A stretch of DNA of 64,000 nt from Candidatus Moraniibacteriota bacterium (GTDB lineage Bacteria > Patescibacteriota > Minisyncoccia > Moranbacterales > UBA1568). Numbering within the stretch: the stretch's first letter is position 1; each line of letters opens with the position of its first letter. The notes beneath the pieces were generated by a model, which worked only from the letters and a program-made list of their open reading frames with translations, ran no database searches and was not told the DNA's origin. Shown here one piece after another: positions 1-64,000 of the stretch. Location of the stretch: contig JAGOBM010000005.1 in NCBI GenBank assembly GCA_017983435.1, positions 28,469-92,468 of the forward strand, in the 5' to 3' direction. Position numbers and translations under genes: made by a program.

Positions 1-1
1 G

Positions 2-289
2 CTCGCCTATGGCAAGAATGTCTATAAGGCGATCGACGAGGGCTTCCGCCGCGCCTGGCCGAGCATCCGCGATGGCAACTATTCGACCCTTATCACGACA
101 TTCATCCTGATCGGTATGGGGACCGGTTTCGTGAAGGGCTTCGCGATCATCCTGACCATCGGTGTGCTCCTCTCGATGTTTACGGCGGTCGTACTGGTAC
201 GCGTGACGCTCCGCTTCCTGATCGGACAGTGGGCTGAGAAGCGTCCATGGATACTCCTGCCGCCGGGTAAGATTTACGAAAACGACTAA
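2..289 (+). CDS. secD: Protein translocase subunit SecD, C-terminal part (5' truncated by window edge)
   Basis: In-frame translation ...IRDGNYSTLITTFILIGMGTGFVKGFAIILTIGVLLSMFTAVVLVRV... matches the SecD C-terminal TM region; stop TAA at 287-289; secF follows 4 nt later. Confidence 0.8.
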   Translation, partial: LAYGKNVYKAIDEGFRRAWPSIRDGNYSTLITTFILIGMGTGFVKGFAIILTIGVLLSMFTAVVLVRVTLRFLIGQWAEKRPWILLPPGKIYEND

Positions 290-293
290 CCGT

Positions 294-1196
294 ATGATGA
301 AGATCATCCAGAAAAGAAAATACGCTTACGTCTTTTCGGTTGCGATAACAGCGCTCTCGATGGTCGCGCTCGCGGTCTGGGGACTCAAGTTCGGTATCGA
401 CTTCAAGGGCGGTACGCTCATGGAGGTGCAGTTCACGGTCGAGCCGGCTCCGGAATCCAAGCAGGTACTCGAAGCGCTCGAACCAATCGGTCTGCAGAGT
501 CTGACTGTGCAGCCGACCGACAACAACGCTATCCTGCTCCGCTACCTCTCTTCCGATGAGAATGCCAATGACCAGGTAATCGAGAAACTCAAAGGCATCG
601 ACCAGGACGTGAAGCAGCTCCAGACGAATTTCATCGGCGGCTCTGTGTCGGGCCAGATGAAGAAGAATGCCATCATGGGCGTCATCCTGGCATCGGTCGG
701 CATCGCGCTCTATATCGCCTGGGCTTTCCGTCGGGTTGCCTATCCGGTCACGTCGTGGGAATACGGTATCGGAGCAATCATCGCGCTCGGCCATGATATC
801 CTCGTGACGATCGGCGCTTTCGCGGTACTCGGGCATTTCTACGGCATCGAAGTCGGCGTTCCGTTCATCGCGGCGCTCCTGACGATTCTCGGCTATTCGG
901 TCAATGACACGATCGTCGTGTATGACCGGGTCCGCGAGAATCTCCTCCGAGAGCATGGCAAAGTGGACTTCGAGGAGACGGTCAATCGTTCGCTCAATCA
1001 GACGCTCGGCCGTTCGGTCAATACGTCGATGACAGTTATTATCACGCTTATCGCTATCACGTTGTTTGGTGGTGAGAGCATCCGCTACTTCTCGCTCGCG
1101 ATCCTGATCGGTGTCGGATTCGGTACCTACTCATCGATCTATGTCGCCTCAGCGCTCCTGGTTACACGGTACAAGATGAAGTTTCGTAAGCAATAA
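294..1196 (+). CDS. secF: Protein translocase subunit SecF
   Basis: 300 aa; N-terminal TM then FGIDFKGGT periplasmic domain and C-terminal RND-like TM bundle typical of SecF; immediately follows secD. Confidence 0.9.
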   Translation: MMKIIQKRKYAYVFSVAITALSMVALAVWGLKFGIDFKGGTLMEVQFTVEPAPESKQVLEALEPIGLQSLTVQPTDNNAILLRYLSSDENANDQVIEKLKGIDQDVKQLQTNFIGGSVSGQMKKNAIMGVILASVGIALYIAWAFRRVAYPVTSWEYGIGAIIALGHDILVTIGAFAVLGHFYGIEVGVPFIAALLTILGYSVNDTIVVYDRVRENLLREHGKVDFEETVNRSLNQTLGRSVNTSMTVIITLIAITLFGGESIRYFSLAILIGVGFGTYSSIYVASALLVTRYKMKFRKQ

Positions 1197-1288
1197 ACAT
1201 AAAACAATTAACAATAAACAGAAAGAGTGCGTTCGATGGTTAGACGAATTCTTGTTTGCTGTTAATTGTTATTCGTTAACTGAAATAT

Positions 1289-1585
1289 ATGTTGGGAAAT
1301 TTGTTCAAGAAGAAAAAGGATCAGAAAGAAGAAGGGGTATCTGGTGCTGCTCCGGTCGGTATGCCGAAGCCCGAGAATATGAACATGGTCCAGCGCTTCG
1401 CCTACAAGCGCATCATGGCGATGAATCCGCAGGAGCGCCAGAAGCTCATGCAGAAGATGCTCAAGCCGGAAAACGTCCAGAAGCACAAGGCTGAGATTCT
1501 CGAGCAGCTCGAGGCGATGCGTAAAGGAGGTCAGATGAGCGATGACCAGATCCGTCTCGCCAAAGCCCGTCTCGGATTGAAATAG
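1289..1585 (+). CDS. Small K/E-rich hypothetical protein (98 aa)
   Basis: ORF with coding-like composition between secF and tyrS; no recognisable domain; an imperfect 18-bp inverted repeat overlaps its promoter region. Confidence 0.5.
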   Translation: MLGNLFKKKKDQKEEGVSGAAPVGMPKPENMNMVQRFAYKRIMAMNPQERQKLMQKMLKPENVQKHKAEILEQLEAMRKGGQMSDDQIRLAKARLGLK

Positions 1586-1608
1586 ATTTCTTTCGAATAC
1601 AAAAAAGT

Positions 1609-2808
1609 ATGGATGAGCGAGCATTGAAGATAGAGGAGCTCTTGACCCGCGGGGTCGCCGAAGCGATCGACCGCGAGCATATCAAGGAGCGGCTCATGCG
1701 GGGCGATGAGCTGCGCGTCAAGCTCGGTATCGATCCGACCAGTCCGAATCTCCATCTCGGTCGGGCCGTCTCGCTGCTCAAGCTGCGCGATCTGGAGGAG
1801 CTCGGCTGCAAGATCATCCTGATCGTCGGAGACTTCACCGGGCAGATTGGCGATACGAGCGACAAAGAGAGCGAGCGTCCGATGCTTGGTCGTGATCTGA
1901 TCCGCGAGAACATGCAGAGCTACACCGCGCAGATCGGTAAGCTCGTTGATATTTCCAAGGCGGAGATCCATTACAATTCTACCTGGCTTGAAACGCTCGG
2001 TTTCGACGATATCGGCGAAGAAGCGGATCATTTTTCTGTCGCTGAATTCATCGCTCGAGAGAATATCAAGAAGCGGCTCGATGAAGGGAAACGCGTCTCG
2101 CTCCGCGAGATGCTCTATCCGCTCATGCAGGGCTATGACAGCGTCGCGGTCAATGCTGATATCGAGCTCGGCGGCACCGATCAGCGCTTCAACCTCTTGG
2201 CGGGGCGACGGTTGCAGGAAGCGCATGGCCAGCCGGCGCAGGATGTCATCATGACCAATCTCATCCTCGGGACCGATGGCCGCAAGATGAGCTCGAGCTG
2301 GGGCAATACGATCAATCTGCTCGATACGCCGAATGACATGCTCGGCAAGATCATGAGCATGCCGGACGAGCTGATCATCCCATATTTCATCCACTGCACG
2401 CGGGTAGCGCTCGCCGAGGTCGAAGTGATCGAAGCGAAGCTCGGGACCGAGATGAACCCGCGCGATGCCAAGCTACGGCTCGCCAAAGAAATCGTCGCGC
2501 TCTATCATGGTCCGGAAGAGGCCGAGAAAGCGGAAACGTATTTCGTCCAGGCATTCTCCAAGAAAGAGATCCCGGATGATATTCCAGTAACACGTGTTGA
2601 TCTTGTAGCGCCGGAGACGATGGTTGATGTCATTGTTCGTATGGGTTTTGCAACAAGCAAGAGTGATGCTTGGAGAAAGATAGAACAAGGAGGGGTGTCG
2701 ATTGATGGACAAAAGATTTCAGAAGGGAATATCTCCTTTGAGAAGAGTCTGCATGATGGAAAAGTCATGAAGGTCGGTAAGAAAGATTTCGTGAAAATCG
2801 TGTTTTAG
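1609..2808 (+). CDS. tyrS: Tyrosyl-tRNA synthetase
   Basis: Class I aaRS: HIGH-like PNLHLG, GGTDQ tyrosine-binding motif, KMSSS (KMSKS variant as in archaeal/eukaryotic-type TyrRS), C-terminal S4-like RNA-binding domain. Confidence 0.85.
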   Translation: MDERALKIEELLTRGVAEAIDREHIKERLMRGDELRVKLGIDPTSPNLHLGRAVSLLKLRDLEELGCKIILIVGDFTGQIGDTSDKESERPMLGRDLIRENMQSYTAQIGKLVDISKAEIHYNSTWLETLGFDDIGEEADHFSVAEFIARENIKKRLDEGKRVSLREMLYPLMQGYDSVAVNADIELGGTDQRFNLLAGRRLQEAHGQPAQDVIMTNLILGTDGRKMSSSWGNTINLLDTPNDMLGKIMSMPDELIIPYFIHCTRVALAEVEVIEAKLGTEMNPRDAKLRLAKEIVALYHGPEEAEKAETYFVQAFSKKEIPDDIPVTRVDLVAPETMVDVIVRMGFATSKSDAWRKIEQGGVSIDGQKISEGNISFEKSLHDGKVMKVGKKDFVKIVF

Positions 2809-2815
2809 TGATAGA

Positions 2816-3877
2816 TTGGAACAAGACATGACCACTATGCCGAAAGCCAAGATAGAGACAATCGTCGCCGCAGGGAAGCAAGCGCTTGAGGCCGTCGCCG
2901 ATGCGGCTGGTTTGGCTGTGTGGGAAACCGCCTATCTCGGCCGCAAGAGCGAGCTCAATGACGTGCTCAAAGGGCTCAAGGATCTCTCTCCCGAAGAGAA
3001 GCGTACCGTCGGTCCGGCAGCTCATGAGGCCAAGCAGGCGCTCATGGCGAGCTATACCGCGGCCGCTCTGCGCATCGAGCGCGAGAGTATCGATTGGGAG
3101 CGCGAGTGGATCGACGTCACGGCTCCGGGCGAGCGTCAACCGGCCGGCCATCTCCATCCGATTACGATTCTCGAGCATGAGATCGCCGATATCTTCGCTT
3201 CGCTCGGATTCACCGTCGAGGATGGTCCGGAGCTCGATACCGAGCACAACAACTTCGATTCGCTCAATTTTCCCAAAGATCATCCGGCACGCGATATGCA
3301 GGATACGTTTTGGGTGAAGTCTGAGAAGCGCTGGCAGCATACCTATATTCCGCGCACGCATACGTCGACGGTCCAGGTCCGCTATATGCAGGAGCACAAG
3401 CCGCCGGTGCGCATCATCGTGCCGGGACGCATCTTCCGCAACGAGGCGACCGATGCTTCGCATGAGCATACCTTCCATCAGTTCGAGTGCCTCATGGTCG
3501 ACGAGCCGGGCAAGGTGACCGTCGCGACCTTCAAGTATGTCGCCGAGACCTTCTTCAGCCGCTTCTTCGGCAAGAAAGTCGATATCCGCCTCCGGCCGAG
3601 CTTCTTCCCATTCACCGAGCCATCATTTGAATTCGATATTTCCTGCATCATCTGCGAGGCCAAGGGCTGCTCGGTCTGCAAGGGGACCGGCTGGCTCGAG
3701 ATCGGCGGCGCCGGTATGGTGAATCAGAAGGTCTTCGAAGCGGTCGGCTACAAGCGCGGTGCGTATCAGGGTTTCGCCTGGGGCTTCGGGCTGACACGGC
3801 TCGCCATGATGAAATACAAGATCGCGGATATCCGGCTCCTCATGAGCGGCGATCTCAGATTCTTGAAACAATTTTAA
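2816..3877 (+). CDS. pheS: Phenylalanyl-tRNA synthetase alpha subunit
   Basis: Class II aaRS core with FPKDHPARDMQDTFW and GFGLTRLAMMKY motifs characteristic of PheS. Confidence 0.95.
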   Translation: MEQDMTTMPKAKIETIVAAGKQALEAVADAAGLAVWETAYLGRKSELNDVLKGLKDLSPEEKRTVGPAAHEAKQALMASYTAAALRIERESIDWEREWIDVTAPGERQPAGHLHPITILEHEIADIFASLGFTVEDGPELDTEHNNFDSLNFPKDHPARDMQDTFWVKSEKRWQHTYIPRTHTSTVQVRYMQEHKPPVRIIVPGRIFRNEATDASHEHTFHQFECLMVDEPGKVTVATFKYVAETFFSRFFGKKVDIRLRPSFFPFTEPSFEFDISCIICEAKGCSVCKGTGWLEIGGAGMVNQKVFEAVGYKRGAYQGFAWGFGLTRLAMMKYKIADIRLLMSGDLRFLKQF

Positions 3878-3956
3878 GGGCAGATTTGTTAGTTTATAGT
3901 TTATTAGTTTTGTTAGAAAGAAGACTATAAGCTATAGACTCCATACACTATAGACT

Positions 3957-6326
3957 ATGAAATACAGTTATCATTGGCTCAAAGAACTTTCAGGGACCAA
4001 GAAGCCGGCCGAGCGGGTGGCTGATTTGCTCATGCGGCATGCTTTCGAAGTTGAGGGAGTGGAGAGTTATCCCCACGGACTCGATGGTGTGCTGACGGGA
4101 CGGGTGCTCTCAGTGGTCCCGCATCCGAACGCGGATCGTCTGCGGGTCGCGCAGGTCGAGCTCGGAAAGAATGACGTCCGACAGATCGTCTGCGGCGCAC
4201 CCAATCTCGCTGAGGGACAGAAAGTCGTCGTCGTGCTGCCGGGAGCGAGTCTGCCAGGCGGTATCGAGATCCGGGCGGCGGAGATCCGCGGTGTCCAGTC
4301 GAACGGCATGATCTGCTCCGAGAAGGAGCTCGGGATCGGCGACGGACATACCGGTATCCTCGTGCTGCCGGATGAGGCTCCGATCGGATCAGAATTCGCC
4401 AAGCTCGTCGGATTGTCCGATACTATACTCGATGTGAAGATACTGGCCGACCGTGGATCTGATGCGCTGTCGTACGAAGGGTTGGCGAGGGAAATCGCCG
4501 CGCTCGACGGTCATGCTCCGCAGTTTGCTGAGACCAAGGCTAAGCCGTTCAAGATTCCTTCCTACAATCGGGCACCCAAAGTGCAGATCGCGGATAAGAA
4601 AGCTTGCCGCCGGTATGTCGGACTGCTCTTCAAGGATGTCGAGGTCGGGGAGTCGCCGCTCTGGCTCAAGACGAAGCTTCTGGTCTCCGGTCTCCGCCCG
4701 ATCAACAACATCGTCGATATCACGAACTATCTCATGCTCCGTACGGGCCAGCCGCTGCATGCCTTCGATGCGGACACGCTCTCGGGCGGCGTGCATATCC
4801 GCATGGCCAAGAAAGGTGAGAAGCTCGAACTCCTGACCGGAGAGAAGAAATCTCTGTCGACGGATGATCTAGTCATCGCTGATGCCAAGCATCCGCTCGC
4901 GCTCGCCGGCATCATGGGCGGCAAACACTCGGGAGTGACCGCTGAGACCAAGGATATCTTTTTGGAAATCGCGAATTTCGACGGCGCCACGCTCCGCCGG
5001 ACACGGATCCGTCATGGACTCGCGACCGATGCCAGCTATCGTTTTGAACGCAATCTCGATCCGAATCTGCCGATAGAGGTGGCCCGCGAAGCCGCTGAGC
5101 TCATCCGCGAACTTGCGGGGGGCAAGTTGGCCGGGGCGCGCGACGAATATCCGGAGAAGCGCAAAGAGTGGAAGATTGAGCTCGCGCTCTCCCGCGTCGA
5201 AGGGGTGCTCGGGGTCAAAGTCCCTATCTTCGAAGTCGTACAGTATCTGGCGCTCCAGGGGCTCACCGTCCGCAAGCAGAATGGCAAGGATGCACTCCTG
5301 GTGACGATCCCGACCCGTCGGCCGGACCTCCGGGATGAGTGGGATCTGATCGAAGAGATCGGTCGTATGCGCGGCTATGACAAAGTGTCTCCGGTAGCGC
5401 CCCTGCTTCCTCTCGTGGCTGTGCCCGGGAATCCCGTGAAGCATTTCGAGCGGAATACCAAAGAGCGGCTCGCACATGCCGGTTTCACGGAGATCATGAC
5501 GTATTCTTTCTATGGGGTCCGTGATATCGAGGCTTTCGGACTCGAGGAGGCCGGGCACGTCGAGCTGGCCAATCCGCTCAATCCTGATCAGACGCATCTG
5601 CGGAGGAGCCTGGTACCGAGCCTCTTGCGCAAGGTGAAAGAGAATCTCCGACATACGGATACCTTCCGGATTTTCGAATGGGAGAGCGTCTTCGAGAAGT
5701 GGAAGAAACTCGAGGTCCGGGAAGCGAAGATGCTCGTGATCGCCTCGGTGTCCCGTGATGGTGGAGTCAGGGAATTCGCTCGGCTCAAAGGGTCGATCGA
5801 GAATCTGCTCGAGAGCCTCCATATCGGAGGAGCGGAATTCGTGCCGCATGCAGCTCCGGAATCGGGCGATGAGTGGCACCGCGTGCAGAGCGCTGATATC
5901 CTGGTCGGCGGCCGGAAGCTCGGCACTATCGGGACGCTCATGCCGTTTATCATGAAGAACTTCGGGATCGCTTCCGGTATGGCAGTCGCGGTACTCGATA
6001 CGGAAGCGCTTCGATCCTCGGTTGAGACTGAGACCGTGTTCCGCCCGCTGCCGCGTTTTCCATTTGCCGTGCGTGATATCTCGCTCGTATTCGAGAAGAA
6101 AGTCGAGAGCGGATCGGTGGTGAGACGCATGCTGGATGCCGGAGCCCCGCTCCTCCGTTCGGCAGAGCTTTTCGATATCTTCGAGAAAGAGGGGAGTCGC
6201 AGCCTGGCTTTCCATCTCTCTTTCGGGGCTGACGAGCGGACACTGACGAGTGATGAGATGGATGCTGCCTTCGAGCGTATCGTCTCGGAAGTCGAGCATG
6301 AGCTCGGAGGCCGGCTCAATCGGTAG
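3957..6326 (+). CDS. pheT: Phenylalanyl-tRNA synthetase beta subunit
   Basis: 789 aa; N-terminus MKYSYHWLKEL typical of PheT; tRNA-binding, B3/B4 and B5 regions; adjacent to pheS. Confidence 0.95.
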   Translation: MKYSYHWLKELSGTKKPAERVADLLMRHAFEVEGVESYPHGLDGVLTGRVLSVVPHPNADRLRVAQVELGKNDVRQIVCGAPNLAEGQKVVVVLPGASLPGGIEIRAAEIRGVQSNGMICSEKELGIGDGHTGILVLPDEAPIGSEFAKLVGLSDTILDVKILADRGSDALSYEGLAREIAALDGHAPQFAETKAKPFKIPSYNRAPKVQIADKKACRRYVGLLFKDVEVGESPLWLKTKLLVSGLRPINNIVDITNYLMLRTGQPLHAFDADTLSGGVHIRMAKKGEKLELLTGEKKSLSTDDLVIADAKHPLALAGIMGGKHSGVTAETKDIFLEIANFDGATLRRTRIRHGLATDASYRFERNLDPNLPIEVAREAAELIRELAGGKLAGARDEYPEKRKEWKIELALSRVEGVLGVKVPIFEVVQYLALQGLTVRKQNGKDALLVTIPTRRPDLRDEWDLIEEIGRMRGYDKVSPVAPLLPLVAVPGNPVKHFERNTKERLAHAGFTEIMTYSFYGVRDIEAFGLEEAGHVELANPLNPDQTHLRRSLVPSLLRKVKENLRHTDTFRIFEWESVFEKWKKLEVREAKMLVIASVSRDGGVREFARLKGSIENLLESLHIGGAEFVPHAAPESGDEWHRVQSADILVGGRKLGTIGTLMPFIMKNFGIASGMAVAVLDTEALRSSVETETVFRPLPRFPFAVRDISLVFEKKVESGSVVRRMLDAGAPLLRSAELFDIFEKEGSRSLAFHLSFGADERTLTSDEMDAAFERIVSEVEHELGGRLNR

Positions 6327-6389
6327 ATTTTCAGGGCAAAGAGTCGATATTTATGATAGAATGAGGCTTGTACAGTGAGTCTCTTTTTG

Positions 6390-6418
6390 TTGACTTTTAT
6401 ACAAAAAAGGTGTATAAT
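6390..6418 (+). promoter_or_regulatory. Sigma-70-type promoter for rnpB (TTGACT - 17 nt - TGTATAAT)
   Basis: Near-consensus -35/-10 with 17-nt spacer and TG extension, about 20 nt upstream of the RNase P RNA P1 helix. Confidence 0.7.
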
Positions 6419-6433
6419 ATGAAGTTCGTGGTT

Positions 6434-6819
6434 CTTTTCTAAGACAGGTTGGATTGCCGCGCTTTGGAGCCTTTTTTGGCTTCTTTGTGAGGAAAGTCCG
6501 GACACTCCCCATCGCTTGCGATGGAAGGGTAATGGGTAACTCCCATACGCCGCGAGGCGCGAGGTGCGAACAGAAACGGCCGATTCCGAAAGGGATCGGA
6601 TATCCGGGTGCAAATCCGGATAAGCCTCTCTGGTAACAGGGAGGGTGAAACGGCTAAATCCTTACCTGAGTGCAAGGTCGAGCTCCCGTTCATATTGCAG
6701 CTGCGATTGAGTGGGAGAGAACCGCACGGATCTGGCTGGCAACAGTCAGGCAAGAGAAATGGCAATCGTCCCGCTTCGGCGGGATACAGAATCCGGCTTA
6801 TAGGCCTGTCTTAGAAAAG
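6434..6819 (+). ncRNA. rnpB: RNase P RNA (bacterial type A)
   Basis: Contains universally conserved GAGGAAAGTCCGGAC (P4), GGGTGAAACGG, and ACAGAATCCGGCTTATAGG (P4 3' strand, cf. E. coli ACAGAACCCGGCUUAUCGG); 15-bp P1 helix cttttctaagacagg / cctgtcttagaaaag closes the molecule; about 386 nt. Confidence 0.9.
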
Positions 6820-6855
6820 CATCATCGAAACGAATCCTTGATCATCTCTGTCCGT

Positions 6856-8280
6856 ATGAAACGATCAGAAATATTCTTCAGCGCTCTGCAGCTCCCGGTG
6901 GATCTCCTCATGATCTCGCTCGCGGCGCTGAGCGCGTACTATGTCCGCAATATTCCGCAGATCCTCGCGCTTCGGCCGAAGCTCTACGATATCACGCTCT
7001 CCGGTTTCATGGAGGTGATTTTTTTCGTGGCGCCGATATTCGTCCTCATCTTCGCGCTCGAAGGACTCTACCAGATGCGGACCACGCGTCGCTTCTGGCA
7101 GGAAGCCTACCGGGTCTTCAAAGCGACCTCGCTCGTGCTTGTCATCGTCATCGTGGTGATCTTCCTCAAGCGCGAATGGTTCTCGTCCCGCTTCATCATC
7201 CTCGCGGGCTGGGGATTCACCGTCCTCTATATCACGCTCGGCCGCTATCTCATCGCCCGTGTCCAGCGCTATCACCTCCTCAAGAAGGGGACGGGTGTCC
7301 ACCGCGTGCTCCTCATCGGAACCAACGGCAAGATGCAGGCGATGAATCAGTACCTGACAGCGCATCGTGAGCTCGGCTACAAGATCGTCGCGCAGGTCTC
7401 CGGTGTCTCGCTCCATGAGATCAAAGCGATCCGGGCCGAACGGGGTATCGACGAGGTCATCGTCTGCGATCCGACCCTGACCGATGATGAACATGAGAAA
7501 CTCCTCGATTACTGTCAGATCAACAATATCGGCTATCGTTTCATCCCGACGACGCTCCAGGCGTCTCGTATCTCCATGCAGGTCGGCATCCTGAACGGCG
7601 AACCGATCATCGAGTACCAGCACACGCCGCTCGACGGCTGGGGCAAGGTCATGAAACGGGCCTTCGATCTCTTTGCCGGATCTATCCTGACCCTCATTGC
7701 GCTGCCGATCATGGGTATCATCGCGCTCCTCATCCGCATCGAAGACGGTACCGGACCGATCATCTACAAGAATGAGCGTGTCGGTCAGGACGGCAAGAAA
7801 TTCTATGTGTACAAGTTCCGGTATATGCTCTGGAAGCATTGTATCGCCAAGGAGAACCCGCATCTCGAGGCGGCGCTGGCTTTTGAGAAGCAGTTGATCG
7901 CCGAGCGCAATACGCGCGAAGGCGGCGTGCTGTACAAGATTAAGGATGACCCACGCAAGATGAAGGTCGGAGCCTTTATCGAACGTTATTCGCTCGATGA
8001 GCTGCCGCAGTTCTTCAATGTCCTCCGTGGAGAGATGAGTCTCGTGGGCCCGCGCCCGCATCAGCAGCGCGAGGTCGACAAATACAGCGAATACCATCGC
8101 CGGCTCCTCACCATCAAACCGGGCATCACCGGTATGGCACAGGTCTCCGGACGCTCTGATCTGCCGTTCGAAGACGAGTACCGCCTCGATGTCTACTATA
8201 TCGAGAACTGGTCGCTCTGGCTCGATATCATCCTCTGCCTCAAGACCTTCACCGCGCTCATCCGTCGTCGGAAAAATTAA
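6856..8280 (+). CDS. Undecaprenyl-phosphate sugar phosphotransferase (WbaP/WcaJ-like initiating glycosyltransferase)
   Basis: N-terminal multi-TM region, central linker, C-terminal bacterial sugar-transferase domain (KFRYM..., DELPQFFNVLRGEMSLVGPRP). Start moved from ORF-track 6670 to ATG 6856 because 6670-6819 is rnpB. Confidence 0.85.
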   Translation: MKRSEIFFSALQLPVDLLMISLAALSAYYVRNIPQILALRPKLYDITLSGFMEVIFFVAPIFVLIFALEGLYQMRTTRRFWQEAYRVFKATSLVLVIVIVVIFLKREWFSSRFIILAGWGFTVLYITLGRYLIARVQRYHLLKKGTGVHRVLLIGTNGKMQAMNQYLTAHRELGYKIVAQVSGVSLHEIKAIRAERGIDEVIVCDPTLTDDEHEKLLDYCQINNIGYRFIPTTLQASRISMQVGILNGEPIIEYQHTPLDGWGKVMKRAFDLFAGSILTLIALPIMGIIALLIRIEDGTGPIIYKNERVGQDGKKFYVYKFRYMLWKHCIAKENPHLEAALAFEKQLIAERNTREGGVLYKIKDDPRKMKVGAFIERYSLDELPQFFNVLRGEMSLVGPRPHQQREVDKYSEYHRRLLTIKPGITGMAQVSGRSDLPFEDEYRLDVYYIENWSLWLDIILCLKTFTALIRRRKN

Positions 8281-8298
8281 TCGATTAATCGAAAAAAT

Positions 8299-8640
8299 AT
8301 GGTTCTCCTCAAATGGGTTGTCTCGGCGCTCGCATTTCTCGCTCTGCCGTATATCGTGCCGGGTATCAGCGTCAAAGGGTTCAGCACGGCGTTGCTCCTC
8401 GCTTTTCTCTGGGGTCTGATCGGTATTACGGTCAAGCCGATACTGGTCATCCTCACCTTGCCGATCAATCTTTTGACCTTCGGTATCTTCACCTTTGTCA
8501 TCAATGGATTCCTCCTCTGGATGCTCGGCGGATTCATCAAGGGATTCGATGTGAAGACGTTTACCGCCGCGCTGCTCGGAGCGGTCGTCCTCTCGATCAT
8601 CCACACGCTCTCACACTGGGCCCTCAACCGGGCGGATTAA
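8299..8640 (+). CDS. DUF360 / phage-holin-4-like small membrane protein
   Basis: 113 aa, four predicted TM helices, sequence pattern typical of the YvlD/DUF360 (holin family IV) membrane protein family. Confidence 0.6.
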   Translation: MVLLKWVVSALAFLALPYIVPGISVKGFSTALLLAFLWGLIGITVKPILVILTLPINLLTFGIFTFVINGFLLWMLGGFIKGFDVKTFTAALLGAVVLSIIHTLSHWALNRAD

Positions 8641-8684
8641 TTTTAGCGGTCCGACCGCTAAAAAACTTCGAAGAATATACGGGA

Positions 8685-8716
8685 AATCCCAGTCTGACAG
8701 ACTGGGATTTTTATTA
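8685..8716 (+). terminator. Intrinsic terminator (aaatcccagtctgacagactgggattttta)
   Basis: 12-bp perfect stem followed by T-run, downstream of the DUF360 gene. Confidence 0.65.
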
Positions 8717-8841
8717 TCAAAAAAGCATAAGAAAATCCTGGGTCACGGGAAAGATTTTTTCGATGCACTACGCTTCCGAGCGTACAGCAAGAAAAAAATT
8801 TCTCGTGGCCTGGGATTTTTCCGAATATTTCTCCTGAGGAT

Positions 8842-8996
8842 ACGAAAGCAGATTTTTTCTGTGCCAATTGAAATCTCTTTCCAAGGGGGAAACAATCTTT
8901 TCCTCGCTATCGCCTCGGAAGTCTCGGGCAGCAGAAAAAATTGTTTCCCCCTTGGAAAGAGACCCTATTCGATGGCGCAGAAAAAAATCTACTTTC
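8842..8996 (+). repeat. Hairpin element copy A (conserved core cctcgctatcgcctcggaagtctcgggcagcag; internal 23-bp perfect inverted repeat 8874-8896 / 8940-8962; outer stem cgaaagcagatttttt / aaaaaatctactttcg)
   Basis: Direct sequence comparison with copy B at 48075-48161: the core and the outer stem base are shared, the stem extensions are unrelated but perfectly paired in both. Confidence 0.8.
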
Positions 8997-9001
8997 GCAT
9001 C

Positions 9002-9030
9002 TTGCTCCCTCACTCAAAACAGTGTAAACT
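9002..9030 (+). promoter_or_regulatory. Putative promoter (TTGCTC - 17 nt - TGTAAACT) for the 9058 gene
   Basis: -35-like and extended -10-like hexamers with 17-nt spacing, starting 6 nt after hairpin element A. Confidence 0.4.
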
Positions 9031-9057
9031 AAAAGCAAACAATAACTCAAACCTCCT

Positions 9058-9816
9058 ATGCCCCTCCTCCCCAAAAAAGGCTCAGTCCTTGTCTTCTCTC
9101 TCATCATCTTGAGCATCATCCTCTCCGCCGCTATCACGGTAGCGAGTGTCTCTATCACCAATCATCGTTCTGCCTCTTCGACTGGCAAATCCGTCCAATC
9201 CTTCCAAGTCGCTGACTCCGGTATCGAGCTCGCTCTCCAGAAGATCTACAAAGGCAATCATGCCACGCTCAGTGCCATGGCTACCGCCATGGGAGGCGGA
9301 GCCTCCTGTGCCGGAGGCACCATCTCCAAGAACAACGTCGTCGGAGGCAATATCAAAGTCTCGTTCTATGACAATGATGGTAATCTCGTCACCTGTGCCG
9401 CTACGGATTGGAGAGACAAAGTCGTACGAATCAAATCAGAAGGCTCCGCTTTCGGGACGACTCGGGTGGTGGAAACGGCGGTGGCGGCGAGCGGAAATTT
9501 TACAGGGAGTTATGACTGTACGGGAACGGGGCATGCTCTTGGTGGAGGCAACTATACGAATGGGACGAAACCAAGGTTTGTCATCGTGACCGCGCACAAT
9601 ACTGCCAATATTTCCCAGGGATGGATATATGCGTATGTGAATAATGTGGCGGTGGGGAGAGCGACTACGAGCGATGCTAATTCGGGACTTGGCTGGCTGG
9701 CTGCTGCGAACTCAGTTTCTTTTATGGTTCCGCCAGGGGCTCAATATAAGGTAGATAGGGTACCGAATAATGGGAATACGAATATCGTTCAGGATTCGTG
9801 GTGTGAGATTGAGTAG
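9058..9816 (+). CDS. Secreted / cell-surface protein with pilin-like N-terminus (KKG followed by a hydrophobic helix)
   Basis: 252 aa; N-terminal MPLLPKKGSVLVFSLIILSIILSAAI resembles a class III (prepilin-type) signal but lacks Glu at +5; G/T/N-rich C-terminal domain. Confidence 0.45.
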   Translation: MPLLPKKGSVLVFSLIILSIILSAAITVASVSITNHRSASSTGKSVQSFQVADSGIELALQKIYKGNHATLSAMATAMGGGASCAGGTISKNNVVGGNIKVSFYDNDGNLVTCAATDWRDKVVRIKSEGSAFGTTRVVETAVAASGNFTGSYDCTGTGHALGGGNYTNGTKPRFVIVTAHNTANISQGWIYAYVNNVAVGRATTSDANSGLGWLAAANSVSFMVPPGAQYKVDRVPNNGNTNIVQDSWCEIE

Positions 9817-9849
9817 CTGTACTGGATGTTTTCCGTACAAGAATATACA

Positions 9850-9877
9850 AAAACAGCGGGTGACCGCTGTTTTTTAT
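9850..9877. terminator. Bidirectional intrinsic terminator (aaaaacagcgggtgaccgctgtttttt)
   Basis: Perfect 7-bp GC stem flanked by A-run and T-run, between convergent genes. Confidence 0.75.
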
Positions 9878-9891
9878 CTTATGAGAAGTTG

Positions 9892-11007
9892 TTATTCGAG
9901 GATATAATCGAGGGTCTCTCGAGCGCAGGTGTCCCAGGAGAAGTGCGTCAGGCGAGCTCGGCCCTGCGTGATGAGCTCAGCCCTGCACGACGCATCGGTC
10001 CAGAGCTGGAGAAGCGCTTCAGCGATCCCTGCGGTGTCGAAGGCATCGGCATAGAGCGCGGCATCGCCGGCTACTTCGGGGAGGCTGGAGTTCCGAGCGG
10101 TCAGGACCGGTGTGCCAGAGGCGAAGGCTTCGAGAATCGGAATGCCAAAACCTTCGAAGAGTGACGGGAAGGCGAAAGTGCGGGCTCCCTGGTAGAGCGC
10201 CGGGAGATGATCAGATGGCACCTGACCGGTCAGAAAGATATCGTCGCGATATGGAGAATGTTCTCGGGCAGCGATGATCGGATCGGACAGCCAGGCACGC
10301 TCGCCGGCGAGTACGAGCTTGGCTTCGGGCGCGGAGGCTTTGAGTATCCCGAAGGCCTCGATGAGACGGATGAGATTCTTGCGCGGCTGCAGCGCGCCGA
10401 CGTAGAGGATATACTGCTGATCACGGAGTCCGTAGCTCGCTAGGATGCGGGTTTTTTCATCGACGCTGACGGTTATTCCGAAACGCTCCTGGGTGAAGCC
10501 ATGGTGGATCACGCGTATGTTCCGGTCATCGAGATTCGGAAAGGAAGCGAGGAGATCCTGTCGAGTCGCTTCAGAGACGGCGATGATCTTGTCAGCGCGA
10601 GCGACAGCGCGGTTCAAGAGGAAATCAAGCTTGAAGCGGGTTTTGGGTGTAAACGTCTCTGGATAGTGCCGCCAGGCGATATCGTGTACGGTGACGGTAA
10701 TCTCGGCCGAAGCGGGCAGAAATACCGGGACGGCTTGGACCGGGAAAAATATCTTCTCCGGCCGGGTACGAAACATTTCGAGAGCGAACCGGGTCTGCAT
10801 CCACTGGCTCGGGAACGGCAGAGCGGTTTCAGCGTAGTTGTCGAAATGCGGAGGAGTGAGCTCAGGATTGAAACGTGTTTTGTGATAGAGATGGAAAGCT
10901 GTTTCGGGAGCGAGCGTGCCGAAACGCTTGAGGAGCTCGAGGAGGTAGATACGGGTGCCATCAATGCGGGCGGCATCCAAATCAGCGGCTTGGAGGGCAA
11001 TCGTCAT
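9892..11007 (-). CDS. Glycosyltransferase family 1 (GT4)
   Basis: GT-B fold with C-terminal motif FPSLFEGFGIPILEAFASGTPVL. Start trimmed to Met at 11007 (MTIALQAADL...); the ORF-track N-terminal extension is R/P-rich and non-coding-like. Confidence 0.85.
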   Translation of the reverse strand: MTIALQAADLDAARIDGTRIYLLELLKRFGTLAPETAFHLYHKTRFNPELTPPHFDNYAETALPFPSQWMQTRFALEMFRTRPEKIFFPVQAVPVFLPASAEITVTVHDIAWRHYPETFTPKTRFKLDFLLNRAVARADKIIAVSEATRQDLLASFPNLDDRNIRVIHHGFTQERFGITVSVDEKTRILASYGLRDQQYILYVGALQPRKNLIRLIEAFGILKASAPEAKLVLAGERAWLSDPIIAAREHSPYRDDIFLTGQVPSDHLPALYQGARTFAFPSLFEGFGIPILEAFASGTPVLTARNSSLPEVAGDAALYADAFDTAGIAEALLQLWTDASCRAELITQGRARLTHFSWDTCARETLDYILE

Positions 11008-11021
11008 AAGAGCAGTCGGGA

Positions 11022-11432
11022 TTAGGCTTTGCGGAAGATCGCGAGACTCCCGACAATCGAGAGCGCTATCAGGATGCTGGCGGCGAGAGGGAATTTGAAG
11101 AGCGAGAGCGCGATGAGCGCGGCGCCCCAGCATCCGAGGAAAAACATGAGGACGAGAGAGCCGGCTTTGGAGAGCGGTGTGGTCTCTCTCTTCTGCGATA
11201 CGGACACGAATGTGTGGAGGGCGAAAGCTGCGAGGATGATACCGAAACACAGGGCGAGATTGATTCGGGCCGAGACGAAAGTCGGCAAGAGCATCTCTAT
11301 CGAGAGCAGGCAGGCAAAACCGAAGAGGGCTATCAGGAAGAATTCGGTGAAGAGTGCCCAGAGGACGGCTGACCCGGGAAGCCGTTTCAGGAGAGCGGAG
11401 ATATCGATGGAGAGAGGCAGATGGATACGCAT
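11022..11432 (-). CDS. Small membrane protein (4 TM), hypothetical
   Basis: 136-aa hydrophobic ORF immediately upstream of and co-directional with the GT4 gene. Confidence 0.5.
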   Translation of the reverse strand: MRIHLPLSIDISALLKRLPGSAVLWALFTEFFLIALFGFACLLSIEMLLPTFVSARINLALCFGIILAAFALHTFVSVSQKRETTPLSKAGSLVLMFFLGCWGAALIALSLFKFPLAASILIALSIVGSLAIFRKA

Positions 11433-11442
11433 AGGGGTTTGA

Positions 11443-12609
11443 TTATTCTCCGATACCGAAGCGGCTGAGAAGTCTGGTTTTGATCTGGCTTCCGAAGAGG
11501 CGGAAGTTGGCGCTGGTGCGGTCAGTAATCATCGAGACGGTGAGTGTATCGATATCGATAGGGGCTTCGCTCCGGAGGGCAAGCTGGAAGGCGCTGCCGG
11601 AGTCGGAAGAGAGGCTGCTCTCGGGGATATCGCAGGTATAGCGAGTGGCGCTCCACCAGACGGCGGTCGGGAGACAGGAGAGATTGATAGCTCGGGCATC
11701 GAATGAGGCTTCGATCGGATGTGTCGATGTGATGAGGAAATCACGGTATTCAGGCGATGTGATGGGTCTGAGGCGCTGGCCGTGCACGAGGAGATAGACG
11801 CCGCTGTCCGTGTCGCGGAAGACAGTGCCCTCCGATTGGGCCGCGCCGTAGAGGAGGATACGCCCGCGCTCGTAGATACCGACTTCTTCTTCGTGGGCTG
11901 GAATGACATCTTCAAAACGATAGCCCATGGAGAGGAATATCCCTGGGTCGCCGAATGGTCGGATCTCGTGCTCGCTCGTGACGAGGAAGATGCCATCGGC
12001 GAATGAAATGAGGCTGCCGACTCGGAAGCCGATCCATTCGTCAGAGACAGGGAGTGTCTCTGCGAGGCTCGCAGCGAGCGGCACAGCGAAGGACGCTGGG
12101 TAGCGGGAGAGATAGGCGCGGGTCGAGACGAAGCGTTTGAGTGACCCTCCATCCTGAGCATAATAGATACCTTCCTGATCCTGGTAGAGCAAGGGGTGTT
12201 CGAAGGAGGCGACCGGAGTATCATCGATCGGCAGGAAGAACGAGCGGTAGGAACGGGAAATCGATGCCTTGAGGCGGGCAGCTTCCCCGGATTTCTGGCT
12301 GAGATCGAAGGAGATGCGGATGCGTGAGAAGGTACCTGGACTGTCGAAATTGCCGATAAGCGTCTGGTCGGCAGCGATCTTGCCGTTCTGGAGCGGTGTC
12401 TGATCGGAGAGTTGTCGCGGATCGAGAAAAGTATTCTTCGTCGATTGCGGGGTGCGGAAATTGAATCCAAACGGCAAGGTGGGAAAGATGATACGGAGCG
12501 CGAAGAAAAGAGCGAGAGCGAGACAGAGAATATAGAGGACGACGCGGCTTATGAGGTAGCAGCGTCTCTCTTGCGGAGGGATGGGACAGAATGGTTCGGC
12601 GAAGGACAT
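11443..12609 (-). CDS. Membrane-anchored hypothetical protein
   Basis: 388 aa, single N-terminal TM, no recognisable domain; member of the minus-strand operon. Confidence 0.5.
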   Translation of the reverse strand: MSFAEPFCPIPPQERRCYLISRVVLYILCLALALFFALRIIFPTLPFGFNFRTPQSTKNTFLDPRQLSDQTPLQNGKIAADQTLIGNFDSPGTFSRIRISFDLSQKSGEAARLKASISRSYRSFFLPIDDTPVASFEHPLLYQDQEGIYYAQDGGSLKRFVSTRAYLSRYPASFAVPLAASLAETLPVSDEWIGFRVGSLISFADGIFLVTSEHEIRPFGDPGIFLSMGYRFEDVIPAHEEEVGIYERGRILLYGAAQSEGTVFRDTDSGVYLLVHGQRLRPITSPEYRDFLITSTHPIEASFDARAINLSCLPTAVWWSATRYTCDIPESSLSSDSGSAFQLALRSEAPIDIDTLTVSMITDRTSANFRLFGSQIKTRLLSRFGIGE

Positions 12610-12620
12610 GACGGTGATGA

Positions 12621-14438
12621 TTATTCTATTTCAAAGATGACCGCGCCGCTACCAAACGGTACTGATTCGAGCGAGAATCCGTATGAGTCGGCGGTCGGTG
12701 TCGGGTTGAGACCGATGGAACCGAAAGCGGCCGTGTGGCGAGCGGACAGCGTGTAGCCGCTGAGTGCCTGAGCCCATTGGGTCGCTTCGGTGGTGGGGAC
12801 AATCAGCCAGACATGCTCGTAGAGCGAGCGGTCGATCTTGCTGAGGTCGTCCGGGTTGAAAAAATACGCGGCGTTCTTGTGGTGGAGAGAGGCGAGCGGT
12901 CCGGCGATCATGGCGAATCCGGACCCGGTCGTCTCGCGGTCGACGAGGATGAGGTCTCTCGGTCCGAAGAAGTCTACGATCTCAGCGGTTTCTCTGAGCA
13001 GGCTGGTATTTTCTTGGGCCAAGAGACCTTGTTGCCACGCAGCGGTTTGAAACGCGAAGAGGCTGGCAAAAACGAGCGCGAGCACGAAGCGGCGTCGCGG
13101 GCTCTGGGGAAAACCGATCGGGAAATGCCGATTCTCGGCAAAGAGGATACTGATGCCGACGAGAGCCGAGAAGACGAGTGTCGGGTAGATGGTCGGGAGA
13201 TAGCGGCGGAGCATCCAAGGATGGTCGGGAGTGATGTTGGGGAACACAAGATAGGCGAATGTCGGCAGAGCGATCAGAAAAGGTACCAGGGCGGAATATT
13301 TACGATAGCGGAAAATGATGAAGATGCCGATGAGCCCGAGGATCACTATGAGGAGGAGTCCGTAGTTGATCAGTATCGGCAGGACGGGTAGCGCATCGAC
13401 GGTGGCTGAGGTGGTAGTCTCCGCAGCGCCGAAACTCGTGAGGAAATCGCGGAGGGCTTTGCCGATCATCGTGTAGAACGGAAGCGCATCGGAAAAGCTG
13501 GTACCGAATGTCAGGAGGAAGAGGAAGATCGGTGCGACGAGGCTCTTGACCGGGTAGAGTCGCCAGATCGAGCGAGCGTGGGCGCTCCCGGCGATAAGGA
13601 AGAGGGTGATCGGGAGGAGTAGAAATCCTTCGATACGTGTGAAGCAGAAGATGCCGGCCGCCGAGAGAGCCGCGGCGTAGTGGAGAAATTTCCCTTCGGC
13701 CCGGAAGCGGACGACGGAGAAGGCGAGGAAGATGAAGAGGAAGAGGGCGAGGTTTTCCGTCAGGGTGAATTTGGCAAACCAAGTCGGCAGGAAAGCGGCG
13801 CCGAGAGCCAGGGTGCCGAGAAAAGCGATGAAGCGGTGGAGGAAATTACGGAGGAGGAAATAGAAAGAGAAGAGCGAGAGGGTAAGAAGTACGGCATTGC
13901 CGATGGCGAGCCCATCGATCCGGAAGAGGGCGTAGAAGCTGGCCAGCCAGGCGGTGTAGGCGAGGGGGAACTGAGTCAGGAGCTCGCCGTGTCCGGTGTA
14001 GAAAAATCCGGGGAAATTGTAGGCGAGTCCGGGGCCGTATATCGAGAAGAAGGTATCGGCTGCCGGCAGAGAGAAGCGGAAGGCGTGATGCTCAGCGAGC
14101 GCGATGGCGGCTGTGGCGATGGAACCCTGGTCGCGGCCGGTGAAGACGGTCGGTTCGACAGGGAGCGTGCTCATGAGCGCGAGACCGAGCAGGATGAGGA
14201 GAAAGACTTTTTCTGGTAGATCGAGCAGCGCGAGCGTCTTGATGAGGAGGAAGAGTACAAGCGTGCTCATGAGGGAGAAGCCGAAAGCGATGAGCGGGAT
14301 GTAGAAGAATCCGCTGACTCCGAGCGCGAGCGCGAACCAGATAAAGACCAGTGCTGCGAGGCCGGTCAGGGTGAAGAAATTTTGCGCCTGATGGGTAGAG
14401 TGCTTCTGTTCCATAAATATATGTCTAGTGTACCGCAC
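12621..14438 (-). CDS. Polytopic membrane protein, possible GT-C-fold glycosyltransferase (ArnT/PMT-like)
   Basis: 605 aa with about 13 predicted TM helices and a C-terminal soluble domain; head of a minus-strand operon with GT4; the functional call is inference from architecture only. Confidence 0.4.
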   Translation of the reverse strand: MRYTRHIFMEQKHSTHQAQNFFTLTGLAALVFIWFALALGVSGFFYIPLIAFGFSLMSTLVLFLLIKTLALLDLPEKVFLLILLGLALMSTLPVEPTVFTGRDQGSIATAAIALAEHHAFRFSLPAADTFFSIYGPGLAYNFPGFFYTGHGELLTQFPLAYTAWLASFYALFRIDGLAIGNAVLLTLSLFSFYFLLRNFLHRFIAFLGTLALGAAFLPTWFAKFTLTENLALFLFIFLAFSVVRFRAEGKFLHYAAALSAAGIFCFTRIEGFLLLPITLFLIAGSAHARSIWRLYPVKSLVAPIFLFLLTFGTSFSDALPFYTMIGKALRDFLTSFGAAETTTSATVDALPVLPILINYGLLLIVILGLIGIFIIFRYRKYSALVPFLIALPTFAYLVFPNITPDHPWMLRRYLPTIYPTLVFSALVGISILFAENRHFPIGFPQSPRRRFVLALVFASLFAFQTAAWQQGLLAQENTSLLRETAEIVDFFGPRDLILVDRETTGSGFAMIAGPLASLHHKNAAYFFNPDDLSKIDRSLYEHVWLIVPTTEATQWAQALSGYTLSARHTAAFGSIGLNPTPTADSYGFSLESVPFGSGAVIFEIE

Positions 14439-14469
14439 AACATGGGTCTTTTCAATTTGCCAAAGAGGG

Positions 14470-16971
14470 ATGCTCCAATATAGAATGGAGAAAACAAAAC
14501 ACCGAATGAACTATCTTTCTTTTTTTCTCTGGTACTACGGAGAGGGCGCTCGGAATGGTTTCGCAAATGTGCGCGATCTTCTTCGGGCTGTGTTGCATCG
14601 TTTCAATACGCGCGAGCTCCTCTCGACCTTCTTTTCGCCTTGGAAACGGGATGTCGAATACCGCACCTGGAGGGGATTCCATCCGATCAAGGGTCTGGTC
14701 CGGCTGATTGACAATCTCTTGTCGCGGTTCATGGGCATGCTGGTCCGGTTGCCGGTGATACTCTACGGACTTGGGTATTTCCTGGTAGCGCTGGTGTTTG
14801 GTACTGCTGTCTATCTCTGGTATCTTTTGTTGCCGGTAGCGGTCATGATCGGCTTCTATGGATTTTTGACGGGACAGAATCTGCTTTCGGAGACCGGGTG
14901 GATCATCAGCGGTCTCGGCGTGCTGTTTGGATTCGTCTGTTTTGTAGTCCGGACGCCGGAGCTTGAGGCGATCGGCAATATCGATTTCATGGCACTGCAG
15001 AAGAAGCCGTGGTTCGATCGGGTGCTCGCGCGGCTCGAGATGGATCGGAGCGATGTACCGGCGGATGCCCTGGTCAATGTCCGTGCATTCATGGCGCTGC
15101 TCAAGATGCGGAATATAGACGAGGATATGCTCGCGGCCGCGCTCGATATCGAACAGCGGGCTTTTGTCAAAAGCGCCCGGTCCAAGCGCTTCTGGCTGTG
15201 GGAGAATCTCGAAAAGAAAACACCGATCGGCAAGGGATGGCGCTATGGCTATACGCCGCGTCTCGACCGCTACTGCCTCGATCTCTCTCGATGGGATGCG
15301 ACGGAGTATCGCTCGATGGAGCTGGTCGGCCGCCAGGCGGAGTTCCGGGTAGCGACGGTCGTACTGGAGCGGCCGCAGCAGAACAATATCTTCCTCGTCG
15401 GCGAGCCGGGTATCGGCAAGAAGATGTTTATCCACTATCTCGCTCGGCTGATTCGGGAAAGCTCCTTCCCTCGGGGCGATGCTCTCAACGAGCTGCGTGT
15501 CCTGGTCTTCGATATCGGTGAAGCGATCGGCGAGGTGCTCAATCGCGGAGAGAACGTCGAAGACTTCCTCCGATCATTGTTTTTTGAAGCGGCTTCGGCG
15601 GGCAATGTTCTCCTGGTCATCGAGGATGTGGACCTCTTTCTTGGTACCGATCCTCAGAAAATCAACGTCGCGCATCTCTTGAATGAGTTTCTTAATCTTC
15701 CGACTTTCCGTTTCATCGGGACAGCGGTCGCAGCGCGCTATCATCTCTTGGCCAAGAAGGATGAGCAGATACTCAAGCTGTTTGAGACTATCTATCTGCG
15801 CCAGCCGAATATCGCTGAGAACCGCGAGATCCTCGTGCAGTTCTTCGCTCAATCGGAACGCCGGCAGGTGGTATTGACGCTCAAGGCGATCGAGACGATC
15901 ATCATGTCGTCGCGGCGCTACAATTGGGAGATGCCGTATCCGGAGCGAGTGCTCGATCTCGCGCAGCAGGTCATGATCTACTTCCGCAACCAGCCGGGCC
16001 GCTTCCTCACGGACCGGGTCGTCAACGAATACGTGAGCATGAAGACCGGCATGCCGATCGGCGAGGTGAGCGAGACCGAGCAGAAGAAACTGCTCAATCT
16101 TGAGACAGAGCTGCACGAGCGAGTCATCGGCCAGAATGAGGCCGTGAATCAGGTGTCGCAGGTCCTCCGCAAGGCGCGGGCTGGATTCCATGATCCAAAA
16201 CGGCCACTGGGGAGCTTCCTCTTCATGGGTCCGACGGGTGTCGGCAAGACGGAGACGGTCAAGGCATTGGCGGAATCGATTTTTGGTGATGAAGAGAAGA
16301 TGATCCGGCTCGATATGAGCGAGTTCCAGATGGCGAGTAGTCTGGAGCGGTTGCTCGGATCGCAGGCGGACGGGCTGCCCGGTATTCTGACCAAGGCCAT
16401 GAAGGAACACCCGTACTGCATCCTCCTCCTCGATGAGATCGAGAAAGCGTATCCCAAGATTCTTGATGTCTTCCTGCAGATCATCGATGAGGGTATGGTG
16501 ACCGATAGCTTCGGCGAGAAGATCAATTTCCGCAACGCCATCATCATCGCGACCTCGAACGCTGGGTCAACGCTTATCAAGGAGCTCTCCGAACAGGAGA
16601 TCCCGCTCAATGTCCTCCGCAAACAGGTGATCGATCAGGTGGTGCATGACGGTGTCTTCCGCATCGAATTTATGAACCGTTTTGACAATCTCATATTCTT
16701 CGAACCGCTCTCGGTACCGCAGCTCTCCGGTATCGCTGAGCTCAAACTCAAGAAATTCGTCGAGCGGATCAAACAGGACCGCAATATCGAAGTCGTCATC
16801 GCGCCGGGAGTGACGGAGCGCGTCGTCTCACGCGGCTATGAACCGCAGTTCGGAGCCCGATCGGTTAACCGGTTTATCATGGATCATATCGAAGATATCG
16901 TGGTGCGCAAGGTGATTTCCGGGGCAGTGCAGTCCGGAGGCACCGTCCTGATCGGTCCTGAGGATGTTTGA
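14470..16971 (+). CDS. Membrane-anchored two-domain Clp-like AAA+ ATPase (ClpA/ClpB/ClpC family, N-terminal TM domain, degenerate D1)
   Basis: D2: GPTGVGKT Walker A, LLLDEIEKA Walker B, VIGQNEAVNQV...RAGFHDPKRPLGSFLFMGPTGVGKTE signature of the Clp D2 domain. D1: GEPGIGKKM (Lys replaces Thr/Ser) and IEDVD. N-terminal about 180 aa with 3-4 TM helices. ATG 14470 chosen (AGGG RBS); the upstream in-frame start would overlap the divergent gene. Confidence 0.8.
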   Translation: MLQYRMEKTKHRMNYLSFFLWYYGEGARNGFANVRDLLRAVLHRFNTRELLSTFFSPWKRDVEYRTWRGFHPIKGLVRLIDNLLSRFMGMLVRLPVILYGLGYFLVALVFGTAVYLWYLLLPVAVMIGFYGFLTGQNLLSETGWIISGLGVLFGFVCFVVRTPELEAIGNIDFMALQKKPWFDRVLARLEMDRSDVPADALVNVRAFMALLKMRNIDEDMLAAALDIEQRAFVKSARSKRFWLWENLEKKTPIGKGWRYGYTPRLDRYCLDLSRWDATEYRSMELVGRQAEFRVATVVLERPQQNNIFLVGEPGIGKKMFIHYLARLIRESSFPRGDALNELRVLVFDIGEAIGEVLNRGENVEDFLRSLFFEAASAGNVLLVIEDVDLFLGTDPQKINVAHLLNEFLNLPTFRFIGTAVAARYHLLAKKDEQILKLFETIYLRQPNIAENREILVQFFAQSERRQVVLTLKAIETIIMSSRRYNWEMPYPERVLDLAQQVMIYFRNQPGRFLTDRVVNEYVSMKTGMPIGEVSETEQKKLLNLETELHERVIGQNEAVNQVSQVLRKARAGFHDPKRPLGSFLFMGPTGVGKTETVKALAESIFGDEEKMIRLDMSEFQMASSLERLLGSQADGLPGILTKAMKEHPYCILLLDEIEKAYPKILDVFLQIIDEGMVTDSFGEKINFRNAIIIATSNAGSTLIKELSEQEIPLNVLRKQVIDQVVHDGVFRIEFMNRFDNLIFFEPLSVPQLSGIAELKLKKFVERIKQDRNIEVVIAPGVTERVVSRGYEPQFGARSVNRFIMDHIEDIVVRKVISGAVQSGGTVLIGPEDV

Positions 16972-17100
16972 CATATGTTCTTAAAAGTGGTATAATTAAA
17001 AAAGAGTGCCATGGCGCCCCGGAAGTGTTTCCTGGGCGTTTTTTCTTTGGGTTTTGCTCGGAATGAGCTACACTGAAACCATAAAACATCAGGTGGCCCT

Positions 17101-18300
17101 ATGTCGGATCAACCGGAAAAGTTGAAAGTGCTCGTCGTGGCCCCAACGCCCTTTTTTGCTGACCGGGGGACACATATCCGTATCCTCGAAGAGGCTCTGG
17201 CGCTTGAAACTCTGGGGCACGAGGTGACGATCGCGACCTATCATATCGGTAGCGATATTCCGGAAGCGCTCGGCTCCGGGATCGACGTGCGTCGTATCCG
17301 GCGGTGGCTGTTTTGGTACCAGAAGCTCGAAGCAGGTCCGGATTGGCAGAAGATCGTCTTGGATCTCCTCCTGATCAAGAAGACGCTATTTCTCGCACGG
17401 ACCAAGCGGCCGGATATCATCCATGGTCATCTGCACGAGGGCGTCTTGATCGGGTGGATCGTCCAGAAGCTCCTCTTCTGGCGCGGTATTCGGCTGGTCG
17501 GGGATTTCCATGGCAGCCTGGTCAAAGAGATGGTGTCGCATAAGTATCTCGGAGCGGGCCTGCTCAAGGGAATATTCCAGCGAATCGAGCACACTATCGA
17601 TAATCTCGGGGATGCGGCCGTGACGAGCTCCTGGGAGAATACGGATGAGATCAGTCATATCCGCAAGGGGCAGTCGACGGAAACGCTTTTGGATGGTGTA
17701 CGTCTTGAGATGTTTGAAGGAGTGCCGGACCGGATGATAGTGCGTCGGCGCTTCGACATACCGGAAGACAAGACCGTCGTGATCTATACCGGGGCGCTGA
17801 TACCGAACAAGGGTATCGGATTCTTCCTGGAGGCGATTCCGATTGTAGCTGCGGAAGATGAGCGGGTGCACTTCGTCATCGCTGGGTTTCCAGTCGACAA
17901 GATCGAGCGGTATCTGTCGCAGCCGGTATTTCAGGAGCGCGTGACGGTCATCTCGCCGTTGCCGTATTTCACGCTGGCCGAAGTGCTCGGGATGGCGGAT
18001 ATCGGTGTCGATCCGAAAGAGGCTGAGGTGCGTCAGGCGAGCGGCAAACTCCTGCAGTACATGGGTGCCGGATTGCCGATCGCTTGTTTCGATACACGGA
18101 ACAATCGCGAGTATCTGGCCGAGGGTGGCAGTTATGCGTCGGAGGTGTCGGCTGCTGGACTGGCCAAGGCCATACTTCGCTTGGTTGCTGATCCGGAAGC
18201 GCGTGCGCGGCAGGGCCGATCGAATCGCGAGCGAGCAGAACGCTTTACCTGGAAAGAGCCGGCCCGCAGGTTGGAAAATATCTATCGGACACTCCTATGA
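17101..18300 (+). CDS. Glycosyltransferase family 1 (GT4)
   Basis: GT-B fold; N-terminal KVLVVAPTPFFADRGTHIRI and C-terminal GT4 motifs. Confidence 0.85.
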   Translation: MSDQPEKLKVLVVAPTPFFADRGTHIRILEEALALETLGHEVTIATYHIGSDIPEALGSGIDVRRIRRWLFWYQKLEAGPDWQKIVLDLLLIKKTLFLARTKRPDIIHGHLHEGVLIGWIVQKLLFWRGIRLVGDFHGSLVKEMVSHKYLGAGLLKGIFQRIEHTIDNLGDAAVTSSWENTDEISHIRKGQSTETLLDGVRLEMFEGVPDRMIVRRRFDIPEDKTVVIYTGALIPNKGIGFFLEAIPIVAAEDERVHFVIAGFPVDKIERYLSQPVFQERVTVISPLPYFTLAEVLGMADIGVDPKEAEVRQASGKLLQYMGAGLPIACFDTRNNREYLAEGGSYASEVSAAGLAKAILRLVADPEARARQGRSNRERAERFTWKEPARRLENIYRTLL

Positions 18301-19526
18301 GACTCTGGCAGAGCAATATCGGCAAAGCCTGGCAGGTGCTCAAGCGTGATGGCTTGTGGCGCGGCGGGCAGCGTATTTTCGGAGGTTTTTTTGATATGCT
18401 TCCGCGCCCGCTCGAGGGCGATATCCTGATCATTTCAAGCGGGGTCGGAGATACTGCTCGCTATCGAGGTGCCCATGTGGCGGAAGAGTTGCGCCAGCAG
18501 GGATTCCGAGTGGCGGTGACCACACAGTACAATCCGCTGTTGGCACGGTATGCTGACCGCTTTTCTGTCTTTGTCTTTCATCGGACGCTCTACGCGGGTC
18601 GGGTCAAGGTATTGTTCGATCGGGCGAAGTCGCTCGGCAAGACGCTCGTGTTTGAGACCGACGATCTCGTCTTTGATCCGGTGTTCGTCCAGCAGATGGA
18701 TTTCTATCAATCGATGAATGCGCTTGAGAAGAAACTCTACGAGCATGGAGTCGGCGGCGAGATCCTCGCTGATCCGGCAGTCGAGGTCGCGACCACGACG
18801 ACCGCCTATCTGGCTGAGAAGCTCTCTGCCAAGGGCAAGCGGGTGTTCATCATGAAAAACAAACTGTCAGAGGAGGATGTCCGCTGGGCCGATGAAATCA
18901 TCTCTATTGGTCATTCCGGCCGGAGCGGAGGAATCTCAAAATCCCTCGTCTGCCAGCTGGCGGATCGGGATGACGCATTGGTCCGTATCGGCTACGCGAG
19001 CGGGACAGCGACGCACAATAAAGATTTTGCGACGATTACCGAAGCGCTCCTCCGCCTGCTGGCCGCGTATCCGCAGACGGTGCTCGTGATTGCCGGGCCG
19101 CTTCTGCTCGATGAGCGTTTCGCGCCGTTTGCTCCGCGTATCGAGCGGTTGCCGTTCGCCGATCGTCGGCAGCACTTCAAAAATCTCGCTTCGCTTGATA
19201 TCAATCTCGCTCCGCTCGAGATCGGTGAACCCTTCTGTGAGGGGAAATCGGAATTGAAATTTTTCGAAGCGGGTATCGTGGCGGTGCCGACCGTCGCTTC
19301 TGCTACGGGGACGTTTATCGAGGCGATCGATGACGGTACTGACGGGTATGTCGCTCGGAATACCGATGAGTGGTACGCGCATCTGGAGGAGCTGGTCTCG
19401 GATTCTGAGAAGCGGGTATCGATGGGGCAGGCGGCGCGGGCCACAGTGCTCCGTGACTCTGTGACGACACGCGGGACGAATGATGAATATTATCAGTATC
19501 TTAGGCAACGTATTCACGAACAGTAA
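18297..19526 (+). CDS. Glycosyltransferase, GT-B fold (GT4-like C-terminal domain)
   Basis: 409 aa; C-terminal KFFEAGIVAVPTVASATGTFIEAIDDGTDGY resembles the GT4 nucleotide-sugar binding motif; 4-nt overlap with the upstream GT4 gene. Confidence 0.6.
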   Translation: MRLWQSNIGKAWQVLKRDGLWRGGQRIFGGFFDMLPRPLEGDILIISSGVGDTARYRGAHVAEELRQQGFRVAVTTQYNPLLARYADRFSVFVFHRTLYAGRVKVLFDRAKSLGKTLVFETDDLVFDPVFVQQMDFYQSMNALEKKLYEHGVGGEILADPAVEVATTTTAYLAEKLSAKGKRVFIMKNKLSEEDVRWADEIISIGHSGRSGGISKSLVCQLADRDDALVRIGYASGTATHNKDFATITEALLRLLAAYPQTVLVIAGPLLLDERFAPFAPRIERLPFADRRQHFKNLASLDINLAPLEIGEPFCEGKSELKFFEAGIVAVPTVASATGTFIEAIDDGTDGYVARNTDEWYAHLEELVSDSEKRVSMGQAARATVLRDSVTTRGTNDEYYQYLRQRIHEQ

Positions 19527-19530
19527 CTCT

Positions 19531-20652
19531 ATGACAAAACGCTTAGCAAAGAAGGAAAAACGGATACATGATCTGATAGCCCGAGTGACGGATCAGCGGA
19601 ATCGGACCATAGTCGGGATCGGGGTACTGTCGGGAGCGGTGATGATGTGTCTGGTCGGTGTCGTCTTGTTTGCGGGCTGGAAACTCTGGCCGCTGTTCCC
19701 TGTGGAGACTCCGAAAGAGTCCGCGGAACTCGTGCAGCCGGTGATCACGGAAACCAGTTTGCTCAAGATCGGCTTCGTCAACGATTGGGAATACGGGACT
19801 CGGAAGCGTCTCGGACACAAATTGACCAATCAGGCTCCGATGGAGCTCGGTCAGGCGGTGGAGTATCTCAATACGGTGTTTCAGCCGGATATCGTGGTCG
19901 GCGGCGGCGATTATGTCGAGAGCAGCGGGGTGAAGCCGGAGCGGGCCAAGGAACAGCTCTTGCTCGTGGACAAGATTTTCCAGAGGCTCACGGCGCCGCG
20001 CCTGTACGCGCTCGGTAATCATGATATGCGCGTTTTGACCAAGGCGGAGGTTCGGGAGATACTCGGCATCGAGGAGAATCATGCCATCCGTGATATCGGT
20101 GATTGGCGCATCGTCGTGCTGGATACGAATTTCAACAAGACGGATGGGAGCGATCGCAACGCCAAGGCCTATGCGACCGGATTTGTGAGCGAGGGTGAGC
20201 TCAGTTGGCTCTCCGAGGCGCTCCGGACCGAGCGTCCGGTTATCGTCTTCTCGCATCACTCGCCGGTCGTTTCGCCGAATGTGAATGGTATATTTTCGGT
20301 GAGCATAGAAAATGCCGCCTCGGTGCGTGAGGTGCTGGAGGCAGCAGGCAATGTCGCGGCGGTCGTGTCGGGGCATAGTCCGTACGGCTACTATGAAGAA
20401 CGCAACGGCATCCATTATTTCGTCGTCGATACGATGGTCAATGAGAGTGCGCTCGGGACGTTTGCGACCATAGAGATGCGCTATGCTTGGGAGACCGGTG
20501 ACGCCGATATCCTCTTCAAGCGGGTAGACGGTGGCCAGCGATTGTTTGAGACGGTAGACTGGAAGCGTGATGGCAGATATGTGGAACATGATCGATTGCC
20601 GGAGCCGATACGGGAGGATACCCTTCCGGTTCCGGGTGTCGAGGAAGACTAG
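19531..20652 (+). CDS. Membrane-anchored calcineurin-like metallophosphoesterase
   Basis: N-terminal TM; GDYVE, GNHD, VFSHHSP, SGHS metallophosphatase motifs. ATG 19531 chosen because 19480 would overlap the upstream gene by 47 nt (either is possible). Confidence 0.7.
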   Translation: MTKRLAKKEKRIHDLIARVTDQRNRTIVGIGVLSGAVMMCLVGVVLFAGWKLWPLFPVETPKESAELVQPVITETSLLKIGFVNDWEYGTRKRLGHKLTNQAPMELGQAVEYLNTVFQPDIVVGGGDYVESSGVKPERAKEQLLLVDKIFQRLTAPRLYALGNHDMRVLTKAEVREILGIEENHAIRDIGDWRIVVLDTNFNKTDGSDRNAKAYATGFVSEGELSWLSEALRTERPVIVFSHHSPVVSPNVNGIFSVSIENAASVREVLEAAGNVAAVVSGHSPYGYYEERNGIHYFVVDTMVNESALGTFATIEMRYAWETGDADILFKRVDGGQRLFETVDWKRDGRYVEHDRLPEPIREDTLPVPGVEED

Positions 20653-20685
20653 TCAGCGGATAATCAGGTAAGAGACTACGGGAGT

Positions 20686-21639
20686 ATGAAGATTCTGATC
20701 ACGGGTGGGGCTGGGTTCATAGGTTCTGCGTGTGCCAAGGCGCTCATGGAACGGGGCGATACGCCGATACTGGTGGATAATTTCAATGACTACTACGATC
20801 CGCAGCTGAAGAGAGATCGGATTTCCAAGTTTCTCAAACCGTATAAGGGGAAATTTGTGGTGCGTACTGGCGATATCCGCGATCGGAAATTCATGGAGCG
20901 CGTCTTCAAAAAAGATCAGCCGGAAAAGGTGATTCATCTGGCCGCGATGGCCGGGGTGCGCAATTCGCTCCGCGATCCGCTCCTGTATGCGGATGTCAAC
21001 GTGATGGGGACGACCAATCTACTCGATCTCTCAGTGAAATACGGGATCAAGAATTTCGTCTATGCCTCCTCGTCATCGGTCTATGGCACCAACACACCGC
21101 CGTTTGCTGAGACGGACAATGTCGATACGCCGATCTCACCGTACGCCGCGACCAAGAAGGCTACCGAGCTCATCGCCCATACCTTCAGTCATATCCACGG
21201 GTTGCCGACGACGGGCCTGCGTTTCTTCACGGTCTATGGTCCGTGGGGCCGGCCGGATATGGCGCTGTTTCATTTCACGAAGAGCATCCTCGAGGGCCAG
21301 GAGATCGAGGTCTACAATTTCGGCAAGATGTCACGCAATTTCACCTACGTCGACGATATCGTCTCAGGGACGATCACGGTGCTGGATGCCGATCTGCCCT
21401 GCGATGTGATGAATATCGGCGGCGACCGCGAAGAGACGCTGCTTGCTTTCATCGGGACAATCGAGAAGCATACGGGCCAAGAGGCGAAGAAGAAGCTCAT
21501 GCCGATGCAGCCGGGTGATGTACCGAACACCGTGGCGAATATCAAGAAACTCCGCAGGCTCGGCTGGAAACCGACCACTCGTATCGATAAGGGTATCAAG
21601 AACTTCGTCGAGTGGTATCGGGAATACTATAAGGCTTAA
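20686..21639 (+). CDS. NAD-dependent epimerase/dehydratase (UDP-glucuronate or UDP-sugar 4-epimerase-like, extended SDR)
   Basis: TGGAGFIGS Rossmann motif, YAATK catalytic YxxxK, 317 aa. Confidence 0.9.
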   Translation: MKILITGGAGFIGSACAKALMERGDTPILVDNFNDYYDPQLKRDRISKFLKPYKGKFVVRTGDIRDRKFMERVFKKDQPEKVIHLAAMAGVRNSLRDPLLYADVNVMGTTNLLDLSVKYGIKNFVYASSSSVYGTNTPPFAETDNVDTPISPYAATKKATELIAHTFSHIHGLPTTGLRFFTVYGPWGRPDMALFHFTKSILEGQEIEVYNFGKMSRNFTYVDDIVSGTITVLDADLPCDVMNIGGDREETLLAFIGTIEKHTGQEAKKKLMPMQPGDVPNTVANIKKLRRLGWKPTTRIDKGIKNFVEWYREYYKA

Positions 21640-21648
21640 TATTGAGGT

Positions 21649-22758
21649 ATGAAGATAGCCCTGGTGCATGATTATCTGGTGCAGTACGGAGGAGCGGAGC
21701 GGGTGCTCGAGGCTTTTACCGAGCTTTATCCCTACGCGCCGATCTATACGCTCATCTACGATCCTGAGGCGATGCATGGTGTCTTCGTCGGCAAACGCAT
21801 CTATACGTCGTTCCTTCAGAAATCCCGGTTTGTGCGCAAGCATCACCGGCTTTTTCCGGCGCTCATGCCGCTCGCGATCGAGGAGTTCGATTTCTCGAAA
21901 TACGATGTCGTACTCTCTGATTCGTCGAGCTATGCCAAGGGCATCATCACGCGGCCTGAGACGCTCCATATCTCCTATATGCACACGCCGATGCGCTATG
22001 CTTGGGATGACTGCCAGAAGTACACGGAGGACTTCGGCTTCCCGCTCCTGGTGAAGAAGCTGGTGCCGTTCTTCATGAATCCGATCCGTCTCTGGGATCG
22101 GGTGAGTGCTGACCGAGTCGACCGCATCGTGGCCAATTCGAATTTCGTAGCGGCGCGCATCCGGAAGTACTATCGGAAGGAATCCGTCGTCATCCATCCG
22201 CCGGTCGATGTCGATCGCTTCGCGGTCGATCCGGTCGGGAAAGATTACTATCTCATGGTCGGCCGGCTCATCGCCTACAAGCGCCACGATATCGCCATCG
22301 AGGCATTCAACCAGCTCAATCTGCCGCTCAAGATCATCGGCCGCGGACCAGAGCTCGAGCGTCTCAGGCGGCTGGCTGGACCGACGATTGAATTCCTCGG
22401 CCGGGTCGACGAGGTGGAGCTGCCGAAATACTATGCCGAATGCCGCGGATTTGTGTTTCCTCAGGAGGAGGATTTTGGCATCGTGGCGATCGAGGCCTTG
22501 GCTTCGGGCCGCCCGCTGATCGCGTATCGGGGCGGCGATATCCCGGAACACATGGAGGAAGGGAAAATGGGAGTATTCTTCGATGAGCAGACGAGCGAAT
22601 CCGTTATCCAAGCGGTGAAGCGGTTCGAGAAGATGCATTTTGATCCGGCATACATCCGGTCGCGGGTGCTCCGCTTTGACAAAGCGCTGTTTAAGGCTAA
22701 GATGAAGGACTACATCGAAAGCGAGGTAGCGAAACATCTGGAACGCAGGCAATACTAA
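21649..22758 (+). CDS. Glycosyltransferase family 1 (GT4)
   Basis: MKIALVHDYLVQYGGAERV N-terminus, C-terminal E(x7)E-like region. Confidence 0.85.
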   Translation: MKIALVHDYLVQYGGAERVLEAFTELYPYAPIYTLIYDPEAMHGVFVGKRIYTSFLQKSRFVRKHHRLFPALMPLAIEEFDFSKYDVVLSDSSSYAKGIITRPETLHISYMHTPMRYAWDDCQKYTEDFGFPLLVKKLVPFFMNPIRLWDRVSADRVDRIVANSNFVAARIRKYYRKESVVIHPPVDVDRFAVDPVGKDYYLMVGRLIAYKRHDIAIEAFNQLNLPLKIIGRGPELERLRRLAGPTIEFLGRVDEVELPKYYAECRGFVFPQEEDFGIVAIEALASGRPLIAYRGGDIPEHMEEGKMGVFFDEQTSESVIQAVKRFEKMHFDPAYIRSRVLRFDKALFKAKMKDYIESEVAKHLERRQY

Positions 22759-22873
22759 AAACACACAAACCAAACAAAACGCAGTATTCATAGCACACTC
22801 CATATTTTCGGGTTTTGTGTTGTATGATGTGTTTGGTTTTTGTATGTTTAGTCCTGTCATTGAATGCAAGTCT

Positions 22874-23515
22874 ATGGAATTCCGAGAAATAGTGAAGCTG
22901 TACTGGGAAGAGCGGAGACTATTCGCATTGATCATCGCGGTTTCGGTTTTCCTGACGCTGGTCTGGCAGGTGAATCAGCCGATCAGCTATCAGGCCTCGC
23001 TCTTGCTCAATATCGGTCGGCAGGGCGTGCAGGCGACGACTGGCGAATATACCTATGATAATTTCTACCGCCTGCAGGCAGACGAGCGTTTCGCGGATAC
23101 GGTGGTCCGCTGGCTAGAGTCGCCTCGCGTCGTGTCGGATATCCTCAAGGAAGCCGGCATACGACCGCAGGCCGCCTCTGAGAGCGATCTGCGCGGCATG
23201 ATCGGGGCGAAGCGTCTCTCATCTCAGGTGATCGAGACCTCATTTACGGAAACCAGGAAAGAAATCTTGGAAAAAGAATCCGATGCGATTGTCCAGGTGC
23301 TCAATCTCTACGCTTCCGGACTCAATCAGGGAAGCGCGAGCGATGGTTGGTTCGTCGTGGTCGGCAGCAATCCGGTCATTCTCGACGCGCGGACGGCGCC
23401 GGGGACAGCTATCGCTTTCGGGGCGATCGCCGGCATACTCTTGGCTTTCTGGGGAGTGGCGATCAAGCGGTATTTTTCCGGGGCGGCGGAGACGGCGGAT
23501 GGGCGCGCAGCATGA
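22874..23515 (+). CDS. Wzz-like polysaccharide co-polymerase (chain-length determinant) family protein
   Basis: N-terminal TM, periplasmic domain, C-terminal TM (GAIAGILLAFWGVAI); start trimmed to Met 22874. Confidence 0.55.
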   Translation: MEFREIVKLYWEERRLFALIIAVSVFLTLVWQVNQPISYQASLLLNIGRQGVQATTGEYTYDNFYRLQADERFADTVVRWLESPRVVSDILKEAGIRPQAASESDLRGMIGAKRLSSQVIETSFTETRKEILEKESDAIVQVLNLYASGLNQGSASDGWFVVVGSNPVILDARTAPGTAIAFGAIAGILLAFWGVAIKRYFSGAAETADGRAA

Positions 23516-23540
23516 TTGATCGTTGAACACAGCTACGGAT

Positions 23541-24692
23541 ATGAGAATCGGAATCGATGTGAGATGCCTGCAGGACGGAACGCATTCGGGAGTGGAAGAA
23601 TACGTGCGTGCGCTGCTCGAAGAGCTGTTTGCTTCGGATACGGAGAATGAATACCTCCTGTTTGCGAATGCGTGGAATGTCGAGCGAATCGATTTTTCTT
23701 GGACCGAGCGCTATCGGAATGTCTCAGTCCGTCTTTCGCGCTGGCCGAACAAGCTGCTCAATCTCTGTTTCTGGTATCTCGGATGGCCCAAGGCTGATCG
23801 GATGCTCGGCGGGACAGATGTCTTTTTCATGCCGAATCTCAATTTCATCGCGCTCTCTCGAGACGTGCGTTTCGTACTGACGGCGCATGATCTCTCTTTC
23901 GAGCTCTTCCCGGAGACATTCTCGTGGAAGCGGCGGCTCTGGCATGTGTTCGTCGATTTCCGTCGGCTCGTGCGGCGCGCTGATCAAGTGATCGCGGTCT
24001 CGCAATCGACGGCCGATGATCTGCGGGCGGTCTACGGGACTTCCGAGCAGAAAATCCGGGTGATTCCGAGCGGTATCCGGGATATCTTCCGGCCGGTCGA
24101 TCGCAATGATGCGACGCTTCTCGCCATCAAGGAGAAATACGGCCTACCGTTCAAATTCATCCTCTCGCTCGGGACGATCGAACCGCGCAAGAACCTCGTC
24201 TCTCTCCTTCGGGCATTCGAGACGATGCAGGGGAGCGGGCATCCCGAGCTGATGAAATACGCGCTGGTGATCGCCGGGACTGAAGGCTGGGCTTCGCGCG
24301 ATTTCTTCGACCAGGTGCGGCGCTCGCCGGTACGGGACCGGATCATCCTGACCGGGTTCGTCGAGGATCAGGACAAGCCTGGACTCTATTCGCTCGCGAG
24401 CGCCTTTGTCTACCCGTCGCTCTATGAGGGCTTCGGCTTTCCGCCGCTTGAAGCGCTCGCCTGCGGGACGCCGGTGATCGCGTCGCACTCGTCGTCCCTG
24501 CCGGAAGTCGTCGGAGCGGATGCGATACTGATCGACCCCTATCGGCCAGAGGAGATCCTGCAGGCATTGCGGCAGCTGCTTCTCTCTCGAGAACTCCAGG
24601 AGATACTGCGTGATGCCGGTCCGGTGCAGGCTTCACATTTTTCGTGGCCGCGTGCCGCAACATCAGTCCGAAAAGTCTTGACAGAAATCTGA
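23541..24692 (+). CDS. Glycosyltransferase family 1 (GT4)
   Basis: MRIGIDVRCL... N-terminus, C-terminal YPSLYEGFGFPPLEALACGTPVIAS motif; ATG 23541 chosen over TTG 23523. Confidence 0.85.
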   Translation: MRIGIDVRCLQDGTHSGVEEYVRALLEELFASDTENEYLLFANAWNVERIDFSWTERYRNVSVRLSRWPNKLLNLCFWYLGWPKADRMLGGTDVFFMPNLNFIALSRDVRFVLTAHDLSFELFPETFSWKRRLWHVFVDFRRLVRRADQVIAVSQSTADDLRAVYGTSEQKIRVIPSGIRDIFRPVDRNDATLLAIKEKYGLPFKFILSLGTIEPRKNLVSLLRAFETMQGSGHPELMKYALVIAGTEGWASRDFFDQVRRSPVRDRIILTGFVEDQDKPGLYSLASAFVYPSLYEGFGFPPLEALACGTPVIASHSSSLPEVVGADAILIDPYRPEEILQALRQLLLSRELQEILRDAGPVQASHFSWPRAATSVRKVLTEI

Positions 24693-24708
24693 AAAATTCC
24701 AGAAATTC

Positions 24709-24717
24709 TGGTATACT
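24709..24717 (+). promoter_or_regulatory. Extended -10 promoter (TGgTATACT) for the 24754 gene
   Basis: TGnTATAAT-like element 37 nt upstream of the start codon. Confidence 0.5.
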
Positions 24718-24753
24718 GAGCGAAGTGTAAAACAAAAATAAACAAAGAAGAGT

Positions 24754-26142
24754 ATGGATAAGCAGCATCGTTCTCGGTCGGTATCATTGCCGGCGGCACT
24801 GATCATCATGTTCGTCTCTTTGGGCGCCTTTGTCGGTACGGCCAAGCTGGTCGCGCCGGAGAAGCATTTCGGTTTGACGATGTTTTCTTTCGCGAGTTAT
24901 GACGACGAGGACAGTGATTCGGATGATAGCGATGAAGATGAAGACAAGGATGATGACGAGGATGAAGATAAGGATGATGACGAAGACAAAGCCGCAGAGA
25001 AAGAAGCTGAAAAGCGGAAGAAGGAATCCGAGAAGCAGCGCACAATGTCTCGGAGTGCTACCAGTGGATCATCGGCGTCTTCTGTAGTGAAGACCGAGGA
25101 TGATGATGCAGACGATACCGAGGACGATATGGACGAAGATGAAGATGAAGATGAGAATGAATCGGAAGGCGATGAGATGATGGAGTCTTCCGGAGGGATG
25201 TATAAAGAAAAAGAGAAGACACTCGAGCGATTGAATCGCGATTTGGCCAAGGCCGAGGAAGATATCATGAAGCAGGCCGAGAAGGGTGTCGATGTTTCGC
25301 CGCAATTGGCTGCTCTGGCAGCGTACAGGGCGCAACTCAGCACGGTTGGTGAAGCGTTTGATGTGGATGATCTTGATACGGCCAAGTCGCTCGCGAAGCA
25401 GCTGAAGAAAGAAGCCTACTTCTTGAAGAAGAGCGCTCAGGATGTCGAGAAGGTTGCCAAGGAGATGCAAGATGTCATGAAGCGCTTTGCTAAGGCTGAT
25501 GCGAAGATCGCTGAGCTGGAAGCGCTGGGTGGCGACACGGCTGCTTTGAAGGCTCAGCTGGATGTATTGCGATCGGACTATGCGGTACTGGAGTCGGCCA
25601 TCGCTACCGCTCCGGGGACGATTTCCCGCGATACCGTGAAGACCCTTGAGAAGAAAGTGCAGAGAGTAAAGAGCGCAGCGGAACTCGCTCTCTTTGCGCT
25701 CGGCGCGGATGATGATGGTGAATTGGCCATGGATCATGAAGACGAGTCGGATGATATCGTTGAACACCTCTTTGATGTCGCCGAGATAGAGGATGATGAG
25801 AATGGCGCTGTGACCGATCAGGTCCGCTCGGTCGCCGAGAATCAGCGAAGAGCGTCGAGGGCGGTGAAGTCTGCTGTCGATGATTTTGAACAGCGGAGCC
25901 GAGTGACGGAATTCTTCCTCGGTACCAATCAGGAAGCCTCGGCTCGGCTGACGGCTGAAATCGAGGCGATGCAATCACGCGCGATGGTTCTCGAGTCGGC
26001 TGCCGCCGCACTGGCTGATCCGGATATGAAGCAAATATTGCTCGATCAAGCAGCCGCTCTCCGTTCCGAAGCTGCCAAATTCTCGACGTATCTCAATACG
26101 CAGAACGCCGGTTTCAGCCTCTTCGGCTGGTTGTTCCAGTAG
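24754..26142 (+). CDS. Signal-anchored protein with extreme acidic D/E-rich low-complexity region and coiled-coil domain
   Basis: 462 aa; N-terminal TM; about 100 aa of DDEDEDKDDDEDEDKDDDEDK-type repeats encoded by tandem 24-nt DNA repeats at about 24925-24990; heptad-like A/K/E-rich C-terminal part. Confidence 0.6.
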   Translation: MDKQHRSRSVSLPAALIIMFVSLGAFVGTAKLVAPEKHFGLTMFSFASYDDEDSDSDDSDEDEDKDDDEDEDKDDDEDKAAEKEAEKRKKESEKQRTMSRSATSGSSASSVVKTEDDDADDTEDDMDEDEDEDENESEGDEMMESSGGMYKEKEKTLERLNRDLAKAEEDIMKQAEKGVDVSPQLAALAAYRAQLSTVGEAFDVDDLDTAKSLAKQLKKEAYFLKKSAQDVEKVAKEMQDVMKRFAKADAKIAELEALGGDTAALKAQLDVLRSDYAVLESAIATAPGTISRDTVKTLEKKVQRVKSAAELALFALGADDDGELAMDHEDESDDIVEHLFDVAEIEDDENGAVTDQVRSVAENQRRASRAVKSAVDDFEQRSRVTEFFLGTNQEASARLTAEIEAMQSRAMVLESAAAALADPDMKQILLDQAAALRSEAAKFSTYLNTQNAGFSLFGWLFQ

Positions 26143-26160
26143 GATTCGTTGAATATGCGC

Positions 26161-26192
26161 AAAGCCGAGGGTCATCAACTCTCGGCTTTTGT
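26161..26192 (+). terminator. Intrinsic terminator (aaagccgagggtcatcaactctcggctttt)
   Basis: 7-bp stem followed by T-run; immediately followed by an extended -10-like TGgTATTAT for speH. Confidence 0.7.
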
Positions 26193-26252
26193 GGTATTAT
26201 ATATTTTGGATGAGCGGATTCCGTTCAGGAAAATGTAACAAGATATTGTCAG

Positions 26253-26657
26253 TTGACTATGGCAGAGCAGAAACATTTTGGTGAGCATTTGACCTTGGAT
26301 GGCTATGGAGGAGATCATGACAAACTGAATAATAAAGAAGTAGTGCTTGCCTGTCTGAATAATCTGCCGGAGGAGCTCGGTATGCATAAGCTGTCCCAAC
26401 CAGAGATCTATTGGGCGGATGGCAATGACTCCAAAGATCCGGGCGGATGGAGCGGGTTCGTGGTGATTGAGGAAAGCCACATTAGCATCCATACGTTTCC
26501 GGGGAGGAAATTCGTTAGTATTGATGTGTATACGTGCCAGAACGGACTTGACAGAAAGTTTATTTCAGGTTATTTTATAAACAAGTTTGGCCTTCAGGAT
26601 ACCGAAGAAAACCTGGTAATCCGCGGGACGAAGTATCCAGAGAATAATCTGGTCTGA
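26253..26657 (+). CDS. speH: S-adenosylmethionine decarboxylase proenzyme (class 1b, pyruvoyl-dependent)
   Basis: 134 aa; processing/active-site motif VVIEESHISIHTFPG (E-S self-cleavage site) typical of small bacterial/archaeal AdoMetDC. Confidence 0.85.
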   Translation: MTMAEQKHFGEHLTLDGYGGDHDKLNNKEVVLACLNNLPEELGMHKLSQPEIYWADGNDSKDPGGWSGFVVIEESHISIHTFPGRKFVSIDVYTCQNGLDRKFISGYFINKFGLQDTEENLVIRGTKYPENNLV

Positions 26658-26683
26658 TATTTTCGATAGAGGAGGGCGTCCAC

Positions 26684-27160
26684 ATGTCAGCAGTCGTTTT
26701 AAAACTTATCATGAATGCTGCGACAGTCGTGGCATGGGTCTTGGGTATTTTCCTGAGTGTATTTGCGGTCTCGAAAGGATCGAAGCTGAAGGAGGAAATG
26801 GGCGTATCGTTTGGGATGTATATGACACTGGTCGGTGTGACGGAAGTCATTTACTCGGTTAGCGCGCTCCTTATCCTGTCTGCTATGGGGATCAATGTCG
26901 TCCAGTATCTGGTCGAGTTGAATTTCCGTCAGGCATTGGCTATCCTGCAGAGCTTCGATGTAACCACTATCCAGATAGTAGGTGTCCTCGGATGGGTTGG
27001 CTTTGTCATCAATCGATTGATTTCCTATGTCAGTCCGCTGTATCTCTTGATAGCCGGTGGTAAGAAATTGCATCGCTATTTTGTGATCTCGGCTTGGACG
27101 GAGATTACGCTGGAGACAACCCTGACTGTAGCGCTCTTTTGGATACTCTATTTCAAATAA
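26684..27160 (+). CDS. Membrane protein (4-5 TM), hypothetical
   Basis: 158-aa hydrophobic ORF with GGAGG RBS; lower-GC composition. Confidence 0.55.
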   Translation: MSAVVLKLIMNAATVVAWVLGIFLSVFAVSKGSKLKEEMGVSFGMYMTLVGVTEVIYSVSALLILSAMGINVVQYLVELNFRQALAILQSFDVTTIQIVGVLGWVGFVINRLISYVSPLYLLIAGGKKLHRYFVISAWTEITLETTLTVALFWILYFK

Positions 27161-27180
27161 GGATCTGTCTGGCGAGCAAG

Positions 27181-27224
27181 AAAAAAACGGGAGACATTGA
27201 TTCAATGTTCTCCCGATTTTTGTT
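27181..27224. terminator. Bidirectional terminator (aaaaaaacgggagacattgattcaatgttctcccgattttt)
   Basis: Long stem with A-run and T-run flanks between convergent genes. Confidence 0.7.
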
Positions 27225-27940
27225 TAGTCCATAAATGCTTCTGCAAGCATTTGGATGGAGGCGGCCTGCTCAGCGGATAATACATCCAAAAAAGGATTGT
27301 CGAGCATCATGAGCACACCGTAGTTTAAGCTTTCTTCATCATCCATATAATTCGGGATGATTCGGAGAGGGCGGAAGCCTTCGCTCATGTAGAGCTTGAT
27401 TTCCGGATCCCGAGTTTTTGGGTTGGACCCTGTCCCAAAAACGTGCTCCTCGATAGAACGCTTGGCGGCATGTTTCTGATACGCCGGTACTCGGGCGCCC
27501 AAGAGCGCTCCCTTCTTGCGGCCCCCGACGACAGAGGCGAGAAAAGCGGTACTGATGAGCTTGCTTGCCAATCCAAGCGCCTGATACTTGGGAGCGACCG
27601 TCAGATCGATCCCGAAAATGGTATCTCCATCTGGATCGTGTGTCGAGAGCGTCCGATAGCCGCTGATATCTTCCCAGGAAGAGCAGTGCATAGCGCGATC
27701 GAGCGTGGTGCAGAGCATGGTGGTCGAGGCAGCTACTTCCAGAGTTTCCATGTCGAGTACGACATAGATGAGTTCTGGACAGTAATTGAACTGTTCCATC
27801 ATGATCTCTTCGGTCCAGATGTATTTCGGGAGCGTGAGATCGCCCCAGGTTACCTGATTGATGTGAGCAATCTGGAGTGCCAGGTGTTTTTTTGAGAAAC
27901 CCTGGTTAAGCAAATCGGAAACACGAGCGACGTGAAACAT
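27224..27940 (-). CDS. GNAT-family N-acetyltransferase-like protein
   Basis: Motif VAPKYQALGLASKLI resembles GNAT motif A; start trimmed to Met 27940, which has an AGGAGG RBS. Confidence 0.5.
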   Translation of the reverse strand: MFHVARVSDLLNQGFSKKHLALQIAHINQVTWGDLTLPKYIWTEEIMMEQFNYCPELIYVVLDMETLEVAASTTMLCTTLDRAMHCSSWEDISGYRTLSTHDPDGDTIFGIDLTVAPKYQALGLASKLISTAFLASVVGGRKKGALLGARVPAYQKHAAKRSIEEHVFGTGSNPKTRDPEIKLYMSEGFRPLRIIPNYMDDEESLNYGVLMMLDNPFLDVLSAEQAASIQMLAEAFMD

Positions 27941-28101
27941 GGTGGACCTCCTGGTCTTGATGTTAATGAACGATAGTATAAAAGCATTTTTATATTGATT
28001 TGTCAATATCTGTAGAAGTTGGACGGTTCAAAGAAAAGAGCGATTTATGGTATGATTTCAATATAAGCTTTTGTGTTCATATTTCTTACATTTTTGAGCG
28101 T

Positions 28102-29739
28102 ATGATTTTTGAAGGAGGGGTAGTTTTTTTGTGGATTCTACTTTTTATGCTCTGCGGGGTCGGTGGGTATGTGTTTTGGAAGGATTCGAAGAGTCCTACG
28201 AATCGCGCGTTCCTGTACATGTCGATCGCCAATGCTCTCTGGGTGGCCATCGTGTTTCTGGAAGATGGACCGTATAGCGACTGGACGAAGTTCTTTTTGT
28301 TGCGCGCGGATTATGCCATGGGCCTCGTGTTCTCTTTCTACATCATGCTGTTTTGTTTTCGGGTGTCGGATCTCGTGACTTTGCGGAAGAACAAGCTGAT
28401 GTTTTTTATCGGTGCAATCATCTGGGGTCTGGCTACTTTGGCAATGATATCTCCGCTGGTGGTGGAGACGTTTACTATCGACGCGATTGGCAATATATTG
28501 CCTGTTTTTGGTGCTCTCGAATCCGTTTTTATGGGTGCAGTACTACTACTACTGCTTGTCGGGCTCGCTTCTCTCGGCTTTGGCTATAGGGCTATGGATG
28601 ATCGCGGTCGTGCGCGATTCGTATATCTGCTGATCGGTGTGATTTTTGCGGTTATGACGAGCATCGTATGCAATATCGTGTTGCTGAAATATTTTCAGAA
28701 TGTACCGGATATCCTCTTACTGCTAACAAGGGTCGGGATTTTCAGTTCCCTTTTCATACCGCTGCTTTCTGGGTATTCGATTATCAAGCATCGACTGATG
28801 AACGTGCAGGTCATCGCGACTGAGACGATCGCTTTCTTTTTTCTGTTCGCGAATTTTATCATCATCTTCTTTTCGCAGTCGGTTCTAGAATTATTGGTCC
28901 GTATCATCGCTTTTTGTATCATTCTGTTCCTTATCATCGCGCTGATCCGCTATATGGATAACGAGATGCAGCGGAAATCGGAGCTACAGGTCATAGCGGA
29001 TCGGCTGGCGCTGGCGAATCAGGAACTGAAGCGGTTGGACAATGCCAAATCGGAGTTCATCTCGATCGCATCACATCAGTTGCGCACGCCGCTTACCGCT
29101 ATCAAGGGGTATGCTTCGCTCATCCTCGAGGGGAATTATGGGAAGATAGACAGCCAGATGCAAGATGTCGTTAACAAAGTCTACGCGGCCAATACTCGTC
29201 TGATCGATCTTGTCGAGAATCTCCTGTCGATCTCCCGCCTCGAGTCCGGGCGGATGCAGTACAATTTTCAGCCGACGCAGGTCGAAGAGATCGTGACGGA
29301 TCTGGGCAATATGTTTGCAGTGAGCGCCAAGAAGCGAGGCTTGGATTTCTCAGTCGTGCTGCCGGAGCAGCCGTTGCCGAAAGTCGATCTCGATCCAGCC
29401 AAGATACGCGAGGTCATGTCGAATCTCATCGACAACGCCATCAAGTACACGGAGCATGGATCGGTAATAGCGAGTCTCTGGCAGGAGGGCGACAAGCTCC
29501 GCTACTCCGTCAAGGATACCGGCATCGGCGTGACCGCGGAAGACAAAGAACGGCTCTTCTCAAAATTCTCCCGAAGCAAGGAGACCGAGAAGCTCTATGT
29601 CGGCGGGACCGGTCTCGGTCTCTATGTCGGCAAGACCTTTGTCGAGAAGCATGGCGGCCGTATCTGGGTGGAATCAGCTGGACATGGCCGAGGATCGGAA
29701 TTCATTTTTGAGCTTCCGATTTCCCGTGATTCGCTGTAA
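28102..29739 (+). CDS. Sensor histidine kinase with N-terminal multi-TM sensor domain
   Basis: HisKA H-box IASHQLRTPLTAIKG, HATPase_c N/G1/G2 boxes (DNAIKYT, DTGIGV, GGTGLGL); start uncertain (ATG 28102; RBS GAAGGAGG precedes a TTG at about 28129). Confidence 0.85.
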   Translation: MIFEGGVVFLWILLFMLCGVGGYVFWKDSKSPTNRAFLYMSIANALWVAIVFLEDGPYSDWTKFFLLRADYAMGLVFSFYIMLFCFRVSDLVTLRKNKLMFFIGAIIWGLATLAMISPLVVETFTIDAIGNILPVFGALESVFMGAVLLLLLVGLASLGFGYRAMDDRGRARFVYLLIGVIFAVMTSIVCNIVLLKYFQNVPDILLLLTRVGIFSSLFIPLLSGYSIIKHRLMNVQVIATETIAFFFLFANFIIIFFSQSVLELLVRIIAFCIILFLIIALIRYMDNEMQRKSELQVIADRLALANQELKRLDNAKSEFISIASHQLRTPLTAIKGYASLILEGNYGKIDSQMQDVVNKVYAANTRLIDLVENLLSISRLESGRMQYNFQPTQVEEIVTDLGNMFAVSAKKRGLDFSVVLPEQPLPKVDLDPAKIREVMSNLIDNAIKYTEHGSVIASLWQEGDKLRYSVKDTGIGVTAEDKERLFSKFSRSKETEKLYVGGTGLGLYVGKTFVEKHGGRIWVESAGHGRGSEFIFELPISRDSL

Positions 29740-29960
29740 GATAGAGCTAAGAGCCTCTCCCGATAGATCATCGCAGCTATAAAAAAGAACAACTGCTTGT
29801 CGGCTGAAATTCCAGAATTTCGGCTGCAAATCTTGAAAGACTCGGCGGAATAGCTACAGTATTCCTTCTCATCTTTCAGAGATTTTCGCTCGAAATTCTG
29901 AAATTTGCATCTCGACATGCTCTATTGGGAGCGGCTCTAAGTCATTAAAACTATACTGCT

Positions 29961-30782
29961 ATGTCCAAGATACTGCTGGTCGAAGATGATGAGTTTATCG
30001 CTGATATCTACAAGAAGAAATTCGAGTCTTCTGGATTCGAGGTGCTCAATATCATGAATGGTCGGGCGGTGCTCAAGGCGGTAGCCGATCAGCACTTCGA
30101 TCTTATCCTGCTCGATCTCGTCATTCCGGAAATGTCCGGCCTGGAAGTATTGAAGGAGCTGCGCGGGCCGCAGTATCCGCCTGATCTTCGGATCGTGATT
30201 TTTAGCAATCTTTCTAATCCCGAAGATCGCGAGCAGGCGGTCAAGCTTGGTGCAAACGGCTTCATCTCGAAGACGGAATTCTCGCCTTCGCAGGTGGTCG
30301 AGGAGGTGAATCGCTATCTGCATCAGTTCGGCGAGCAGGACAAGAATGAGAGCCGGCGGCTGGTCAGTGAGACGGCAGCCGACCTTGGGATACGCCCGCA
30401 GGCCGATCGGAAGAAGATCCTGTTCATCGAGGATGAAGAGGTTTTTGTTGATATGTTTGGCAAGAAGCTCTCGGATGAAGGCTATGAGGTGCTGGTGGAG
30501 AATGACGGTGCCAAAGGTCTTGATCGGGCGCTTCAAGAAGATCGGCTAGACCTGATTATCACTGATGCGATGCTGCCGGGAATGAATGGCAAAGACGTCG
30601 TGGAAGGTATCCGGTCGCATGAAAAGACATCGCGTATTCCGGTCTTCGTGATCTCGGCCTCAGTTGACGACGAAGATATGCGTGATATGCTGGCTGCCGG
30701 AGCGACGCGGACCTATTTCAAGACGAAAATCGTCCCGAGTCAGCTCGCGAGCGAAGTCCGCAGCTTTTTTGCCGGTAAATAG
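29961..30782 (+). CDS. Response regulator with two receiver domains (REC-REC), no output domain
   Basis: Two CheY-like domains (DD...D...K pattern: LLVEDDEF...LILLDLVIPE and ILFIEDEE...LIITDAMLPG); 273 aa. Confidence 0.85.
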   Translation: MSKILLVEDDEFIADIYKKKFESSGFEVLNIMNGRAVLKAVADQHFDLILLDLVIPEMSGLEVLKELRGPQYPPDLRIVIFSNLSNPEDREQAVKLGANGFISKTEFSPSQVVEEVNRYLHQFGEQDKNESRRLVSETAADLGIRPQADRKKILFIEDEEVFVDMFGKKLSDEGYEVLVENDGAKGLDRALQEDRLDLIITDAMLPGMNGKDVVEGIRSHEKTSRIPVFVISASVDDEDMRDMLAAGATRTYFKTKIVPSQLASEVRSFFAGK

Positions 30783-30784
30783 TG

Positions 30785-32197
30785 ATGGATGATCGATTGC
30801 GTATGGAACGGATATTGATGAGCGGAATCCCGGAAAAGTCCGGGCAGGCAGTGATGCTTGCGGGGTGGGTGAGCGTGCGCCGGGACCACGGCAAGCTGGT
30901 GTTTCTCGATGTCCGGGACCGGTCGGGATCGGTGCAGGTTGTCGTGCTGCCGCAGCATGCAGAAGCGGGTGAAGTAGCCCGGTCACTCCGTTCTGAATGG
31001 GTGGTTGAGATCTGCGGGAATGTAAATGCCCGTCCGGAGAAGCTCATCAATCATGATCAGCCCAACGGGGCGTTTGAGATAGAGGCGACGTCGATACGCG
31101 TCCTCAATACGGCGGAGACACCAGTTTTCGATGTATTGACGGATGGCAAGGAAATCGGTGAAGAAACTCGTCTCAAATATCGCTATCTCGATCTGCGCCG
31201 CGATCGGATGCAGCAGAATATCCGCAAGCGCCACGAGGCGACGCTCCATCTCCGTCAGTTCTATTCGAATGAGGGCTTCATCGAGATCGAGACGCCGTAT
31301 ATGACCAAGTCGACTCCGGAGGGATCACGCGACTATGTCATCCCGTCCCGTATCGAGAAGGGGAAATTCTATGCGTTGCCGCAGTCCCCGCAGCAGTACA
31401 AGCAGCTTCTGATGACAGCCGGTTTCGAACGGTATTTCCAGGTGGCTCGCTGTTTCCGTGATGAGGACACCCGTGGCGATCGGCAGCCGGAATTCACTCA
31501 GATCGATATGGAGATGAGTTTCGTCTCCCAGGAAGATGTGATGCGTATCAATGAGGCGCTTTTGATTGATCTTGTGCAGACCGTGTATCCGGAAAAGAAG
31601 ATCCAGACGCTGCCGTTTCCGCGTCTGACCTATCAGGAGGCGATGGAACAGTACGGTTCCGATAAGCCGGATATCCGGACGGATAAGAATGATCCGAATC
31701 TGCTCGCCTTCTGCTGGGTGATCGACTTCCCATTTTTTGAGAATGACGACAAAGGTGGCTGGACGTTCACACACAATCCTTTTTCCGCGCCGAAGCCGGA
31801 GTATATGGCTGATCTGATGGAGAAGCGGAATATCGGCGATATCGTGGCGGCCCAGTATGATATCGTGCTCAATGGCTATGAGATCGGCGGCGGAGGGATC
31901 CGCAATCATGATCCGGAAGCGCTCAAGCGAGTGTTCCAGGTGATGGGATATGCTGATGAGCGGATCGAAGCGAATTTCGGCCATATGCTTCGAGCGTTGG
32001 CTTCCGGGACGCCACCACATGGAGGACTGGCGTTCGGTTTCGATCGCTTGATGATGCTCTTGCAGAATGAGCCGAATATCCGTGAGGTGATTCCGTTTGC
32101 CAAGACGGGCGAGGGGCGCGATCTGATGATGCAGGCACCGTCGGATATCTCCCCGGAACAGCTCTCGGAGCTCGGTATCGTATTGCCCAAAGCGTAG
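30785..32197 (+). CDS. aspS: Aspartyl-tRNA synthetase (short form lacking the GAD insertion domain)
   Basis: FYALPQSPQQYKQLLM and FQVARCFRDEDTRGDRQPEFTQID class IIb motifs; 471 aa; start overlaps the RR stop (GTG 30782 / ATG 30785). Confidence 0.9.
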   Translation: MDDRLRMERILMSGIPEKSGQAVMLAGWVSVRRDHGKLVFLDVRDRSGSVQVVVLPQHAEAGEVARSLRSEWVVEICGNVNARPEKLINHDQPNGAFEIEATSIRVLNTAETPVFDVLTDGKEIGEETRLKYRYLDLRRDRMQQNIRKRHEATLHLRQFYSNEGFIEIETPYMTKSTPEGSRDYVIPSRIEKGKFYALPQSPQQYKQLLMTAGFERYFQVARCFRDEDTRGDRQPEFTQIDMEMSFVSQEDVMRINEALLIDLVQTVYPEKKIQTLPFPRLTYQEAMEQYGSDKPDIRTDKNDPNLLAFCWVIDFPFFENDDKGGWTFTHNPFSAPKPEYMADLMEKRNIGDIVAAQYDIVLNGYEIGGGGIRNHDPEALKRVFQVMGYADERIEANFGHMLRALASGTPPHGGLAFGFDRLMMLLQNEPNIREVIPFAKTGEGRDLMMQAPSDISPEQLSELGIVLPKA

Positions 32198-32273
32198 GGA
32201 TGGCGCGGCAGAGCCCCTGATTGGAATAATTCTTGAAAACAGGGTAGAATAGACTATCCTGTTTTTTCATCCT

Positions 32274-33368
32274 ATGGACATTTCCCAGATACCAAAAAAA
32301 CTGAATAAGGAGCTCATAGAACGGTTTTTCGGGCATCTGGCTCCGGATATCGGCATCGACCTCGGCACGGCCAACACGCTGGTCTATGTGAAGGGCCGCG
32401 GCATCGTCATCAATGAGCCTTCGGTGGTTGCGATCAATCAGCGGACCGGTCAGATCTTGGCAATCGGCCGCGAGGCCAAGAAAATGGTCGGTAAGACGCC
32501 GAGCCATATCGTCGCGACCCGGCCGCTCGTCGATGGCGTCGTGAGCGATTTCGAAGTGACGCAGCAGATGCTCCGCTATTTCATCCACAAGGTCAATCAG
32601 GGACGGTTCGCATTTCTGCGCCGGCCACGGGTTTTGATCGGTATCCCGTCGGGTGTGACCGAAGTGGAGAAGCGCGCCGTGATCGAGGCGGCGATGAATG
32701 CCGGGGCCCGGCAGGCGTTTCTTATCGATGAGCCGATGGCTGCTGCGATAGGCGCCCGGTTGCCGGTGACAGAATCGATCGGCAATATGGTCATCGATAT
32801 CGGCGGGGGAACGACGGAAATCGCGGTCATCTCGCTCGGCGGCGTCGTCGTCTCGCGGAGTCTGCGTATCGCTGGTGATGAGATGAATGAAGATATCGTC
32901 CGGTATTGTCGGGACGAATTCAATATTCTGGTCGGAGAGCGGACGGCTGAAGATGTGAAGATCGCCATCGGGAGCGCGTTCCCTCTGCGTGAGCGGCTGA
33001 CCTATCCGCTCCGTGGACGTGATCTTGTGTCCGGTCTGCCCAAGGAAGTGATTATCAATGACGAGCATGTGCGTGATGCCCTGTCCCGATCTATTCGCGT
33101 CATCGTGAACAATGTGAAGACAATCATCGAAGAGACGCCGCCGGAACTCTTGTCCGATGTTATGCAGCGCGGCATCATCCTGGCGGGCGGCGGCGGACTT
33201 ATCCGCGGGTTGGATCGGCTTTTGGCGAATCAGACCGGAATACCGGTGCGCATGATGGAGGATCCGCTGACCGCGGTCGTGCGCGGTACGGGACTCGTGC
33301 TGGATGACATGGAACATCTCCAGGATGTCTTGATCGAAGAAGAGACTGCTAAGGCATTCTCTTCGTAA
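32274..33368 (+). CDS. mreB: Rod shape-determining protein MreB
   Basis: Actin-like ATPase motifs IGIDLGTANTLVYV, DIGGGTTE. Confidence 0.95.
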   Translation: MDISQIPKKLNKELIERFFGHLAPDIGIDLGTANTLVYVKGRGIVINEPSVVAINQRTGQILAIGREAKKMVGKTPSHIVATRPLVDGVVSDFEVTQQMLRYFIHKVNQGRFAFLRRPRVLIGIPSGVTEVEKRAVIEAAMNAGARQAFLIDEPMAAAIGARLPVTESIGNMVIDIGGGTTEIAVISLGGVVVSRSLRIAGDEMNEDIVRYCRDEFNILVGERTAEDVKIAIGSAFPLRERLTYPLRGRDLVSGLPKEVIINDEHVRDALSRSIRVIVNNVKTIIEETPPELLSDVMQRGIILAGGGGLIRGLDRLLANQTGIPVRMMEDPLTAVVRGTGLVLDDMEHLQDVLIEEETAKAFSS

Positions 33369-33404
33369 CGGCATTCCCCGGGCCGCGTCCGGCGCGGAGA
33401 GTCG

Positions 33405-34250
33405 GTGCCTGATATATTTTCTGATATTAAGACTGTGAAACGGACTTTCTTTCAGACCAAGCTTTCTCGGGCGCTCATCGCCATCGCGATGCTCTTTGTC
33501 TTGGCATGGTGGAATCCAGGATTCATTATGCGCCCGATCGCCTCGGCGGCTCAGGTGGTCGCCTTCCCTTTCGAGAGAGCCTTTTCCTTTCTACTGTTCG
33601 AAGTGCGCGATGTGCTGGGTTTTGTGGGATCGATCGGGGAACTCAAGACCGAGAATGAGCGTCTGATACGCGAGCATCGAGATCTCCTGTCCGATCAGGC
33701 AGCGCTCCATGATATCCGGTCTGAGAATGAATCACTCCGTAAGGAGCTCGGACTCGCTCCGCGTGCCCAGTATGATCTCATATCCGCTGAGGTGATCGGT
33801 GAGGATGTCCTAGCGCAGGGGAAGGCTCTCATCATCAATCAGGGAAGCGGTTCCGATATTTCGGTCGGCATGCCGGTCGTGGTCGGCAAGGGTATACTAA
33901 TCGGAAGAATAGACGCAGTGTTCGTCGGGAGCGCCCGGGTCAGATTGCTGTCGCACCCGGATAGTCTGGTGGCGGCGATGACCACGGAGGGCGAGGCCAA
34001 GGGAGCGGTACGAGGCGAGCATGGTCTCGGCGTGCTGTTCGATATGGTACCGAGAACCGATGTGCTTGAGCGCGGTCATTCGGTCGTGACCTCCGGTCTC
34101 GGCGGCGATTTTCCGAGAGGGCTCCTCATCGGGACACTCCAGGATCCGCGCTACACGACGGATAAGTTGTTTCAGCAGGCATCGGTCGTGGCACCGGTGA
34201 AGTATGGCGACATCCGTTTCGTATCGGTAATCGTGGCGGAAAAATTATGA
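33405..34250 (+). CDS. mreC: Rod shape-determining protein MreC
   Basis: N-terminal TM, coiled-coil (ENERLIREHRDLLSDQAAL), C-terminal beta domain; position after mreB. Confidence 0.8.
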   Translation: MPDIFSDIKTVKRTFFQTKLSRALIAIAMLFVLAWWNPGFIMRPIASAAQVVAFPFERAFSFLLFEVRDVLGFVGSIGELKTENERLIREHRDLLSDQAALHDIRSENESLRKELGLAPRAQYDLISAEVIGEDVLAQGKALIINQGSGSDISVGMPVVVGKGILIGRIDAVFVGSARVRLLSHPDSLVAAMTTEGEAKGAVRGEHGLGVLFDMVPRTDVLERGHSVVTSGLGGDFPRGLLIGTLQDPRYTTDKLFQQASVVAPVKYGDIRFVSVIVAEKL

Positions 34251-34780
34251 CGTTCTGGATCCGGCTTGGCACACTCCTCATTCTGGTAGCGCTGCATCTC
34301 TCATCGGTGCCGGTCCTGACGCTTGTCTCTGTGCCGCCGTCAGTGCTGATCGCGAGCGCTATCGCCTGGACCGTGCTGCTTGGTTTCCCGGCGGTGCTCG
34401 TGCCGCTCCTCGCGCTGATCCTCGTGGCGGATAGCGTGCTGTTTGGAGGCGTAGAGATGCTTTCGGTCTACTATATCGGCATCGCCTACGCGACGATCTT
34501 CATCATGAAGCGGACACTGGTCGGAGATAGGACTAGTCTGAGTTTTTGGGTACTGACGCTGTTCTCCGGTGTAGCCAGCGCGTGTTGGCCGGTGTTCGTC
34601 TGGATATCCGATCTCTTGATACCGATGGAGAGTATCAACATGGAGCCGCTTTCTGTCGGGAGCCTGCTGCTCGGCGGTATCATCGGCTGTGTGGTCTATC
34701 CGATAGTATTCGCGTTGCTCAGCCGGAGCGAGCGGATGATCCGCGAGATCCGTCAGGATGCCCAGTTTTCCGTCAAATAA
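34247..34780 (+). CDS. mreD: Rod shape-determining protein MreD-like membrane protein
   Basis: 177-aa polytopic membrane protein overlapping the mreC stop by 4 nt, preceding PBP2. Confidence 0.6.
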   Translation: MTFWIRLGTLLILVALHLSSVPVLTLVSVPPSVLIASAIAWTVLLGFPAVLVPLLALILVADSVLFGGVEMLSVYYIGIAYATIFIMKRTLVGDRTSLSFWVLTLFSGVASACWPVFVWISDLLIPMESINMEPLSVGSLLLGGIIGCVVYPIVFALLSRSERMIREIRQDAQFSVK

Positions 34781-34788
34781 AAAAATAC

Positions 34789-36681
34789 ATGAAGCTCTTC
34801 ATACACAATTTGATTCATCCTTCGAATCGCGGCCGGGAGATCGACGATGCCGTGTTGACCGTGACTGAGGAAGAGGCCGCCCAGTTGGAATGGCCACTCT
34901 CGAAATATTGGTTTGCTGTTATCTGGTGGGGAGCGCTCCTGCTCCTCTTGCTCCTCGGGGGGCGGGTTTTCTACCTGACGATCGTCAAGGGGGCAGAGTA
35001 CCAGGAGATGGCACTGCGCAACAGTCTCCGGTCGATACCGATCGTGGCACCGCGGGGTATCGTCTACGATCGTACCGGCCAGGCACTGGTGCAAAACGTG
35101 CCGACCGTCGATCTGGCAGTGATTCCATCTGATCTGCCTCGTGACGACGCAGAACGAGAATCAGTGAGGCAGCGGGTCGGGATGCTTCTCGGTCTCGACG
35201 CGACACTTCTCGAGAACGTCTTCGCATCAGCCAAAAATTCGACGGTACCGCTCTTCCTCAAGCCGGGTCTGTCTCAGGAAGAGCTTCTCTTGGTGCTCGG
35301 TCGTCAATCGGAATTGCCGGGTATCGTGCTGGTGAAATCCGCGGAGCGTGAATACGCGGATGGCGCGATCTTCTCGCATATCATCGGCTATGAGGGCAAG
35401 ATCAGGCAGGAAGAGCTCGATCAGTATTCGGAGTACGGACTTTCAGACACGGTCGGCAAGCAGGGCGTAGAGAAGGCTTACGAATCAGTGCTTCGAGGCG
35501 AGAACGGTGCAGCCCGTGTCGAGGTGGATGCGATGGGCAAGATCAAAAAAGAGCTCGGCGTGCTCGATCCGATCCCAGGGAGCGATGTTATCCTTCATAT
35601 CGATGCCGGCCTGCAGAAGAAGATCTATGATTCCCTGCAGAAACTGCTCGATGAAAAGGGTTTCAAGCGGGCGGCAGCCATCGCGATGGATCCCAAGACG
35701 GGCGGCGTGTTGGCGCTCGTCAGTCTGCCGAGTTATGACAACAATCTTTTTTCCGGTGGCATCGATCAGGCGCATTATCAGGAGCTCATCACGGATGAGG
35801 CGAAGCCTTTGTTCAATCGGGCGATCAACGGCGAGTATCCTCCCGGATCGACGATCAAGCCGGTGATCGCGGCGGCGGCGCTCTCGGAGGGAGTCATATC
35901 ATCATCGACGGTCATCGACGGGATGGGCGGTGCTCTCCGGCGAGGCGGATCGGTATTCCGGGACTGGACGACGCACGGGCCGAGCACAGTACGGCAGGCG
36001 ATTGCTGAAAGTAATGACATATTCTTCTATACGATCGGCGGCGGCTACGGCAGCATACCCGGACTCGGTATGCGCCGCATGAAAACCTACGAAGAGCTGT
36101 TTGGATATGGCAAGGAAACAGGGATTGATATTCCGGGCGAGGCGGATGGCTTCCTGCCGGATCCGGACTGGAAGCAGGAACGCTATGGAGAGCGCTGGTA
36201 TATCGGCAATGACTACCATGCTTCCATCGGTCAGGGATTTGTGACGGCGACTCCGCTGCAGGTCTTGAATTCCGTCTCGACAATCGCGAATGGCGGGACG
36301 CTCTATCAGCCGAGGGTTGCGGCGCAGATCAGGGACGCTCGGGGGAAGCTCACATCAGTCGATGCTCCGGTCGTCCGGAAGGATTTCATCAACCAAGATG
36401 TACTGCGTGTCGTCCAGGAGGGGATGCGCGAGACGGTGACTGGCGGGACAGCCCAGTCGCTCCGTGATCTGCCGGTAGAGGCGGCGGGCAAGACTGGGAC
36501 AGCACAGTTCGGGACCGGCAAGGATACGCATGGCTGGTTCGTCTCCTTTGCTCCGTATGCGGATCCGGAAATCGCCATGATCGTTCTCGTCGAGGGGCAG
36601 GACGAGGAAGGATACAACGCGGTCCCGGTGACCAAAGAGGTCTATCAGTGGTATTTCGGTGGTCGGAAAGATGAAGAATAG
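34789..36681 (+). CDS. mrdA: Penicillin-binding protein 2 (peptidoglycan D,D-transpeptidase, elongasome)
   Basis: N-terminal TM, PBP dimerisation domain, transpeptidase STIK (SxxK) active-site motif; start trimmed to Met 34789 (the ORF-track 34546 start overlaps mreD). Confidence 0.9.
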   Translation: MKLFIHNLIHPSNRGREIDDAVLTVTEEEAAQLEWPLSKYWFAVIWWGALLLLLLLGGRVFYLTIVKGAEYQEMALRNSLRSIPIVAPRGIVYDRTGQALVQNVPTVDLAVIPSDLPRDDAERESVRQRVGMLLGLDATLLENVFASAKNSTVPLFLKPGLSQEELLLVLGRQSELPGIVLVKSAEREYADGAIFSHIIGYEGKIRQEELDQYSEYGLSDTVGKQGVEKAYESVLRGENGAARVEVDAMGKIKKELGVLDPIPGSDVILHIDAGLQKKIYDSLQKLLDEKGFKRAAAIAMDPKTGGVLALVSLPSYDNNLFSGGIDQAHYQELITDEAKPLFNRAINGEYPPGSTIKPVIAAAALSEGVISSSTVIDGMGGALRRGGSVFRDWTTHGPSTVRQAIAESNDIFFYTIGGGYGSIPGLGMRRMKTYEELFGYGKETGIDIPGEADGFLPDPDWKQERYGERWYIGNDYHASIGQGFVTATPLQVLNSVSTIANGGTLYQPRVAAQIRDARGKLTSVDAPVVRKDFINQDVLRVVQEGMRETVTGGTAQSLRDLPVEAAGKTGTAQFGTGKDTHGWFVSFAPYADPEIAMIVLVEGQDEEGYNAVPVTKEVYQWYFGGRKDEE

Positions 36682-36823
36682 AGGCTTTATAAAGCCACGA
36701 AATTGAGCATTTGACAATTTTTCCCTGTCTGGTACCATGGGAGGCGTTTTGAAGAGGAATTGCTGTGCACACAGCAGTTTTTCTTTCATAAGAGAGGAAT
36801 ACATCAATCAGTAAGAAAAAAAC

Positions 36824-37285
36824 ATGGCAAGGATTTATACCGAGGAAGGCCTCAAGAAACTGCAGTCCGAACTCGAAGAGCGCAAGGGAAAAATCCGACA
36901 TTCGATAGCGGAGGCGATCAAGGAGGCGAAAGAGCAGGGCGACCTGTCCGAGAATGCCGAATACAGCGAGGCCAAGCACCAGCAGAATGAGAACGAGAGC
37001 CGGGTCGTCGAGCTCGAGGTACTCCTCAAGGATGCGGTGCTGGCGGAACCGAAGCATCATCATAAGGGATCCGGTGTGAGCATGGGATCGAAACTCTCCG
37101 TGAAGCTCGGCAGCCGCGAGCTTGCCTTTGAGATCGTCGGATCCAATGAGGCTGACCCAGCCCATGGCAAGATCTCCAACGAGTCTCCGCTCGGCAAAGA
37201 ATTCATGGGCAAGAAGAAAGGTGACAAAATCGAGATCATCATCCCGGCCGGCAAAGCGAAATACGAAATCCTCGAAGTGAAATAA
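36824..37285 (+). CDS. greA: Transcription elongation factor GreA
   Basis: N-terminal coiled-coil (TEEGLKKLQSELEERK...SENAEYSEAK) and C-terminal FKBP-like domain. Confidence 0.9.
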   Translation: MARIYTEEGLKKLQSELEERKGKIRHSIAEAIKEAKEQGDLSENAEYSEAKHQQNENESRVVELEVLLKDAVLAEPKHHHKGSGVSMGSKLSVKLGSRELAFEIVGSNEADPAHGKISNESPLGKEFMGKKKGDKIEIIIPAGKAKYEILEVK

Positions 37286-37406
37286 TAAGCCTCTCTTTTT
37301 GGAAGAGATACGGGAATATTTTTCCGGGCCGCCCGCATATCGGGTGGCTCTTTTCCTTGCCTGAATGGGGAAAAATGGGTAGAGTGGGGAGGAATGTATT
37401 GAATAA

Positions 37407-38882
37407 ATGTGCCAGATTATGCGCCAAGATATCGTAGAGACGAAACAGGAAAAGCTCGAGAAGCTCACGGCGGCTTTTGGGACGGCGTATCCGGAGCAGT
37501 GCGGACGCACGCATATGACGGCTCTAGCGCTCGCGCATTTCGACACGCTGCTCTCGGAGGGTACTGCGGTGACGGTGGCTGGCCGGGTCAAATCGCTCCG
37601 CATGATGGGCAAGATCGGTTTCGCACATATCGAGGATGGGAGCGGCAAGATGCAGATCTTCCTGTCCGAGCAGACGACTGGTCTCGACGCGATCAGGCTG
37701 TTCGCTGATACGATAGAGATCGGGGATTTCGTCGAGGCGACGGGAAAAGTTTTTTTGACCAAGAAGGATGAGAAGACGATCGACGTCGCATCCTGGCGAG
37801 TACTCGGCAAATCCCTGCGTCCGATCCCGACCGAGCATTTCGGGCTCCAGGATGAGGAAGAGCGCCTCCGTCGTCGGTATCTCGATTTGCTCTCCAATCC
37901 GGAGACGCGCGATATCTTCATGAAGAAGAATCGTTTCTGGCAGACGGTGCGGACTTTCCTCTCTGAGCGCGGCTATCTCGAGGTGCAGACGCCGGTGCTC
38001 GAGCATATCCCGGGCGGCGCCGAAGCAGAACCCTTCATCACGCATCACAATGCGCTCGATCAGGATTTCTATCTCCGTATCTCGCTTGAGCTCGCGCTGA
38101 AGCGACTGCTCGTCGGCGGCTATGAGCGGGTCTTCGAGATCGGCCGGGTCTTCCGCAATGAGGGTATCGACCGAGAGCACCTGCAGGAATTCGATCATAT
38201 GGAATGGTATGCAGCGTATATGGATATGGAGACGGGCATGCAGCTCGTCGAGGATATGTATCGGGCTATCGTCCGTTCCGTGGCTGGTGAGTCGCTCACG
38301 ACGGAATACGAGGGCCAGACGATCGATTGGTCCAAGCCGTTTCCGCGCATCGATTATTTCGAGGAGCTCGCGAAGGAGACGGGAGTCGATCTCTCGGGAG
38401 AAGTATCCGTCGAGACGCTCCGTGCCGAGCTCGAGCAGCGCGGTATCAAATATGACAAGACCGCTGGCAAGGGTCGCCTGATTGACACACTCTACAAGAA
38501 GACCGTCCGTCAGCGTCTCATCCAGCCGTGTTTCCTCGTGGGGCATCCACTCGAGGTTTCACCGCTGGCCAAGATCGATCCGAAAAATCCGAACCGCGCG
38601 CTTCGTTTCCAGCCAATCGCCTGCAAGAGCGAGCTCGGCAACGGTTTCGCGGAGCTTAACGATCCAGCGGATCAGCGCCGCCGTTTCGAAGAGCAGATGA
38701 AGCTGCGTGAAGCGGGGGATGCCGAAGGCATGATGCTCGACGAGGATTTCCTCGAAGCGCTGGAATACGGCATGCCGCCGGCCTGCGGGTTCGGCATGAG
38801 CGAACGCTTCTTCGCGATGCTGCTCGACAAATCCGTCCGCGAGACAGTGACGTTTCCGCCGATGAAAACAAACAACCATTAA
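37407..38882 (+). CDS. lysS: Lysyl-tRNA synthetase (class II)
   Basis: N-terminal OB anticodon-binding domain; motifs FYLRISLELALKRLLVGGYERVFEIGRVFRNEG and HMEWYAAY. Confidence 0.95.
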   Translation: MCQIMRQDIVETKQEKLEKLTAAFGTAYPEQCGRTHMTALALAHFDTLLSEGTAVTVAGRVKSLRMMGKIGFAHIEDGSGKMQIFLSEQTTGLDAIRLFADTIEIGDFVEATGKVFLTKKDEKTIDVASWRVLGKSLRPIPTEHFGLQDEEERLRRRYLDLLSNPETRDIFMKKNRFWQTVRTFLSERGYLEVQTPVLEHIPGGAEAEPFITHHNALDQDFYLRISLELALKRLLVGGYERVFEIGRVFRNEGIDREHLQEFDHMEWYAAYMDMETGMQLVEDMYRAIVRSVAGESLTTEYEGQTIDWSKPFPRIDYFEELAKETGVDLSGEVSVETLRAELEQRGIKYDKTAGKGRLIDTLYKKTVRQRLIQPCFLVGHPLEVSPLAKIDPKNPNRALRFQPIACKSELGNGFAELNDPADQRRRFEEQMKLREAGDAEGMMLDEDFLEALEYGMPPACGFGMSERFFAMLLDKSVRETVTFPPMKTNNH

Positions 38883-39002
38883 AACAGTTCACAGTTAACA
38901 ATTAACAAAAAACAGTTGGCAAGAAGCGGGATTGGACAGATAGACATATTTTTTGTAGGATACCTCTTATCCATTGTTTGTCAGCTGAAAAGGTCGCAGA
39001 GT

Positions 39003-39023
39003 TCAGTTTCCGCCAGAGGCGGA
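39003..39023 (+). repeat. 21-bp direct repeat tcagtttccgccagaggcgga (copy 1, upstream of tRNA-Val); contains palindrome ccgccagaggcgg
   Basis: Identical 21-mer again at 39121-39141; inverted partial copy tccgcctctggcgga at 39219-39233. Confidence 0.8.
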
Positions 39024-39041
39024 TAAAGGTTAGAACAGAGA

Positions 39042-39115
39042 GGGCAACTAGCTCAGTTGGTTAGAGCACAGCATTCACATTGCTGGGGTCACTGGTTCGA
39101 ATCCAGTGTTGCCCA
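39042..39115 (+). tRNA. tRNA-Val (anticodon CAC)
   Basis: Manual cloverleaf: acceptor gggcaac/gttgccc, D-arm gctc-agttggttag-agc, anticodon stem cagca/tgctg with loop ttCACat, T-arm actgg-ttcgaat-ccagt; CCA not encoded. Confidence 0.85.
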
Positions 39116-39120
39116 CAACA

Positions 39121-39141
39121 TCAGTTTCCGCCAGAGGCGGA
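39121..39141 (+). repeat. 21-bp direct repeat copy 2, immediately downstream of tRNA-Val
   Basis: Exact match to 39003-39023. Confidence 0.8.
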
Positions 39142-39148
39142 CCCGCCT

Positions 39149-39253
39149 CGGGCGGGGGTTAGAGCACGGTATTCACACCTGCCCGACTCTGGAGGGTTGC
39201 TGGGGTCACTGGTTCCCTGTCCGCCTCTGGCGGAGAATCCAGTGTTGCCCACA
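39149..39253 (+). pseudogene. 5'-truncated degenerate tRNA-Val copy (D-loop to 3' end) with two insertions of about 20 nt
   Basis: ggttagagcac[g]g[t]attcaca + 20-nt insert + tgctggggtcactggtt + 21-nt insert (contains ccgcctctggcgg) + aatccagtgttgccca aligns to tRNA-Val positions 19-73; preceded by palindrome cccgcctcgggcggg. Confidence 0.6.
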
Positions 39254-39266
39254 GAAGTTTTCAATG

Positions 39267-39299
39267 AAGACGCTCCCGTTCCGGGGCGTCTTTGTTTGT
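39267..39299 (+). terminator. Intrinsic terminator (agacgctcccgttccggggcgtctttgtttg)
   Basis: GC stem followed by T-run, downstream of the tRNA-Val / pseudo-tRNA pair. Confidence 0.65.
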
Positions 39300-39373
39300 C
39301 TAATTGACAGGGGTGTCTGGATGGGGTACCGTATCTCCGTTACCAGTTCTTTTTTGAGAAGGGAGTATCCATC

Positions 39374-39835
39374 ATGGACACAGTCTGTCCTGAAACATTT
39401 TTCCGTCAGCTGGCCGTATTGACTGACAAACTGCTCGCTTTGAGCGATGAGCAGATCGCTGCTGCCGAACCGGGGCAGCTCTTGGACGAAGAGTACGATG
39501 TCTGTCTCGGCAAGGCTGATCCCGCGCTCCGTCGTCTCTACACGCTGCTCTCGATAACCCGGTCTTCTCAGTCGTATCTCCCGTTCGATTTTTTCATCGC
39601 GGATTATCCCGAGGAAAAACAGCATGAGATCTGTCGGGAGATATGCCTATCGGTGGTCGAGATTGAGACCTTGAATTGGCTCTTCCGCTCGGAAGTTGTC
39701 TGGGCTTTTCCGGATTTTCGTTCTGCTGGATTACTGGAAAAGATCGGCATGCGGAAAGGGTGGATAGTGGCCGTTCCGAAGCCCGAACCGTTTCCTCGTC
39801 GGAAAGTGGAGCGGGTCCGAATTCTAGAAGACTAA
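39374..39835 (+). CDS. Hypothetical protein (153 aa)
   Basis: ORF with AAGGGAG RBS; no recognisable domain; strong terminator hairpin follows at about 39845-39890. Confidence 0.5.
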   Translation: MDTVCPETFFRQLAVLTDKLLALSDEQIAAAEPGQLLDEEYDVCLGKADPALRRLYTLLSITRSSQSYLPFDFFIADYPEEKQHEICREICLSVVEIETLNWLFRSEVVWAFPDFRSAGLLEKIGMRKGWIVAVPKPEPFPRRKVERVRILED

Positions 39836-39983
39836 GTTTTTTGCGCCCTGACGGGAAATCTCGTCGGGGCGCTTTGCTTTTTTTTCGGTTAGGCGATAAG
39901 CTATCAGGTGTAATTGCTCGCCTCCCCGGTTTTTTTGTAGGCTAATGAAGCTAAAAAGCTAAGCAGCTAAAAGCTTGTTCTGT

Positions 39984-41312
39984 ATGCTCGATATCCGATT
40001 TGTCCGTGAAAACGAGGCCCTGATCCGCGAAGCGATCACGCTCAAGAAGAGCGATTTTGATCTGGATGCTTTCCTCTTGCTTGATCAGGAGCGGGTTGCT
40101 CTGCTCCAGGAATTCGAGGAGCTTAAGTCGCTCAAGAACGATATCAATGATCTGATTGCCCAGGCCAAGACGCCGGAAGAGCGGACCGAGATCATTGCGA
40201 AGGGCAAGGAGATCAAGCAGAAGACGGACGAGCTCGAGCCTCGTTTCCGTGAGACGACCGAACGCTTCGAAAGACTCTCGGCATTGGTGCCGAATGTCGT
40301 TTCATCCGATACGCCGCGAGGCAAGGATGATTCGGAGAATGTCGAAGTATTCCGCTCGGAAGAGCCGAAGCCGCTCGGCTTCGCTCCGCAGGATCATATC
40401 GCTCTCGGTACATCGCTCGATATCATCGATTTCGATCGGGGATCCAAGGTGGCCGGCTATCGTGGCTACTACCTCAAGAACGAGGGCGCGCTGCTCGTGA
40501 TGGGTCTCATGGCCTACGCGTTGCAGAAGATGGCGAGCAAAGGATTTCTCCCGATGATTCCTCCGACACTCGTGAAACCGTTCCCGCTGTTCGGATCAGG
40601 GTATTTCAAGGGGACGGAATACGATCCGGAAGTCGATGAGATCTATCGGCTGGCGGCGGCGGAGAAGGAGGCTGATGGTGCGATTAACCGTGAAGACCGG
40701 TTTCTCGTCGGGACCGCTGAACCATCGCTCCTCGCTTATCATGCCGGCGAAGTGCTCGACGGCGCTGCGCTTCCGATGCGGCTCGCTGGATTCAGTCAGT
40801 GCTACCGGAGCGAAATCGGCTCCTATGGCCGCGACACCAAAGGTATGTATCGGGTGCATGAATTCTTTAAGGTCGAGCAGGTCGTGCTCTGCGCGGCGGA
40901 TATGCGAGAGGCGGATGCGCTCCAGACCGAGATGATGGGGATTTCTGAGGAAATGCATCGCGAGCTCGGCATCCCGTATCGCAAGCTGCAGATCTGCACC
41001 GGAGATCTCGGAGCGGGCAAGTATCGCCAGTTCGATCTCGAAGCCTGGATGCCAGGACTCGATCGCTGGGGCGAGACCGGCTCGTCATCCAATTTCCTTG
41101 ATTGGCAATCCCGCCGTCTCAATGTGAAATATACCGATCCTGAAACTGGCGAGCGCAAGCATGTCTATATGCTCAACAACACCGCATTGCCGAGCCCGCG
41201 CATCCTTATCGCTATCCTTGAGAATTACCAGCAGGCTGACAGATCGGTCATGATTCCCGAGGTGCTACAGCCGTATGTCGGCAAGGATCGGATAGTCCCG
41301 AAAGCTGCGTAG
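39984..41312 (+). CDS. serS: Seryl-tRNA synthetase
   Basis: N-terminal coiled-coil arm MLDIRFVRENEA..., class II core motifs (YRSEIGSYGRDTKGMYRVHEF, GTALP); ATG 39984 preferred over TTG 39975. Confidence 0.95.
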   Translation: MLDIRFVRENEALIREAITLKKSDFDLDAFLLLDQERVALLQEFEELKSLKNDINDLIAQAKTPEERTEIIAKGKEIKQKTDELEPRFRETTERFERLSALVPNVVSSDTPRGKDDSENVEVFRSEEPKPLGFAPQDHIALGTSLDIIDFDRGSKVAGYRGYYLKNEGALLVMGLMAYALQKMASKGFLPMIPPTLVKPFPLFGSGYFKGTEYDPEVDEIYRLAAAEKEADGAINREDRFLVGTAEPSLLAYHAGEVLDGAALPMRLAGFSQCYRSEIGSYGRDTKGMYRVHEFFKVEQVVLCAADMREADALQTEMMGISEEMHRELGIPYRKLQICTGDLGAGKYRQFDLEAWMPGLDRWGETGSSSNFLDWQSRRLNVKYTDPETGERKHVYMLNNTALPSPRILIAILENYQQADRSVMIPEVLQPYVGKDRIVPKAA

Positions 41313-41333
41313 AAGTTGATCTCTATTTGAGTA

Positions 41334-41382
41334 AGAAAAAAAGCCGCTCTCCGATTTCCGGTGAGCGGCTGATATTTTTTTA
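41334..41382. terminator. Bidirectional terminator (aaaaaaagccgctc...gagcggctgatattttttt)
   Basis: 8-bp GC stem flanked by A-run and T-run between convergent serS and the minus-strand ORF. Confidence 0.75.
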
Positions 41383-41389
41383 TCTTTGC

Positions 41390-41953
41390 CTATCTGACGA
41401 TGTCCCTGCGCATCGTCCAGCCGAAACCATCATCGGTCGGGGCGAGCACATACTGCTCATCGCCTTTGAGCGAGGCGAAGTGTATGCGTTCGGCGGGCAC
41501 TGAGGTGCGGAGACAGATGCCGTGCCGCAGGCTGAGCTCCCGAAGCTCATCAGCGAAAGCGATAGCTTTGCGCATCGGATGATCTTCCGGATAGGGGAGA
41601 TCGGGCCAAAGGATCGGAGCGGTACAGGAGAAATGCCGGATCAGCGAGAGGGAGATTTCGCGTACCGATAGGAGCTCGCTTTCAGTGATGGGGCGGATGA
41701 TGTGTTCGACAGCGGTTTCGAGGAATGGTGCCGCAAAAACCTGTTCATTGATCGGACCGCGGGCATCATGGATAGAGCCATCGGGACGTCTGATGCCGGC
41801 ATGACGGATGACGCTATCAAGAATCAATCCGACCATCGGCCAACCGGTATTGCGGTGGAGCGCGATGGCAAGCTCGTAACAGGGGCCGTCCAGTCGAGGA
41901 ATGAGCCGATGGCGGTCCTCACCGGTGAGGAGCTGTACGTGGTTGGGTAGCAT
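41390..41953 (-). CDS. Hypothetical protein (187 aa)
   Basis: Minus-strand ORF with AGGAGGT RBS 6 nt upstream of the ATG; no recognisable domain. Confidence 0.5.
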   Translation of the reverse strand: MLPNHVQLLTGEDRHRLIPRLDGPCYELAIALHRNTGWPMVGLILDSVIRHAGIRRPDGSIHDARGPINEQVFAAPFLETAVEHIIRPITESELLSVREISLSLIRHFSCTAPILWPDLPYPEDHPMRKAIAFADELRELSLRHGICLRTSVPAERIHFASLKGDEQYVLAPTDDGFGWTMRRDIVR

Positions 41954-42008
41954 GAATACCTCCTATGGATTGGGAAGGGACAAAAAAGTGTTTGTATTTG
42001 CAATAGAG

Positions 42009-42081
42009 TGGGTGCGGAGGGGATCGAACCCACGACCGTTGGCTTAAAAGGCCACTGCTCTACCGACTGAGCTACGCACCC
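42009..42081 (-). tRNA. tRNA-Lys (anticodon UUU)
   Basis: Reverse complement folds as acceptor gggtgcg/cgcaccc, D-arm gctc-agtcggtag-agc, anticodon stem with loop cTTTTaa, T-arm gtggg-ttcgatc-ccctc (one U-U mismatch); CCA not encoded. Confidence 0.8.
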
Positions 42082-42137
42082 GAATGTGTTGGATCACTGA
42101 AATAACGATACTGACCGACTGCCAGCCCAAGGCTGGT

Positions 42138-42162
42138 CCGCCTCGGGCGGAAGCTACGCACC
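42138..42162 (-). repeat. Palindrome ccgcctcgggcgg abutting a 12-nt duplicate (agctacgcaccc) of the tRNA-Lys 5' end
   Basis: 12-mer identical to 42070-42081 (the tRNA 5' acceptor and D-stem start); the same palindrome occurs at 39145-39157 next to the truncated tRNA-Val copy. Confidence 0.7.
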
Positions 42163-42219
42163 CGTCTGTGTCAAAAACAAGAGAATTCTACCTGCTTTAG
42201 ACATATCCGTCAACAACAG

Positions 42220-42234
42220 ACCGGAGCTGAGTAT
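42220..42234 (+). promoter_or_regulatory. Extended -10 promoter (TGcTATACT) for the BNR lipoprotein gene
   Basis: TGnTATACT element 22 nt upstream of ATG 42257. Confidence 0.45.
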
Positions 42235-42256
42235 GCTATACTGAGGGAAAATCAAG

Positions 42257-43327
42257 ATGCTTATGCTCAAGAAAATATTCGTGGTTTCGTGCGCGTGTCT
42301 TCTGCTCTCCGGTTGCGGTGCTCCTCAAGCGACGGTCGAGAAGCCGCCGGTGCCAGGAAGTATCTACAAGTCCTTCGATGCCGGACGGACATTCGTACCG
42401 AAGATTACAGTGGATGAGAAGCGCCGTATTACGTCGGCTGATGTGCTGACTTGGGCTTTCCACCCGACTGATCCGCAGACGATGTATGTCGGCACCGCTT
42501 CCGATGGTATCTTTCGGACGACGGATGGAGCGGAACACTGGGAGCCGATGACATTTCCCCCGGAACGCGTCTATGGTCTGGCGGTCGATCCGACGAATCC
42601 GGATCGGATATTCGCGACGGGTGTCTATGAGAAGGTGGCCAAGGTCTATCGGACTGAGGACGCCGGAGCTAACTGGAAGGAAGTCTATGTCGAACCGGGA
42701 CCAGGCACGGTCATCTCGTCGTTCGCGATGCATCCGACTGACCCTCGTATCCTCTATGCGGCGACCGACAAAGGAGTCGTCATCAAGAGCAGCGATGGTG
42801 GGGAGCAGTGGAAAAATGTCTATGATGCAGCCGGTCCGGTCACCAAGATACTGGTCGGATCCAAAATACCGGAAGCAGTCTCACTCCTGGTATTCCAGAA
42901 GAACATCGTTTTTTCCGGTGACGGGGGTGCGACCTGGGCTGATCCGGCCAAGGGGGTCATCGCTTCCACTACTGATACCGCTGTTACGCCAGGCGCTATC
43001 GTCTCGATGGCTGCTGATCCGAGCACCCCGAGCACGCTCTATGCCGGAGGGACGGGCGGCATGTATCGGAGCCTGGATTTCGGCAAGACTTGGAGCGCGG
43101 TAGAGGTCATCGAGAGCGCCAAACAATATCCGATCCGAGCGATTGCTATCAATCCTCGCAATCCGAGCGAGATCGTCTTTGCAGCTGGATCGGTCTTCTA
43201 TCGATCGACGGACGGAGGGGAGCGCTGGTCGGTGACGGAGCTCGGCATCAAGAAGGGTGTCAGCGCTATCGTGTACGAACCGGGAAATTCTGATATCATA
43301 TATTTCGGTATACGGAGCTTTAAGTAA
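42257..43327 (+). CDS. Lipoprotein with BNR/Asp-box repeats (beta-propeller, Ycf48/sialidase-like fold)
   Basis: Lipobox LLSGC; six S/TxDxGxxW repeats (TTDGAEHW, TEDAGANW, SSDGGEQW, SGDGGATW, SLDFGKTW, STDGGERW). Confidence 0.7.
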   Translation: MLMLKKIFVVSCACLLLSGCGAPQATVEKPPVPGSIYKSFDAGRTFVPKITVDEKRRITSADVLTWAFHPTDPQTMYVGTASDGIFRTTDGAEHWEPMTFPPERVYGLAVDPTNPDRIFATGVYEKVAKVYRTEDAGANWKEVYVEPGPGTVISSFAMHPTDPRILYAATDKGVVIKSSDGGEQWKNVYDAAGPVTKILVGSKIPEAVSLLVFQKNIVFSGDGGATWADPAKGVIASTTDTAVTPGAIVSMAADPSTPSTLYAGGTGGMYRSLDFGKTWSAVEVIESAKQYPIRAIAINPRNPSEIVFAAGSVFYRSTDGGERWSVTELGIKKGVSAIVYEPGNSDIIYFGIRSFK

Positions 43328-43340
43328 TACAGGAACCACT

Positions 43341-43898
43341 ATGGTCAAAGAACTGATACAGGCGGGACAGGAGAAATTCGAGCAAGCAGTCGAGCATTTC
43401 GTCGAAGAAGCCGCCAAACTGCGGACCGGCCGTGCCAACCCGGCTCTCTTGGAAGGCATACTCGTGGATTATTACGGGACACGGACCCCGATCAAGCAGA
43501 TCGCCAATGTGACGATCCCGGAAGCCAGGCAGATATTGATACAGCCGTGGGACAAGGGGGCGATGCAGCCGATCGAAACCGCGATCCGCGAGTCCGATCT
43601 CGGCTTCAACCCAGGCAATGATGGCAATGTCATCCGTGTCACGCTGCCGCAGCTGACTGAAGATCGCCGGCGTGAGCTCGTGAAATCGCTGAATAGCCGA
43701 GCTGAAGACTCGCGTATCAGCATCCGAGCGACCCGGGAAGAGATCTGGAAGGAGATACAGGAGCTCGAGAAGTCCGGTGATATCGGCGAAGATGATAAGT
43801 TTGCCGGCAAGGATGATCTGCAGAAAGCTGTCGATGAATACAATGCAAAAATCGAAGATCTGCGCGAGAAGAAAGAAAAGGAAATCATGACCGTCTAA
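43341..43898 (+). CDS. frr: Ribosome recycling factor
   Basis: 185 aa; conserved RRF sequence (LRTGRANPALLEGILVDYYG..., NPGNDGNVIRVTLPQLTEDRR); start trimmed to Met 43341. Confidence 0.9.
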   Translation: MVKELIQAGQEKFEQAVEHFVEEAAKLRTGRANPALLEGILVDYYGTRTPIKQIANVTIPEARQILIQPWDKGAMQPIETAIRESDLGFNPGNDGNVIRVTLPQLTEDRRRELVKSLNSRAEDSRISIRATREEIWKEIQELEKSGDIGEDDKFAGKDDLQKAVDEYNAKIEDLREKKEKEIMTV

Positions 43899-43978
43899 CG
43901 AGATTCTGGATTTTCGAGTTTGGATTTTGGAATAAATGCCTTCTCAAAAATCAAGAATCGATAATCAAAAATCATACT

Positions 43979-45133
43979 ATGCTGACCATTCTCATCTTTG
44001 CCGCCATTCTCGGAATCCTCGTCTTCGTCCATGAATTCGGGCATTTCATCGTCGCTCGCCGCAATGGCATCAAGGCGGATGAGTTCGGCTTCGGCTTTCC
44101 TCCGCGCTTGGTCGGTGTCGTCAAGAATGATCAGACCGGCAAGTACGATATCATCTGGGGTGATCGCGATGTCGCGAGCCCGCATACGATCTACTCGCTC
44201 AATTGGATTCCGCTTGGCGGTTTCGTCAAGATCAAGGGCGAAGAGGGCGTGCATACGCATGATGCTGATAGCTTTGCCAACAAGTCCGTCTGGATCCGCG
44301 TCAAGGTGTTGGCAGCCGGTGTGGTGATGAATTTTCTCTTGGCCTGGGTCCTGATCAGCCTCGTCTATATCTTCGGCCTGCCACAGCCGATCAGTCCGGA
44401 AGAGCGGGGCATGTATCCGGATGAGAAAGTCCAGATTCTCGAAGTGAAGCCGGGGACGCCGGCGGCTGAGATGAAACTCCGTCCGCTCGATCAGATTATT
44501 ATGATCGATGGCATGCCGGTCTCGACGACCGAAGCGACGACCGAAGCGATTGCAGCTCGGAAGGGACAGGAAGTTGCATTTGTCGTCCGGCGCGGCGACA
44601 GCGAGCTTATCTTGCGCGGGACGCCTCGCACAGAGTATCCGAAGACCGAAGGGGCACTCGGTATCTCGCTCGCCGAGACCGCACTCATTACCTATCCGTG
44701 GTATGAAGCCATCGTCGAGGGAGCCAAGACGACCGTGACGGTGAGCGGCACTATCCTGCTCTATCTGGGCAAGATGATCGCTTCAATCTTCGGTGGCGCT
44801 GAAAAAGTGGCGCTCGATGTGACGGGCCCGGTCGGCATCGTCTACCTGACGAAGCAGATGACAGAGATGGGGTTCTCTTACCTGCTCTGGTTCGCGGCGC
44901 TCCTCTCTATCAATCTCGGCATCTTCAATATCCTGCCGATCCCGGCGCTCGACGGTGGTCGTATCTTCTTTGTCCTCATCGAGAAGATCAAGGGGAGTCC
45001 GGTCTCACAATTCGTCGAGAACCGTATTCATCAGGTCGGCTTCATGCTGCTCTTGTTCCTGATGCTGCTCGTGACGATACGCGACTTCTCACAGTTCCAA
45101 ATCTTGGATAAGCTCAAAGGATTCTTCGTATAG
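43979..45133 (+). CDS. rseP: RseP-family site-2 protease (M50 zinc metalloprotease with PDZ domain)
   Basis: HEFGHFIVAR HExxH motif in TM1, PDZ domain, C-terminal LDGG motif region. Confidence 0.85.
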   Translation: MLTILIFAAILGILVFVHEFGHFIVARRNGIKADEFGFGFPPRLVGVVKNDQTGKYDIIWGDRDVASPHTIYSLNWIPLGGFVKIKGEEGVHTHDADSFANKSVWIRVKVLAAGVVMNFLLAWVLISLVYIFGLPQPISPEERGMYPDEKVQILEVKPGTPAAEMKLRPLDQIIMIDGMPVSTTEATTEAIAARKGQEVAFVVRRGDSELILRGTPRTEYPKTEGALGISLAETALITYPWYEAIVEGAKTTVTVSGTILLYLGKMIASIFGGAEKVALDVTGPVGIVYLTKQMTEMGFSYLLWFAALLSINLGIFNILPIPALDGGRIFFVLIEKIKGSPVSQFVENRIHQVGFMLLLFLMLLVTIRDFSQFQILDKLKGFFV

Positions 45134-45160
45134 TCGACTGGTTTCGGCCAGAAGAAGGTG

Positions 45161-45192
45161 AAAAACCCGCAGAGGAAGCGGGTTTTTGCTTT
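45161..45192 (+). terminator. Intrinsic terminator (aaaaacccgcagaggaagcgggtttttgc)
   Basis: 5-bp GC stem flanked by A-run and T-run after rseP. Confidence 0.7.
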
Positions 45193-45209
45193 GTTCTCCT
45201 GCTTGACTA

Positions 45210-45238
45210 TTGACAAAAGAGCTAAAATAAGCTATTAT
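45210..45238 (+). promoter_or_regulatory. Sigma-70 promoter TTGACA - 17 nt - TATTAT
   Basis: Consensus -35 and near-consensus -10 with a 17-nt spacer; -35 context cTTGACAAAAGAG shared with the 48250 promoter. Confidence 0.65.
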
Positions 45239-45273
45239 AGGCGGTTGAGAGTTGCATAAGTATTGGAGGGAAA

Positions 45274-45915
45274 ATGTCTATGAAAAAGAGCTTGTTCAAA
45301 CTTTTTGTATCTTCGCTGCCGAAGGGAATCCTGATCGGACTCTTTGTGTCGCTCGCGGGTATCGGTGTCTTGTTCCTCTCGCAGGATCGGTATCGTTCGA
45401 GCGCGGATTTCTTGGTCACTTCGACGCAAGGCGGACAGGATTACTATACCGCGACCCGCTCAGCCGAGTATATGAGCCGGGTGCTGTCGGAGGTGCTCTA
45501 TAGCGAGCGCTTCATGAACGCCATCATCGAGACCGGCAAGGTGAACGATGCCTATTTTCCCCGGGACAAGAAGGACCGTCTCGAAGTGTGGGCACAGTCG
45601 TTGTCCGTCAAGCGCAATTCTGAAATCGGTTTTGTAAGCGTCTCGGTGACCGGCAAGAATGATCGTGACGTCTATCGTCTCTCTCAGGCGCTGGTCCAGG
45701 TGCTCGATACGAACAGCGCGGTCGTCTTCGGTGATGACGCGAGCAATATCAAGATCCGTCTGCTGTCAGGACCGATTCTCGAACGCAACCCGAGCGCATC
45801 GCAATTCATGACGCTGCTCATCGCGAGCGTCGCCCTCGGCGTCTTCGGTATCTTTGCCGCCCGTCTGATCCGGCAGGAGTTCGCGCTGCCGCTCATGCAC
45901 GATCCGCGTCAATAA
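45274..45915 (+). CDS. Wzz-like polysaccharide co-polymerase family protein (second paralog)
   Basis: N-terminal TM, SQDRYRSSADFLV region, C-terminal TM (LLIASVALGVFGIFAARLI); alternative start ATG 45280 has better RBS spacing. Confidence 0.5.
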   Translation: MSMKKSLFKLFVSSLPKGILIGLFVSLAGIGVLFLSQDRYRSSADFLVTSTQGGQDYYTATRSAEYMSRVLSEVLYSERFMNAIIETGKVNDAYFPRDKKDRLEVWAQSLSVKRNSEIGFVSVSVTGKNDRDVYRLSQALVQVLDTNSAVVFGDDASNIKIRLLSGPILERNPSASQFMTLLIASVALGVFGIFAARLIRQEFALPLMHDPRQ

Positions 45916-46117
45916 TCGAGGATCTCGAGCTCTTCCTTCCGCGCGAGGGGAGAGCCGAGATGTCCGATTCGAGTGTTCCTTGATAATTCGGCATCAGAAA
46001 GGAGTTGTCTTATGAGACAGTTCAGGCTTTGGATTACCCATCGCTGGGCTGCCTCATGTGGTAGCCCGCCTTGGTTCATTGAGGTTTTTCAAATTTCAAT
46101 CTGCGAAGGAGGTTATC

Positions 46118-47875
46118 ATGGCAGATCTTAATGTACGTTCTGGGATTCACCGGAAAGAATCCAGTCCTTTGGATGGATTCGAGCAGAGACGTGGTCTCAA
46201 GCCGAGAACTCTGGTTCTCGGTCTGGTCCTGATTGTCGTCTCGCTTTTTGCCTGCTATCGCTTCGGCGTATTCGATGAGACCGTCTCGGCGCAAGCCCCG
46301 GTTGCCGTCGCGCAGGTAGTAACACCGGTTCCCGTCAGTGTAGCGCCGCCGCCATCGCCGTTGGTAGTGGCCAAAGAGCCCGCCTCAAGCGTTGCTCCGT
46401 CGCCGACCTTGATCGAGAAAAGCTATGTTGTCCAGTCGGGTGATACGCTCTCTCGCAAGTTCCCGAAAGATTGGAAAGCGGTCTGCGAGACGAATAGTCT
46501 CAAGGATTGCAGCCTGATCCGTGAAGGACGAGAGCTCAAACTGCCGGGAACGGTGGAAACGAGCCAGGTCGTCCGGAAGCCTGTCGAAAGACTGGCCGAC
46601 GGATCGCTGCCGATAGCCCGTCTCAATATCGACCCGTATCGCCCGTATGCCAGCGCCGCCAATGATCGCAAGATCCTGGCAGCCCAAGGCTATTCCGCCG
46701 CAGAGATCGAGGAATTCTCGACGCTCGTGGCGCAGGGTGGTTGTGTCGAAGAAATGTTTGCCAAGGGTACGCAGTTTCCGTGGATGTCGCATGGCAATGC
46801 CAAGGTCGTCAAAAGCCTGGTCGCCACGTGGCAGAAACCGGAAGCCGGTCGGGTGTGTCAGCTTTCGAGCGGTCGCACCATCGTCATACTCGAAAAGTGT
46901 GGCAATCTGACCGAAACAGCGGCTCGTCCCATCGTCGTCCCGAAGGAACCGGAACCTCAAGCAGAACCGGAACCTGAACCTGAAGATGCTCCGGTACTCC
47001 CGGTGCATGCCAAGGAGGGCGACGTCATCCCGTGCAATCTGCAGGCCGGTGCCGGTGTCTACCAGAATCGCGTCTACCAAGGCGCCTGGGGCTACGGTGA
47101 GGGTCTCTGCTATATCTTCAAGAACGGCGAGTGGCAACACGGACCGGGCTTCTATGCTATGGCAGGCGGAGGCGAATCGCGCATGTCTACCTATTCCAAC
47201 AAGGAAACAGGCTATGGTCTGCAGTACGGCATCCAGCGCAATTGGCTGGGTGATCGCGGTCCGGCGACCTTCGAATTGAAGGGACGTCTGCTCCGTGACC
47301 ATATGTGGGGATCGAACAAAGAAGGCTACTGGGTTGACCAGAAAGGCTACAAGTTCGGCCTCTACGGGTCGTATTACGAGCGTCATGGCGAGAATCTGGT
47401 CGGCGCAATCGGTGAATACTGGCAGAGCTTCGGTCAGACGGTCAAATCGTCTTGGTCGGGCCAACAAGTCCAGAATCGCGGCAGCGTGGGCGTCTATGGC
47501 GTCTACGAACACCCGCTTACCGAAGACAATGATTGGCGTCTGCGCTGGATCGCCGGGGTGAACTACACGAATTGGGATGAACAATCCTGGTTCCGCGTCA
47601 CTCCCGAGTTCCGCTACAAAGAATGGCTGATGTTCGGGCCGCAACTCTCGGTCCCGATCGGAATCAGCAGTCTCAATCAACCCTTGACCTCCGGTGATCT
47701 GACCACGGTCGGCGCGTTCGTTCGTGTCGAGCTGGGGACAGAAATCCGCAAGGCTGATGCCGAAAACAGGGAAGAGCAAGTCGAGTATGTACCGGCGGCT
47801 GAGGTAGCAATACCTATCCATCCGGTGACACTTATCGAAGCTCCGCCCGCAGAAGCTGTTGCGCCGGCTGAATAA
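46118..47875 (+). CDS. LysM-domain membrane protein with large uncharacterised C-terminal domain
   Basis: Cytoplasmic N-terminus, one TM, P/V/A linker, LysM-like YVVQSGDTLSRKF...LKLPG, then a 400-aa G/Y/W-rich domain; start trimmed to Met 46118 (GAAGGAGG RBS). Confidence 0.6.
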   Translation: MADLNVRSGIHRKESSPLDGFEQRRGLKPRTLVLGLVLIVVSLFACYRFGVFDETVSAQAPVAVAQVVTPVPVSVAPPPSPLVVAKEPASSVAPSPTLIEKSYVVQSGDTLSRKFPKDWKAVCETNSLKDCSLIREGRELKLPGTVETSQVVRKPVERLADGSLPIARLNIDPYRPYASAANDRKILAAQGYSAAEIEEFSTLVAQGGCVEEMFAKGTQFPWMSHGNAKVVKSLVATWQKPEAGRVCQLSSGRTIVILEKCGNLTETAARPIVVPKEPEPQAEPEPEPEDAPVLPVHAKEGDVIPCNLQAGAGVYQNRVYQGAWGYGEGLCYIFKNGEWQHGPGFYAMAGGGESRMSTYSNKETGYGLQYGIQRNWLGDRGPATFELKGRLLRDHMWGSNKEGYWVDQKGYKFGLYGSYYERHGENLVGAIGEYWQSFGQTVKSSWSGQQVQNRGSVGVYGVYEHPLTEDNDWRLRWIAGVNYTNWDEQSWFRVTPEFRYKEWLMFGPQLSVPIGISSLNQPLTSGDLTTVGAFVRVELGTEIRKADAENREEQVEYVPAAEVAIPIHPVTLIEAPPAEAVAPAE

Positions 47876-48000
47876 CGCCGGTGCGACAGGAATCGTCTGA
47901 TCAATCTCAGGTCTCTAAAAAGGGTATCCGCCAACGTGAAAACGCGCGAGATATCGGCCAGCTCTGAGAGAATGATTCCGCTTCGCAAGATGCAGATTTG

Positions 48001-48045
48001 AAGGGACGAGTTGCCAATGTGCAGCCCGTCCCTTTCACTTTTTCC
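48001..48045 (+). terminator. Terminator-like hairpin (aagggacg...cgtccctt + tcactttttcc)
   Basis: 8-bp stem followed by T-rich run, 125 nt downstream of the LysM gene. Confidence 0.5.
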
Positions 48046-48074
48046 GGTAAGGATTTCTGTGCAGGAGTTGATTC

Positions 48075-48161
48075 CAGCCGAGCTGCGAAAGTAGATTTTT
48101 TCCTTGCTATCGCCTCGGAAGTCTCGGGCATCAGAAAAAACCTACTTTCGCAGCTCGGCTG
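48075..48161 (+). repeat. Hairpin element copy B (perfect 20-bp stem cagccgagctgcgaaagtag / ctactttcgcagctcggctg around core ccttgctatcgcctcggaagtctcgggcatcag)
   Basis: The core differs from copy A at 2 of about 32 positions; the stem base cgaaagtagatttttt is shared, the outer 11 bp are unique to B. Confidence 0.8.
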
Positions 48162-48249
48162 AAACCCTCGGGCGTCGAAAGAAATCTCTTTTGGTCCAGA
48201 CTCAGTCGGAACATGTATTTTTTGGCTTTTTAGAGGGTATTTTGGACTC

Positions 48250-48278
48250 TTGACAAAAGAGGCGTTTAGGTGTACTAT
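48250..48278 (+). promoter_or_regulatory. Sigma-70 promoter TTGACA - 17 nt - TGTACTAT; upstream block ggactcttgacaaaa
   Basis: Consensus -35 with extended -10; the 15-mer ggactcttgacaaaa is identical at 55299-55313. Confidence 0.65.
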
Positions 48279-48396
48279 GGGGAGTCATCAATAAAAACAA
48301 GAGATGGCACAGGTTTCAAGTGTAGTACCTTAAGCGCTCGGTGATCCATCCGGGTCTCGAGCACATCGATTGCGCTTTTCTCAATAGGAGGTCATC

Positions 48397-48783
48397 ATGC
48401 GCAAATTGTTCTCTCTCTTCATTGCCTTCCTCGGTTTTGCTTCTTTGGTCCAGGCTGAAGTGTTCGCTGCCAACGGTGGTAGCATCACGGCTACCAAGCA
48501 GGGGGATGGCGTTCTTGTCACCGTCGAAGGATTTGCGGCCGCCAAGTTGGTCCATTTCCGCGGTCAAGGCGACAAGGATGGTTTCATTCATCCCGTTGCC
48601 ATGACCAATGGCAAGGCCGTGCTGGAAAACGTCGCCAAGTTCGGCGGCCGCTTCCAGGTGATGGACGCCAGTGGCAAGTGGCTCCTCATCACCCCGACGG
48701 GCAATCCCTACAAGATGGTCGGGGTTACCCAGGAATGTAAAAAATCCAACAAGGGCTGCGCCCTTGAGGTGACGCTGAAGTAG
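48397..48783 (+). CDS. Small secreted protein (128 aa, Sec signal peptide), hypothetical
   Basis: N-terminal MRKLFSLFIAFLGFASLVQA-EV signal; AGGAGG RBS. Confidence 0.55.
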   Translation: MRKLFSLFIAFLGFASLVQAEVFAANGGSITATKQGDGVLVTVEGFAAAKLVHFRGQGDKDGFIHPVAMTNGKAVLENVAKFGGRFQVMDASGKWLLITPTGNPYKMVGVTQECKKSNKGCALEVTLK

Positions 48784-48925
48784 CGTCTCTAACCCCGGAA
48801 ATCCAACTGGATTTCCGGGGTTGACTTTTTTATATAAAAAGAGTATAATAATAAGTCAGCATCGTGCCGATTTTCGCTCACGAGCCGACAAGTACCTGAT
48901 CAACTTTTTTCGAGAGGAGGACGCC

Positions 48926-49828
48926 ATGCGCGCCTGGATCATAGCTGTATTAATTTCGATATTCCTGTCCGGGTGTACGACGCTCGGATCTAACAAGGTC
49001 GCATTGGCCACCGATGACGGACAGAAGATTGAAAAGACCGTCGATCCCATCGGTTTTGTCGGAGTACAGTGGACGGATAATCTGCGTGATGGCCGCTACC
49101 GCGCCTATCTCGCCGCTTTCCCTCCCGAGCTCTTTGCTGAGTTTCATCCGCTGCGTGTCCGCTATCAGGCGCTCGCGTATGGTGAGACGACCGGCAAAGA
49201 ATATCCGGCGCAGGCGCTCTATGTCGGCTATGCCGATTGCGCGCTCCGAGTCATCTTCATTGTCGAAGGCGATCCGGATGAGCCGATCATCGGTGCGCTA
49301 GCCACCACTCGTTTCACCAAGGTGTTTTCACTCCGCGGTGATCCGGTCTCGACCAAGACGCCTGAGAAGCTCGTGTCTGATGCGAAGTATCGCAGAGAGG
49401 CCGTGCTCGAAGGCGGTACCGATCTCAAGCGTCTCAAGGTCGTCCCACATCAAGGGACGAGCGGTCTCCAGAAGATATTCTCTTCCTGGGGTATCGCCCG
49501 AGTCGCCGGTCTGCCTGACCAGGTGACACCGCTCAATGAGCGTTCCGTCCGCAGCGTGGCCCGTGATAATCCGGAACTTTCTTTCCACGAAAAAGTTATC
49601 GGCAACGGGCATTTCGCTCTCTCGATGAGCTGGTTTTCCATCGCTATGGGAGCCGCTCAGGACGTGTTGGTTTCCGCCAATGCCACCGACAAAGGCTGGG
49701 ATGAACAATCCGAGCTGAAGCGGGGATATCAGGGGTTGATCGCTCAAGTCGTCGCCGCCCAATATCAGGCAGCGATCGATGCGGGCATGATCTGCCGCGG
49801 ACGTCCCACCGTGACGGTGAAGAAGTAG
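48926..49828 (+). CDS. Lipoprotein, hypothetical (300 aa)
   Basis: Lipobox FLSGC after a basic N-terminus; GAGAGGAGG RBS; start trimmed to Met 48926. Confidence 0.55.
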   Translation: MRAWIIAVLISIFLSGCTTLGSNKVALATDDGQKIEKTVDPIGFVGVQWTDNLRDGRYRAYLAAFPPELFAEFHPLRVRYQALAYGETTGKEYPAQALYVGYADCALRVIFIVEGDPDEPIIGALATTRFTKVFSLRGDPVSTKTPEKLVSDAKYRREAVLEGGTDLKRLKVVPHQGTSGLQKIFSSWGIARVAGLPDQVTPLNERSVRSVARDNPELSFHEKVIGNGHFALSMSWFSIAMGAAQDVLVSANATDKGWDEQSELKRGYQGLIAQVVAAQYQAAIDAGMICRGRPTVTVKK

Positions 49829-49923
49829 GCAGGATAAGCGCGGATCCCTTGGAATCATCAGGGTATCCGCGCATTTTTTTTACACAAAAGATCAAGGTCA
49901 TGCTATCGTAAAAGCGTATCAGT

Positions 49924-51408
49924 ATGTCTTCATATCTCGTCAATACATTCCGTTCATCTTTCACGCCTGATATGCGTGCGTTTGCGGTGCTCTGTATCGC
50001 GTATGCGCTGTTCGGACTAGCTCGGATCGCGTTCGGATATGTGCCGGGCTTCCTGATTTTCTTGGCCCCGGTCTTCCTCATCGTGCCACTCGTCCGGCCC
50101 AAGGCCGGGCTGTGGGCGATCATCACTCTGACGATTCTGTTCGAGCGTTTCTTCACGTTGGAGCCGTTTCAGTTCGGTCGCTATGTGCTCAAGCTCTATC
50201 CGATCGATCTGGTCTTGCTTGGGGTGTTCGGAGGCGTGATCGCTTCTATCGTGTTTCGCCGGACAGCCGCGTATTTCGATCGGACGATCGGTATGCTCGG
50301 CGTATTCTTCGGTATCGCGAGCCTGTATCTCGCGGCGAGCTTCCTCGGGTTCGGTGATCGCGATCTCGCGGTCGCGGTGAGCACCTGGAAGAATTATGTC
50401 TTCTATGGACTCCTGGCCTGCGTGCTGCCGCAGCTCTTCATTTCGGAGCAAGATATCCGTCAGACGGTCCGGGTATTCTTGGTATCGGTGGCGGCCGCGC
50501 TCGTCTTCCTCCTGATCGGCATCCTCCGAGGCGGGGGGCTTTGGACGGAATTCACGCCGCTCTCGACCGGCGGGGTCCGGCTGCTCGCGTTTCCCCATGC
50601 TTTCTATTTCTCGATCGCTCTCCTCGCTCTCCTCGTGTCGAACGATTACTGGGATCCGTATAAGCGGAGCGGATTCGTCTGGATGCTGCTCGGATTGCTC
50701 GCATTCGGTATCCTGTCTTCGCTCATGCGGCATATCTGGATCGGCATGTTTGTGTCGCTCGCTTTCGCTTTTGTCTTCTTCATGCGGCACGAGGCTCGGC
50801 AGAAGATGGCGGCGCTCTCATTTGTCGCGCTCGGTATCGGGACGGCACTTTTCTCGGTAGCGCTCGTCTTCGCGACGCTCTTCCCGACGCTCGGTCCGAG
50901 CCAATCGATCCAGGCGATACAGGGGGTGGTAGCGGAGCGCTTGGTCTCTATCGGCAGCTCATCGGATACGAGTATTTCCTGGCGAGGGACGACGTGGAAG
51001 AGCGCGATCGATGAGATCGAGAAGCATCCGATCACCGGCGCCGGATTCGGCCGGCATGTCGCGGTGGAATCGGGCGACTATCATGACTTCGTCGAGGTGC
51101 GGAATATCCATAATTCTTGGCTGGCTGTATTCGTCCAGATGGGATTCATCGGCGGTCTCGCCTTCATTGGCGTTTTTGGAATCATCGCACTGTCTCTCAT
51201 TCGGCTGCCAGCCTATGGGACCTGGCAGTGTGCCTTCCGAGCGGCGCTGCTCGCTCTCCTCGCGTATGAGGCGCTCTTGATGCTCGCGCAGCCGTATCTC
51301 GAGACCAATCTGCTCAATGTCATCATCTGGATGACGATCGGATTCTCGATCGCACTCTGCCGGGTCACGCGGACAAATCCGACGATGGCCGCATCATCCG
51401 TCCGCTGA
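49924..51408 (+). CDS. O-antigen ligase / Wzy-type polymerase family membrane protein
   Basis: About 12 TM helices; Wzy_C-like periplasmic loop motif HNSWLAVFVQMGFIGGLAF typical of the O-antigen ligase (PF04932) family. Confidence 0.8.
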   Translation: MSSYLVNTFRSSFTPDMRAFAVLCIAYALFGLARIAFGYVPGFLIFLAPVFLIVPLVRPKAGLWAIITLTILFERFFTLEPFQFGRYVLKLYPIDLVLLGVFGGVIASIVFRRTAAYFDRTIGMLGVFFGIASLYLAASFLGFGDRDLAVAVSTWKNYVFYGLLACVLPQLFISEQDIRQTVRVFLVSVAAALVFLLIGILRGGGLWTEFTPLSTGGVRLLAFPHAFYFSIALLALLVSNDYWDPYKRSGFVWMLLGLLAFGILSSLMRHIWIGMFVSLAFAFVFFMRHEARQKMAALSFVALGIGTALFSVALVFATLFPTLGPSQSIQAIQGVVAERLVSIGSSSDTSISWRGTTWKSAIDEIEKHPITGAGFGRHVAVESGDYHDFVEVRNIHNSWLAVFVQMGFIGGLAFIGVFGIIALSLIRLPAYGTWQCAFRAALLALLAYEALLMLAQPYLETNLLNVIIWMTIGFSIALCRVTRTNPTMAASSVR

Positions 51409-51415
51409 TACGTAT

Positions 51416-52612
51416 ATGAAAATACTGGAGGTCAATAAATTCTTTTTTGAGAAGCGCGGCGCCGAGCGGCACTTCTTCGACCTGTGCCGGCTGCTGGAGC
51501 GACGGGGCCACGAGGTGGCAGTGTTTGCGATGCGGCATCCGGAAAATACACCTTCGCTGTGGGAAAAGTATTTCCTGTCGCAGGTCGGCTACAACCCGGG
51601 CGATTCGGATCTCCGGGCCAAGCTCATCGGCATCGGCCGGCTGTTCTGGTCATGCGAAGCGCGGACGAAGATGCGAGCGCTGCTCCACGACTTCGCTCCG
51701 GATATTGTGCACGTACACAATGCCTACCATCAGCTCTCCCTCGCTTTTTTTCCACTGATACGGGAAGCGGGCGTACCGCTCATCCTGACCGCGCATGATT
51801 ATGCGGCCGTATCACCGGACAAGGATGCTTACTATCCGGAGGTCGGCCGACAGTATTGGCGATTCCTCCGTATCCGGAAATACAGTCTCGGCAAGCGTCT
51901 TCTCTTGGTGCTGAAAAAATACTGGGAGGACCTCGCCGGTTTCTATACGGCTGTCGATCGCTTCATCGTCCCGAGCCGATTCGTCGCCCAGACATTCGAA
52001 GCGGCCGGCATCAATAGGGAGCGCATCGTGGTTATGCCGCACTTCATCGCGGCAGAGCGAGTGTCGGCTATCGCATTGACGGATATCGTCCTTCCGGAGC
52101 GCTTCATCCTGTATTTCGGAGCGATGACCGAAGGGAAAGGCGTACAGGAGCTCTCCGGTATCGCATCACGTGTCGGTCTGCCACTGGTCGCGGCCGGACG
52201 TATCGATGCGGGCTTCGACCAGGCGAGCTGCCCAGGGACACTGTTCATCGGGCCTCGGACACCGGGCGAGCTCTGTTTCCTGATCGAGCACGCCACCTGC
52301 GTCGCGAGTGCCTCGAGCTTGGCGGAGACATTCGGCCTGACCGCGCTCGAGACAATCGCGCTCGGTAAGCCGTTCTTCGCGCTCGCGAGCGGAGCGGTGC
52401 CAGAAATGATCCACAACGGAATCAACGGGTATGTCGCCGCCGATATCACAGAACTTGAAACGCTGATACGCGGATTCATAGATGGTACGCGCACCGTCGC
52501 TCCAGCAGAGAATATCGTGAGCGCTGCCCGCGCTACCTACGGCGCCGATCGCTATGCCGATCGCTTCGAAAGTTTGGTGAAGGAATTACGACAGGCCTTC
52601 TCGAATTTTTAA
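51416..52612 (+). CDS. Glycosyltransferase family 1 (GT4)
   Basis: MKILEVNKFFFEKRGAERHF N-terminus; GT-B C-terminal domain. Confidence 0.85.
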   Translation: MKILEVNKFFFEKRGAERHFFDLCRLLERRGHEVAVFAMRHPENTPSLWEKYFLSQVGYNPGDSDLRAKLIGIGRLFWSCEARTKMRALLHDFAPDIVHVHNAYHQLSLAFFPLIREAGVPLILTAHDYAAVSPDKDAYYPEVGRQYWRFLRIRKYSLGKRLLLVLKKYWEDLAGFYTAVDRFIVPSRFVAQTFEAAGINRERIVVMPHFIAAERVSAIALTDIVLPERFILYFGAMTEGKGVQELSGIASRVGLPLVAAGRIDAGFDQASCPGTLFIGPRTPGELCFLIEHATCVASASSLAETFGLTALETIALGKPFFALASGAVPEMIHNGINGYVAADITELETLIRGFIDGTRTVAPAENIVSAARATYGADRYADRFESLVKELRQAFSNF

Positions 52613-52830
52613 GAAGAACTTCTAGTCAGCCACTTCTAAAAAATATCGTCCCCCTCCCGTCAAGCTATCCCTTCGGGAGTCTCTCGTCCGTCCAGCGACG
52701 GACTTCATTGCGTGAAATCCAAGTCATCCGTCATTCTGACGGAACCATGCTGACTTGGCTTTCAAGCCTCCCGAAAAGATACTTGAGGAAGAGGGACTGG
52801 GTTACTGGTATTTTTTTGTTTGGTGTTTTT

Positions 52831-53017
52831 AGACCCTTTCCCGCAAAGAATTTTGCACCATGTCGCTTTCAAGTCGGAAACCGTTTCCGACACGAGCGCC
52901 GCTAGAAAATTTCCGTGACGCGAGCGTAGTCGTAGCTGGACAGGAAATTTCATCGGCGTGACGTTGGAAAACGGTCGACTGAAAGTGCGGGGCAAAATTC
53001 TTTGCGGGAAAGGGTCT
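52831..53017. repeat. 187-bp MITE-like palindromic element with perfect 26-bp terminal inverted repeats (agaccctttcccgcaaagaattttgc)
   Basis: TIR 52831-52856 is the exact reverse complement of 52992-53017; the interior is itself a nested set of inverted and direct repeats (for example gtcggaaaccgtttccgac); no ORF. Confidence 0.7.
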
Positions 53018-53084
53018 GAGAACTGATAAAAATACCAAGAACTTCATCAGGATTTTGACTGTGTCCTCAGACAATAAAAAAACT

Positions 53085-53122
53085 ACCGGCGTGAGAACTG
53101 GTAGTTTTTTTATCTGCAAAAG
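53085..53122. terminator. Bidirectional terminator (aaaaaaactaccggcgtgagaactggtagttttttt)
   Basis: 6-bp stem with symmetric A-run and T-run; serves the convergent ACS gene. Confidence 0.7.
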
Positions 53123-53128
53123 AAACAG

Positions 53129-55249
53129 CTAGTCGGCTTCGATGCGGATGCGGGCATCGAGGGTGCGGAAGTCTTCGGCGTGTTCAAAAGCGAGCAGCGG
53201 GTTGATGTCGAGCTCAGCGATTTCGGGGAAGTCAGTCGCGATGCGGGCCAGGCGGCCGATGGCATCGATGATCGCCTCGCGGTCCACACCGGCTTGGCCG
53301 CGCGCTCCTTCGAGGAGCGGATAGCTTTTGAGCTCACGGAGCATGGCCTCGGCATCCTCGCGGGTGAGGGCCTCGGCGAAGCGGAAGCTGGCATCCTTGA
53401 AGACTTCGACGAAGATCCCGCCGAGTCCGATCATGATCAAGGTACCGAGCCCCGGCTCTTTCTTGAGACCGAGTATGAGCTCGAGGCCGCTTTTTTCGGC
53501 CATTTCGACGACGAGTGCTCCTTCGAGCCGGGCCTCCGGGACACGGGCTCTGACAGTCGCCATGAGCTCGTCATAGGCCTGATCGGCGTGCTCCGGATCG
53601 ATGCCGAGCAGGACACCACCAGCATCTGATTTATGAGTGATGTCTGGTGAGACGATTTTGAGGACAACTGGCTTACCGATCTTCTGTGCCGCAGCGAGCG
53701 CCGACTCCCGTGAAGTGACGACCTGATGCGAGAGGAAGCGGAATCCGTAGGCGGAGAGTATGCGCATGCAGTCGGCTTCGGGGATCTGCAGCTGATTGTT
53801 TTTCCGGGCAGCTTTGATGGTCTTGCGAGCGACCGCGGTATCGATATCCGGAAAATCAAAAGGAGTGGTGCCGAGCTCGGTGCGCCAGCGCGAGACCTGA
53901 GCGAGATGGCCGAGCGTCCGGGCGGCGGCTTCCGGCGAGCGGAGAGCGGCTACCTGATGATTTTCGAGGAAGGCTTTGGCAGAGCCGAAAGACTGATCAC
54001 CTGAGAGCGAGACGATGATCGGCTTGGTAGGGAATCGGTCGCGGGCCGAAGCGATCGCCTCAGCGGTCTTGTCGGCTTCAGTCATGGCCTGGGGAGTGAT
54101 GATGACGAGCAGCATATCGACGTTCGGATCGGCGAGTGCCGTATCGAGCGAGCGCTCGTAGCGATCGGCATGCGCATCGCCGAGGACATCGATAGGATTG
54201 TGACTATTGGCAGCGGCCGGCAAGAAGGATTGGAACATCGCGATGGTTTCCGGTGCCAGGATCGCGAGCTCGAGTCCTTGGCTGACACAGGCATCGGTAG
54301 CCATGACACCGAGTCCGCCGGCGTTGGTCAGGATCGCGACGCGGTTGCTTTCGGGGAGAGGGTTCTTGGAGAAGACTTCGAGCGCGGCGGTGAGCTCTTC
54401 CAGGCCATCGACGCGGATGATACCCGCTTGTCGGAAGAGGGCTTCATAGGCAGCGTCGCTGCCGGCCAGTGCGCCGGTGTGCGAGGAGGAGGCCGCCGTA
54501 CCGGCCGCGGTCTTGCCGGACTTGAGCGCGACGATCGGCTTGGGTTCAGCACGGCGGAGTATCGCCCGGCCGGTATCGATGAGACCTTTCGCGTCGGAGA
54601 GGTCTTCGGAATAGAAACCGATAGTCTTGGTCGTCGCATCAGCCGCGAAGAAGCGGAGCAGGTCGTTTTCTTGGAGCATGGCCTTGTTGCCGGTGCTGAC
54701 GCAGATCCGATAGCCGAGCCGTCGGCCGCTCATATCGAGGAGCGCGGTGAGGAGCGCTCCGCTCTGAGAGAAGAAAGCGATCGGGCCGGCCTCGGGGAGC
54801 GTCTTGGCAAATGAGGCATTGAGATGATCGTGCGGCGCGAGAAAGCCGAGACAATTGGGACCGAGCAGGGTGATGGAATATTCGGAGGCGATACGGAGAA
54901 CTTCCTCTTCGAGCGCTTTGCCTGGGGCACCGGTCTCCTTGAAGCCGGCGGAAATAATGGCGGCTGCAGGGATCTGTTTCTTGCCGCATTCGCGGAGCAC
55001 AGCCGGGACGATAGCCGCGGGTACGGCGATGACGGCGAGGTCGACGGATCCTTCGATGGCGAGGACGGACGGGAAGCACGGCTTGCCGAAGAGTTCGGTT
55101 GCCTTGGGATTGATTGGATAGCTGGCGCCGGAGAATTGCTCGATGATATTTTTGGCGAGAGTCCAGCCGACGCTGCCTTCCTGGGTCGAGGCGCCGATGA
55201 TAGCGATGGACTGGGGTCGGAACAGGGTGGAAAGTTGCATAAAACGCAT
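53129..55249 (-). CDS. Acetyl-CoA synthetase (ADP-forming), fused alpha-beta (NDP-forming acyl-CoA synthetase, ACD)
   Basis: 706 aa; N-terminal CoA-binding Rossmann (IAIIGAS...), succinyl-CoA-synthetase-like flavodoxin domain, C-terminal ATP-grasp beta part (KSDAGGV...). Confidence 0.9.
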   Translation of the reverse strand: MRFMQLSTLFRPQSIAIIGASTQEGSVGWTLAKNIIEQFSGASYPINPKATELFGKPCFPSVLAIEGSVDLAVIAVPAAIVPAVLRECGKKQIPAAAIISAGFKETGAPGKALEEEVLRIASEYSITLLGPNCLGFLAPHDHLNASFAKTLPEAGPIAFFSQSGALLTALLDMSGRRLGYRICVSTGNKAMLQENDLLRFFAADATTKTIGFYSEDLSDAKGLIDTGRAILRRAEPKPIVALKSGKTAAGTAASSSHTGALAGSDAAYEALFRQAGIIRVDGLEELTAALEVFSKNPLPESNRVAILTNAGGLGVMATDACVSQGLELAILAPETIAMFQSFLPAAANSHNPIDVLGDAHADRYERSLDTALADPNVDMLLVIITPQAMTEADKTAEAIASARDRFPTKPIIVSLSGDQSFGSAKAFLENHQVAALRSPEAAARTLGHLAQVSRWRTELGTTPFDFPDIDTAVARKTIKAARKNNQLQIPEADCMRILSAYGFRFLSHQVVTSRESALAAAQKIGKPVVLKIVSPDITHKSDAGGVLLGIDPEHADQAYDELMATVRARVPEARLEGALVVEMAEKSGLELILGLKKEPGLGTLIMIGLGGIFVEVFKDASFRFAEALTREDAEAMLRELKSYPLLEGARGQAGVDREAIIDAIGRLARIATDFPEIAELDINPLLAFEHAEDFRTLDARIRIEAD

Positions 55250-55304
55250 TTTTCTTAGAGAATAAGCAGTCCGTCTCTCCTATTGTACCCTGAGGAATGG
55301 ACTC

Positions 55305-55333
55305 TTGACAAAAAATTGTTTATTTGCTATTAT
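55305..55333 (+). promoter_or_regulatory. Sigma-70 promoter TTGACA - 17 nt - TATTAT with upstream block ggactcttgacaaaa
   Basis: Consensus spacing; identical 15-mer to the 48244 promoter. Confidence 0.65.
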
Positions 55334-55348
55334 ATTATGTTTTAATAG

Positions 55349-56320
55349 GTGAACATATTGCATATGCGATTTGCGAATTTTTGGCTTCATAAAGGGATTT
55401 TTCTGGGTGCCAGTCTGATGGTGCTCGTGATCGCTCCGTTTGCCGTTTTTGGCGGCAGTCAGACAATTTATGTCGATAAGTCGAATTCCGGTTCCGAGGA
55501 CGGGTCGAAATCCCATCCGTATGACACGATTGAAGAGGCTCTCAAGCGGGCTGACAACGGCGATGAAGTCGTGGTGGCCAAGGGGACCTATAAGGAGAAT
55601 GTCAACGTGCCGAAGGAAGTCTGGCTGCGCGGACAGAAGAGCAACAACGATGATGTGATCATCGAAGCGAAGAATGATGAGAAGCCGGCCGTGGAGATGA
55701 AGCACGGCAGCAAGCTCTCCTATCTCACCGTCAAGGGCGGACGCCATGGCGTGCGTATCCTCGAAGACAGCAAGGCACATATCTACAATGTCCATATCAA
55801 GGACAGCGAGCGCGATGGTATCCATGTCGATGCCGCCGAAGTTTCGAAGAAGAAGCGAGTGTTGATCGACAAAGTCGAGATCGAGAAGAGCGATCGGGCT
55901 GGTATCTACGCTGAGAAGCGTCTGATCACGGTGATCGATTCGGATATCCATGACAATCGTGGTGATGGTATCGACCTCGCGGCCGGTACGCATGCTTGGT
56001 TTGAGAAGAGCCAGTTCAACAGCAATCGCGGCAGCGGCGCCAAGCTGGTGCTCGACGGTGCGAGCATCTGGTCCAAGAGCAATGAATTCAAGAACAATAA
56101 GCGCGAAGGTCTCGAGATCAGCTCGTTTGGCGCGCAGGGGACCATCGGTTTCAAGAAGGCCAAGATTTCCGGCAATGACCACTACGGAGTCGCCCGTCTC
56201 GGCAAGACTGCCCAGGGGATGAAGATGTTCGGCAATGTCGATTTTGGCACCGGCGTCAATGGCAGCTCGTTCAGTGTCAATACTTTGGGTGATATCTCAC
56301 CAGTACTCTCGGTACGGTAA
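55349..56320 (+). CDS. Membrane-anchored right-handed parallel beta-helix (pectin-lyase-fold / DUF1565-like) surface protein
   Basis: N-terminal TM; TIYVDKSNSGSEDGSKSHPYDTIEEALKRADNGDEVVVAKGTYKENV typical of DUF1565 / beta-helix proteins; repeated GxxG..I.N beta-helix turns. Start GTG 55349 or ATG 55364. Confidence 0.65.
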   Translation: MNILHMRFANFWLHKGIFLGASLMVLVIAPFAVFGGSQTIYVDKSNSGSEDGSKSHPYDTIEEALKRADNGDEVVVAKGTYKENVNVPKEVWLRGQKSNNDDVIIEAKNDEKPAVEMKHGSKLSYLTVKGGRHGVRILEDSKAHIYNVHIKDSERDGIHVDAAEVSKKKRVLIDKVEIEKSDRAGIYAEKRLITVIDSDIHDNRGDGIDLAAGTHAWFEKSQFNSNRGSGAKLVLDGASIWSKSNEFKNNKREGLEISSFGAQGTIGFKKAKISGNDHYGVARLGKTAQGMKMFGNVDFGTGVNGSSFSVNTLGDISPVLSVR

Positions 56321-56364
56321 TTCTGTACTCCCGGTTACTCATTCGTTGAGGAGGGGAACTCTCT

Positions 56365-57537
56365 ATGAAAATCGCTTTCATCGGACAAAAAGGCATTCCG
56401 GCGCACTCAGGTGGCGTAGAGAAGCACGTCGAGCGGATCGCGGTCTCGATGGCGGAGATGGGTCATGACGTGACCGTCTATGCCCGGCCGCACTACGTGA
56501 AGAGCACGGAGAAGACGTTTCGCGGAGTCTCGCTCGTCTTCATGCCGAGCATCCGCACGAAACATCTCGATGCCATCACGCATACCTTCGTGTCGACGCT
56601 GCGCGCGCTCTTCCAGGATTATGAAGTCATTCATTTTCATTCGATCGGGCCGAGCATCTTCTCGATATTGCCTCGCATCTTCCGTCCGGATATGCGCGTC
56701 GTTGCGACCTTCCATAGCCGCGATTATTTCCATCAGAAATGGAATGCCTTTGCTCGGCTGTGTCTCCATCTGGCGGAGCGCATCACCTGTACGATTCCGG
56801 AGCGCACCATCGTCATCTCGAAGACACTCGCGGAATATGCTGAAGCAACCTATCACAAGACGTTCGTCATGATCCCGAACGGTGCTGATGTGCAGGTTTC
56901 GGAGAAAACCGATACGCTCAAGGCGCTCGGACTCAAAGAGGGACAGTATGTCCTCTCGGTCTCCCGTCTGGTCCGTCACAAGGGTATCCACTATCTCATC
57001 AAGGCATTCCAGGCGCTCAAGGAGACGTCTGAACTGCCGGGCAACGGATGGAAGCTCGTCATCGTCGGGGCGCATGCTGAGACGAAGGACTATGCTGAAT
57101 ATCTCGAATTCCTGTCAGCTGATGACGCGGATATTCTCCTCGTCGGTGAGCGTTCGGGAGAAGATCTGGCGCAGCTCTATACGCATGCCGGAGTATTCGT
57201 CCAGCCATCGGAAGACGAAGGTCTCTCGCTTGCGCTACTCGAAGCGCTCGGCTACGGCTTGCCGTGTGTCGTCAGCGATATTTCAGCCAATCTCGAAGCG
57301 ATCAACGATTGCGGCGTGAGTTTTGCCTCAAAAAACATAATCGATCTCAAGCAGAAGCTCTCTTCATTAATCAATCGCCCGGATACGATGCGGGCTCTCG
57401 GACAGGCGGCTCGCGAGCGGGCGCAGTCGGAGTATGACTGGCACGCGATCGCCAAGCGGACGCTGTCCACCTATGAGGATCTGATTGCCGAAAAGTCCGG
57501 ATACTTCCGCGCCAAGCTCGGATGGAGAGGAAAATAA
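56365..57537 (+). CDS. Glycosyltransferase family 1 (GT4)
   Basis: MKIAFIGQKGIPAHSGGVEKHVERIA N-terminus; C-terminal SEDEGLSLALLEALGYGLPCVVS motif. Confidence 0.85.
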   Translation: MKIAFIGQKGIPAHSGGVEKHVERIAVSMAEMGHDVTVYARPHYVKSTEKTFRGVSLVFMPSIRTKHLDAITHTFVSTLRALFQDYEVIHFHSIGPSIFSILPRIFRPDMRVVATFHSRDYFHQKWNAFARLCLHLAERITCTIPERTIVISKTLAEYAEATYHKTFVMIPNGADVQVSEKTDTLKALGLKEGQYVLSVSRLVRHKGIHYLIKAFQALKETSELPGNGWKLVIVGAHAETKDYAEYLEFLSADDADILLVGERSGEDLAQLYTHAGVFVQPSEDEGLSLALLEALGYGLPCVVSDISANLEAINDCGVSFASKNIIDLKQKLSSLINRPDTMRALGQAARERAQSEYDWHAIAKRTLSTYEDLIAEKSGYFRAKLGWRGK

Positions 57538-57544
57538 TCACCCT

Positions 57545-58618
57545 ATGACACGCACACTCCCGACAACTCTTTTTGCCGTATTGGCTCTGTTCTTCATCGG
57601 AACAGCGGCTTTCCTCTCGCTGGATTCTTTCCGCGAGTATCGGGCGGAAATTTCGATCATCGTGCTTCCGCAGGGTCATATCCTCGCGGCTGATCAGGTC
57701 GTCGAGAATATCGCGGTTCTGCCGACGACGCTCGATTTTTTCGACGCGCTGCTCGCAAGCGATGAGCGCATCGCTCTGTTTTCCGATATCGATGAGCAGC
57801 CGATGATGGTCCGCAAAGCGGCTTGGTCGGAGATGCTCAGCGTGGAGCGCCATGGGGAGAGCGGGATTATCTCGTATTCCATCGCTGCTGAGAGTCAGGA
57901 AGAAGCCGCACTCTTGGCCCGTCAGATGTCGAAGGTGCTCTTCGAGAAGATCGGAGCCTATTATGATATCCGTTCGGATGTCTCGATCCGTCTCGTCGAA
58001 GGGCCTCTGGTCCGCACGTCCGTCGGGACGCCGTTCGTATGGATCGGCATGAGTCTCGGTCTCGGTATCGTCGCGGCGCTCATCATGACATTTATCCTGT
58101 CGAATATCGCTCGGTTGTCCGCGTCGACCCGTGTGACGGCGACACCGGAAACCGGCATGTCACACCGGACTGCCGAACCGATCAAGCCAGCCTTCCATCC
58201 CTCCGCTTTCATTCCGAAGAAGCCGCTGGCTCTCTTCAGTGAGTCCGGAGAGGCCAAGGCGCATGAAGAGAAGTGGGACAAAATCCTGGCCGCTCAGGAA
58301 GCCGAAGCGAAGCGCGTGGAGCTCGCGTCCATCATCGCCCGTACGGCCAAGCCGGTCGTATCAGCGGTGGCAGCGAGTACGGCTCCGGCCAATCTGCCGG
58401 TCATGGATGAGAATGAATTTTTTGCACAATTTCAGGCGACCGCTGCCGCTCAGGAAGCCCAAGCCGCTGAGACCGTCGAAACGAAGACCGCTCTTCCTCT
58501 GGTCGAGGTGGCACCAGTCGTGTTTCCTTCGGAAGCCGAAGTGCCAGCCGAAGCGGCCGAACCGACGGTCGAGGAATATCGCCGCCGGCTCAATGAGCTG
58601 CTCAAGCAGGGGCAATAA
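57545..58618 (+). CDS. Wzz-like polysaccharide co-polymerase family protein (third paralog) with A/E/P-rich C-terminal tail
   Basis: N-terminal TM, periplasmic domain, second TM (VWIGMSLGLGIVAALIMTFILSNI), then a disordered tail of about 150 aa; start trimmed to Met 57545. Confidence 0.5.
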   Translation: MTRTLPTTLFAVLALFFIGTAAFLSLDSFREYRAEISIIVLPQGHILAADQVVENIAVLPTTLDFFDALLASDERIALFSDIDEQPMMVRKAAWSEMLSVERHGESGIISYSIAAESQEEAALLARQMSKVLFEKIGAYYDIRSDVSIRLVEGPLVRTSVGTPFVWIGMSLGLGIVAALIMTFILSNIARLSASTRVTATPETGMSHRTAEPIKPAFHPSAFIPKKPLALFSESGEAKAHEEKWDKILAAQEAEAKRVELASIIARTAKPVVSAVAASTAPANLPVMDENEFFAQFQATAAAQEAQAAETVETKTALPLVEVAPVVFPSEAEVPAEAAEPTVEEYRRRLNELLKQGQ

Positions 58619-58693
58619 CCCACTTCTGATTTTTCTTCGCGCTGCTTCCTCGATGAATGCATTGCGGCAGACGATACTCATAATATTCTCGCT

Positions 58694-60067
58694 ATGAAAC
58701 GCGTTTCAAATCTCACCTACTGGACCCGCTTCGCGATCATCGCGAGCATCTTCCTCTTCGGATGGTTCGTCTTCTGGGAGGTCAAGAATCAGGGCTGGCT
58801 GCGACTGGCTGATTTCTCGTCGCTCTTGCCGGTACCGGAAGAGGAGCAGACGGATATCGAAGCTCTCTCGCTCATCGCTGACCGGCTCATGGATACGGAT
58901 GGAGAGACCAAGACGTTCATGCTCCTGTTTCAGAACAATCTTGAGTTGCGCCCAGGTGGTGGGTTCATCGGATCATTCGGTGTCCTCAAGGTGCGCGATG
59001 GAGAAGTGCTCGAATTCGCGACGCATGACACCGGCAATTTCGATGGTCGTATCCCGGATACCGTGACGCCTCCGTATCCGATGGCCGAACTGTTGCATAT
59101 CAAATCCTGGAAGCTGCGCGACTCGAACTATTCCCCGGATTTTCCGACCAATGCCCAAGAGGCAGTGCGCTTCTATGAGCTCGGCGGAGGCCAGGAGCAA
59201 TTCGACGGCGTCATCGGCGTTACCGCCCAGGTGCTCTCATCGCTTCTCTCCGTCACCGGACCGGTGACCGTCGAGGGCTTCCCCGGGACCTACGGAGCGG
59301 ACAATGCGATCCTCGATCTCGAATACCAGGTAGAGAAAGGCTACACGCAGCAGGCTATCGCCGTCGGCGAGCGCAAGTCGGTGCTCAAACTCCTGGGCGA
59401 TGTCGTGCTCACGAAGGTCAAAACCTTGCCGCTCTCGGAGAAGTACGAGCTGTTTACCGTGCTCCTCACGGATCTCCATCGGAAGGATATCCAGGTGTAT
59501 TTCAGTGATGCAGACCTGCAGGATATCGTCGTCGGTGCCGGCTGGGACGGTGCGGTCGATACGGCCTGGAAGAATGACTCCTTCATGCTGGTCGATGCCA
59601 ACCTGGGCGCGCTCAAGAGCGACTATCACATGGAGCGCCGCATCGAATACCTGATCGACCTCTCGGGTGCCGCTCCGAAAGCGACACTCAAGATGACCTA
59701 TAAGCATCATGGGACCGCTCGCGATTGGTATACGAAAGAGTATGTGAGCTATCTCCGGGCCTATATCCCGGAGGGCAGCTATGTCACTCGCGTGGAGCAT
59801 GGCGACAAGCCGGTCTACGGATCGGAACTCGGCCGGAAATATGTCGGCGTAATCGTCGGCGTGCCGCTCGCTTCCGAGAAGACCGTGACATTCGAATACA
59901 CGCTGCCGGCTTCCATCGCATCCGACTGGTATGACCTCAAAGTCATGAAGCAGCCGGGTACGAAAGATACGCCGGTCAGCATCACCGTGATCGGCCAGGA
60001 CGGTATGATCAAAACCCAGAATGAGACTCTCGACCGCGATTTCACGCTGAGCGAACGAAACGATTAA
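58694..60067 (+). CDS. DUF4012-domain protein (membrane-anchored)
   Basis: N-terminal TM; FMLLFQNNLELRPGGGFIGSFG is the signature block of DUF4012. Confidence 0.75.
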   Translation: MKRVSNLTYWTRFAIIASIFLFGWFVFWEVKNQGWLRLADFSSLLPVPEEEQTDIEALSLIADRLMDTDGETKTFMLLFQNNLELRPGGGFIGSFGVLKVRDGEVLEFATHDTGNFDGRIPDTVTPPYPMAELLHIKSWKLRDSNYSPDFPTNAQEAVRFYELGGGQEQFDGVIGVTAQVLSSLLSVTGPVTVEGFPGTYGADNAILDLEYQVEKGYTQQAIAVGERKSVLKLLGDVVLTKVKTLPLSEKYELFTVLLTDLHRKDIQVYFSDADLQDIVVGAGWDGAVDTAWKNDSFMLVDANLGALKSDYHMERRIEYLIDLSGAAPKATLKMTYKHHGTARDWYTKEYVSYLRAYIPEGSYVTRVEHGDKPVYGSELGRKYVGVIVGVPLASEKTVTFEYTLPASIASDWYDLKVMKQPGTKDTPVSITVIGQDGMIKTQNETLDRDFTLSERND

Positions 60068-60080
60068 AACATTCAACTCT

Positions 60081-60176
60081 CTTGGAAAGGACGCTTTCCA
60101 AGCAGAGGAAAAGGAACAGGTGCATGTGCCGTCTTCCTGTTCCTTTCCCTCTGCTCTTGCAGAAAGAGTTTTTTTG
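60081..60176 (+). terminator. Compound terminator: three consecutive hairpins (9-bp, 19-bp, 5-bp stems) followed by a T7 run
   Basis: cttggaaagg-acg-ctttccaag; gcagaggaaaaggaacagg / cctgttcctttccctctgc; ctctt-gcaga-aagag + ttttttt. Confidence 0.7.
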
Positions 60177-60204
60177 TATTTCATCCTACCGAAGGAGGTG
60201 TGTC

Positions 60205-60819
60205 ATGCTGTATGTATATGGACTGGGATTCAGTCTCTTGCTCATGGTTCTCGTGGTTTTCTTCTTGGGACCCAGGTCTTTTCTGGGTATATTCATGCGG
60301 ACGTATACATTACCAATCTGTCTGCAAAGGGAAGTGGTGGCTGCATACCACAAAGAACAGAAATTCTTGTTTTTGTTCCTGCGCACACTTGCGCTGCTTT
60401 TGCCGGTGTACGTCCTATACAGGCTTTCTGCTCTGACATCTGGAGGGGTTACTGGATTAGATCTGTCAGAAAAGCTACAACCTGATCTTGCGTCTGCGAG
60501 CATGATTATGGTACCCAGCATATTCCTCCTTTTGCTCATTCTTAAGGTTAAAATAGAAGCTTTTTGGATGAGGCTGGATTGGGCACTTCTGTGTCAGAAA
60601 TACGCGACTGTTTCTGGGAGGATCATGCAGATCAAGGTTGATTCTCATGACTCTGGGCTTTTGTATCTCACCCTTCATTCGCGCGATAACGAAGAAGCAC
60701 ACGAGTTGAAAATCACAAAGGCAACCTGGGATGTTTCTGCGAATCTGCTCTCGTCATGCGTCATGATCTTTTACGATGCAAAGTCAAAGATGATCCATTT
60801 TGTAGGCCCTGATTACTGA
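60205..60819 (+). CDS. Hypothetical membrane protein (204 aa) in a low-GC island
   Basis: GAAGGAGG RBS; hydrophobic N-terminal half; GC about 45% versus about 58% in flanking genes. Confidence 0.5.
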   Translation: MLYVYGLGFSLLLMVLVVFFLGPRSFLGIFMRTYTLPICLQREVVAAYHKEQKFLFLFLRTLALLLPVYVLYRLSALTSGGVTGLDLSEKLQPDLASASMIMVPSIFLLLLILKVKIEAFWMRLDWALLCQKYATVSGRIMQIKVDSHDSGLLYLTLHSRDNEEAHELKITKATWDVSANLLSSCVMIFYDAKSKMIHFVGPDY

Positions 60820-60845
60820 TGAGTGAGTCGTAGTATGAGATACAT

Positions 60846-60886
60846 ACCGCCCTTGGAAAGAAATTTCTCGGGGCGGTTTTACTTTT
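60846..60886 (+). terminator. Intrinsic terminator (accgcccttggaaagaaatttctcggggcggttttacttttt)
   Basis: 7-bp GC stem with T-runs. Confidence 0.65.
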
Positions 60887-60970
60887 TCTCAGGCCGTTTT
60901 TCTGATAAACTGGCTGTATATGAGGAAAGGTGGTCTCACCTCTTTTTCTGGTTTCTCTGAAATATTGTTT

Positions 60971-61684
60971 ATGCGTTTTGATATCGTATCTATTTTTCCG
61001 GAGAGTTTCTCATCGTATTTCGGCGTGTCCATCCTGAAACGGGCGGAAGAAGCTGGATTGATCCAGGTGGCGACGCATGACCTTCGGGTCTATACGGAAG
61101 ACAAGCACAGCCGGGTCGATGACACGCCGTATGGCGGCGGCGCCGGCATGGTGATGCAGGTCGAGCCATTCGATCGCTGTCTCGAGTCTCTCCGGGCTGA
61201 TAGAGCGACGGCTGATCTGCGCACCCGAGTGCTGCTTTTTTCCGCGAAGGGACAATCCTTCAAACAGGCGGATGCCCGTCGGTTGGCAGCCGGGTACGAT
61301 CGGATTATCATGCTCTGCGGCCGCTACGAAGGTATCGATGAGCGGGTAGTCGAGCACCTAGTCGATGAAGAATTCTCTATCGGGGATTTCGTCCTGACTG
61401 GGGGAGAATTGCCGGCGATGATCGTCGCGGATGCCGTAGCGCGCTTGCTGCCGGGAGTGCTCGGCAATGATGAGAGCGCACAGACGGAGTCGCATAGCGA
61501 GGAGGGAGTCGTCGAATATCCGCAGTATACGAAACCGGAGTCCTATCGCGATTGGGTCGTGCCGCCGGTGCTCTTGTCCGGCCATCACGCTGAGATTGAG
61601 CGGTGGCGAGGTGAACAATCGGCCAAGAACAGCGCCGCCCGACTGAATCATACCGACGAACCACACGAATCACATGATGAGTAA
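60971..61684 (+). CDS. trmD: tRNA (guanine37-N1)-methyltransferase
   Basis: [12 protein letters not shown]-terminus, SPOUT fold motifs ([32 protein letters not shown]). Confidence 0.9.
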
Positions 61685-62786
61685 ATCACCCGCTTCATTC
61701 GATCGGCCGCTCCTGCTCGCTATTTTCGCGTTGCTCGGCATCGGTCTCCTGATGATCGCGAGCGCTGGCGTCGCCTATGGCCAGGTCCGCTTCGGAGACG
61801 AGTACTTCTTTCTCAAGGAGCAGAGTTTCGGCTTCGCCTTCGGGCTGATCTGCCTCTTCATCGCGTCCCGTATCGACTATCACGTCATCAAGCGCTTCGT
61901 CGTGCCGATTTTTTTTATCGCTATCGTTTTCCTCGTGCTCGTCTTCATCCCAGGATTCGGGACGACGGTCTATGGGGCATCCCGCTGGATCGAGCTCGGC
62001 CCGCTCTCATTTCAGCCTTCGGAAGTGATGAAGCTCGCGATCATCCTCTATCTCGCTGCCTGGCTTTCCGGGAAGCGTCAGGAGAATAACGCGGATTTTT
62101 TCGAGGGGTATGTCCCGTTTATCGCTATTCTGTCGCTCGTCGGATTCCTCATCATCAAGCAGCCGGATACCGGGACGCTCGGTCTCATCTTCTGCATCTC
62201 GCTCGCGATTTTTTTCGTGTCGGGAGCCAATCTCTCGCATATCCTCCTGACTATTCTCGGCGGTATCGGCGCACTGGCTATTCTGATCCGGATGGCTCCG
62301 TATCGTATGGAGCGTTTCTTGGTGTTTTTGAATCCCGGGCATGACCCGCTCGGTTCGGGCTACCAGCTCAATCAGGCAATGCTGGCTCTCGGGTCTGGGG
62401 GGTGGCTCGGCGTCGGTCTCGGACAGAGCCGGCAGAAATTCAATTATCTGCCGGAGCCGGTGACGGATTCGATATTCGCGGTCATCGGAGAAGAGGTCGG
62501 ATTTCTCGGCGCAGCCGTGGTAGTCTTGCTCTTCCTTTTCATCGCGTGGCGCGGACTCCGGATCGCCAAGGCGGCTCCGGATATGTTTGGACAGCTGATT
62601 GCATCTGGTGTCGTGGCTTGGATCTTTATTCAGGCGATGATCAATATCATGGCGATCTCGGGGTTGATTCCGCTGACGGGCATCCCGCTGCCGTTTATCA
62701 GCTACGGAGGCACATCGCTCGCGGTGCTCATGACCGGTATCGGCATCTTGTTGAACGTGTCCAAACAGGCTAGACTACAGGCATAA
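61674..62786 (+). CDS. ftsW: SEDS-family peptidoglycan glycosyltransferase (FtsW/RodA)
   Basis: 10-TM SEDS protein; located immediately upstream of murG-murC (dcw-like order), hence FtsW more likely than RodA. Confidence 0.8.
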
Positions 62787-62811
62787 AATGACTTCTTAAG
62801 CAGACAACTTT

Positions 62812-63936
62812 ATGTCGAACCTTCCTCGCGTCGTGTTGACCGGCGGTGTGTCCGGCGGACATACGTTTCCGCTGATCGCCGTAGCCCGTACGTTGCAGAC
62901 GCGGTATCCGCAGGGTATAGAGTTCCTGTTTATCGGTTCTGAAGGTACCTTCGAAAGCAACGCGATGTCGGCCGCCGGCATACCGGTGAAGTATGTGCTG
63001 TACGGCAAGATGCGCCGGTATTTTTCTCTGCTCAATTATCTCGATGCCTTCAAGCTGCCGATCGGTTTCGTCCAGGCACTCTGGCATCTGCTGTGGTTCA
63101 TGCCGGATGTCGTGTTTTCCAAGGGAGGGGCGGCTTCCGTGCCGGTCGTCCTCGCGGCTCGCCTCTACCGTATCCCGGTCCTGATCCATGATTCCGATTC
63201 GGTCGCCGGCCGGGCCAATGTATTTCTCCGCAATTTCGTCCAGAAGATCGCAATCGCCTATCCGAGCGCGGCGCAGTTTTTCCCCGCTGACAAGACGATA
63301 CTGACGGGCAATCCGGTCCGGACCGAAGCCTATTCTGGATCCGTCGAATCCGCCCGGGCGATCTTCTCGCTCCAGCCGGAAAAGAAGACGGTACTGATCG
63401 TCGGTGGCAGCCAGGGTGCGCGCGGACTCAATATCGCGGTGCTGCGTATCTTGCCGGCTCTGCTGACGAAAGGTATCCAGGTGATCCATCAGGTCGGCAA
63501 TCAGAATATCGGCGATGTCTCGGCACTCGCGGCGGAGCTCGGTGTCCCGCTGCAGGGAGGGGATTATCATCCGGTGCCGTTTCTCGATCCTCAGGCTATC
63601 GGAGACGCTTATGCGGCCGCTGATCTCGTCATCTCGAGAGCCGGAGCTGGTTCTATCGCGGAGATCGCGGCCAACAAAAAAGCGCTAATCCTCGTGCCTC
63701 TGCCATCGGCAGCCAACGATGAGCAGCGCAAGAATGCCTACGATATCGCCGCGCTCGGCGGAGCGCTCGTGCTCGAAGAATCCAATCTCGGGGAGCATCT
63801 CTTCCTTGAGAAGATCGTCGAGCTGCTCAACAACGACGGATTGCGCAGCGAGATGGGAGAGAAACTCTCGGTATTTTTCCGGCCGGACGCCGCAGAAAGA
63901 ATCGCTGACGGCGTCATCGACCTGATACGACCATGA
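62812..63936 (+). CDS. murG: UDP-N-acetylglucosamine--N-acetylmuramyl-(pentapeptide) pyrophosphoryl-undecaprenol N-acetylglucosamine transferase
   Basis: GT28 motifs RVVLTGGVSGGHTFPLIAVA, LVISRAGAGSIAE. Confidence 0.9.
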   Translation: MSNLPRVVLTGGVSGGHTFPLIAVARTLQTRYPQGIEFLFIGSEGTFESNAMSAAGIPVKYVLYGKMRRYFSLLNYLDAFKLPIGFVQALWHLLWFMPDVVFSKGGAASVPVVLAARLYRIPVLIHDSDSVAGRANVFLRNFVQKIAIAYPSAAQFFPADKTILTGNPVRTEAYSGSVESARAIFSLQPEKKTVLIVGGSQGARGLNIAVLRILPALLTKGIQVIHQVGNQNIGDVSALAAELGVPLQGGDYHPVPFLDPQAIGDAYAAADLVISRAGAGSIAEIAANKKALILVPLPSAANDEQRKNAYDIAALGGALVLEESNLGEHLFLEKIVELLNNDGLRSEMGEKLSVFFRPDAAERIADGVIDLIRP

Positions 63937-64000
63937 CACTCCTGCATATGACATCACCTCTGTTGAGCCAGGCGAAGCGGATACACATGATCGGCATCAA
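63933..64000 (+). CDS. murC: UDP-N-acetylmuramate--L-alanine ligase, N-terminal fragment (3' truncated by window edge)
   Basis: MTLLHMTSPLLSQAKRIHMIGI... resembles the MurC N-terminus (RIHMIGIGG pattern); start overlaps the murG stop (ATGA). Confidence 0.55.
   Translation, partial: MTLLHMTSPLLSQAKRIHMIGI

Follow-up and report, generated by a model that had tools for sequence, protein, structure and literature searches.

The intergenic spacer between a DUF360 membrane-protein gene and a pilin-like gene of a Candidatus Moraniibacteriota bacterium contains a long hairpin whose wobble pairs are all G/T on the plus strand. Does this polarity mean that the spacer is transcribed rightwards as a structured RNA, as the first-pass annotation of the window (the whole stretch of 64,000 nucleotides analysed) had argued, or does it belong to the hairpin itself? 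The 417-nt spacer consists of four hairpins in succession, and is arranged with its flanking genes as follows.

8299 to 8640, plus strand: upstream gene for a membrane protein of the DUF360 / Phage_holin_4_2 family
8641 to 8663, plus strand: short hairpin directly after the DUF360 stop codon, UUUUAGCGGUCC/GACCGCUAAAA
8682 to 8716, plus strand: canonical intrinsic terminator of the DUF360/holin_4_2 gene, with a 14-bp stem, a loop of 3 nt and a tail of five U
8731 to 8820, plus strand: T1 copy of a palindromic repeat, a 90-nt hairpin recognised by its folds, its covariation and an identical copy at a RuvC locus
8839 to 9001, minus strand: element A, a nested hairpin (72 bits with covariance model R1, minus strand)
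9002 to 9030, plus strand: putative promoter of sigma-70 type for the pilin-like gene (TTGCTC, 17 nt, TAAACT), proposed from its sequence only
9058 to 9816, plus strand: pilin-like gene with a prepilin-type N-terminus

The terminator of the DUF360 gene folds with an energy of −19.3 kcal/mol and its stem covaries in a sister lineage. Its 3′ arm, CTGGGATTTTT, is repeated at 8810–8820 as the end of the T1 3′ arm. The putative promoter directly adjoins element A at its outer 3′ arm, and the site is kept in the related loci L003, L031 and L042 (loci and their contigs are given L numbers throughout); a scan for consensus promoters did not call it. The L031 homologue of the pilin-like protein gave a weak match to PilX_N. 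Other giant hairpins occur elsewhere in the window, for example at 52815–53035 (−113 kcal/mol).

The letters recorded in the first-pass annotation for 8731–8754 and 8799–8820 match the sequence exactly, and the helix between 8731–8752 and 8799–8820 has 22 pairs in a row, 17 Watson–Crick and five G–U (8731/8820, 8739/8812, 8740/8811, 8743/8808 and 8748/8803). At every one of the five wobbles the plus strand carries G or T, as had been reported. The minimum free energy of 8725–8826(+) calculated with RNAfold was −48.8 kcal/mol, and the fold obtained was exactly this helix with a structured interior. Shuffled sequences gave a mean of −21.7 (z = −8.2), and none of 200 folded as well. The interior had been described as a loop with a 5-bp hairpin of its own; it does contain its own hairpin, but is more ordered than this and its tip stem is 6 bp long. 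The parts of the predicted plus-strand fold are listed here.

8731 to 8752 with 8799 to 8820, plus strand: outer stem of T1
8755 to 8761 with 8791 to 8797, plus strand: U7/A7 stem of 7 bp
8764 to 8766 with 8787 to 8789, plus strand: 3-bp stem
8769 to 8774 with 8779 to 8784, plus strand: tip hairpin of 6 bp
8775 to 8778, plus strand: UCCG tetraloop closing the tip hairpin

For the minus strand of T1 the predicted fold is also this hairpin, interrupted by mismatches (−35.1 kcal/mol, z −4.35). When DNA parameters were used, the energies were −28.4 for the plus strand, with G–T wobbles, and −22.4 for the minus strand. A minus-strand RNA and a plus-strand DNA would thus both fold, contrary to the description of the helix as RNA-only and confined to the plus strand. 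The T1 helix is genuine and non-random and one strand is favoured, but it is neither RNA-only nor plus-strand-only.

At the base of T1, a run of four to five A residues is paired with U5. T1 ends in U5, but this U5 pairs with the A-tract and the stem-loop is 90 nt long; a consensus terminator scan of the T1 region called only the sub-hairpin 8736–8750. In L031 and L041 T1 is, judged by eye, the sole terminator-like structure after a TraG-like gene. The ends of the T1 subfamily read GAAAATCC...GGATTTTT, and other subfamilies differ. Searches of 8000–9800 against Rfam 15 at E values up to 10 returned generic hairpin or miRNA-like chance matches, far under the gathering scores. At the gathering threshold the whole window yielded RNase P RNA and two tRNAs and nothing else, and a scan of six related loci gave nothing relevant.

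Conservation of the fold was examined in a gap-free alignment of eight T1 copies from five loci, using the helix described above and the interior stems. Paired cells made up 91.4% of the total; shuffled alignments gave 82.4 ± 1.1%, with none of 500 reaching the observed value, and controls in which the structure was slid had at most 57% of cells paired. Eighteen of the 38 pairs were altered on both sides. An alignment of 18 cores gave 85.5% of cells paired, against 78% in shuffles. The 5′ arm exists as three alleles, UCACGGG in the window, CCACGGG in L041 and CUGCGAG in L031, facing an identical 3′ arm; they differ by transitions only, each of which exchanges a Watson–Crick pair and a G–U pair. 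Preservation of the pairing in homologues had been set beforehand as the point on which the proposed structure would be judged, and the pairing is kept, through compensatory as well as wobble-mediated changes. The secondary structure is conserved with covariation, as in a generic structured RNA, and the T1 hairpin is a genuine, selected single-strand structure.

T1 is not alone in the window. A core motif, TTTTTTC-N2-3-TGC-N6-CTTCCGAG-N5-AGCRAG-RAAAAAA, has three exact matches there against 0.41 expected, and the T1 core recurs inverted in element A (8888–8948) and at 48088–48148. The features concerned are as follows.

8746 to 8806, plus strand: apical 61-nt module of T1, the region matched by R1 (75.9 bits, E 2e-15)
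8839 to 8858 and 8982 to 9001: outer arms of element A, with the family consensus CGAAAG-N-AGATTTTTTC
8874 to 8902 and 8934 to 8962: inner arms of element A
8888 to 8948, opposite to T1: T2-type core within element A
48072 to 48164, minus strand: solitary T2-type copy with its core at 48088 to 48148 (R1 76.2 bits)

T1 and element A form an inverted doublet, and from its sequence we read element A as a second hairpin nested between outer arms that bear the family consensus. The solitary copy folds at −62.7 kcal/mol on the minus strand and −50.1 on the plus strand; it has a plus-strand terminator on one side and a plus-strand promoter-like site on the other, and is antisense to its neighbours.

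One scan of the genome collection and one of the metagenome collection, searches with R1 (built on the 61-nt core) and exact-protein look-ups yielded 31 distinct copies of the family in Moranbacteria/Patescibacteria contigs. The titles of contigs with true copies name Candidatus Moraniibacteriota, Patescibacteria or "uncultured Bdellovibrionales", the last of which we presume to be a misassignment. False positives, either coding sequence or a Clostridia leader-like RNA, accounted for 13 of the 29 stretches that the two big collection scans had brought up, and a scan of viral contigs gave no family copies. The folds of all copies show the same architecture. In the T1 core type the stem of the tip hairpin covaries (ACGC/GCGU, AUGC/GCAU, UUGC/GCAA); the T2 type, found in element A and the 48-kb copy, retains CUUCCGAG and has a different tip. 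The arms beside the core follow a consensus of about GGCTGCGA(G)AAAG-N-AGATTTTTTC in most copies, and because the arms share this consensus the repeat unit is the whole hairpin of ~90 nt. For the same reason we dropped the idea, hinted at by L033, that insertion had generated the variable arms as inverted copies of the host DNA at the site. Copy density in the window is three per 64 kb. Adjacent copies are mutually inverted in eight of eight pairs (the window, L031/L041, L042, L052, L029/L038, L025, L057 and L058). The T1 and T2 cores are complementary at CUUCCGAG/CUCGGAAG (8/8), but kissing or long-range contacts between them were set aside, as the cores are locked in far more stable local hairpins.

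The two arms of each copy were compared in the orientation that gives the core as GAUGC..CUUCCGAG..AGCAAG (the core-sense strand). Of the transition mismatches between the arms, 60 formed G–U on the core-sense strand and six on the other strand, or 41 against four when each locus and state was represented once. Folding energy was lower for the core-sense strand in 25 of 31 copies; some copies, namely those of L035, L024 and L040 and the second copy of L041, fold slightly better on the antisense strand. Replication-strand mutational bias was rejected as the source of this polarity, because T1(+) and A(−) lie ~100 nt apart with opposite polarity while the GC skew of the window is uniformly positive.

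The polarity does not follow the genes around the copies. Three copies are antisense to both neighbours: those of L017, between POR(−) and XseA(−), of L035, between TIM(−) and a GalT-like gene(−), and of L013, between EF-P(−) and SSB(−). The T2 copies at 8888–8948 and 48088–48148 lie on the minus strand amid plus-strand genes. The doublet of L029 and L038 is situated between convergent DsbA-like and integrase genes, and it and the L025 copy run the same way as the genes they follow. In the window, L031, L041, L029 and L038, T1 points in the direction of the gene upstream of it and has a U-run at its end. Neither orientation nor position relative to a promoter or host gene is constant: copies are sense, antisense, intragenic and inverted at an orthologous locus.

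The last of these situations was seen in a sister lineage, in contigs from three samples (L042, L043 and L045) whose DUF360 is at least 90% identical to that of the window. The gene order is the same as in the window (DUF360, terminator, hairpin, element A, pilin-like gene), but the orientations differ: the R1 match to T1 falls on the minus strand, and that to the T2 core of element A on the plus. T1 of these loci is identical to window T1 at 84 of 90 positions when reverse-complemented and at 70 of 93 when compared directly. The L042 T1 folds at −52.9 kcal/mol on its core-sense (minus) strand and −44.0 on the plus strand. In L042 the interior of element A alone is flipped; the outer arms (CTGTGCC...GGCGCAG) keep their orientation, which places the breakpoints in the arms. 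A single big inversion over T1 and A was excluded, since T1 and A follow one another in L042 as they do in the window, and there must have been two separate flips. The T1–A–pilin module also occurs in a TraG/VirD4-like context, in the window state in L031 and L041 and inverted in L052–L056. The pilin-like gene accompanies the T1–A doublet both beside DUF360 and beside the TraG-like gene; L007 lacks it. Independent assemblies of each lineage agree in orientation, and this speaks against an assembly artefact.

The element was also found within a coding sequence. In L016, L022, L024, L040 and L015 it lies in the gene for a protein of ~475 residues that matches Wzy_C (O-antigen-ligase family), where the copy occupies the loop between TM2 and TM3. 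The forward in-frame element is translated as ...RLTGTQKQLFLMPFASEQTAKKKFVFALQ..., and the Wzy_C peptides read ...KQLFLMPFASEQTAKKKFVF... (forward) or ...FSLLFARKQRASEKAVFA... (inverted). The orthologue in L033, 68% identical to that of L022, carries the element in the same loop read on the other strand (...FSLLFARKQRASEKAVFA...). Among 60 aligned Wzy homologues, one clade has the forward peptide and a subclade the inverted peptide. More distant homologues are 35–45 residues shorter at the insert loop, and further homologues have unrelated inserts there, which marks the loop as an insertion hot spot. Translation of ten copies showed that at least four of six reading frames are stop-free through the 97-nt element, and T1 and T1b copies have five open reading frames through it. 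The suspicion that the T1b copies belonged to an rRNA or another RNA gene was rejected, as they sit in Wzy-like coding sequence. The repeat is therefore in frame in a coding gene and read through, as RPE repeats are. A single in-frame host gene was found: a concatenated six-frame peptide search for other hosts returned, besides known Wzy proteins, only P0121, which was rejected as a spurious ORF spanning a T1–A–T1 region.

Both orientations of a segment bounded by inverted repeats, as expected of an inverton, were thus found at the DUF360, TraG-like and Wzy loci, and at all three the orientation differs between lineages only. Since copies may be sense or antisense, lie in a gene both ways round, and be inverted at an orthologous locus, the wobble polarity is a property of the element and not of host transcription. 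The proposal of a rightward structured RNA stands in so far as the stem is beyond chance, strand-asymmetric and conserved. Its use of wobble polarity as proof of rightward transcription does not hold: the wobbles are bound to the orientation of the core (60 against six), some copies are antisense (L017, L035, L013), the Wzy copies occur in both orientations, and the whole hairpin is inverted in L042, L043 and L045. Furthermore, G–T wobbles would stabilise plus-strand single-stranded DNA as well, and the terminator at 8682–8716 lies between the DUF360 gene and the hairpin. T1 reports the polarity of a dispersed, invertible repeat, and not the direction in which the spacer is transcribed.

Among contigs whose DUF360 is either identical or shares at least 90% identity, the spacer after this gene takes at least four forms: that of the window, the inverted one, one in L007 and L044 that contains other hairpins, and one in L005. 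L007 was considered as a clean empty site and rejected, because other hairpins (an X/T3 variant) occupy this position in L007, L005 and L044 and the alignment is ambiguous; comparison of these three gave no clean empty site for intergenic copies. Of the features of a MITE, the arms provide inverted repeats, and an empty site is seen at the protein level only, in the Wzy homologues without an insert. T1, the spacer and the beginning of A recur with 100% identity beside a RuvC locus on contig L058, which belongs to the genome assembly that also contains L003. The identity begins exactly at the base of the hairpin (window 8729) and the left flank is unrelated. The L058 contig ends at the same base as L002, and independent contigs stop at one base inside the repeat. 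No direct repeat that might be a target-site duplication flanks T1; its three left flanks differ and the right flank is common. Over residues 1–136 the pilin-like protein of the window shares 91% identity with that of L031; beyond this point the two are unrelated. No transposase, RAYT or recombinase could be linked to the family; the 64-kb window contains none that was detectable, and a tblastn search there with the L029 integrase gave no hit. A tyrosine recombinase gene of the XerC/D-like kind adjoins the doublet in L029 and L038.

We consider it probable that 8731–8820 is one copy, of type T1, of a ~90-nt palindromic repeat of Moranbacteria that resembles REPIN, RPE and SPRITE elements, folds as a single strand, and at this locus is like a two-way terminator. 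The unit consists of an asymmetric conserved apical module and basal arms that are more diverged but still complementary. The module comprises a U-run, a TGC stem, a tip (hairpin or loop) that carries CUUCCGAG with the UCCG tetraloop, AGCRAG and an A-run. The family is dispersed in intergenic DNA, nested in other copies as in element A, often arranged as inverted T1/T2 doublets and present in multiple copies within one genome; it can sit in frame in a gene, and it changes orientation between related lineages. Because mismatches between the arms appear as G–U(T) wobbles on the core-sense strand, it would be the single-stranded hairpin of that strand through which the element is used or propagated. 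The single-stranded form may be ssDNA recognised during copying or mobilisation, in the manner of REP/REPIN, or it may be RNA. A DNA-level repeat is favoured by independence of host orientation, doublets, nesting, in-frame copies and flipping, and an RNA role as a terminator or insulator working in either orientation is favoured by the UNCG-type tip loop and the A-tract/stem/U-tract base. The UCCG tip loop, being of this type, would fit RNA better than DNA. The hairpin at the T1 locus, with its A-tract, stem and U-tract, may accordingly be an orientation-tolerant terminator or insulator, and T1 with element A may mark the left boundary of a variable pilin-like gene cassette.

That T1 is instead a functional structured RNA, either a small RNA, a 3′ UTR or a 5′ leader, carried on a rightward transcript and selected here for its plus-strand fold, seems to us unlikely. 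The strong plus-strand fold, the five of five wobbles that are G/U on that strand, the covarying homologues, and the orthologous 5′-arm alleles that switch only between Watson–Crick and G–U pairs are all what such an RNA would show, as are the UNCG-type tetraloop at the tip and the loci at which T1, co-oriented with the upstream gene, ends in a U-run. However, the hairpin is inverted between the same genes in L042, L043 and L045, where the favoured strand is the minus strand, and other copies are antisense to both neighbours or run either way within coding sequence. The flipping unit, at 90 nt, is too small to have its own promoter, and none is conserved beside it. In the window a canonical terminator precedes the hairpin, and Rfam gave no match.

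We are similarly doubtful of a programmed inverton, in which a site-specific recombinase, using the arms as its inverted repeats, would flip T1, the Wzy copy and the interior of element A, so that the neighbouring pilin-like gene would undergo phase variation and the surface-polysaccharide ligase would be recoded. Intragenic recoding invertons as small as 57 bp have been documented (bioRxiv 10.1101/2023.03.11.532203). Several observations agree with this explanation: related lineages carry both orientations at three loci with breakpoints within the arms, the genes concerned (pilin-like and Wzy) are cell-surface genes, the in-frame copy is stop-free both ways, a tyrosine recombinase gene lies beside the doublet in L029 and L038, and contigs of independent assemblies break inside the element. 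Yet each lineage or study has one fixed orientation in all its assemblies, with no mixed population among them, and the adjoining recombinase resembles housekeeping XerC/D and has no homologue in the window. The flipped part of element A excludes the putative pilin promoter, the inverted spacers are very short (31–44 nt), and passive inversion between inverted repeats would also be possible. The broader proposal, that the family as a whole represents recombinase-driven or self-flipping hairpin modules in an ultra-small CPR bacterium, comprising a Wzy recoding inverton and a paired switch immediately upstream of the variable pilin-like gene, also appears improbable to us.

Template switching can invert the interiors of palindromes, and the complementarity of the arms could come in part from template switching at the DNA level and not from selection. 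A DNA-only palindrome, with arms kept complementary by template switching or gene conversion and a hairpin that is a by-product of a recombination-prone spacer, would suit the patchwork of hairpins downstream of DUF360 among strains with DUF360 identical or >90% identical and the many other giant hairpins in the window, but is very unlikely, because template switching predicts perfect arms and no strand bias whereas the observed bias of 60 to six needs a strand-specific single-stranded state, and because genomes whose Wzy proteins share only ~50–70% identity have kept the asymmetric apical module, which indicates constraint on sequence beyond symmetry.

A palindromic repeat of the kind we favour has consequences for how such loci are read. 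Strand-specific G–U wobble with covariation is usually taken as proof of a transcript from the locus, and it can ride on a repeat that flips; the wobble polarity of the Moranbacteria repeat is thus a caution for RNA discovery from sequence only. The family marks recombination-prone edges of variable surface-protein genes (pilin-like and Wzy) in host-attached organisms, and offers a tractable test for DNA inversion in CPR surface variation. Covariance model R1 and the core motif permit a census of complete genomes. Were the inverton explanation true, it would mean phase variation of an episymbiont cell surface from a dispersed repeat whose polarity is read in the single-stranded state.

We met with no account of small palindromic repeats from Patescibacteria/CPR genomes in the literature searched, and a prokaryote-wide MITE census of 2024 makes no mention of Patescibacteria/CPR. 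Among known systems, invertons share with the present family a short segment, bounded by inverted repeats, that is found in both orientations beside or inside cell-surface genes, and the copy within Wzy recodes ~25–30 residues and introduces no stop (compare bioRxiv 10.1101/2023.03.11.532203). In the Moranbacteria family, however, orientation changes between lineages only, no invertase is linked, and many dispersed copies are not switch-like. SPRITE (Streptococcus pneumoniae rho-independent-terminator-like element) and MITEs of the ERIC/Correia type fold as RNA hairpins; the doublet between convergent genes in L029 and L038 and the A-tract, stem and U-tract of T1 recall these elements. Unlike these elements, the Moranbacteria copies do not all have a U-tract and many are antisense or in coding sequence; neither a signature of TIRs with target-site duplication nor a partner transposase was identified for the family.

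RPE are palindromic repeats of ~100 nt that are intergenic or lie in frame in translated genes, according to the summary of Ogata et al. (2000) in PMC3184786. The copy translated in the TM2–TM3 loop of the Wzy-like protein is comparable. The differences are that the present family belongs to another phylum, has one in-frame host gene in both orientations and shows a marked strand-polar wobble; the likeness drawn here is one of behaviour. REP/REPIN elements are dispersed intergenic imperfect palindromes with an intrinsic orientation, for which roles in termination and mRNA stabilisation have been proposed (PMC3733652, PMC3184786). The Moranbacteria family differs from them in its unit of ~90 nt (against 20–40 nt) that is without a GTAG/CGTC head, in conserving the apical loop module and not the stem, and in its low density, which at three per 64 kb is below that of typical REP families. 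It resembles them in consisting of dispersed, oriented palindromes with inverted doublets (eight of eight adjacent pairs) that are thought to work as single-stranded hairpins, the form in which REP hairpins are bound by RAYT Y1 transposases, the enzymes that mobilise REP/REPIN elements. The family, its phylum, the conserved-apex architecture, the strand-polar wobble and the in-place inversions appear to be undescribed; the kind of element is one already known from REP/REPIN, RPE, SPRITE and ERIC/Correia-type repeats (PMC3184786, PMC3733652, PMC10969869).

The region 3′ of the DUF360 gene is hypervariable. When window positions 8641-9891 were compared with contigs L005-L010, L007 and L042-L051, from strains whose DUF360 proteins are either the same or no less than 90% identical, at least four forms of the spacer following this gene were found. 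The L007 contig lacks the pilin-like gene present in the window, and a glycosyltransferase gene comes directly instead. The stem of the DUF360 terminator covaries between lineages, pairing GGAAATCCCAGTCT with AGACTGGGATTTTT in the window (8682-8712) and GTAATCCCGATCT with AGATCGGGATTTTT in L042 (approximately 2882-2911). The 3′ arm of the window terminator, CTGGGATTTTT, recurs at the end of the palindromic repeat copy T1 (8810-8820).

Another PilX_N-like gene adjoins a truncated T1 in L019. The pilin-like proteins encoded at window 9058-9816 (252 amino acids) and at L031 241-879 on the minus strand (212 amino acids) are 91% identical over their first 136 residues and have unrelated C-terminal parts. 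The pattern resembles the cassette-like variation that a surface protein might show.

Contigs of independent assemblies break at identical bases, either within T1 or at the start of the nested hairpin element A. Three of them (L046, L047 and L050) end 113 nt past the DUF360 stop codon, whereas the shared end point of L002 and L058 is ...GATACGAAAGCAGATTT. Such identical breaks fit a multi-copy repeat, or heterogeneity of orientation, that confuses assemblers.

A third, diverged core variant, T3 (TTTTTTCTGAAGCCCGAGGTGCTTTAAACCGATAGTGAGGAAAAAA, with arms CTCACCCACTCAGCCAG), and pieces of those arms, called the 'X' hairpin, were found at the following sites.

L044, 2992-3053, minus strand: T3 core variant
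L007, approximately 620-720: fragments of the T3 arms
L041, approximately 375-440: fragments of the T3 arms

In the Wzy-like proteins, the TM2-TM3 loop that hosts the repeat also carries other short inserts unrelated to it (P0022, P0023, P0026, P0051, P0037 and P0058), examples being RFMIDEWGFRWLSVLKSKIIH and ...GLPRRGLLAMT.... These inserts may be translations of other repeats, and insertions seem to favour this loop as a hot spot.

The genome to which the window belongs has several intergenic hairpins of very great length. Long hairpins and inverted repeats noted in the window, together with its RNA genes, are as follows.

6441-6816, plus strand: RNase P RNA, bacterial class A (134.8 bits)
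39042-39115, plus strand: tRNA
42009-42081, minus strand: tRNA
52815-53035: giant hairpin of 221 nt, with 35-nt outer arms and a branched interior
29800-29912, 22748-22858, 1185-1288, 60095-60160 and 53055-53132: further long inverted repeats or hairpins of other sequence families

The giant hairpin has a folding energy of -113.4 kcal/mol on the plus strand, against -96.8 kcal/mol on the minus strand, and no similarity to the T1 or T2 cores was found in it. By appearance, the hairpin at 53055-53132 looks like a bidirectional terminator composed of A-tract, stem and U-tract. The RNase P RNA overlaps the 5′ portion of a long ORF listed at 6670..8280, and the called Bac_transf gene starts approximately 40 nt downstream of this RNA.

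Matches to the repeat search pattern in Clostridia/Oscillospiraceae MAGs (L012, L014, L023, L026 and L027) were rejected as false positives. They have in common a conserved leader-like sequence, GGCTGTGACGAAGACGG...CTTCCGAGCCGGAAGCCCGAA..., which is probably a riboswitch or leader of a known kind, with no relation to the palindromic repeat family.

Follow-up and report, generated by a model that had tools for sequence, protein, structure and literature searches.

The 64-kb stretch of Candidatus Moraniibacteriota DNA analysed here (the window) carries members of a dispersed, non-coding palindromic repeat family in which a near-invariant apical module of ~31 nt, the sequence-conserved part, is borne on a freely varying stem. 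Repeats measure 75–155 nt across the family, a single unit being a 75–90-nt hairpin. With confidence slightly above even, the family is read as REP/BIME-like, its tip being recognised in single-stranded form. To our knowledge, almost nothing is known about the repeat DNA and non-coding elements of the small, streamlined genomes of CPR/Patescibacteria; a literature search found no hairpin or REP-like repeat described for CPR bacteria, and this hairpin family of Moranbacteria-type (CPR) genomes is apparently undescribed so far.

The preliminary description had reported two copies, at 8842-8996 (copy A) and 48075-48161 (copy B), and both are present as described, with a common 25-nt core (GCTATCGCCTCGGAAGTCTCGGGCA) that matches the window exactly twice (8906-8930 and 48106-48130), whereas two matches were not reached in any of 100 shuffles. 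They are accompanied by two members that had been missed, copy C, which is diverged and inverted (8731-8821), and a truncated half copy (48167-48203). Orientation is given by the "element strand," which is minus for A and B and plus for C. Copy A (−) is a composite made up of an outer stem (8842-8859/8979-8996) that resembles the stem of B, an imperfect middle stem, and a complete inner element (8874-8962; apical module 8898-8938) that scores 72 bits at 8882-8954 with covariance model R1. Just ~7 nt of the module base are left on each side of the outer "loop," and copy A gives the appearance of an element that sits within the tip of a second one. Its internal inverted repeat, earlier given as a perfect 23 bp, is real and longer than that, the repeat finder returning 29 nt at 97% (8874-8902/8934-8962). 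Copy B (−) is a full element (apical module 48098-48138; 77.5 bits with R1) with a stem of 31 nt at 94% (48072-48102/48134-48164), and on the minus strand G·U pairs carry the pairing out to ~48070-48166; it is identical in L041-L044 and L046. Copy C (+), likewise a full element (73.9 bits with R1), lies 20 nt from A in the opposite orientation, its stem flanked by an A-tract and a U-tract. Its apical module (8756-8796, +) reads UUUUUUCGAUGCAC-UACGCU-UCCG-AGCGUA-CAGCAAGAAAAAAA and contains the spaced motif GATGC-N6-CTTCCGAG-N6-GCAAG, which recurs in A and B on their minus strand; orthologues or paralogues of C are found at L022, L005, L020, L027, and L029. The half copy (48167-48203, −), directly to the right of B, breaks off in the loop between CCCGAG and ACUUCC; alignment identifies it as the right half (+ strand) of an element whose complete form is found in L029 (10212-10284), a BLAST block begins at 48167, and it was recognised solely through that comparison. 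Covariance-model and half-core pattern searches of the window gave nothing beyond A, B, and C.

Read along the element strand, a unit begins with the variable stem (20–35 bp), U5–7, C(U), a GA bulge, UGC, and a 2x2 internal loop (CC or AC opposite CA or UA); a six-position helix, a UCCG tetraloop, and the return strand follow, and then GCA/G, A(G/A)G, A5–7, and the stem again. The folding strand accordingly reads ...UUUUUC(U)GAUGC-C-helix-UCCG-helix-CAGCAAG-AAAAA.... The inner helix differs by subfamily, as UACGCU/AGCGUA, UUUGCU/AGCAAA, or UAUGCU/AGCAUA; in the A/B subfamily (GAGACU/AGGCGA), three of the six positions are conserved purine-purine mismatches, and in the distant copy L047 the C-G beside the closing pair of the tetraloop is changed to U-A. 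The tip had been singled out as the conserved part, and it is near-invariant across the copies of the family. The companion claim, that the stems are non-homologous, is only partly true: the stems of the family share a degenerate consensus, (CC)AGGCUGCGARAAGAnUUUUUUC, and only the inner 23–29-bp stem of copy A is truly additional. The 11-bp outward extension of B, taken earlier for unrelated sequence, instead shows homology with the L002 and L025 stems.

That A and B belong to a family, as had been proposed, is borne out by copies in other genomes and in metagenomes. A degenerate pattern, run against GTDB genomes, metagenomes, and viral contigs, found seven true loci in the first and eight in the second, and no copy in the viral contigs; more copies surfaced as spurious small ORFs and near PilX-like genes. 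About 25 further copies lie outside the window, all in Moranbacteria/Patescibacteria MAGs and metagenomes. The GTDB loci are labelled Moraniibacteriota, "Patescibacteria group," or "uncultured Bdellovibrionales," the last probably a mislabel because the genes of that genome match Moranbacteria proteins. The window's own genome is represented by several assemblies (GCA_017983395.1, GCA_020047555.1, and others), which hold identical copies; the locus is also present in GCA_964580285.1 and GCA_009612895.1. On inspection, 12 loci of the first genome scan were unrelated (11 copies of another conserved sequence from Clostridia-class MAGs, and L014), and metagenome locus L026 was discarded.

The earlier statement that the element has no named counterpart agrees with Rfam, which holds no matching family: at gathering thresholds, the sole matches, RNase P and two tRNAs, lie in other parts of the window, and E-value mode added just sub-threshold matches to generic miRNA hairpins. 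Known motifs, namely the hammerhead (CUGAUGA), SRP domain IV, the K-turn, and attC, were compared by eye and set aside because their conserved positions are not matched: copy A has CUGCUGC, A9 is lacking, no 3-nt bulge is followed by G·A/A·G, and R/L boxes are absent. The RNase P RNA is of bacterial class A (6441-6816; 134.8 bits) and is overlapped by the ORF call for the downstream sugar transferase (6670-8280), for which gene calls in L033 point to a start at ~6856. In a related MAG, a small protein of the 23S_rRNA_IVP/bAvd-like type (DGR accessory-type) is encoded between glycosyltransferase genes (L049 19200-19529).

Copies A and B fold far better than their shuffles (z = −8.6 to −11). Folding energies of the two strands are −92.7 kcal/mol (−) vs. 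−84.6 (+) for copy A and −50.8 kcal/mol (+) vs. −40 (−) for copy C. When 24 copies were aligned to model R1, standard pairs occupied 91.3% of cells, compared with 75.4% in column shuffles and 48–57% when the partners were slid, and double-sided changes occurred at 15 of the 26 pairs. The stems thus change but stay paired, as the preliminary description had held, and covariation is seen in the inner helix as well as in the stems. The pairing is also asymmetric between strands. Of the transition mismatches in the stems of 17 copies, 33 form G·U on the element strand and 3 on the opposite strand (binomial p = 2e-7, the copies not being fully independent; an earlier count gave 34 vs. 7), and almost all copies show the bias, among them L024, whose element runs antisense to the gene that hosts it. 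Since any DNA palindrome would pair anyway, and a strand bias is not so expected of it, the bias is the informative sign: G·U on one strand only indicates that the hairpin of that strand, as RNA or single-stranded DNA, is what is kept.

These properties bear directly on two other explanations. An ordinary dead MITE or palindrome remnant, decaying neutrally and with the likeness of A and B due to recent duplication, would account for the existence of truncated and degenerate copies and for the unpaired middle stem of A in L022; it is nevertheless highly improbable and largely refuted, since conservation across genomes with ~50% protein identity lies in the centre rather than at the termini, double changes preserve pairing, wobble pairs are strongly strand-biased, and conserved terminal inverted repeats and target-site duplications were not seen. 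Conservation is lowest in the columns of the outer stem ends, and the earlier argument against a decaying MITE with conserved terminal inverted repeats stands. The second explanation is a functional structured RNA, either an sRNA or a cis hairpin, the tip of which would bind a host protein (e.g., for processing, stability, or localisation) and copies of which would be needed at several loci. Confinement of G·U wobble to one strand would be accounted for in this way, as would a UNCG-type tip on a covarying helix, the conserved purine-purine mismatches of the A/B subtype, conservation of the core in situ (even inside an ORF), recurrence upstream of pilin-like genes, and the retention of one copy or another at particular loci. 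This explanation, the main rival of the REP/BIME-like reading, is somewhat unlikely.

The most direct comparison is with L029 (ERZ2227954), a 70.5-kb contig that is collinear with window positions 37923-55252 at ~92.5% identity. At the B locus the flanks are ~99% identical and the element region is wholly different: L029 has a plus-strand copy with another stem followed by a second copy on the minus strand, and in the window B (−) is accompanied by no more than the right half of the latter. The interval from serS to a tRNA gene contains one C-type element plus a half copy in L029; the window has at this place a 187-aa ORF (41390-41953, −) that has no Pfam match and is absent from L029. The A/C locus is similarly changeable. 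Its 86%-identical orthologue, L022, has the loop of A unchanged and the outer stem kept, and there the inner stem is different yet paired; L005 has a C-type copy at the position that A occupies in the window; and synteny with L037 stops at the left edge of C. Alternating-orientation arrays of the form C> <A are present in the window, L022, L020/21, L027, and P0131, and arrays of the form C> <A C> and E1> <D are present in P0124 and L029, respectively. Six independent Logan contigs (L034-L036 and L038-L040) end 118–194 nt past the upstream gene, inside or just after C, and contigs 4 and 6 of MAG CAZOKB01 (the start of L005 and the end of L051) overlap as far as the element loop and then diverge, which points to a contribution of the repeat, or of population heterogeneity at it, to MAG fragmentation. 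L029 also differs from the window at a second, unrelated long hairpin or MITE-like element (52825-53023; 35-nt arms, 91% complementary, with a 129-nt spacer), the surrounding segment (52570-53076) being replaced by other DNA; this second element has an 80%-identical copy in L002 at 3760-3890.

Such quick gain, loss, flipping, and truncation among close relatives is the behaviour of REP/BIME or RPE repeats rather than of a promoter-linked regulator. A structured RNA as opposed to a mobile repeat, the former being one of the candidates of the preliminary description, is therefore not supported, as copies are replaced, flipped, truncated, and nested between relatives with ~99%-identical flanks. 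Near-identical strains swap copies, orientation, and number and leave the neighbouring promoter unchanged, and repeat DNA typically shows half and nested copies. The break points of two half copies and of the insertion nested in A fall within a few nt of the CCCGAG/ACUUCCGAG junction in the loop; from these few cases, the tip seems to be a site of breakage or exchange. Neither a clean pair of filled and empty sites nor a target-site duplication was seen in these comparisons; transposition may underlie the polymorphisms, which could also arise by ectopic recombination or gene conversion.

Copies occupy diverse genomic contexts, including the intervals between EF-P and SSB and between serS and a tRNA gene, sites after xerC/D-like genes, and the interior of a Wzy_C gene. 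The link to promoters of secreted proteins that had been suggested for A and B is weak: in L029 neither the promoter nor the gene downstream of B has changed despite different copies and orientations there, which indicates that the elements are not tied to downstream promoters, and other copies lie in unrelated contexts. The PilX-like gene and the 128-aa gene are each preceded by some element in all relatives seen. Elements precede PilX-like pilin genes in the window and L022, in L005 and L051, and in L047, and are absent at two other pilin loci; the association with pilins is unproven, and the PilX-like cases may be orthologous loci. A search for a promoter on the element strand gave nothing consistent or convincing upstream, and many copies are antisense to both neighbouring genes, which, together with the lack of an Rfam match, also weighs against a structured RNA. 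Antisense-located copies include B, L002, L025, and L024. The window itself has a 37-nt repeat family of canonical sigma-70 promoters (TTGACT/TTGACA-N17-TATAAT-like) at 6389-6425, 16967-17003, 48820-48856, and 48250-48278, one of them directly upstream of the RNase P RNA.

It is very unlikely that the elements are orientation-specific transcription terminators or insulators, hairpins that stop or pause RNA polymerase between genes. C-type copies do have the A-tract and U-tract flanks of bidirectional intrinsic terminators, and convergent C> <A pairs lie between convergent genes in L020 and L027. In A/B-type copies, however, the stem is not directly followed by the U-tract found in C-type copies, and the upstream genes already have canonical terminators of their own between their ends and the elements, so that the elements are not the terminators of these genes; moreover, sense placement inside an essential-looking ORF would be deleterious, and a conserved 31-nt tip is unnecessary for termination. 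Hairpins of another kind are found in the window directly 3′ of the tRNA genes at 39042-39115 (+) and 42009-42081 (−), where GC-rich double hairpins (39123-39156 and 42122-42155), inverted copies of one another and 85% complementary, are probably tRNA terminators.

The copies that lie within the Wzy_C (O-antigen-ligase) gene show that the element can be tolerated in coding sequence. It is in frame in L004, L010, L013, L028, and L003, where it is read as GTQKQLFLMPFASEQTAKKKFVFAFQ, and it occupies the same place in the opposite orientation in L024 and in proteins P0019-P0021, where it is read as EGRKRSFSLLFARKQRASEKAVFAPRS; among the Wzy_C proteins, the sense orientation is found in P0001-P0018 and the antisense orientation in P0019-P0021. 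The genes of L004, L010, L013, L028, and L024 remain open across the element. Most Wzy_C homologues are without the segment, and the site is a hypervariable loop that joins membrane helices 1 and 2. The occurrence of the same element in either orientation here is a further point against a structured RNA. In sense copies the core is ~100% conserved and the neighbouring codons diverge, and the core is kept, also after inversion, in host proteins that are only ~53–78% identical; host-level function or continual conversion fits this conservation better than pure selfishness. The inverted copy has the same subfamily-specific inner helix, which suggests that the loop was flipped in place by exchange between the arms.

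Intragenic residence is the exception, since no other real host protein was found: when a profile of the encoded peptide in one reading frame was compared with 1.84 billion representatives, Wzy_C (P0018) was the sole real host, and the remaining matches were spurious ORFs over intergenic copies or unrelated repeats. A search of a word-indexed protein database with the peptide profile returned 3 spurious small ORFs only and missed the known Wzy_C hosts, and so says little about intragenic copies. The window has a Wzy_C gene of its own at 49924-51408. In homologues P0022-P0120 the loop often contains other repeat-like peptides (e.g., NQESRIKNQ and DLRFMIDEW...ILKSKIIH), which could be translated palindromic inserts of other kinds.

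A scheme for the REP/BIME-like reading can be drawn from these observations. A trans-acting protein would recognise the ~31-nt apical module on single-stranded nucleic acid, either DNA or RNA, and the long stem, which would extrude and present the tip, would need only to pair, leaving its sequence to drift with compensation. Copies would pile up beside or inside one another, in alternating arrays and at intergenic "safe" sites between terminators and promoters; recombination or breakage at the loop would then produce flips, half copies, and synteny breaks. A Pfam scan of 36 window ORFs lying before 57.5 kb returned housekeeping functions only and no transposase, Y1/HUH protein, or recombinase; Xer-like genes were seen beside the L020/L027 pair only.

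In a more specific form, which is unlikely, the tip would be the site of a dedicated Moranbacteria enzyme or RNA-binding protein, and the family would represent either a new hairpin-tip-directed type of mobilisation or recombination or a domesticated, orientation-specific RNA signal tolerated in an ORF. If tip-directed, the factor would act on the hairpin of one strand (single-stranded DNA or RNA), and breaks and insertions would centre on the same loop junction.

Turnover of these repeats at ~92% strain identity, together with the synteny and assembly breaks, makes the family a practical marker of genome plasticity and a likely source of MAG fragmentation. The combination of an invariant tip, a free stem, and folding of a single strand suggests a specific partner protein, which may be findable by phylogenetic profiling. 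The in-frame Wzy_C copy, present in both orientations, is a natural test of tolerance in coding sequence.

Among the known families of small bacterial repeats, Correia/NEMIS and ERIC elements are small, non-autonomous hairpin repeats that are found in intergenic regions near promoters and occasionally within genes (PMC2759123, PMC3184786). Like these, the Moranbacteria elements are small repeats that form long RNA or DNA hairpins; unlike these, which have conserved terminal inverted repeats and target-site duplications, their termini are least conserved, and no direct repeats flank B, L002, L025, or L006. Rickettsia palindromic elements (RPE), of ~100–150 bp, sit in frame in genes, and their translation adds a peptide to a loop that tolerates it (PMC10969869). 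The Wzy_C copy resembles them as a palindromic repeat of ~100 nt that is read through in frame in a conserved gene. There is no sequence relation between the two families, the Moranbacteria element is found at one site in either orientation, and RPE have many unrelated host genes, whereas one host family, Wzy_C, was found here.

The closest resemblance is to REP/BIME/REPIN sequences, the repetitive extragenic palindromes of proteobacteria, in which a unit is a GC-rich, imperfect palindrome of 20–40 nt and mobilisation is carried out by RAYT Y1 transposases. REP units are characterised by a conserved GTAG or CGTC head (PMC3733652). In the Moranbacteria family the conserved part is a structured tip rather than such a head plus stem; no conserved tetranucleotide is present at the 5′ ends of the stems, GTAG being confined to the A and B stems, and no RAYT was found among the window ORFs scanned. 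The units are also two to four times longer and rich in AU-tracts, belong to a CPR host, and include one intragenic copy. In other respects the two systems behave alike: both are dispersed extragenic hairpins with one relevant strand, both show concerted conservation, synteny breaks, and assembly breaks, and the alternation of C-type and A/B-type copies in arrays parallels that of the Y and Z units of BIMEs.

What the first reader, a model, noticed from the sequence alone, without database searches (positions are those of the whole stretch)
39003..39299. tRNA-Val bracketed by 21-bp direct repeats and followed by a 5'-truncated degenerate tRNA-Val copy with two insertions
The intact tRNA-Val (39042-39115) is flanked by identical 21-mers tcagtttccgccagaggcgga (39003-39023 and 39121-39141). 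Directly after the second repeat and a palindrome cccgcctcgggcggg comes a second tRNA-Val-derived segment (39149-39253) that starts at the D-loop (ggttagagcac...), has mutations in the anticodon stem, and carries two inserts of about 20 nt. The insert in the T-loop contains the reverse-oriented repeat core ccgcctctggcgg. A single terminator follows both. This looks like the scar of repeated insertion/excision of a small element, or a tandem duplication colonised by palindromic repeats, at a tRNA gene. No integrase is present, so the mechanism is unclear.
Basis: seen in the sequence. Interest (0 to 1): 0.65.

Follow-up and report, generated by a model that had tools for sequence, protein, structure and literature searches.

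The report
Dead tRNA copies riddled with mini-hairpins
One working tRNA-Val gene of a Moranbacteria (CPR) genome sits between remnants of older tRNA-Val genes that carry tiny GC-rich hairpin insertion elements, a family that is widespread in these bacteria and elsewhere lies next to a small GIY-YIG nuclease gene at tRNA genes.

Summary
tRNA-Val(CAC) is intact at 39042-39117, the 21-mer occurs twice exactly, and a 5'-truncated second copy carries two 19-nt inserts.

The bracketing reading is wrong. Each 21-mer is 6 nt of tRNA D-loop (TCAGTT) plus a 15-nt hairpin unit, sitting at the same D-loop site in two different dead tRNA-Val remnants. One remnant is an upstream 5' piece of another allele (38992-39036). 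The other is the downstream copy (39121-39253).

Removing a 30-nt double hairpin and two 19-nt single-hairpin elements from the downstream copy restores nt 12-76 of the tRNA at 63/65 identity. These are therefore clean insertions into the D-, anticodon- and T-loops.

tRNA-Lys, 3 kb away, has the same kind of fossil. Extra tRNA-Val fragments occur in 16 of 38 related Moranbacteria loci, with palindromic inserts in all 16 by inspection.

The double hairpin is widespread in CPR-like metagenome contigs. It inserts after TT(T), without target duplication, and often in frame within genes. In 8 of 8 loci sampled by protein homology it lies in a 5' tRNA-Ser fragment directly upstream of an 80-87-aa GIY-YIG nuclease gene, which is followed by the intact tRNA.

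Best reading: this is a fossil of tRNA-gene disruption and replacement, with the nuclease gene absent here. I found no description of it in the literature I could search.

The parts
38933..38961 (+). Promoter-like site (TGGACA-17-TAGGAT) that would drive the whole tRNA-Val transcript
   Evidence: Consensus scan. This is a match to a consensus only, not evidence of function.
38992..39008 (+). 5' remnant (nt 1-17, GGTCGCAgAGTTCAGTT) of a second, 'B-type' tRNA-Val(CAC) allele
   Evidence: 16/17 identical to the intact B-type gene of L004. The same remnant lies upstream of the intact gene in L003.
39009..39027 (+). Single-hairpin element (TCCGCCAGAGGCGGA plus decayed tail TAAA) inserted in the D-loop of the B-type remnant.
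   Evidence: The orthologous copies are TCCGCCAAAGGCGGACAAG in L003 and TCCGCCAAAGGCGGACAGG in L017.
39028..39036 (+). Continuation of the B-type remnant after the hairpin (nt 18-26, GGTTAGAAC)
   Evidence: 9/9 identical to the B-type gene. Repeat D7.
39042..39117 (+). Intact tRNA-Val(CAC), A-type allele with acceptor stem GGGCAAC/GTTGCCC
   Evidence: ARAGORN. Rfam 69.6 bits.
39121..39126 (+). Start of the dead downstream copy A': D-loop nt 12-17 (TCAGTT). The acceptor 5' strand is missing.
39127..39156 (+). 30-nt double-hairpin element (TCCGCCagaGGCGGA + CCCGCCtcgGGCGGG) inserted in the D-loop of A' between nt 17 and 18
   Evidence: The same element sits at the same site in L004 and L023. The family is widespread in metagenomes.
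39157..39177 (+). A' nt 18-38 (D-loop to anticodon loop), with 2 substitutions in the anticodon stem
   Evidence: (D2, 90%).
39178..39196 (+). 19-nt single-hairpin element E1 (CCTG+CCCGACtctGGAGGG), a decayed member of the CCTG+CCCGCCnnnGGAGGG subfamily, inserted in the anticodon loop
   Evidence: The subfamily is seen in T-loops of L020, L028 and L031, and reverse-complemented in tRNA-Lys D-loops of L021, L027 and L029. L004's equivalent copy has an empty site here.
39197..39215 (+). A' nt 39-57 (anticodon stem 3' strand to the 5' half of the T-loop)
   Evidence: D3, 100%.
39216..39234 (+). 19-nt single-hairpin element E2 (CCTG+TCCGCCtctGGCGGA) inserted in the T-loop (GGTTC|..|GAATCC). It is the reverse complement of the D-loop unit.
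   Evidence: (I1, I2). L004's equivalent copy has an empty site here.
39235..39253 (+). A' nt 58-76 (3' half of the T-loop, acceptor 3' strand, ACA)
   Evidence: D4, 100%.
39267..39299 (+). Terminator-like hairpin plus T-run that closes the transcription unit
   Evidence: (I8).
42008..42081 (-). Intact tRNA-Lys(UUU)
42152..42163 (-). 5' remnant of tRNA-Lys (nt 1-12, GGGTGCGTAGCT) upstream of the intact gene
42122..42151 (-). 30-nt double-hairpin element (TCCGCCcgaGGCGGA + CCAGCCttgGGCTGG) inserted after nt 12 of the tRNA-Lys remnant
   Evidence: It occupies the same position (after nt 12) as in the tRNA-Ser/GIY-YIG cassettes.
42097..42121 (-). Decayed continuation of the tRNA-Lys remnant (CAGTCGGTcAGtAtcG...), followed by a short spacer and the intact gene
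   Evidence: by inspection.

Best explanation
Window 38992-39253 holds one functional tRNA-Val(CAC) gene flanked by two dead tRNA-Val remnants.

- Upstream is the first 26 nt of a different allele.
- Downstream is nt 12-76 of a recent copy of the working allele.
- All remnants carry members of one family of tiny GC-rich palindromic insertion elements. The basic unit is a 15-nt hairpin (6-bp stem, 3-nt loop). It occurs singly with a CAGG/CCTG tail (19 nt) or as a 30-nt double hairpin.
- The elements sit precisely in the D-, anticodon- and T-loop positions, in either orientation, without target duplication.
- The '21-bp direct repeat' is the same element at the same D-loop site of two different remnants.

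**Shown.** The anatomy, the clean insertions, the recurrence at tRNA-Lys and in relatives, the wide distribution of the double hairpin with its TT(T) target preference, and its fixed place in the GIY-YIG/tRNA-Ser cassettes of other Patescibacteria.

**Inferred, how it works.**
1. The hairpin elements are non-autonomous selfish DNA, mobilised in trans by a nuclease or transposase.
2. An insertion into a tRNA gene kills that copy.
3. Such a copy is seen only where a working allele sits next to it. That allele arrived either by capture of a foreign or duplicate allele (homology-facilitated illegitimate recombination anchored in lysS) or with a small GIY-YIG homing-type cassette that duplicates part of the tRNA.
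4. The nuclease ORF has since been lost here, and the dead pieces are decaying by deletion.

The remnants themselves most likely have no function.
For: **Anatomy**
- Removing 30+19+19 nt from 39121-39253 restores 65 nt that match tRNA nt 12-76 at 63/65.
- The upstream remnant matches the B-type allele at 16/17 and 9/9 on the two sides of its hairpin.

**Filled and empty sites**
- L004 and L023 have the same truncated copy with the D-loop double hairpin but without E1 and E2.
- L023's dead copy carries the acceptor of the working gene of L024 and L025, which resemble L023 in flanking sequence. This suggests a separate, more recent insertion at the same site.

**Specificity for tRNA loci**
- In the window, all 5 CCGCCNNNGGCGG palindromes lie at the two tRNA loci (0.17 expected).
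- In 459 kb of Moranbacteria sequence, nearly all family hits lie in tRNA-Val or tRNA-Lys fragments.
- 16 of 38 loci have extra tRNA-Val fragments within 300 nt, against 13 of 1595 background windows.
- tRNA-Lys shows the same fossil in the window and in L021, L027 and L029.

**Behaviour as a mobile element**
- The 5' flank is T/T/T at 54/80/67 of 88 low-GC copies.
- 44 of the 56 copies inside long ORFs lie in the two frames that read as small residues (SAxGGPAxGW and its reverse reading).
- Both orientations occur at one orthologous site, L263 against L266.
- Compensatory stem changes are seen in the Nomurabacteria variant.

**Link to a nuclease**
- A GIY-YIG ORF (PF01541, E about 1e-16) lies directly next to the double hairpin in 6 of the element-selected loci.
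- All 8 loci sampled by protein homology alone have the layout: tRNA-Ser nt 1-12 | double hairpin | remnant - GIY-YIG - intact tRNA-Ser.
- Those loci also hold nested old-allele halves and 3' copies with hairpins in the anticodon or T-loop.
Against: - No GIY-YIG ORF was found in the window or in any of the 49 Moranbacteria lysS loci (six-frame phmmer and HMM searches). The nuclease link for tRNA-Val and tRNA-Lys is therefore by analogy only.
- The enzyme that moves the hairpins is unknown.
- E1's flanks do not fit the TT(T) preference.
- The relation between the 19-nt single elements and the 30-nt double hairpin is inferred from shared stem sequences, not demonstrated.
- The order of events (insertion first or duplication first) cannot be told from the sequences.
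- Conservation of the double hairpin in the cassettes, with compensatory changes, shows it is under selection there. 'Pure junk' is therefore not the whole story.
- Taxonomic assignment of the metagenome contigs was not checked individually.
Confidence: 0.62

Rival explanations
1. Genomic-island scar. A tyrosine-integrase element integrated into tRNA-Val and restored the gene with its own 3' part. The displaced 3' fragment (39157-39253) remained as attR, and the island was later deleted.
For: The downstream segment duplicates the 3' part of the tRNA as a direct repeat. This is the hallmark of integration at tDNA (established knowledge; Islander paper PMC4383910 listed). In relatives, many 3' fragments start at the T-stem, a classic crossover site.
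Against: - No integrase among the neighbouring genes.
- Only 3 nt separate the gene from the copy.
- The copy starts in the D-loop, not at an anticodon-loop or T-loop crossover.
- 5' fragments of other alleles lie upstream of the intact genes. Integration at the 3' end does not produce these.
- The intact genes are not 5'/3' chimeras.
- The model does not explain the hairpin inserts or their presence inside protein-coding genes.
Confidence: 0.07
2. The second segment is a functional interrupted, split or permuted tRNA, or tRNA-like RNA. Its hairpin inserts would be removed or tolerated at the RNA level, like archaeal multi-intron or split tRNAs.
For: The inserts sit exactly in the three loops and leave the exon-like blocks almost unchanged (63/65). 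The region folds more stably than shuffles (z = -4.1). Patescibacteria do have unusual tRNA introns (PMC13011429).
Against: - nt 1-11, which include the 5' strand of the acceptor stem, are missing.
- No tRNA hit even at E<=10, and none from ARAGORN.
- The upstream 5' remnant belongs to another allele whose acceptor strand cannot pair with the 3' end of the copy.
- Equivalent copies in relatives are truncated at different points or have mismatched acceptor stems.
- The same elements occur in both orientations and in frame inside protein genes. This points to insertion at the DNA level.
- The known Patescibacteria tRNA introns are group I introns in the anticodon loop.
- I saw no bulge-helix-bulge motif by inspection.
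Confidence: 0.04
3. The hairpins are ordinary REP- or PATE-type repeats moved by an HUH (RAYT or IS200/IS605 TnpA) enzyme. They accumulate in any neutral DNA. The tRNA remnants come from unrelated tandem duplication, so the two are only passively associated and no nuclease cassette is involved.
For: Palindromic units with a 4-nt tail (CAGG/CCTG) recall the GTAG/CGTC-tagged REPs (PMC3733652, listed). Insertion after a short T-rich target without target duplication is what IS200/IS605-type single-strand transposition gives (established knowledge).
Against: - In 64 kb, the family is found only at the two tRNA loci and in no other intergenic region.
- The tail is not GTAG or CGTC.
- The units are smaller than any described PATE.
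- The only gene found repeatedly next to the double hairpin is a GIY-YIG nuclease. I did not run a search for HUH genes.
- 42% of related loci carry tRNA-Val fragments. That is far more than passive duplication would predict in streamlined genomes.
Confidence: 0.2
4. Assembly artefact: short-read mis-assembly of a repeated tRNA region.
For: One independent assembly breaks inside the tRNA at 39078.
Against: The NCBI assembly is identical over 3 kb. Unique inserts bridge the repeated blocks. The same architecture recurs in many independent MAGs and metagenomes.
Confidence: 0.02

Closest known systems
Mitochondrial double-hairpin elements (Allomyces and other fungi) and yeast mitochondrial GC clusters
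   Same: Very short GC-rich units that fold into one or two adjacent hairpins. They are scattered in a lower-GC genome, inserted in intergenic DNA and in structural-RNA genes, show presence/absence polymorphism, and have no coding capacity (papers listed, e.g. PMC4478555; otherwise my own knowledge).
   Different: The elements here are bacterial (Patescibacteria) and have no sequence relation to the mitochondrial ones. They are strongly tied to tRNA loops and to a GIY-YIG gene. They are 15, 19 or 30 nt long with a fixed 6-3-6 geometry.
Rickettsia palindromic elements (RPE)
   Same: Palindromic selfish repeats that are tolerated in frame inside protein-coding genes and also land in RNA genes. 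Here 44 of the 56 ORF-embedded copies lie in the two benign frames.
   Different: RPEs are about 100-150 bp and unrelated in sequence. They are not known to be associated with tRNA remnants or a GIY-YIG gene (my own knowledge).
REP/REPIN elements with RAYT, and IS200/IS605-derived PATEs
   Same: Small hairpins with a short asymmetric tag, insertion without target duplication next to a short preferred sequence, and a single-copy nuclease gene flanked by the repeat.
   Different: The tag is CAGG/CCTG, not GTAG/CGTC. The distribution in the window is at tRNA loci rather than generally extragenic. The associated gene is GIY-YIG, not an HUH/Y1 enzyme. The units are far shorter than PATEs.
Free-standing GIY-YIG homing endonucleases (phage T4 Seg proteins; SegB lies in the tRNA gene region)
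   Same: A small GIY-YIG ORF sits beside or within tRNA genes, with partial duplication of the target and apparent replacement of alleles (PMC13096335 listed).
   Different: The cassettes here are in cellular CPR genomes and none was found in IMG/VR. The proteins have only 80-87 aa and so no separate DNA-binding domain. The cassette always includes a double hairpin in the leftover 5' fragment. No ORF is present at the window's own loci.
Insertion sequences in CPR rRNA genes (PMC11270868)
   Same: In the same phylum, structural-RNA genes are interrupted at the tops or bases of stem-loops. Some of those inserts encode GIY-YIG proteins that are not in introns, and many are short and uncharacterised.
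   Different: Those are in rRNA genes that remain functional. Here the hit copies are dead and sit next to a working copy. That paper does not mention tRNAs or hairpin elements.
Archaeal non-canonical tRNA introns and split tRNAs
   Same: Short inserts at D-loop, anticodon-loop and T-loop positions of tRNA genes, with related inserts at different positions.
   Different: There is no complete exon set, no bulge-helix-bulge motif by inspection, both orientations occur, and the elements also occur in protein genes. The result is a pseudogene, not a spliced gene.

Membership tests
Functional tRNA (second segment 39121-39253) | Complete cloverleaf with a paired acceptor stem, scoring above the Rfam tRNA gathering threshold (29 bits) or called by ARAGORN | tested here: not met
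   No ARAGORN call. No Rfam tRNA match even at E<=10. nt 1-11, which include the 5' strand of the acceptor stem, are absent.
Integrase-generated tDNA duplication (genomic-island scar) | Direct repeat of the 3' part of the tRNA gene | tested here: met
   Blocks D2-D4; 63/65 identity.
Integrase-generated tDNA duplication (genomic-island scar) | Tyrosine integrase gene and island DNA between the intact gene and the displaced fragment | tested here: not met
   The gap is 3 nt. The neighbouring genes are PBP, GreA, LysRS, a hypothetical protein and SerRS. The hypothetical proteins have no Pfam hit.
REP / RAYT | 20-40 nt imperfect palindrome with a conserved GTAG or CGTC head | tested here: not met
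   The units are palindromic, but the tag is CAGG/CCTG or absent.
REP / RAYT | High copy number spread over extragenic regions of the genome | tested here: not met
   In the 64-kb window, copies are found only at the two tRNA loci. The rest of the genome was not available.
REP / RAYT | RAYT (Y1 HUH) gene flanked by the repeats | not tested
   I did not search for HUH genes. The gene found next to the repeat elsewhere is GIY-YIG.
IS200/IS605-type PATE | Insertion 3' of a short conserved target, without target-site duplication | tested here: met
   The 5' flank is T/T/T in 54/80/67 of 88 copies. Excision in silico is clean.
IS200/IS605-type PATE | Left and right ends with subterminal hairpins plus guide sequences (about 100 nt or more), and a cognate TnpA | tested here: inconclusive
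   Two hairpins are present, but the whole unit is only 30 nt. I did not search for TnpA.
Free-standing GIY-YIG homing cassette at a tRNA gene | GIY-YIG ORF adjacent to the tRNA and its partial duplicate | tested here: not met
   Absent from the window and from L003-L051. Present in 8 of 8 protein-sampled CPR loci at tRNA-Ser, and in element-selected loci at tRNA-Asn, tRNA-Leu and tRNA-Ser.
Free-standing GIY-YIG homing cassette at a tRNA gene | Layout: 5' tRNA fragment with double hairpin after about nt 12, then spacer, then the intact tRNA | tested here: met
   Window tRNA-Lys: GGGTGCGTAGCT | double hairpin | CAGTCGGT.., then spacer and the intact gene. Compare L263, L266, L267 and L272.
Free-standing GIY-YIG homing cassette at a tRNA gene | Site-specific cleavage of the cassette-free tRNA allele by the encoded nuclease | not testable with these tools
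   Needs biochemistry.
Archaeal-type tRNA introns / split tRNA | Bulge-helix-bulge motif at each junction, and exons that together give a full tRNA | tested here: not met
   The exon-like blocks give only nt 12-76. No BHB motif by inspection. The upstream 5' remnant has a non-matching acceptor strand.
Mitochondrial-type double-hairpin mobile element (works-like comparison) | Two adjacent short hairpins, presence/absence polymorphism, multiple genomic contexts | tested here: met
   There is no sequence homology, so this is an analogy and not membership.

The most novel reading that the evidence does not exclude
The 30-nt double hairpin may be the non-autonomous partner of the 80-87-aa GIY-YIG nuclease that always lies beside it at tRNA-Ser genes. 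That would make a REP/RAYT-like or homing system built on a GIY-YIG enzyme. In this reading the system attacks the loops of tRNA genes throughout Patescibacteria. It would drive continual replacement of tRNA alleles by resistant variants, such as the A, B and C types of tRNA-Val, and leave hairpin-marked tRNA fossils like those in this window.
Probability: 0.3. Interest if true: 0.85.

Novelty: new variant of a known kind. Interest (0 to 1): 0.66.

Why it matters
- **Annotation.** Patescibacteria (CPR) have some of the smallest bacterial genomes, yet about 40% of the related loci examined carry dead tRNA-Val pieces. Something is actively breaking and replacing tRNA genes in these organisms. 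Recognising the hairpin units explains odd 'repeats' and false or missed tRNA calls in CPR annotation. For example, ARAGORN calls a chimeric 'tRNA-Val' in L004 that scores only 32.6 bits in Rfam.
- **Protein insertions.** The same units explain 10-residue SAxGGPAxGW-type insertions in CPR proteins such as DnaJ.
- **A possible new mobile system.** If the GIY-YIG link holds, this would be a new kind of minimal mobile system, with an element of 30 nt and a nuclease of about 85 aa. It would also be a new source of selection on tRNA sequences.
- **Testable.** The nuclease is small and its putative DNA partner is defined, so the idea can be tested directly by biochemistry.

Tried and rejected
**Searches that gave nothing useful**
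- Viral-contig scans with the single-hairpin patterns CCTGCCCGCCNNNGGAGGG and TCCGCCNNNGGCGGACAGG returned almost only chance hits in high-GC phages.
- Searching IMG/VR with the GIY-YIG alignment found nothing.
- Six-frame phmmer and HMM searches for GIY-YIG in the window and in the 49 lysS loci found nothing.
- Nine literature searches found no description of these hairpins or of a GIY-YIG/tRNA cassette in CPR. The group I intron paper (PMC13011429) and the rRNA-insertion paper (PMC11270868) cover other things.
- Aligning L023 with L024 and L025 to find exact recombination junctions failed, because the flanks are too diverged.

**Ideas tested and set aside**
- Elements insert at the centre of palindromes or hairpin loops in general. 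Flank complementarity is only weakly enriched (2.12 against 1.67), driven by a few high-GC contigs.
- The palindrome at 50094 belongs to the family. It lies in coding sequence and looks like chance.
- CRISPR-like array. The spacing and the tandem arrays do not fit.
- Palindromic transposon-excision footprints. The hairpins are unrelated to their flanks.
- Uptake signal sequences. The elements are clean 15-30-nt insertions, not motifs built up by substitution.

**Loci without a detected tRNA-Val**
- I checked whether these hide a sole interrupted copy. They do not; the gene is simply elsewhere.
Full report
**1. The observation**

- ARAGORN finds tRNA-Val(cac) at 39042-39116 and tRNA-Lys(ttt) at 42008-42081 on the minus strand. 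Rfam agrees, at 69.6 and 69.3 bits.
- The 21-mer TCAGTTTCCGCCAGAGGCGGA occurs exactly twice, at 39003 and 39121. No copy was found in 100 shuffles, even allowing three mismatches.
- The repeat finder recovers three blocks of the tRNA downstream: 39157-77 (90%), 39197-215 (100%) and 39235-53 (100%). It also finds the inverted copy of the repeat core in the T-loop insert.
- CCGCCNNNGGCGG occurs five times in 64 kb against 0.17 expected. All five copies are at the two tRNA loci.
- The second segment is not called as a tRNA by ARAGORN, nor by Rfam at E<=10.
- The NCBI assembly of the same organism (GCA_020051655.1) is identical over 3 kb. A Logan assembly agrees until its contig ends inside the repeat.

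**2. Re-reading the anatomy**

The organism is a Candidatus Moranbacteria/Moraniibacteriota (Patescibacteria, CPR) MAG. The order greA-lysS-tRNA-Val(CAC)-...-serS-...-tRNA-Lys is conserved in relatives.

Comparison with those relatives changes the reading of the 21-mer. TCAGTT is nt 12-17 of a tRNA-Val D-loop (AGyTCAGTT|GGTTAGA), and the remaining 15 nt are a hairpin inserted there.

*Upstream of the intact gene.* 38992-39036 reads GGTCGCAgAGTTCAGTT | TCCGCCAGAGGCGGAtaaa | GGTTAGAAC.
- This is the first 26 nt of a second tRNA-Val(CAC) allele, which I call B-type. It is intact in L004 and many other genomes.
- The match is 16/17 and 9/9 on the two sides of the hairpin.
- The closest relative, L003, has the orthologous remnant with the orthologous hairpin.

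*Downstream of the intact gene.* 39121-39253 is TCAGTT | 30-nt double hairpin | 21 nt | 19-nt element E1 | 19 nt | 19-nt element E2 | 19 nt.
- Deleting the three inserts gives 65 nt that equal nt 12-76 of the intact gene at 63/65 positions.
- E1 (CCTG+CCCGACtctGGAGGG) and E2 (CCTG+TCCGCCtctGGCGGA) belong to one family, and E2 is the reverse complement of the D-loop unit.

The 'bracket' is therefore the same element at the same D-loop site in two different dead tRNA-Val remnants. It is not a duplication made around the live gene.

**3. The pattern is not a one-off**

*tRNA-Lys in the same window.* Reading the minus strand upstream of tRNA-Lys gives GGGTGCGTAGCT (nt 1-12), then TCCGCCcgaGGCGGA CCAGCCttgGGCTGG, then CAGTCGGTcAGtAtcG..., about 30 nt of spacer, and the intact gene.

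*tRNA-Val in relatives.*
- Among 38 Moranbacteria loci with a tRNA-Val, 16 carry further tRNA-Val fragments within 300 nt. Only 13 of 1595 background windows do.
- By inspection, all 16 carry GC-rich palindromic inserts in D-, anticodon- or T-loop positions.
- At least three allele types (A, B, C), with several acceptor-stem variants, replace one another.
- Fragments of one type often flank an intact gene of another. Examples are A5'-[B]-A3' in L020, L028 and L031, and B5'-[A]-B3' in L003.
- In L027, an intact gene sits inside a 13-bp inverted repeat that splits the D-loop of another copy.
- L004 and L023 hold the same 5'-truncated A-type copy with the double hairpin at the same D-loop site, but without E1 and E2. 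These are empty sites for the window's two 19-nt inserts.
- L023's dead copy carries the acceptor of the working gene in L024 and L025, which resemble L023 in flanking sequence. The D-loop site therefore seems to have been hit more than once.

*tRNA-Lys in relatives.* Fossils with the 19-nt unit after nt 12 occur in L021, L027 and L029.

*Specificity.* In 459 kb of these loci, hits to the hairpin family are almost confined to tRNA-Val and tRNA-Lys fragments. In the loci that lack a called tRNA-Val, the gene is simply elsewhere. I found no case of a sole, interrupted copy.

**4. The hairpin family at large**

Most contigs have low GC and come from groundwater and sediment projects of the kind rich in CPR bacteria. 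I did not check the taxonomy of individual contigs.

In the 88 low-GC copies:
- The three bases before the element are T in 54, 80 and 67 cases. The second base after it is A in 64.
- Loop 1 is mostly nnA and loop 2 mostly Tnn.
- Of the 56 copies inside long ORFs, 44 lie in the two frames that read as small residues (SAxGGPAxGW and its reverse reading). Several are in the G/F region of DnaJ.

Other contexts:
- Copies occur in tRNA loops. L242 has one in a T-loop, and L164 has one in the anticodon loop of each of two dead tRNA-Leu copies beside the live gene. There are also tandem arrays.
- In some high-GC contigs the element sits in the loop of a longer inverted repeat. Flank complementarity is only weakly enriched overall.

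Taken together, the family shows clean insertion, a target preference, no target duplication, both orientations and tolerance in benign reading frames. These are the marks of a small non-autonomous mobile element. The nearest analogues are mitochondrial double-hairpin elements and GC clusters, Rickettsia palindromic elements, and REP/PATE elements.

**5. A nuclease next to the hairpins**

*Element-selected loci.* In six of the loci found through the double hairpin, a small ORF starts 16-31 nt after the element. It is a GIY-YIG nuclease (PF01541, E about 1e-16). The layout is: 5' fragment of tRNA-X with the double hairpin in its D-loop or anticodon region, then GIY-YIG, then intact tRNA-X. X is Asn, Leu or Ser.

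*Protein-selected loci.* These six loci had been chosen through the hairpin, so I resampled through the protein alone.
- The family has 522 hits at E<1e-5. All the hits that carry a source name come from Patescibacteria lineages.
- All eight distinct loci fetched show tRNA-Ser nt 1-12 | double hairpin | decayed nt 13-22 - ATG...stop - intact tRNA-Ser. They come from Moran-, Veblen-, Magasanik- and Nomurabacteria.
- Two orthologous Moranbacteria loci have the element at the same site in opposite orientations.
- The Nomurabacteria variant keeps both hairpins through compensatory changes.
- The same loci contain old-allele halves nested around the live gene. They also contain 3' copies with a double hairpin in the anticodon or T-loop. 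This is exactly the kind of debris seen at the window's tRNA-Val.

*Where the nuclease is absent.* No such ORF exists in the window or in the 49 lysS loci, and none was found in IMG/VR.

**6. Explanation**

*Shown.*
- The locus is one live tRNA-Val gene plus two dead remnants carrying four insertions of one hairpin family, five hairpin units in all.
- The same holds for tRNA-Lys.
- The family is widespread and behaves like a mobile element.
- Elsewhere in the phylum it is a fixed part of a GIY-YIG/tRNA cassette.

*Inferred.*
- An insertion into a tRNA loop kills that copy.
- Such copies are seen only beside a working allele. That allele may have been captured from foreign or sister DNA. One route is homology-facilitated illegitimate recombination anchored in lysS, which would explain downstream copies truncated at their 5' end. 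Another is arrival with a GIY-YIG cassette that duplicates part of the target.
- The nuclease ORF has been lost here, and the remnants decay.

*Open.* The role of the double hairpin in the cassette is unknown. It could be the nuclease's recognition site, a disruptor of the leftover target that gives immunity, or a 5' hairpin of the nuclease mRNA.

I give 0.62 to this composite. That breaks down as about 0.85 for 'dead copies colonised by mobile mini-hairpins' and about 0.4-0.45 for a GIY-YIG origin of the Val and Lys fossils.

**7. Rivals**

- *Integrase scar.* No integrase, a 3-nt gap, 5' fragments upstream, and the hairpins left unexplained.
- *Functional interrupted or split tRNA.* nt 1-11, which include the 5' strand of the acceptor stem, are missing. 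There is no covariance-model hit, both orientations occur, and the elements also sit in protein genes.
- *Plain REP/PATE repeats with passive accumulation.* This remains possible for the mobilising enzyme. It does not explain the restriction to tRNA loci in the window or the GIY-YIG association.
- *Assembly artefact.* Excluded by independent assemblies and by the many relatives.

**8. Novelty and verdict**

Nine full-text searches found no description of these elements or of the GIY-YIG/tRNA cassette.

The nearest published items are:
- group I introns in Patescibacteria tRNAs (PMC13011429);
- insertions in CPR rRNA genes, some encoding non-intron GIY-YIG proteins and mostly at stem-loops (PMC11270868).

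Absence from an open-access library is not proof of novelty.

I rate the finding as a new variant of a known kind: small palindromic mobile elements and free-standing homing nucleases. The local feature itself is non-functional debris. Its value is as a pointer to a phylum-wide process. Interest: 0.66.

Noticed in passing
window 42082-42163 (- strand): The second tRNA of the window, tRNA-Lys(UUU), has its own upstream fossil. It consists of nt 1-12, a 30-nt double hairpin, a decayed D-arm and anticodon region, a short spacer and then the intact gene.
   Followed up: yes
L263, L266, L267, L268-L274 (and L143, L145, L169, L212, L221, L247): A conserved cassette across Patescibacteria: a 5' tRNA fragment carrying a double hairpin, then an 80-87-aa GIY-YIG nuclease ORF, then the intact tRNA (Ser, Asn or Leu). 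Orthologous loci L263 and L266 carry the hairpin element in opposite orientations.
   Followed up: partly
L180, L206 (three copies), L210, L216, L158: The 30-nt double hairpin lies in frame inside the Gly/Phe-rich region of DnaJ-like genes, adding SAxGGPAxGW-type decapeptides. This resembles the in-frame insertions of Rickettsia palindromic elements.
   Followed up: partly
L052/L056 5071-5100 and L053 4944-4973 (IMG/VR contigs): The double hairpin also occurs in predicted viral contigs of about 52% GC. In L052 it appears in frame near the N-terminus of a signal-peptide-like ORF. In L053 it lies just upstream of an ORF, in AT-rich intergenic sequence.
   Followed up: no
L004 5618-5649 and 5798-5829: The same 32-nt perfect palindrome (CCCGCCCGAACGTACCGTTCGGTACGGGCGGG) sits between GGTTA and GAGCAC of the D-loop in two tRNA-Val copies, in opposite orientations. 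ARAGORN calls one of them a tRNA using part of the palindrome, and it scores only 32.6 bits in Rfam.
   Followed up: partly
L027 5470-5600: An intact tRNA-Val lies inside a 13-bp inverted repeat (CCCCGTTACAACT / AGTTGTAACGGGG) that itself splits the D-loop of another tRNA-Val copy. L026 and L030 have the same stem with only a short loop in place of the tRNA.
   Followed up: no
L027 8580-8615, compared with L017, L031 and L050 downstream of tRNA-Lys: A 15-nt unit (CCCGCCTTCGGAGGG) is inserted in the loop of a conserved hairpin (GAAGCCAAct..gcTTGGCTTC). That hairpin begins a conserved, apparently structured region downstream of tRNA-Lys. No Rfam family matched it at gathering threshold.
   Followed up: no
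L159, L162, L188, L208, L215, L171, L172, L236, L252 (GC 0.66-0.70): In high-GC, probably non-CPR contigs, the same double hairpin sits in the loop of 8-10-bp inverted repeats that are themselves repeated (for example ..GGCGGAGCT[element]gAAGCTCCGCCCCTACG). The element family may therefore reach beyond Patescibacteria.
   Followed up: no
L173 and L262: Tandem arrays of the double hairpin separated by short repeated spacers (7 nt, GACATTT, in L262).
   Followed up: no
L247 3320-3590 (- strand): Downstream of the intact tRNA-Ser(gct) lies a T-loop-like GGTTCGAA, about 110 nt of structured-looking sequence and the tRNA 3' end. A second GIY-YIG ORF and another copy of the 3' end follow.
   Followed up: no
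window 6441-6816: RNase P RNA class A, at a modest score of 134.8 bits. I did not check it for hairpin insertions.
   Followed up: no
window 10001-14000: Unusually strong positive GC skew (0.23-0.29) and AT skew compared with the rest of the window.
   Followed up: no
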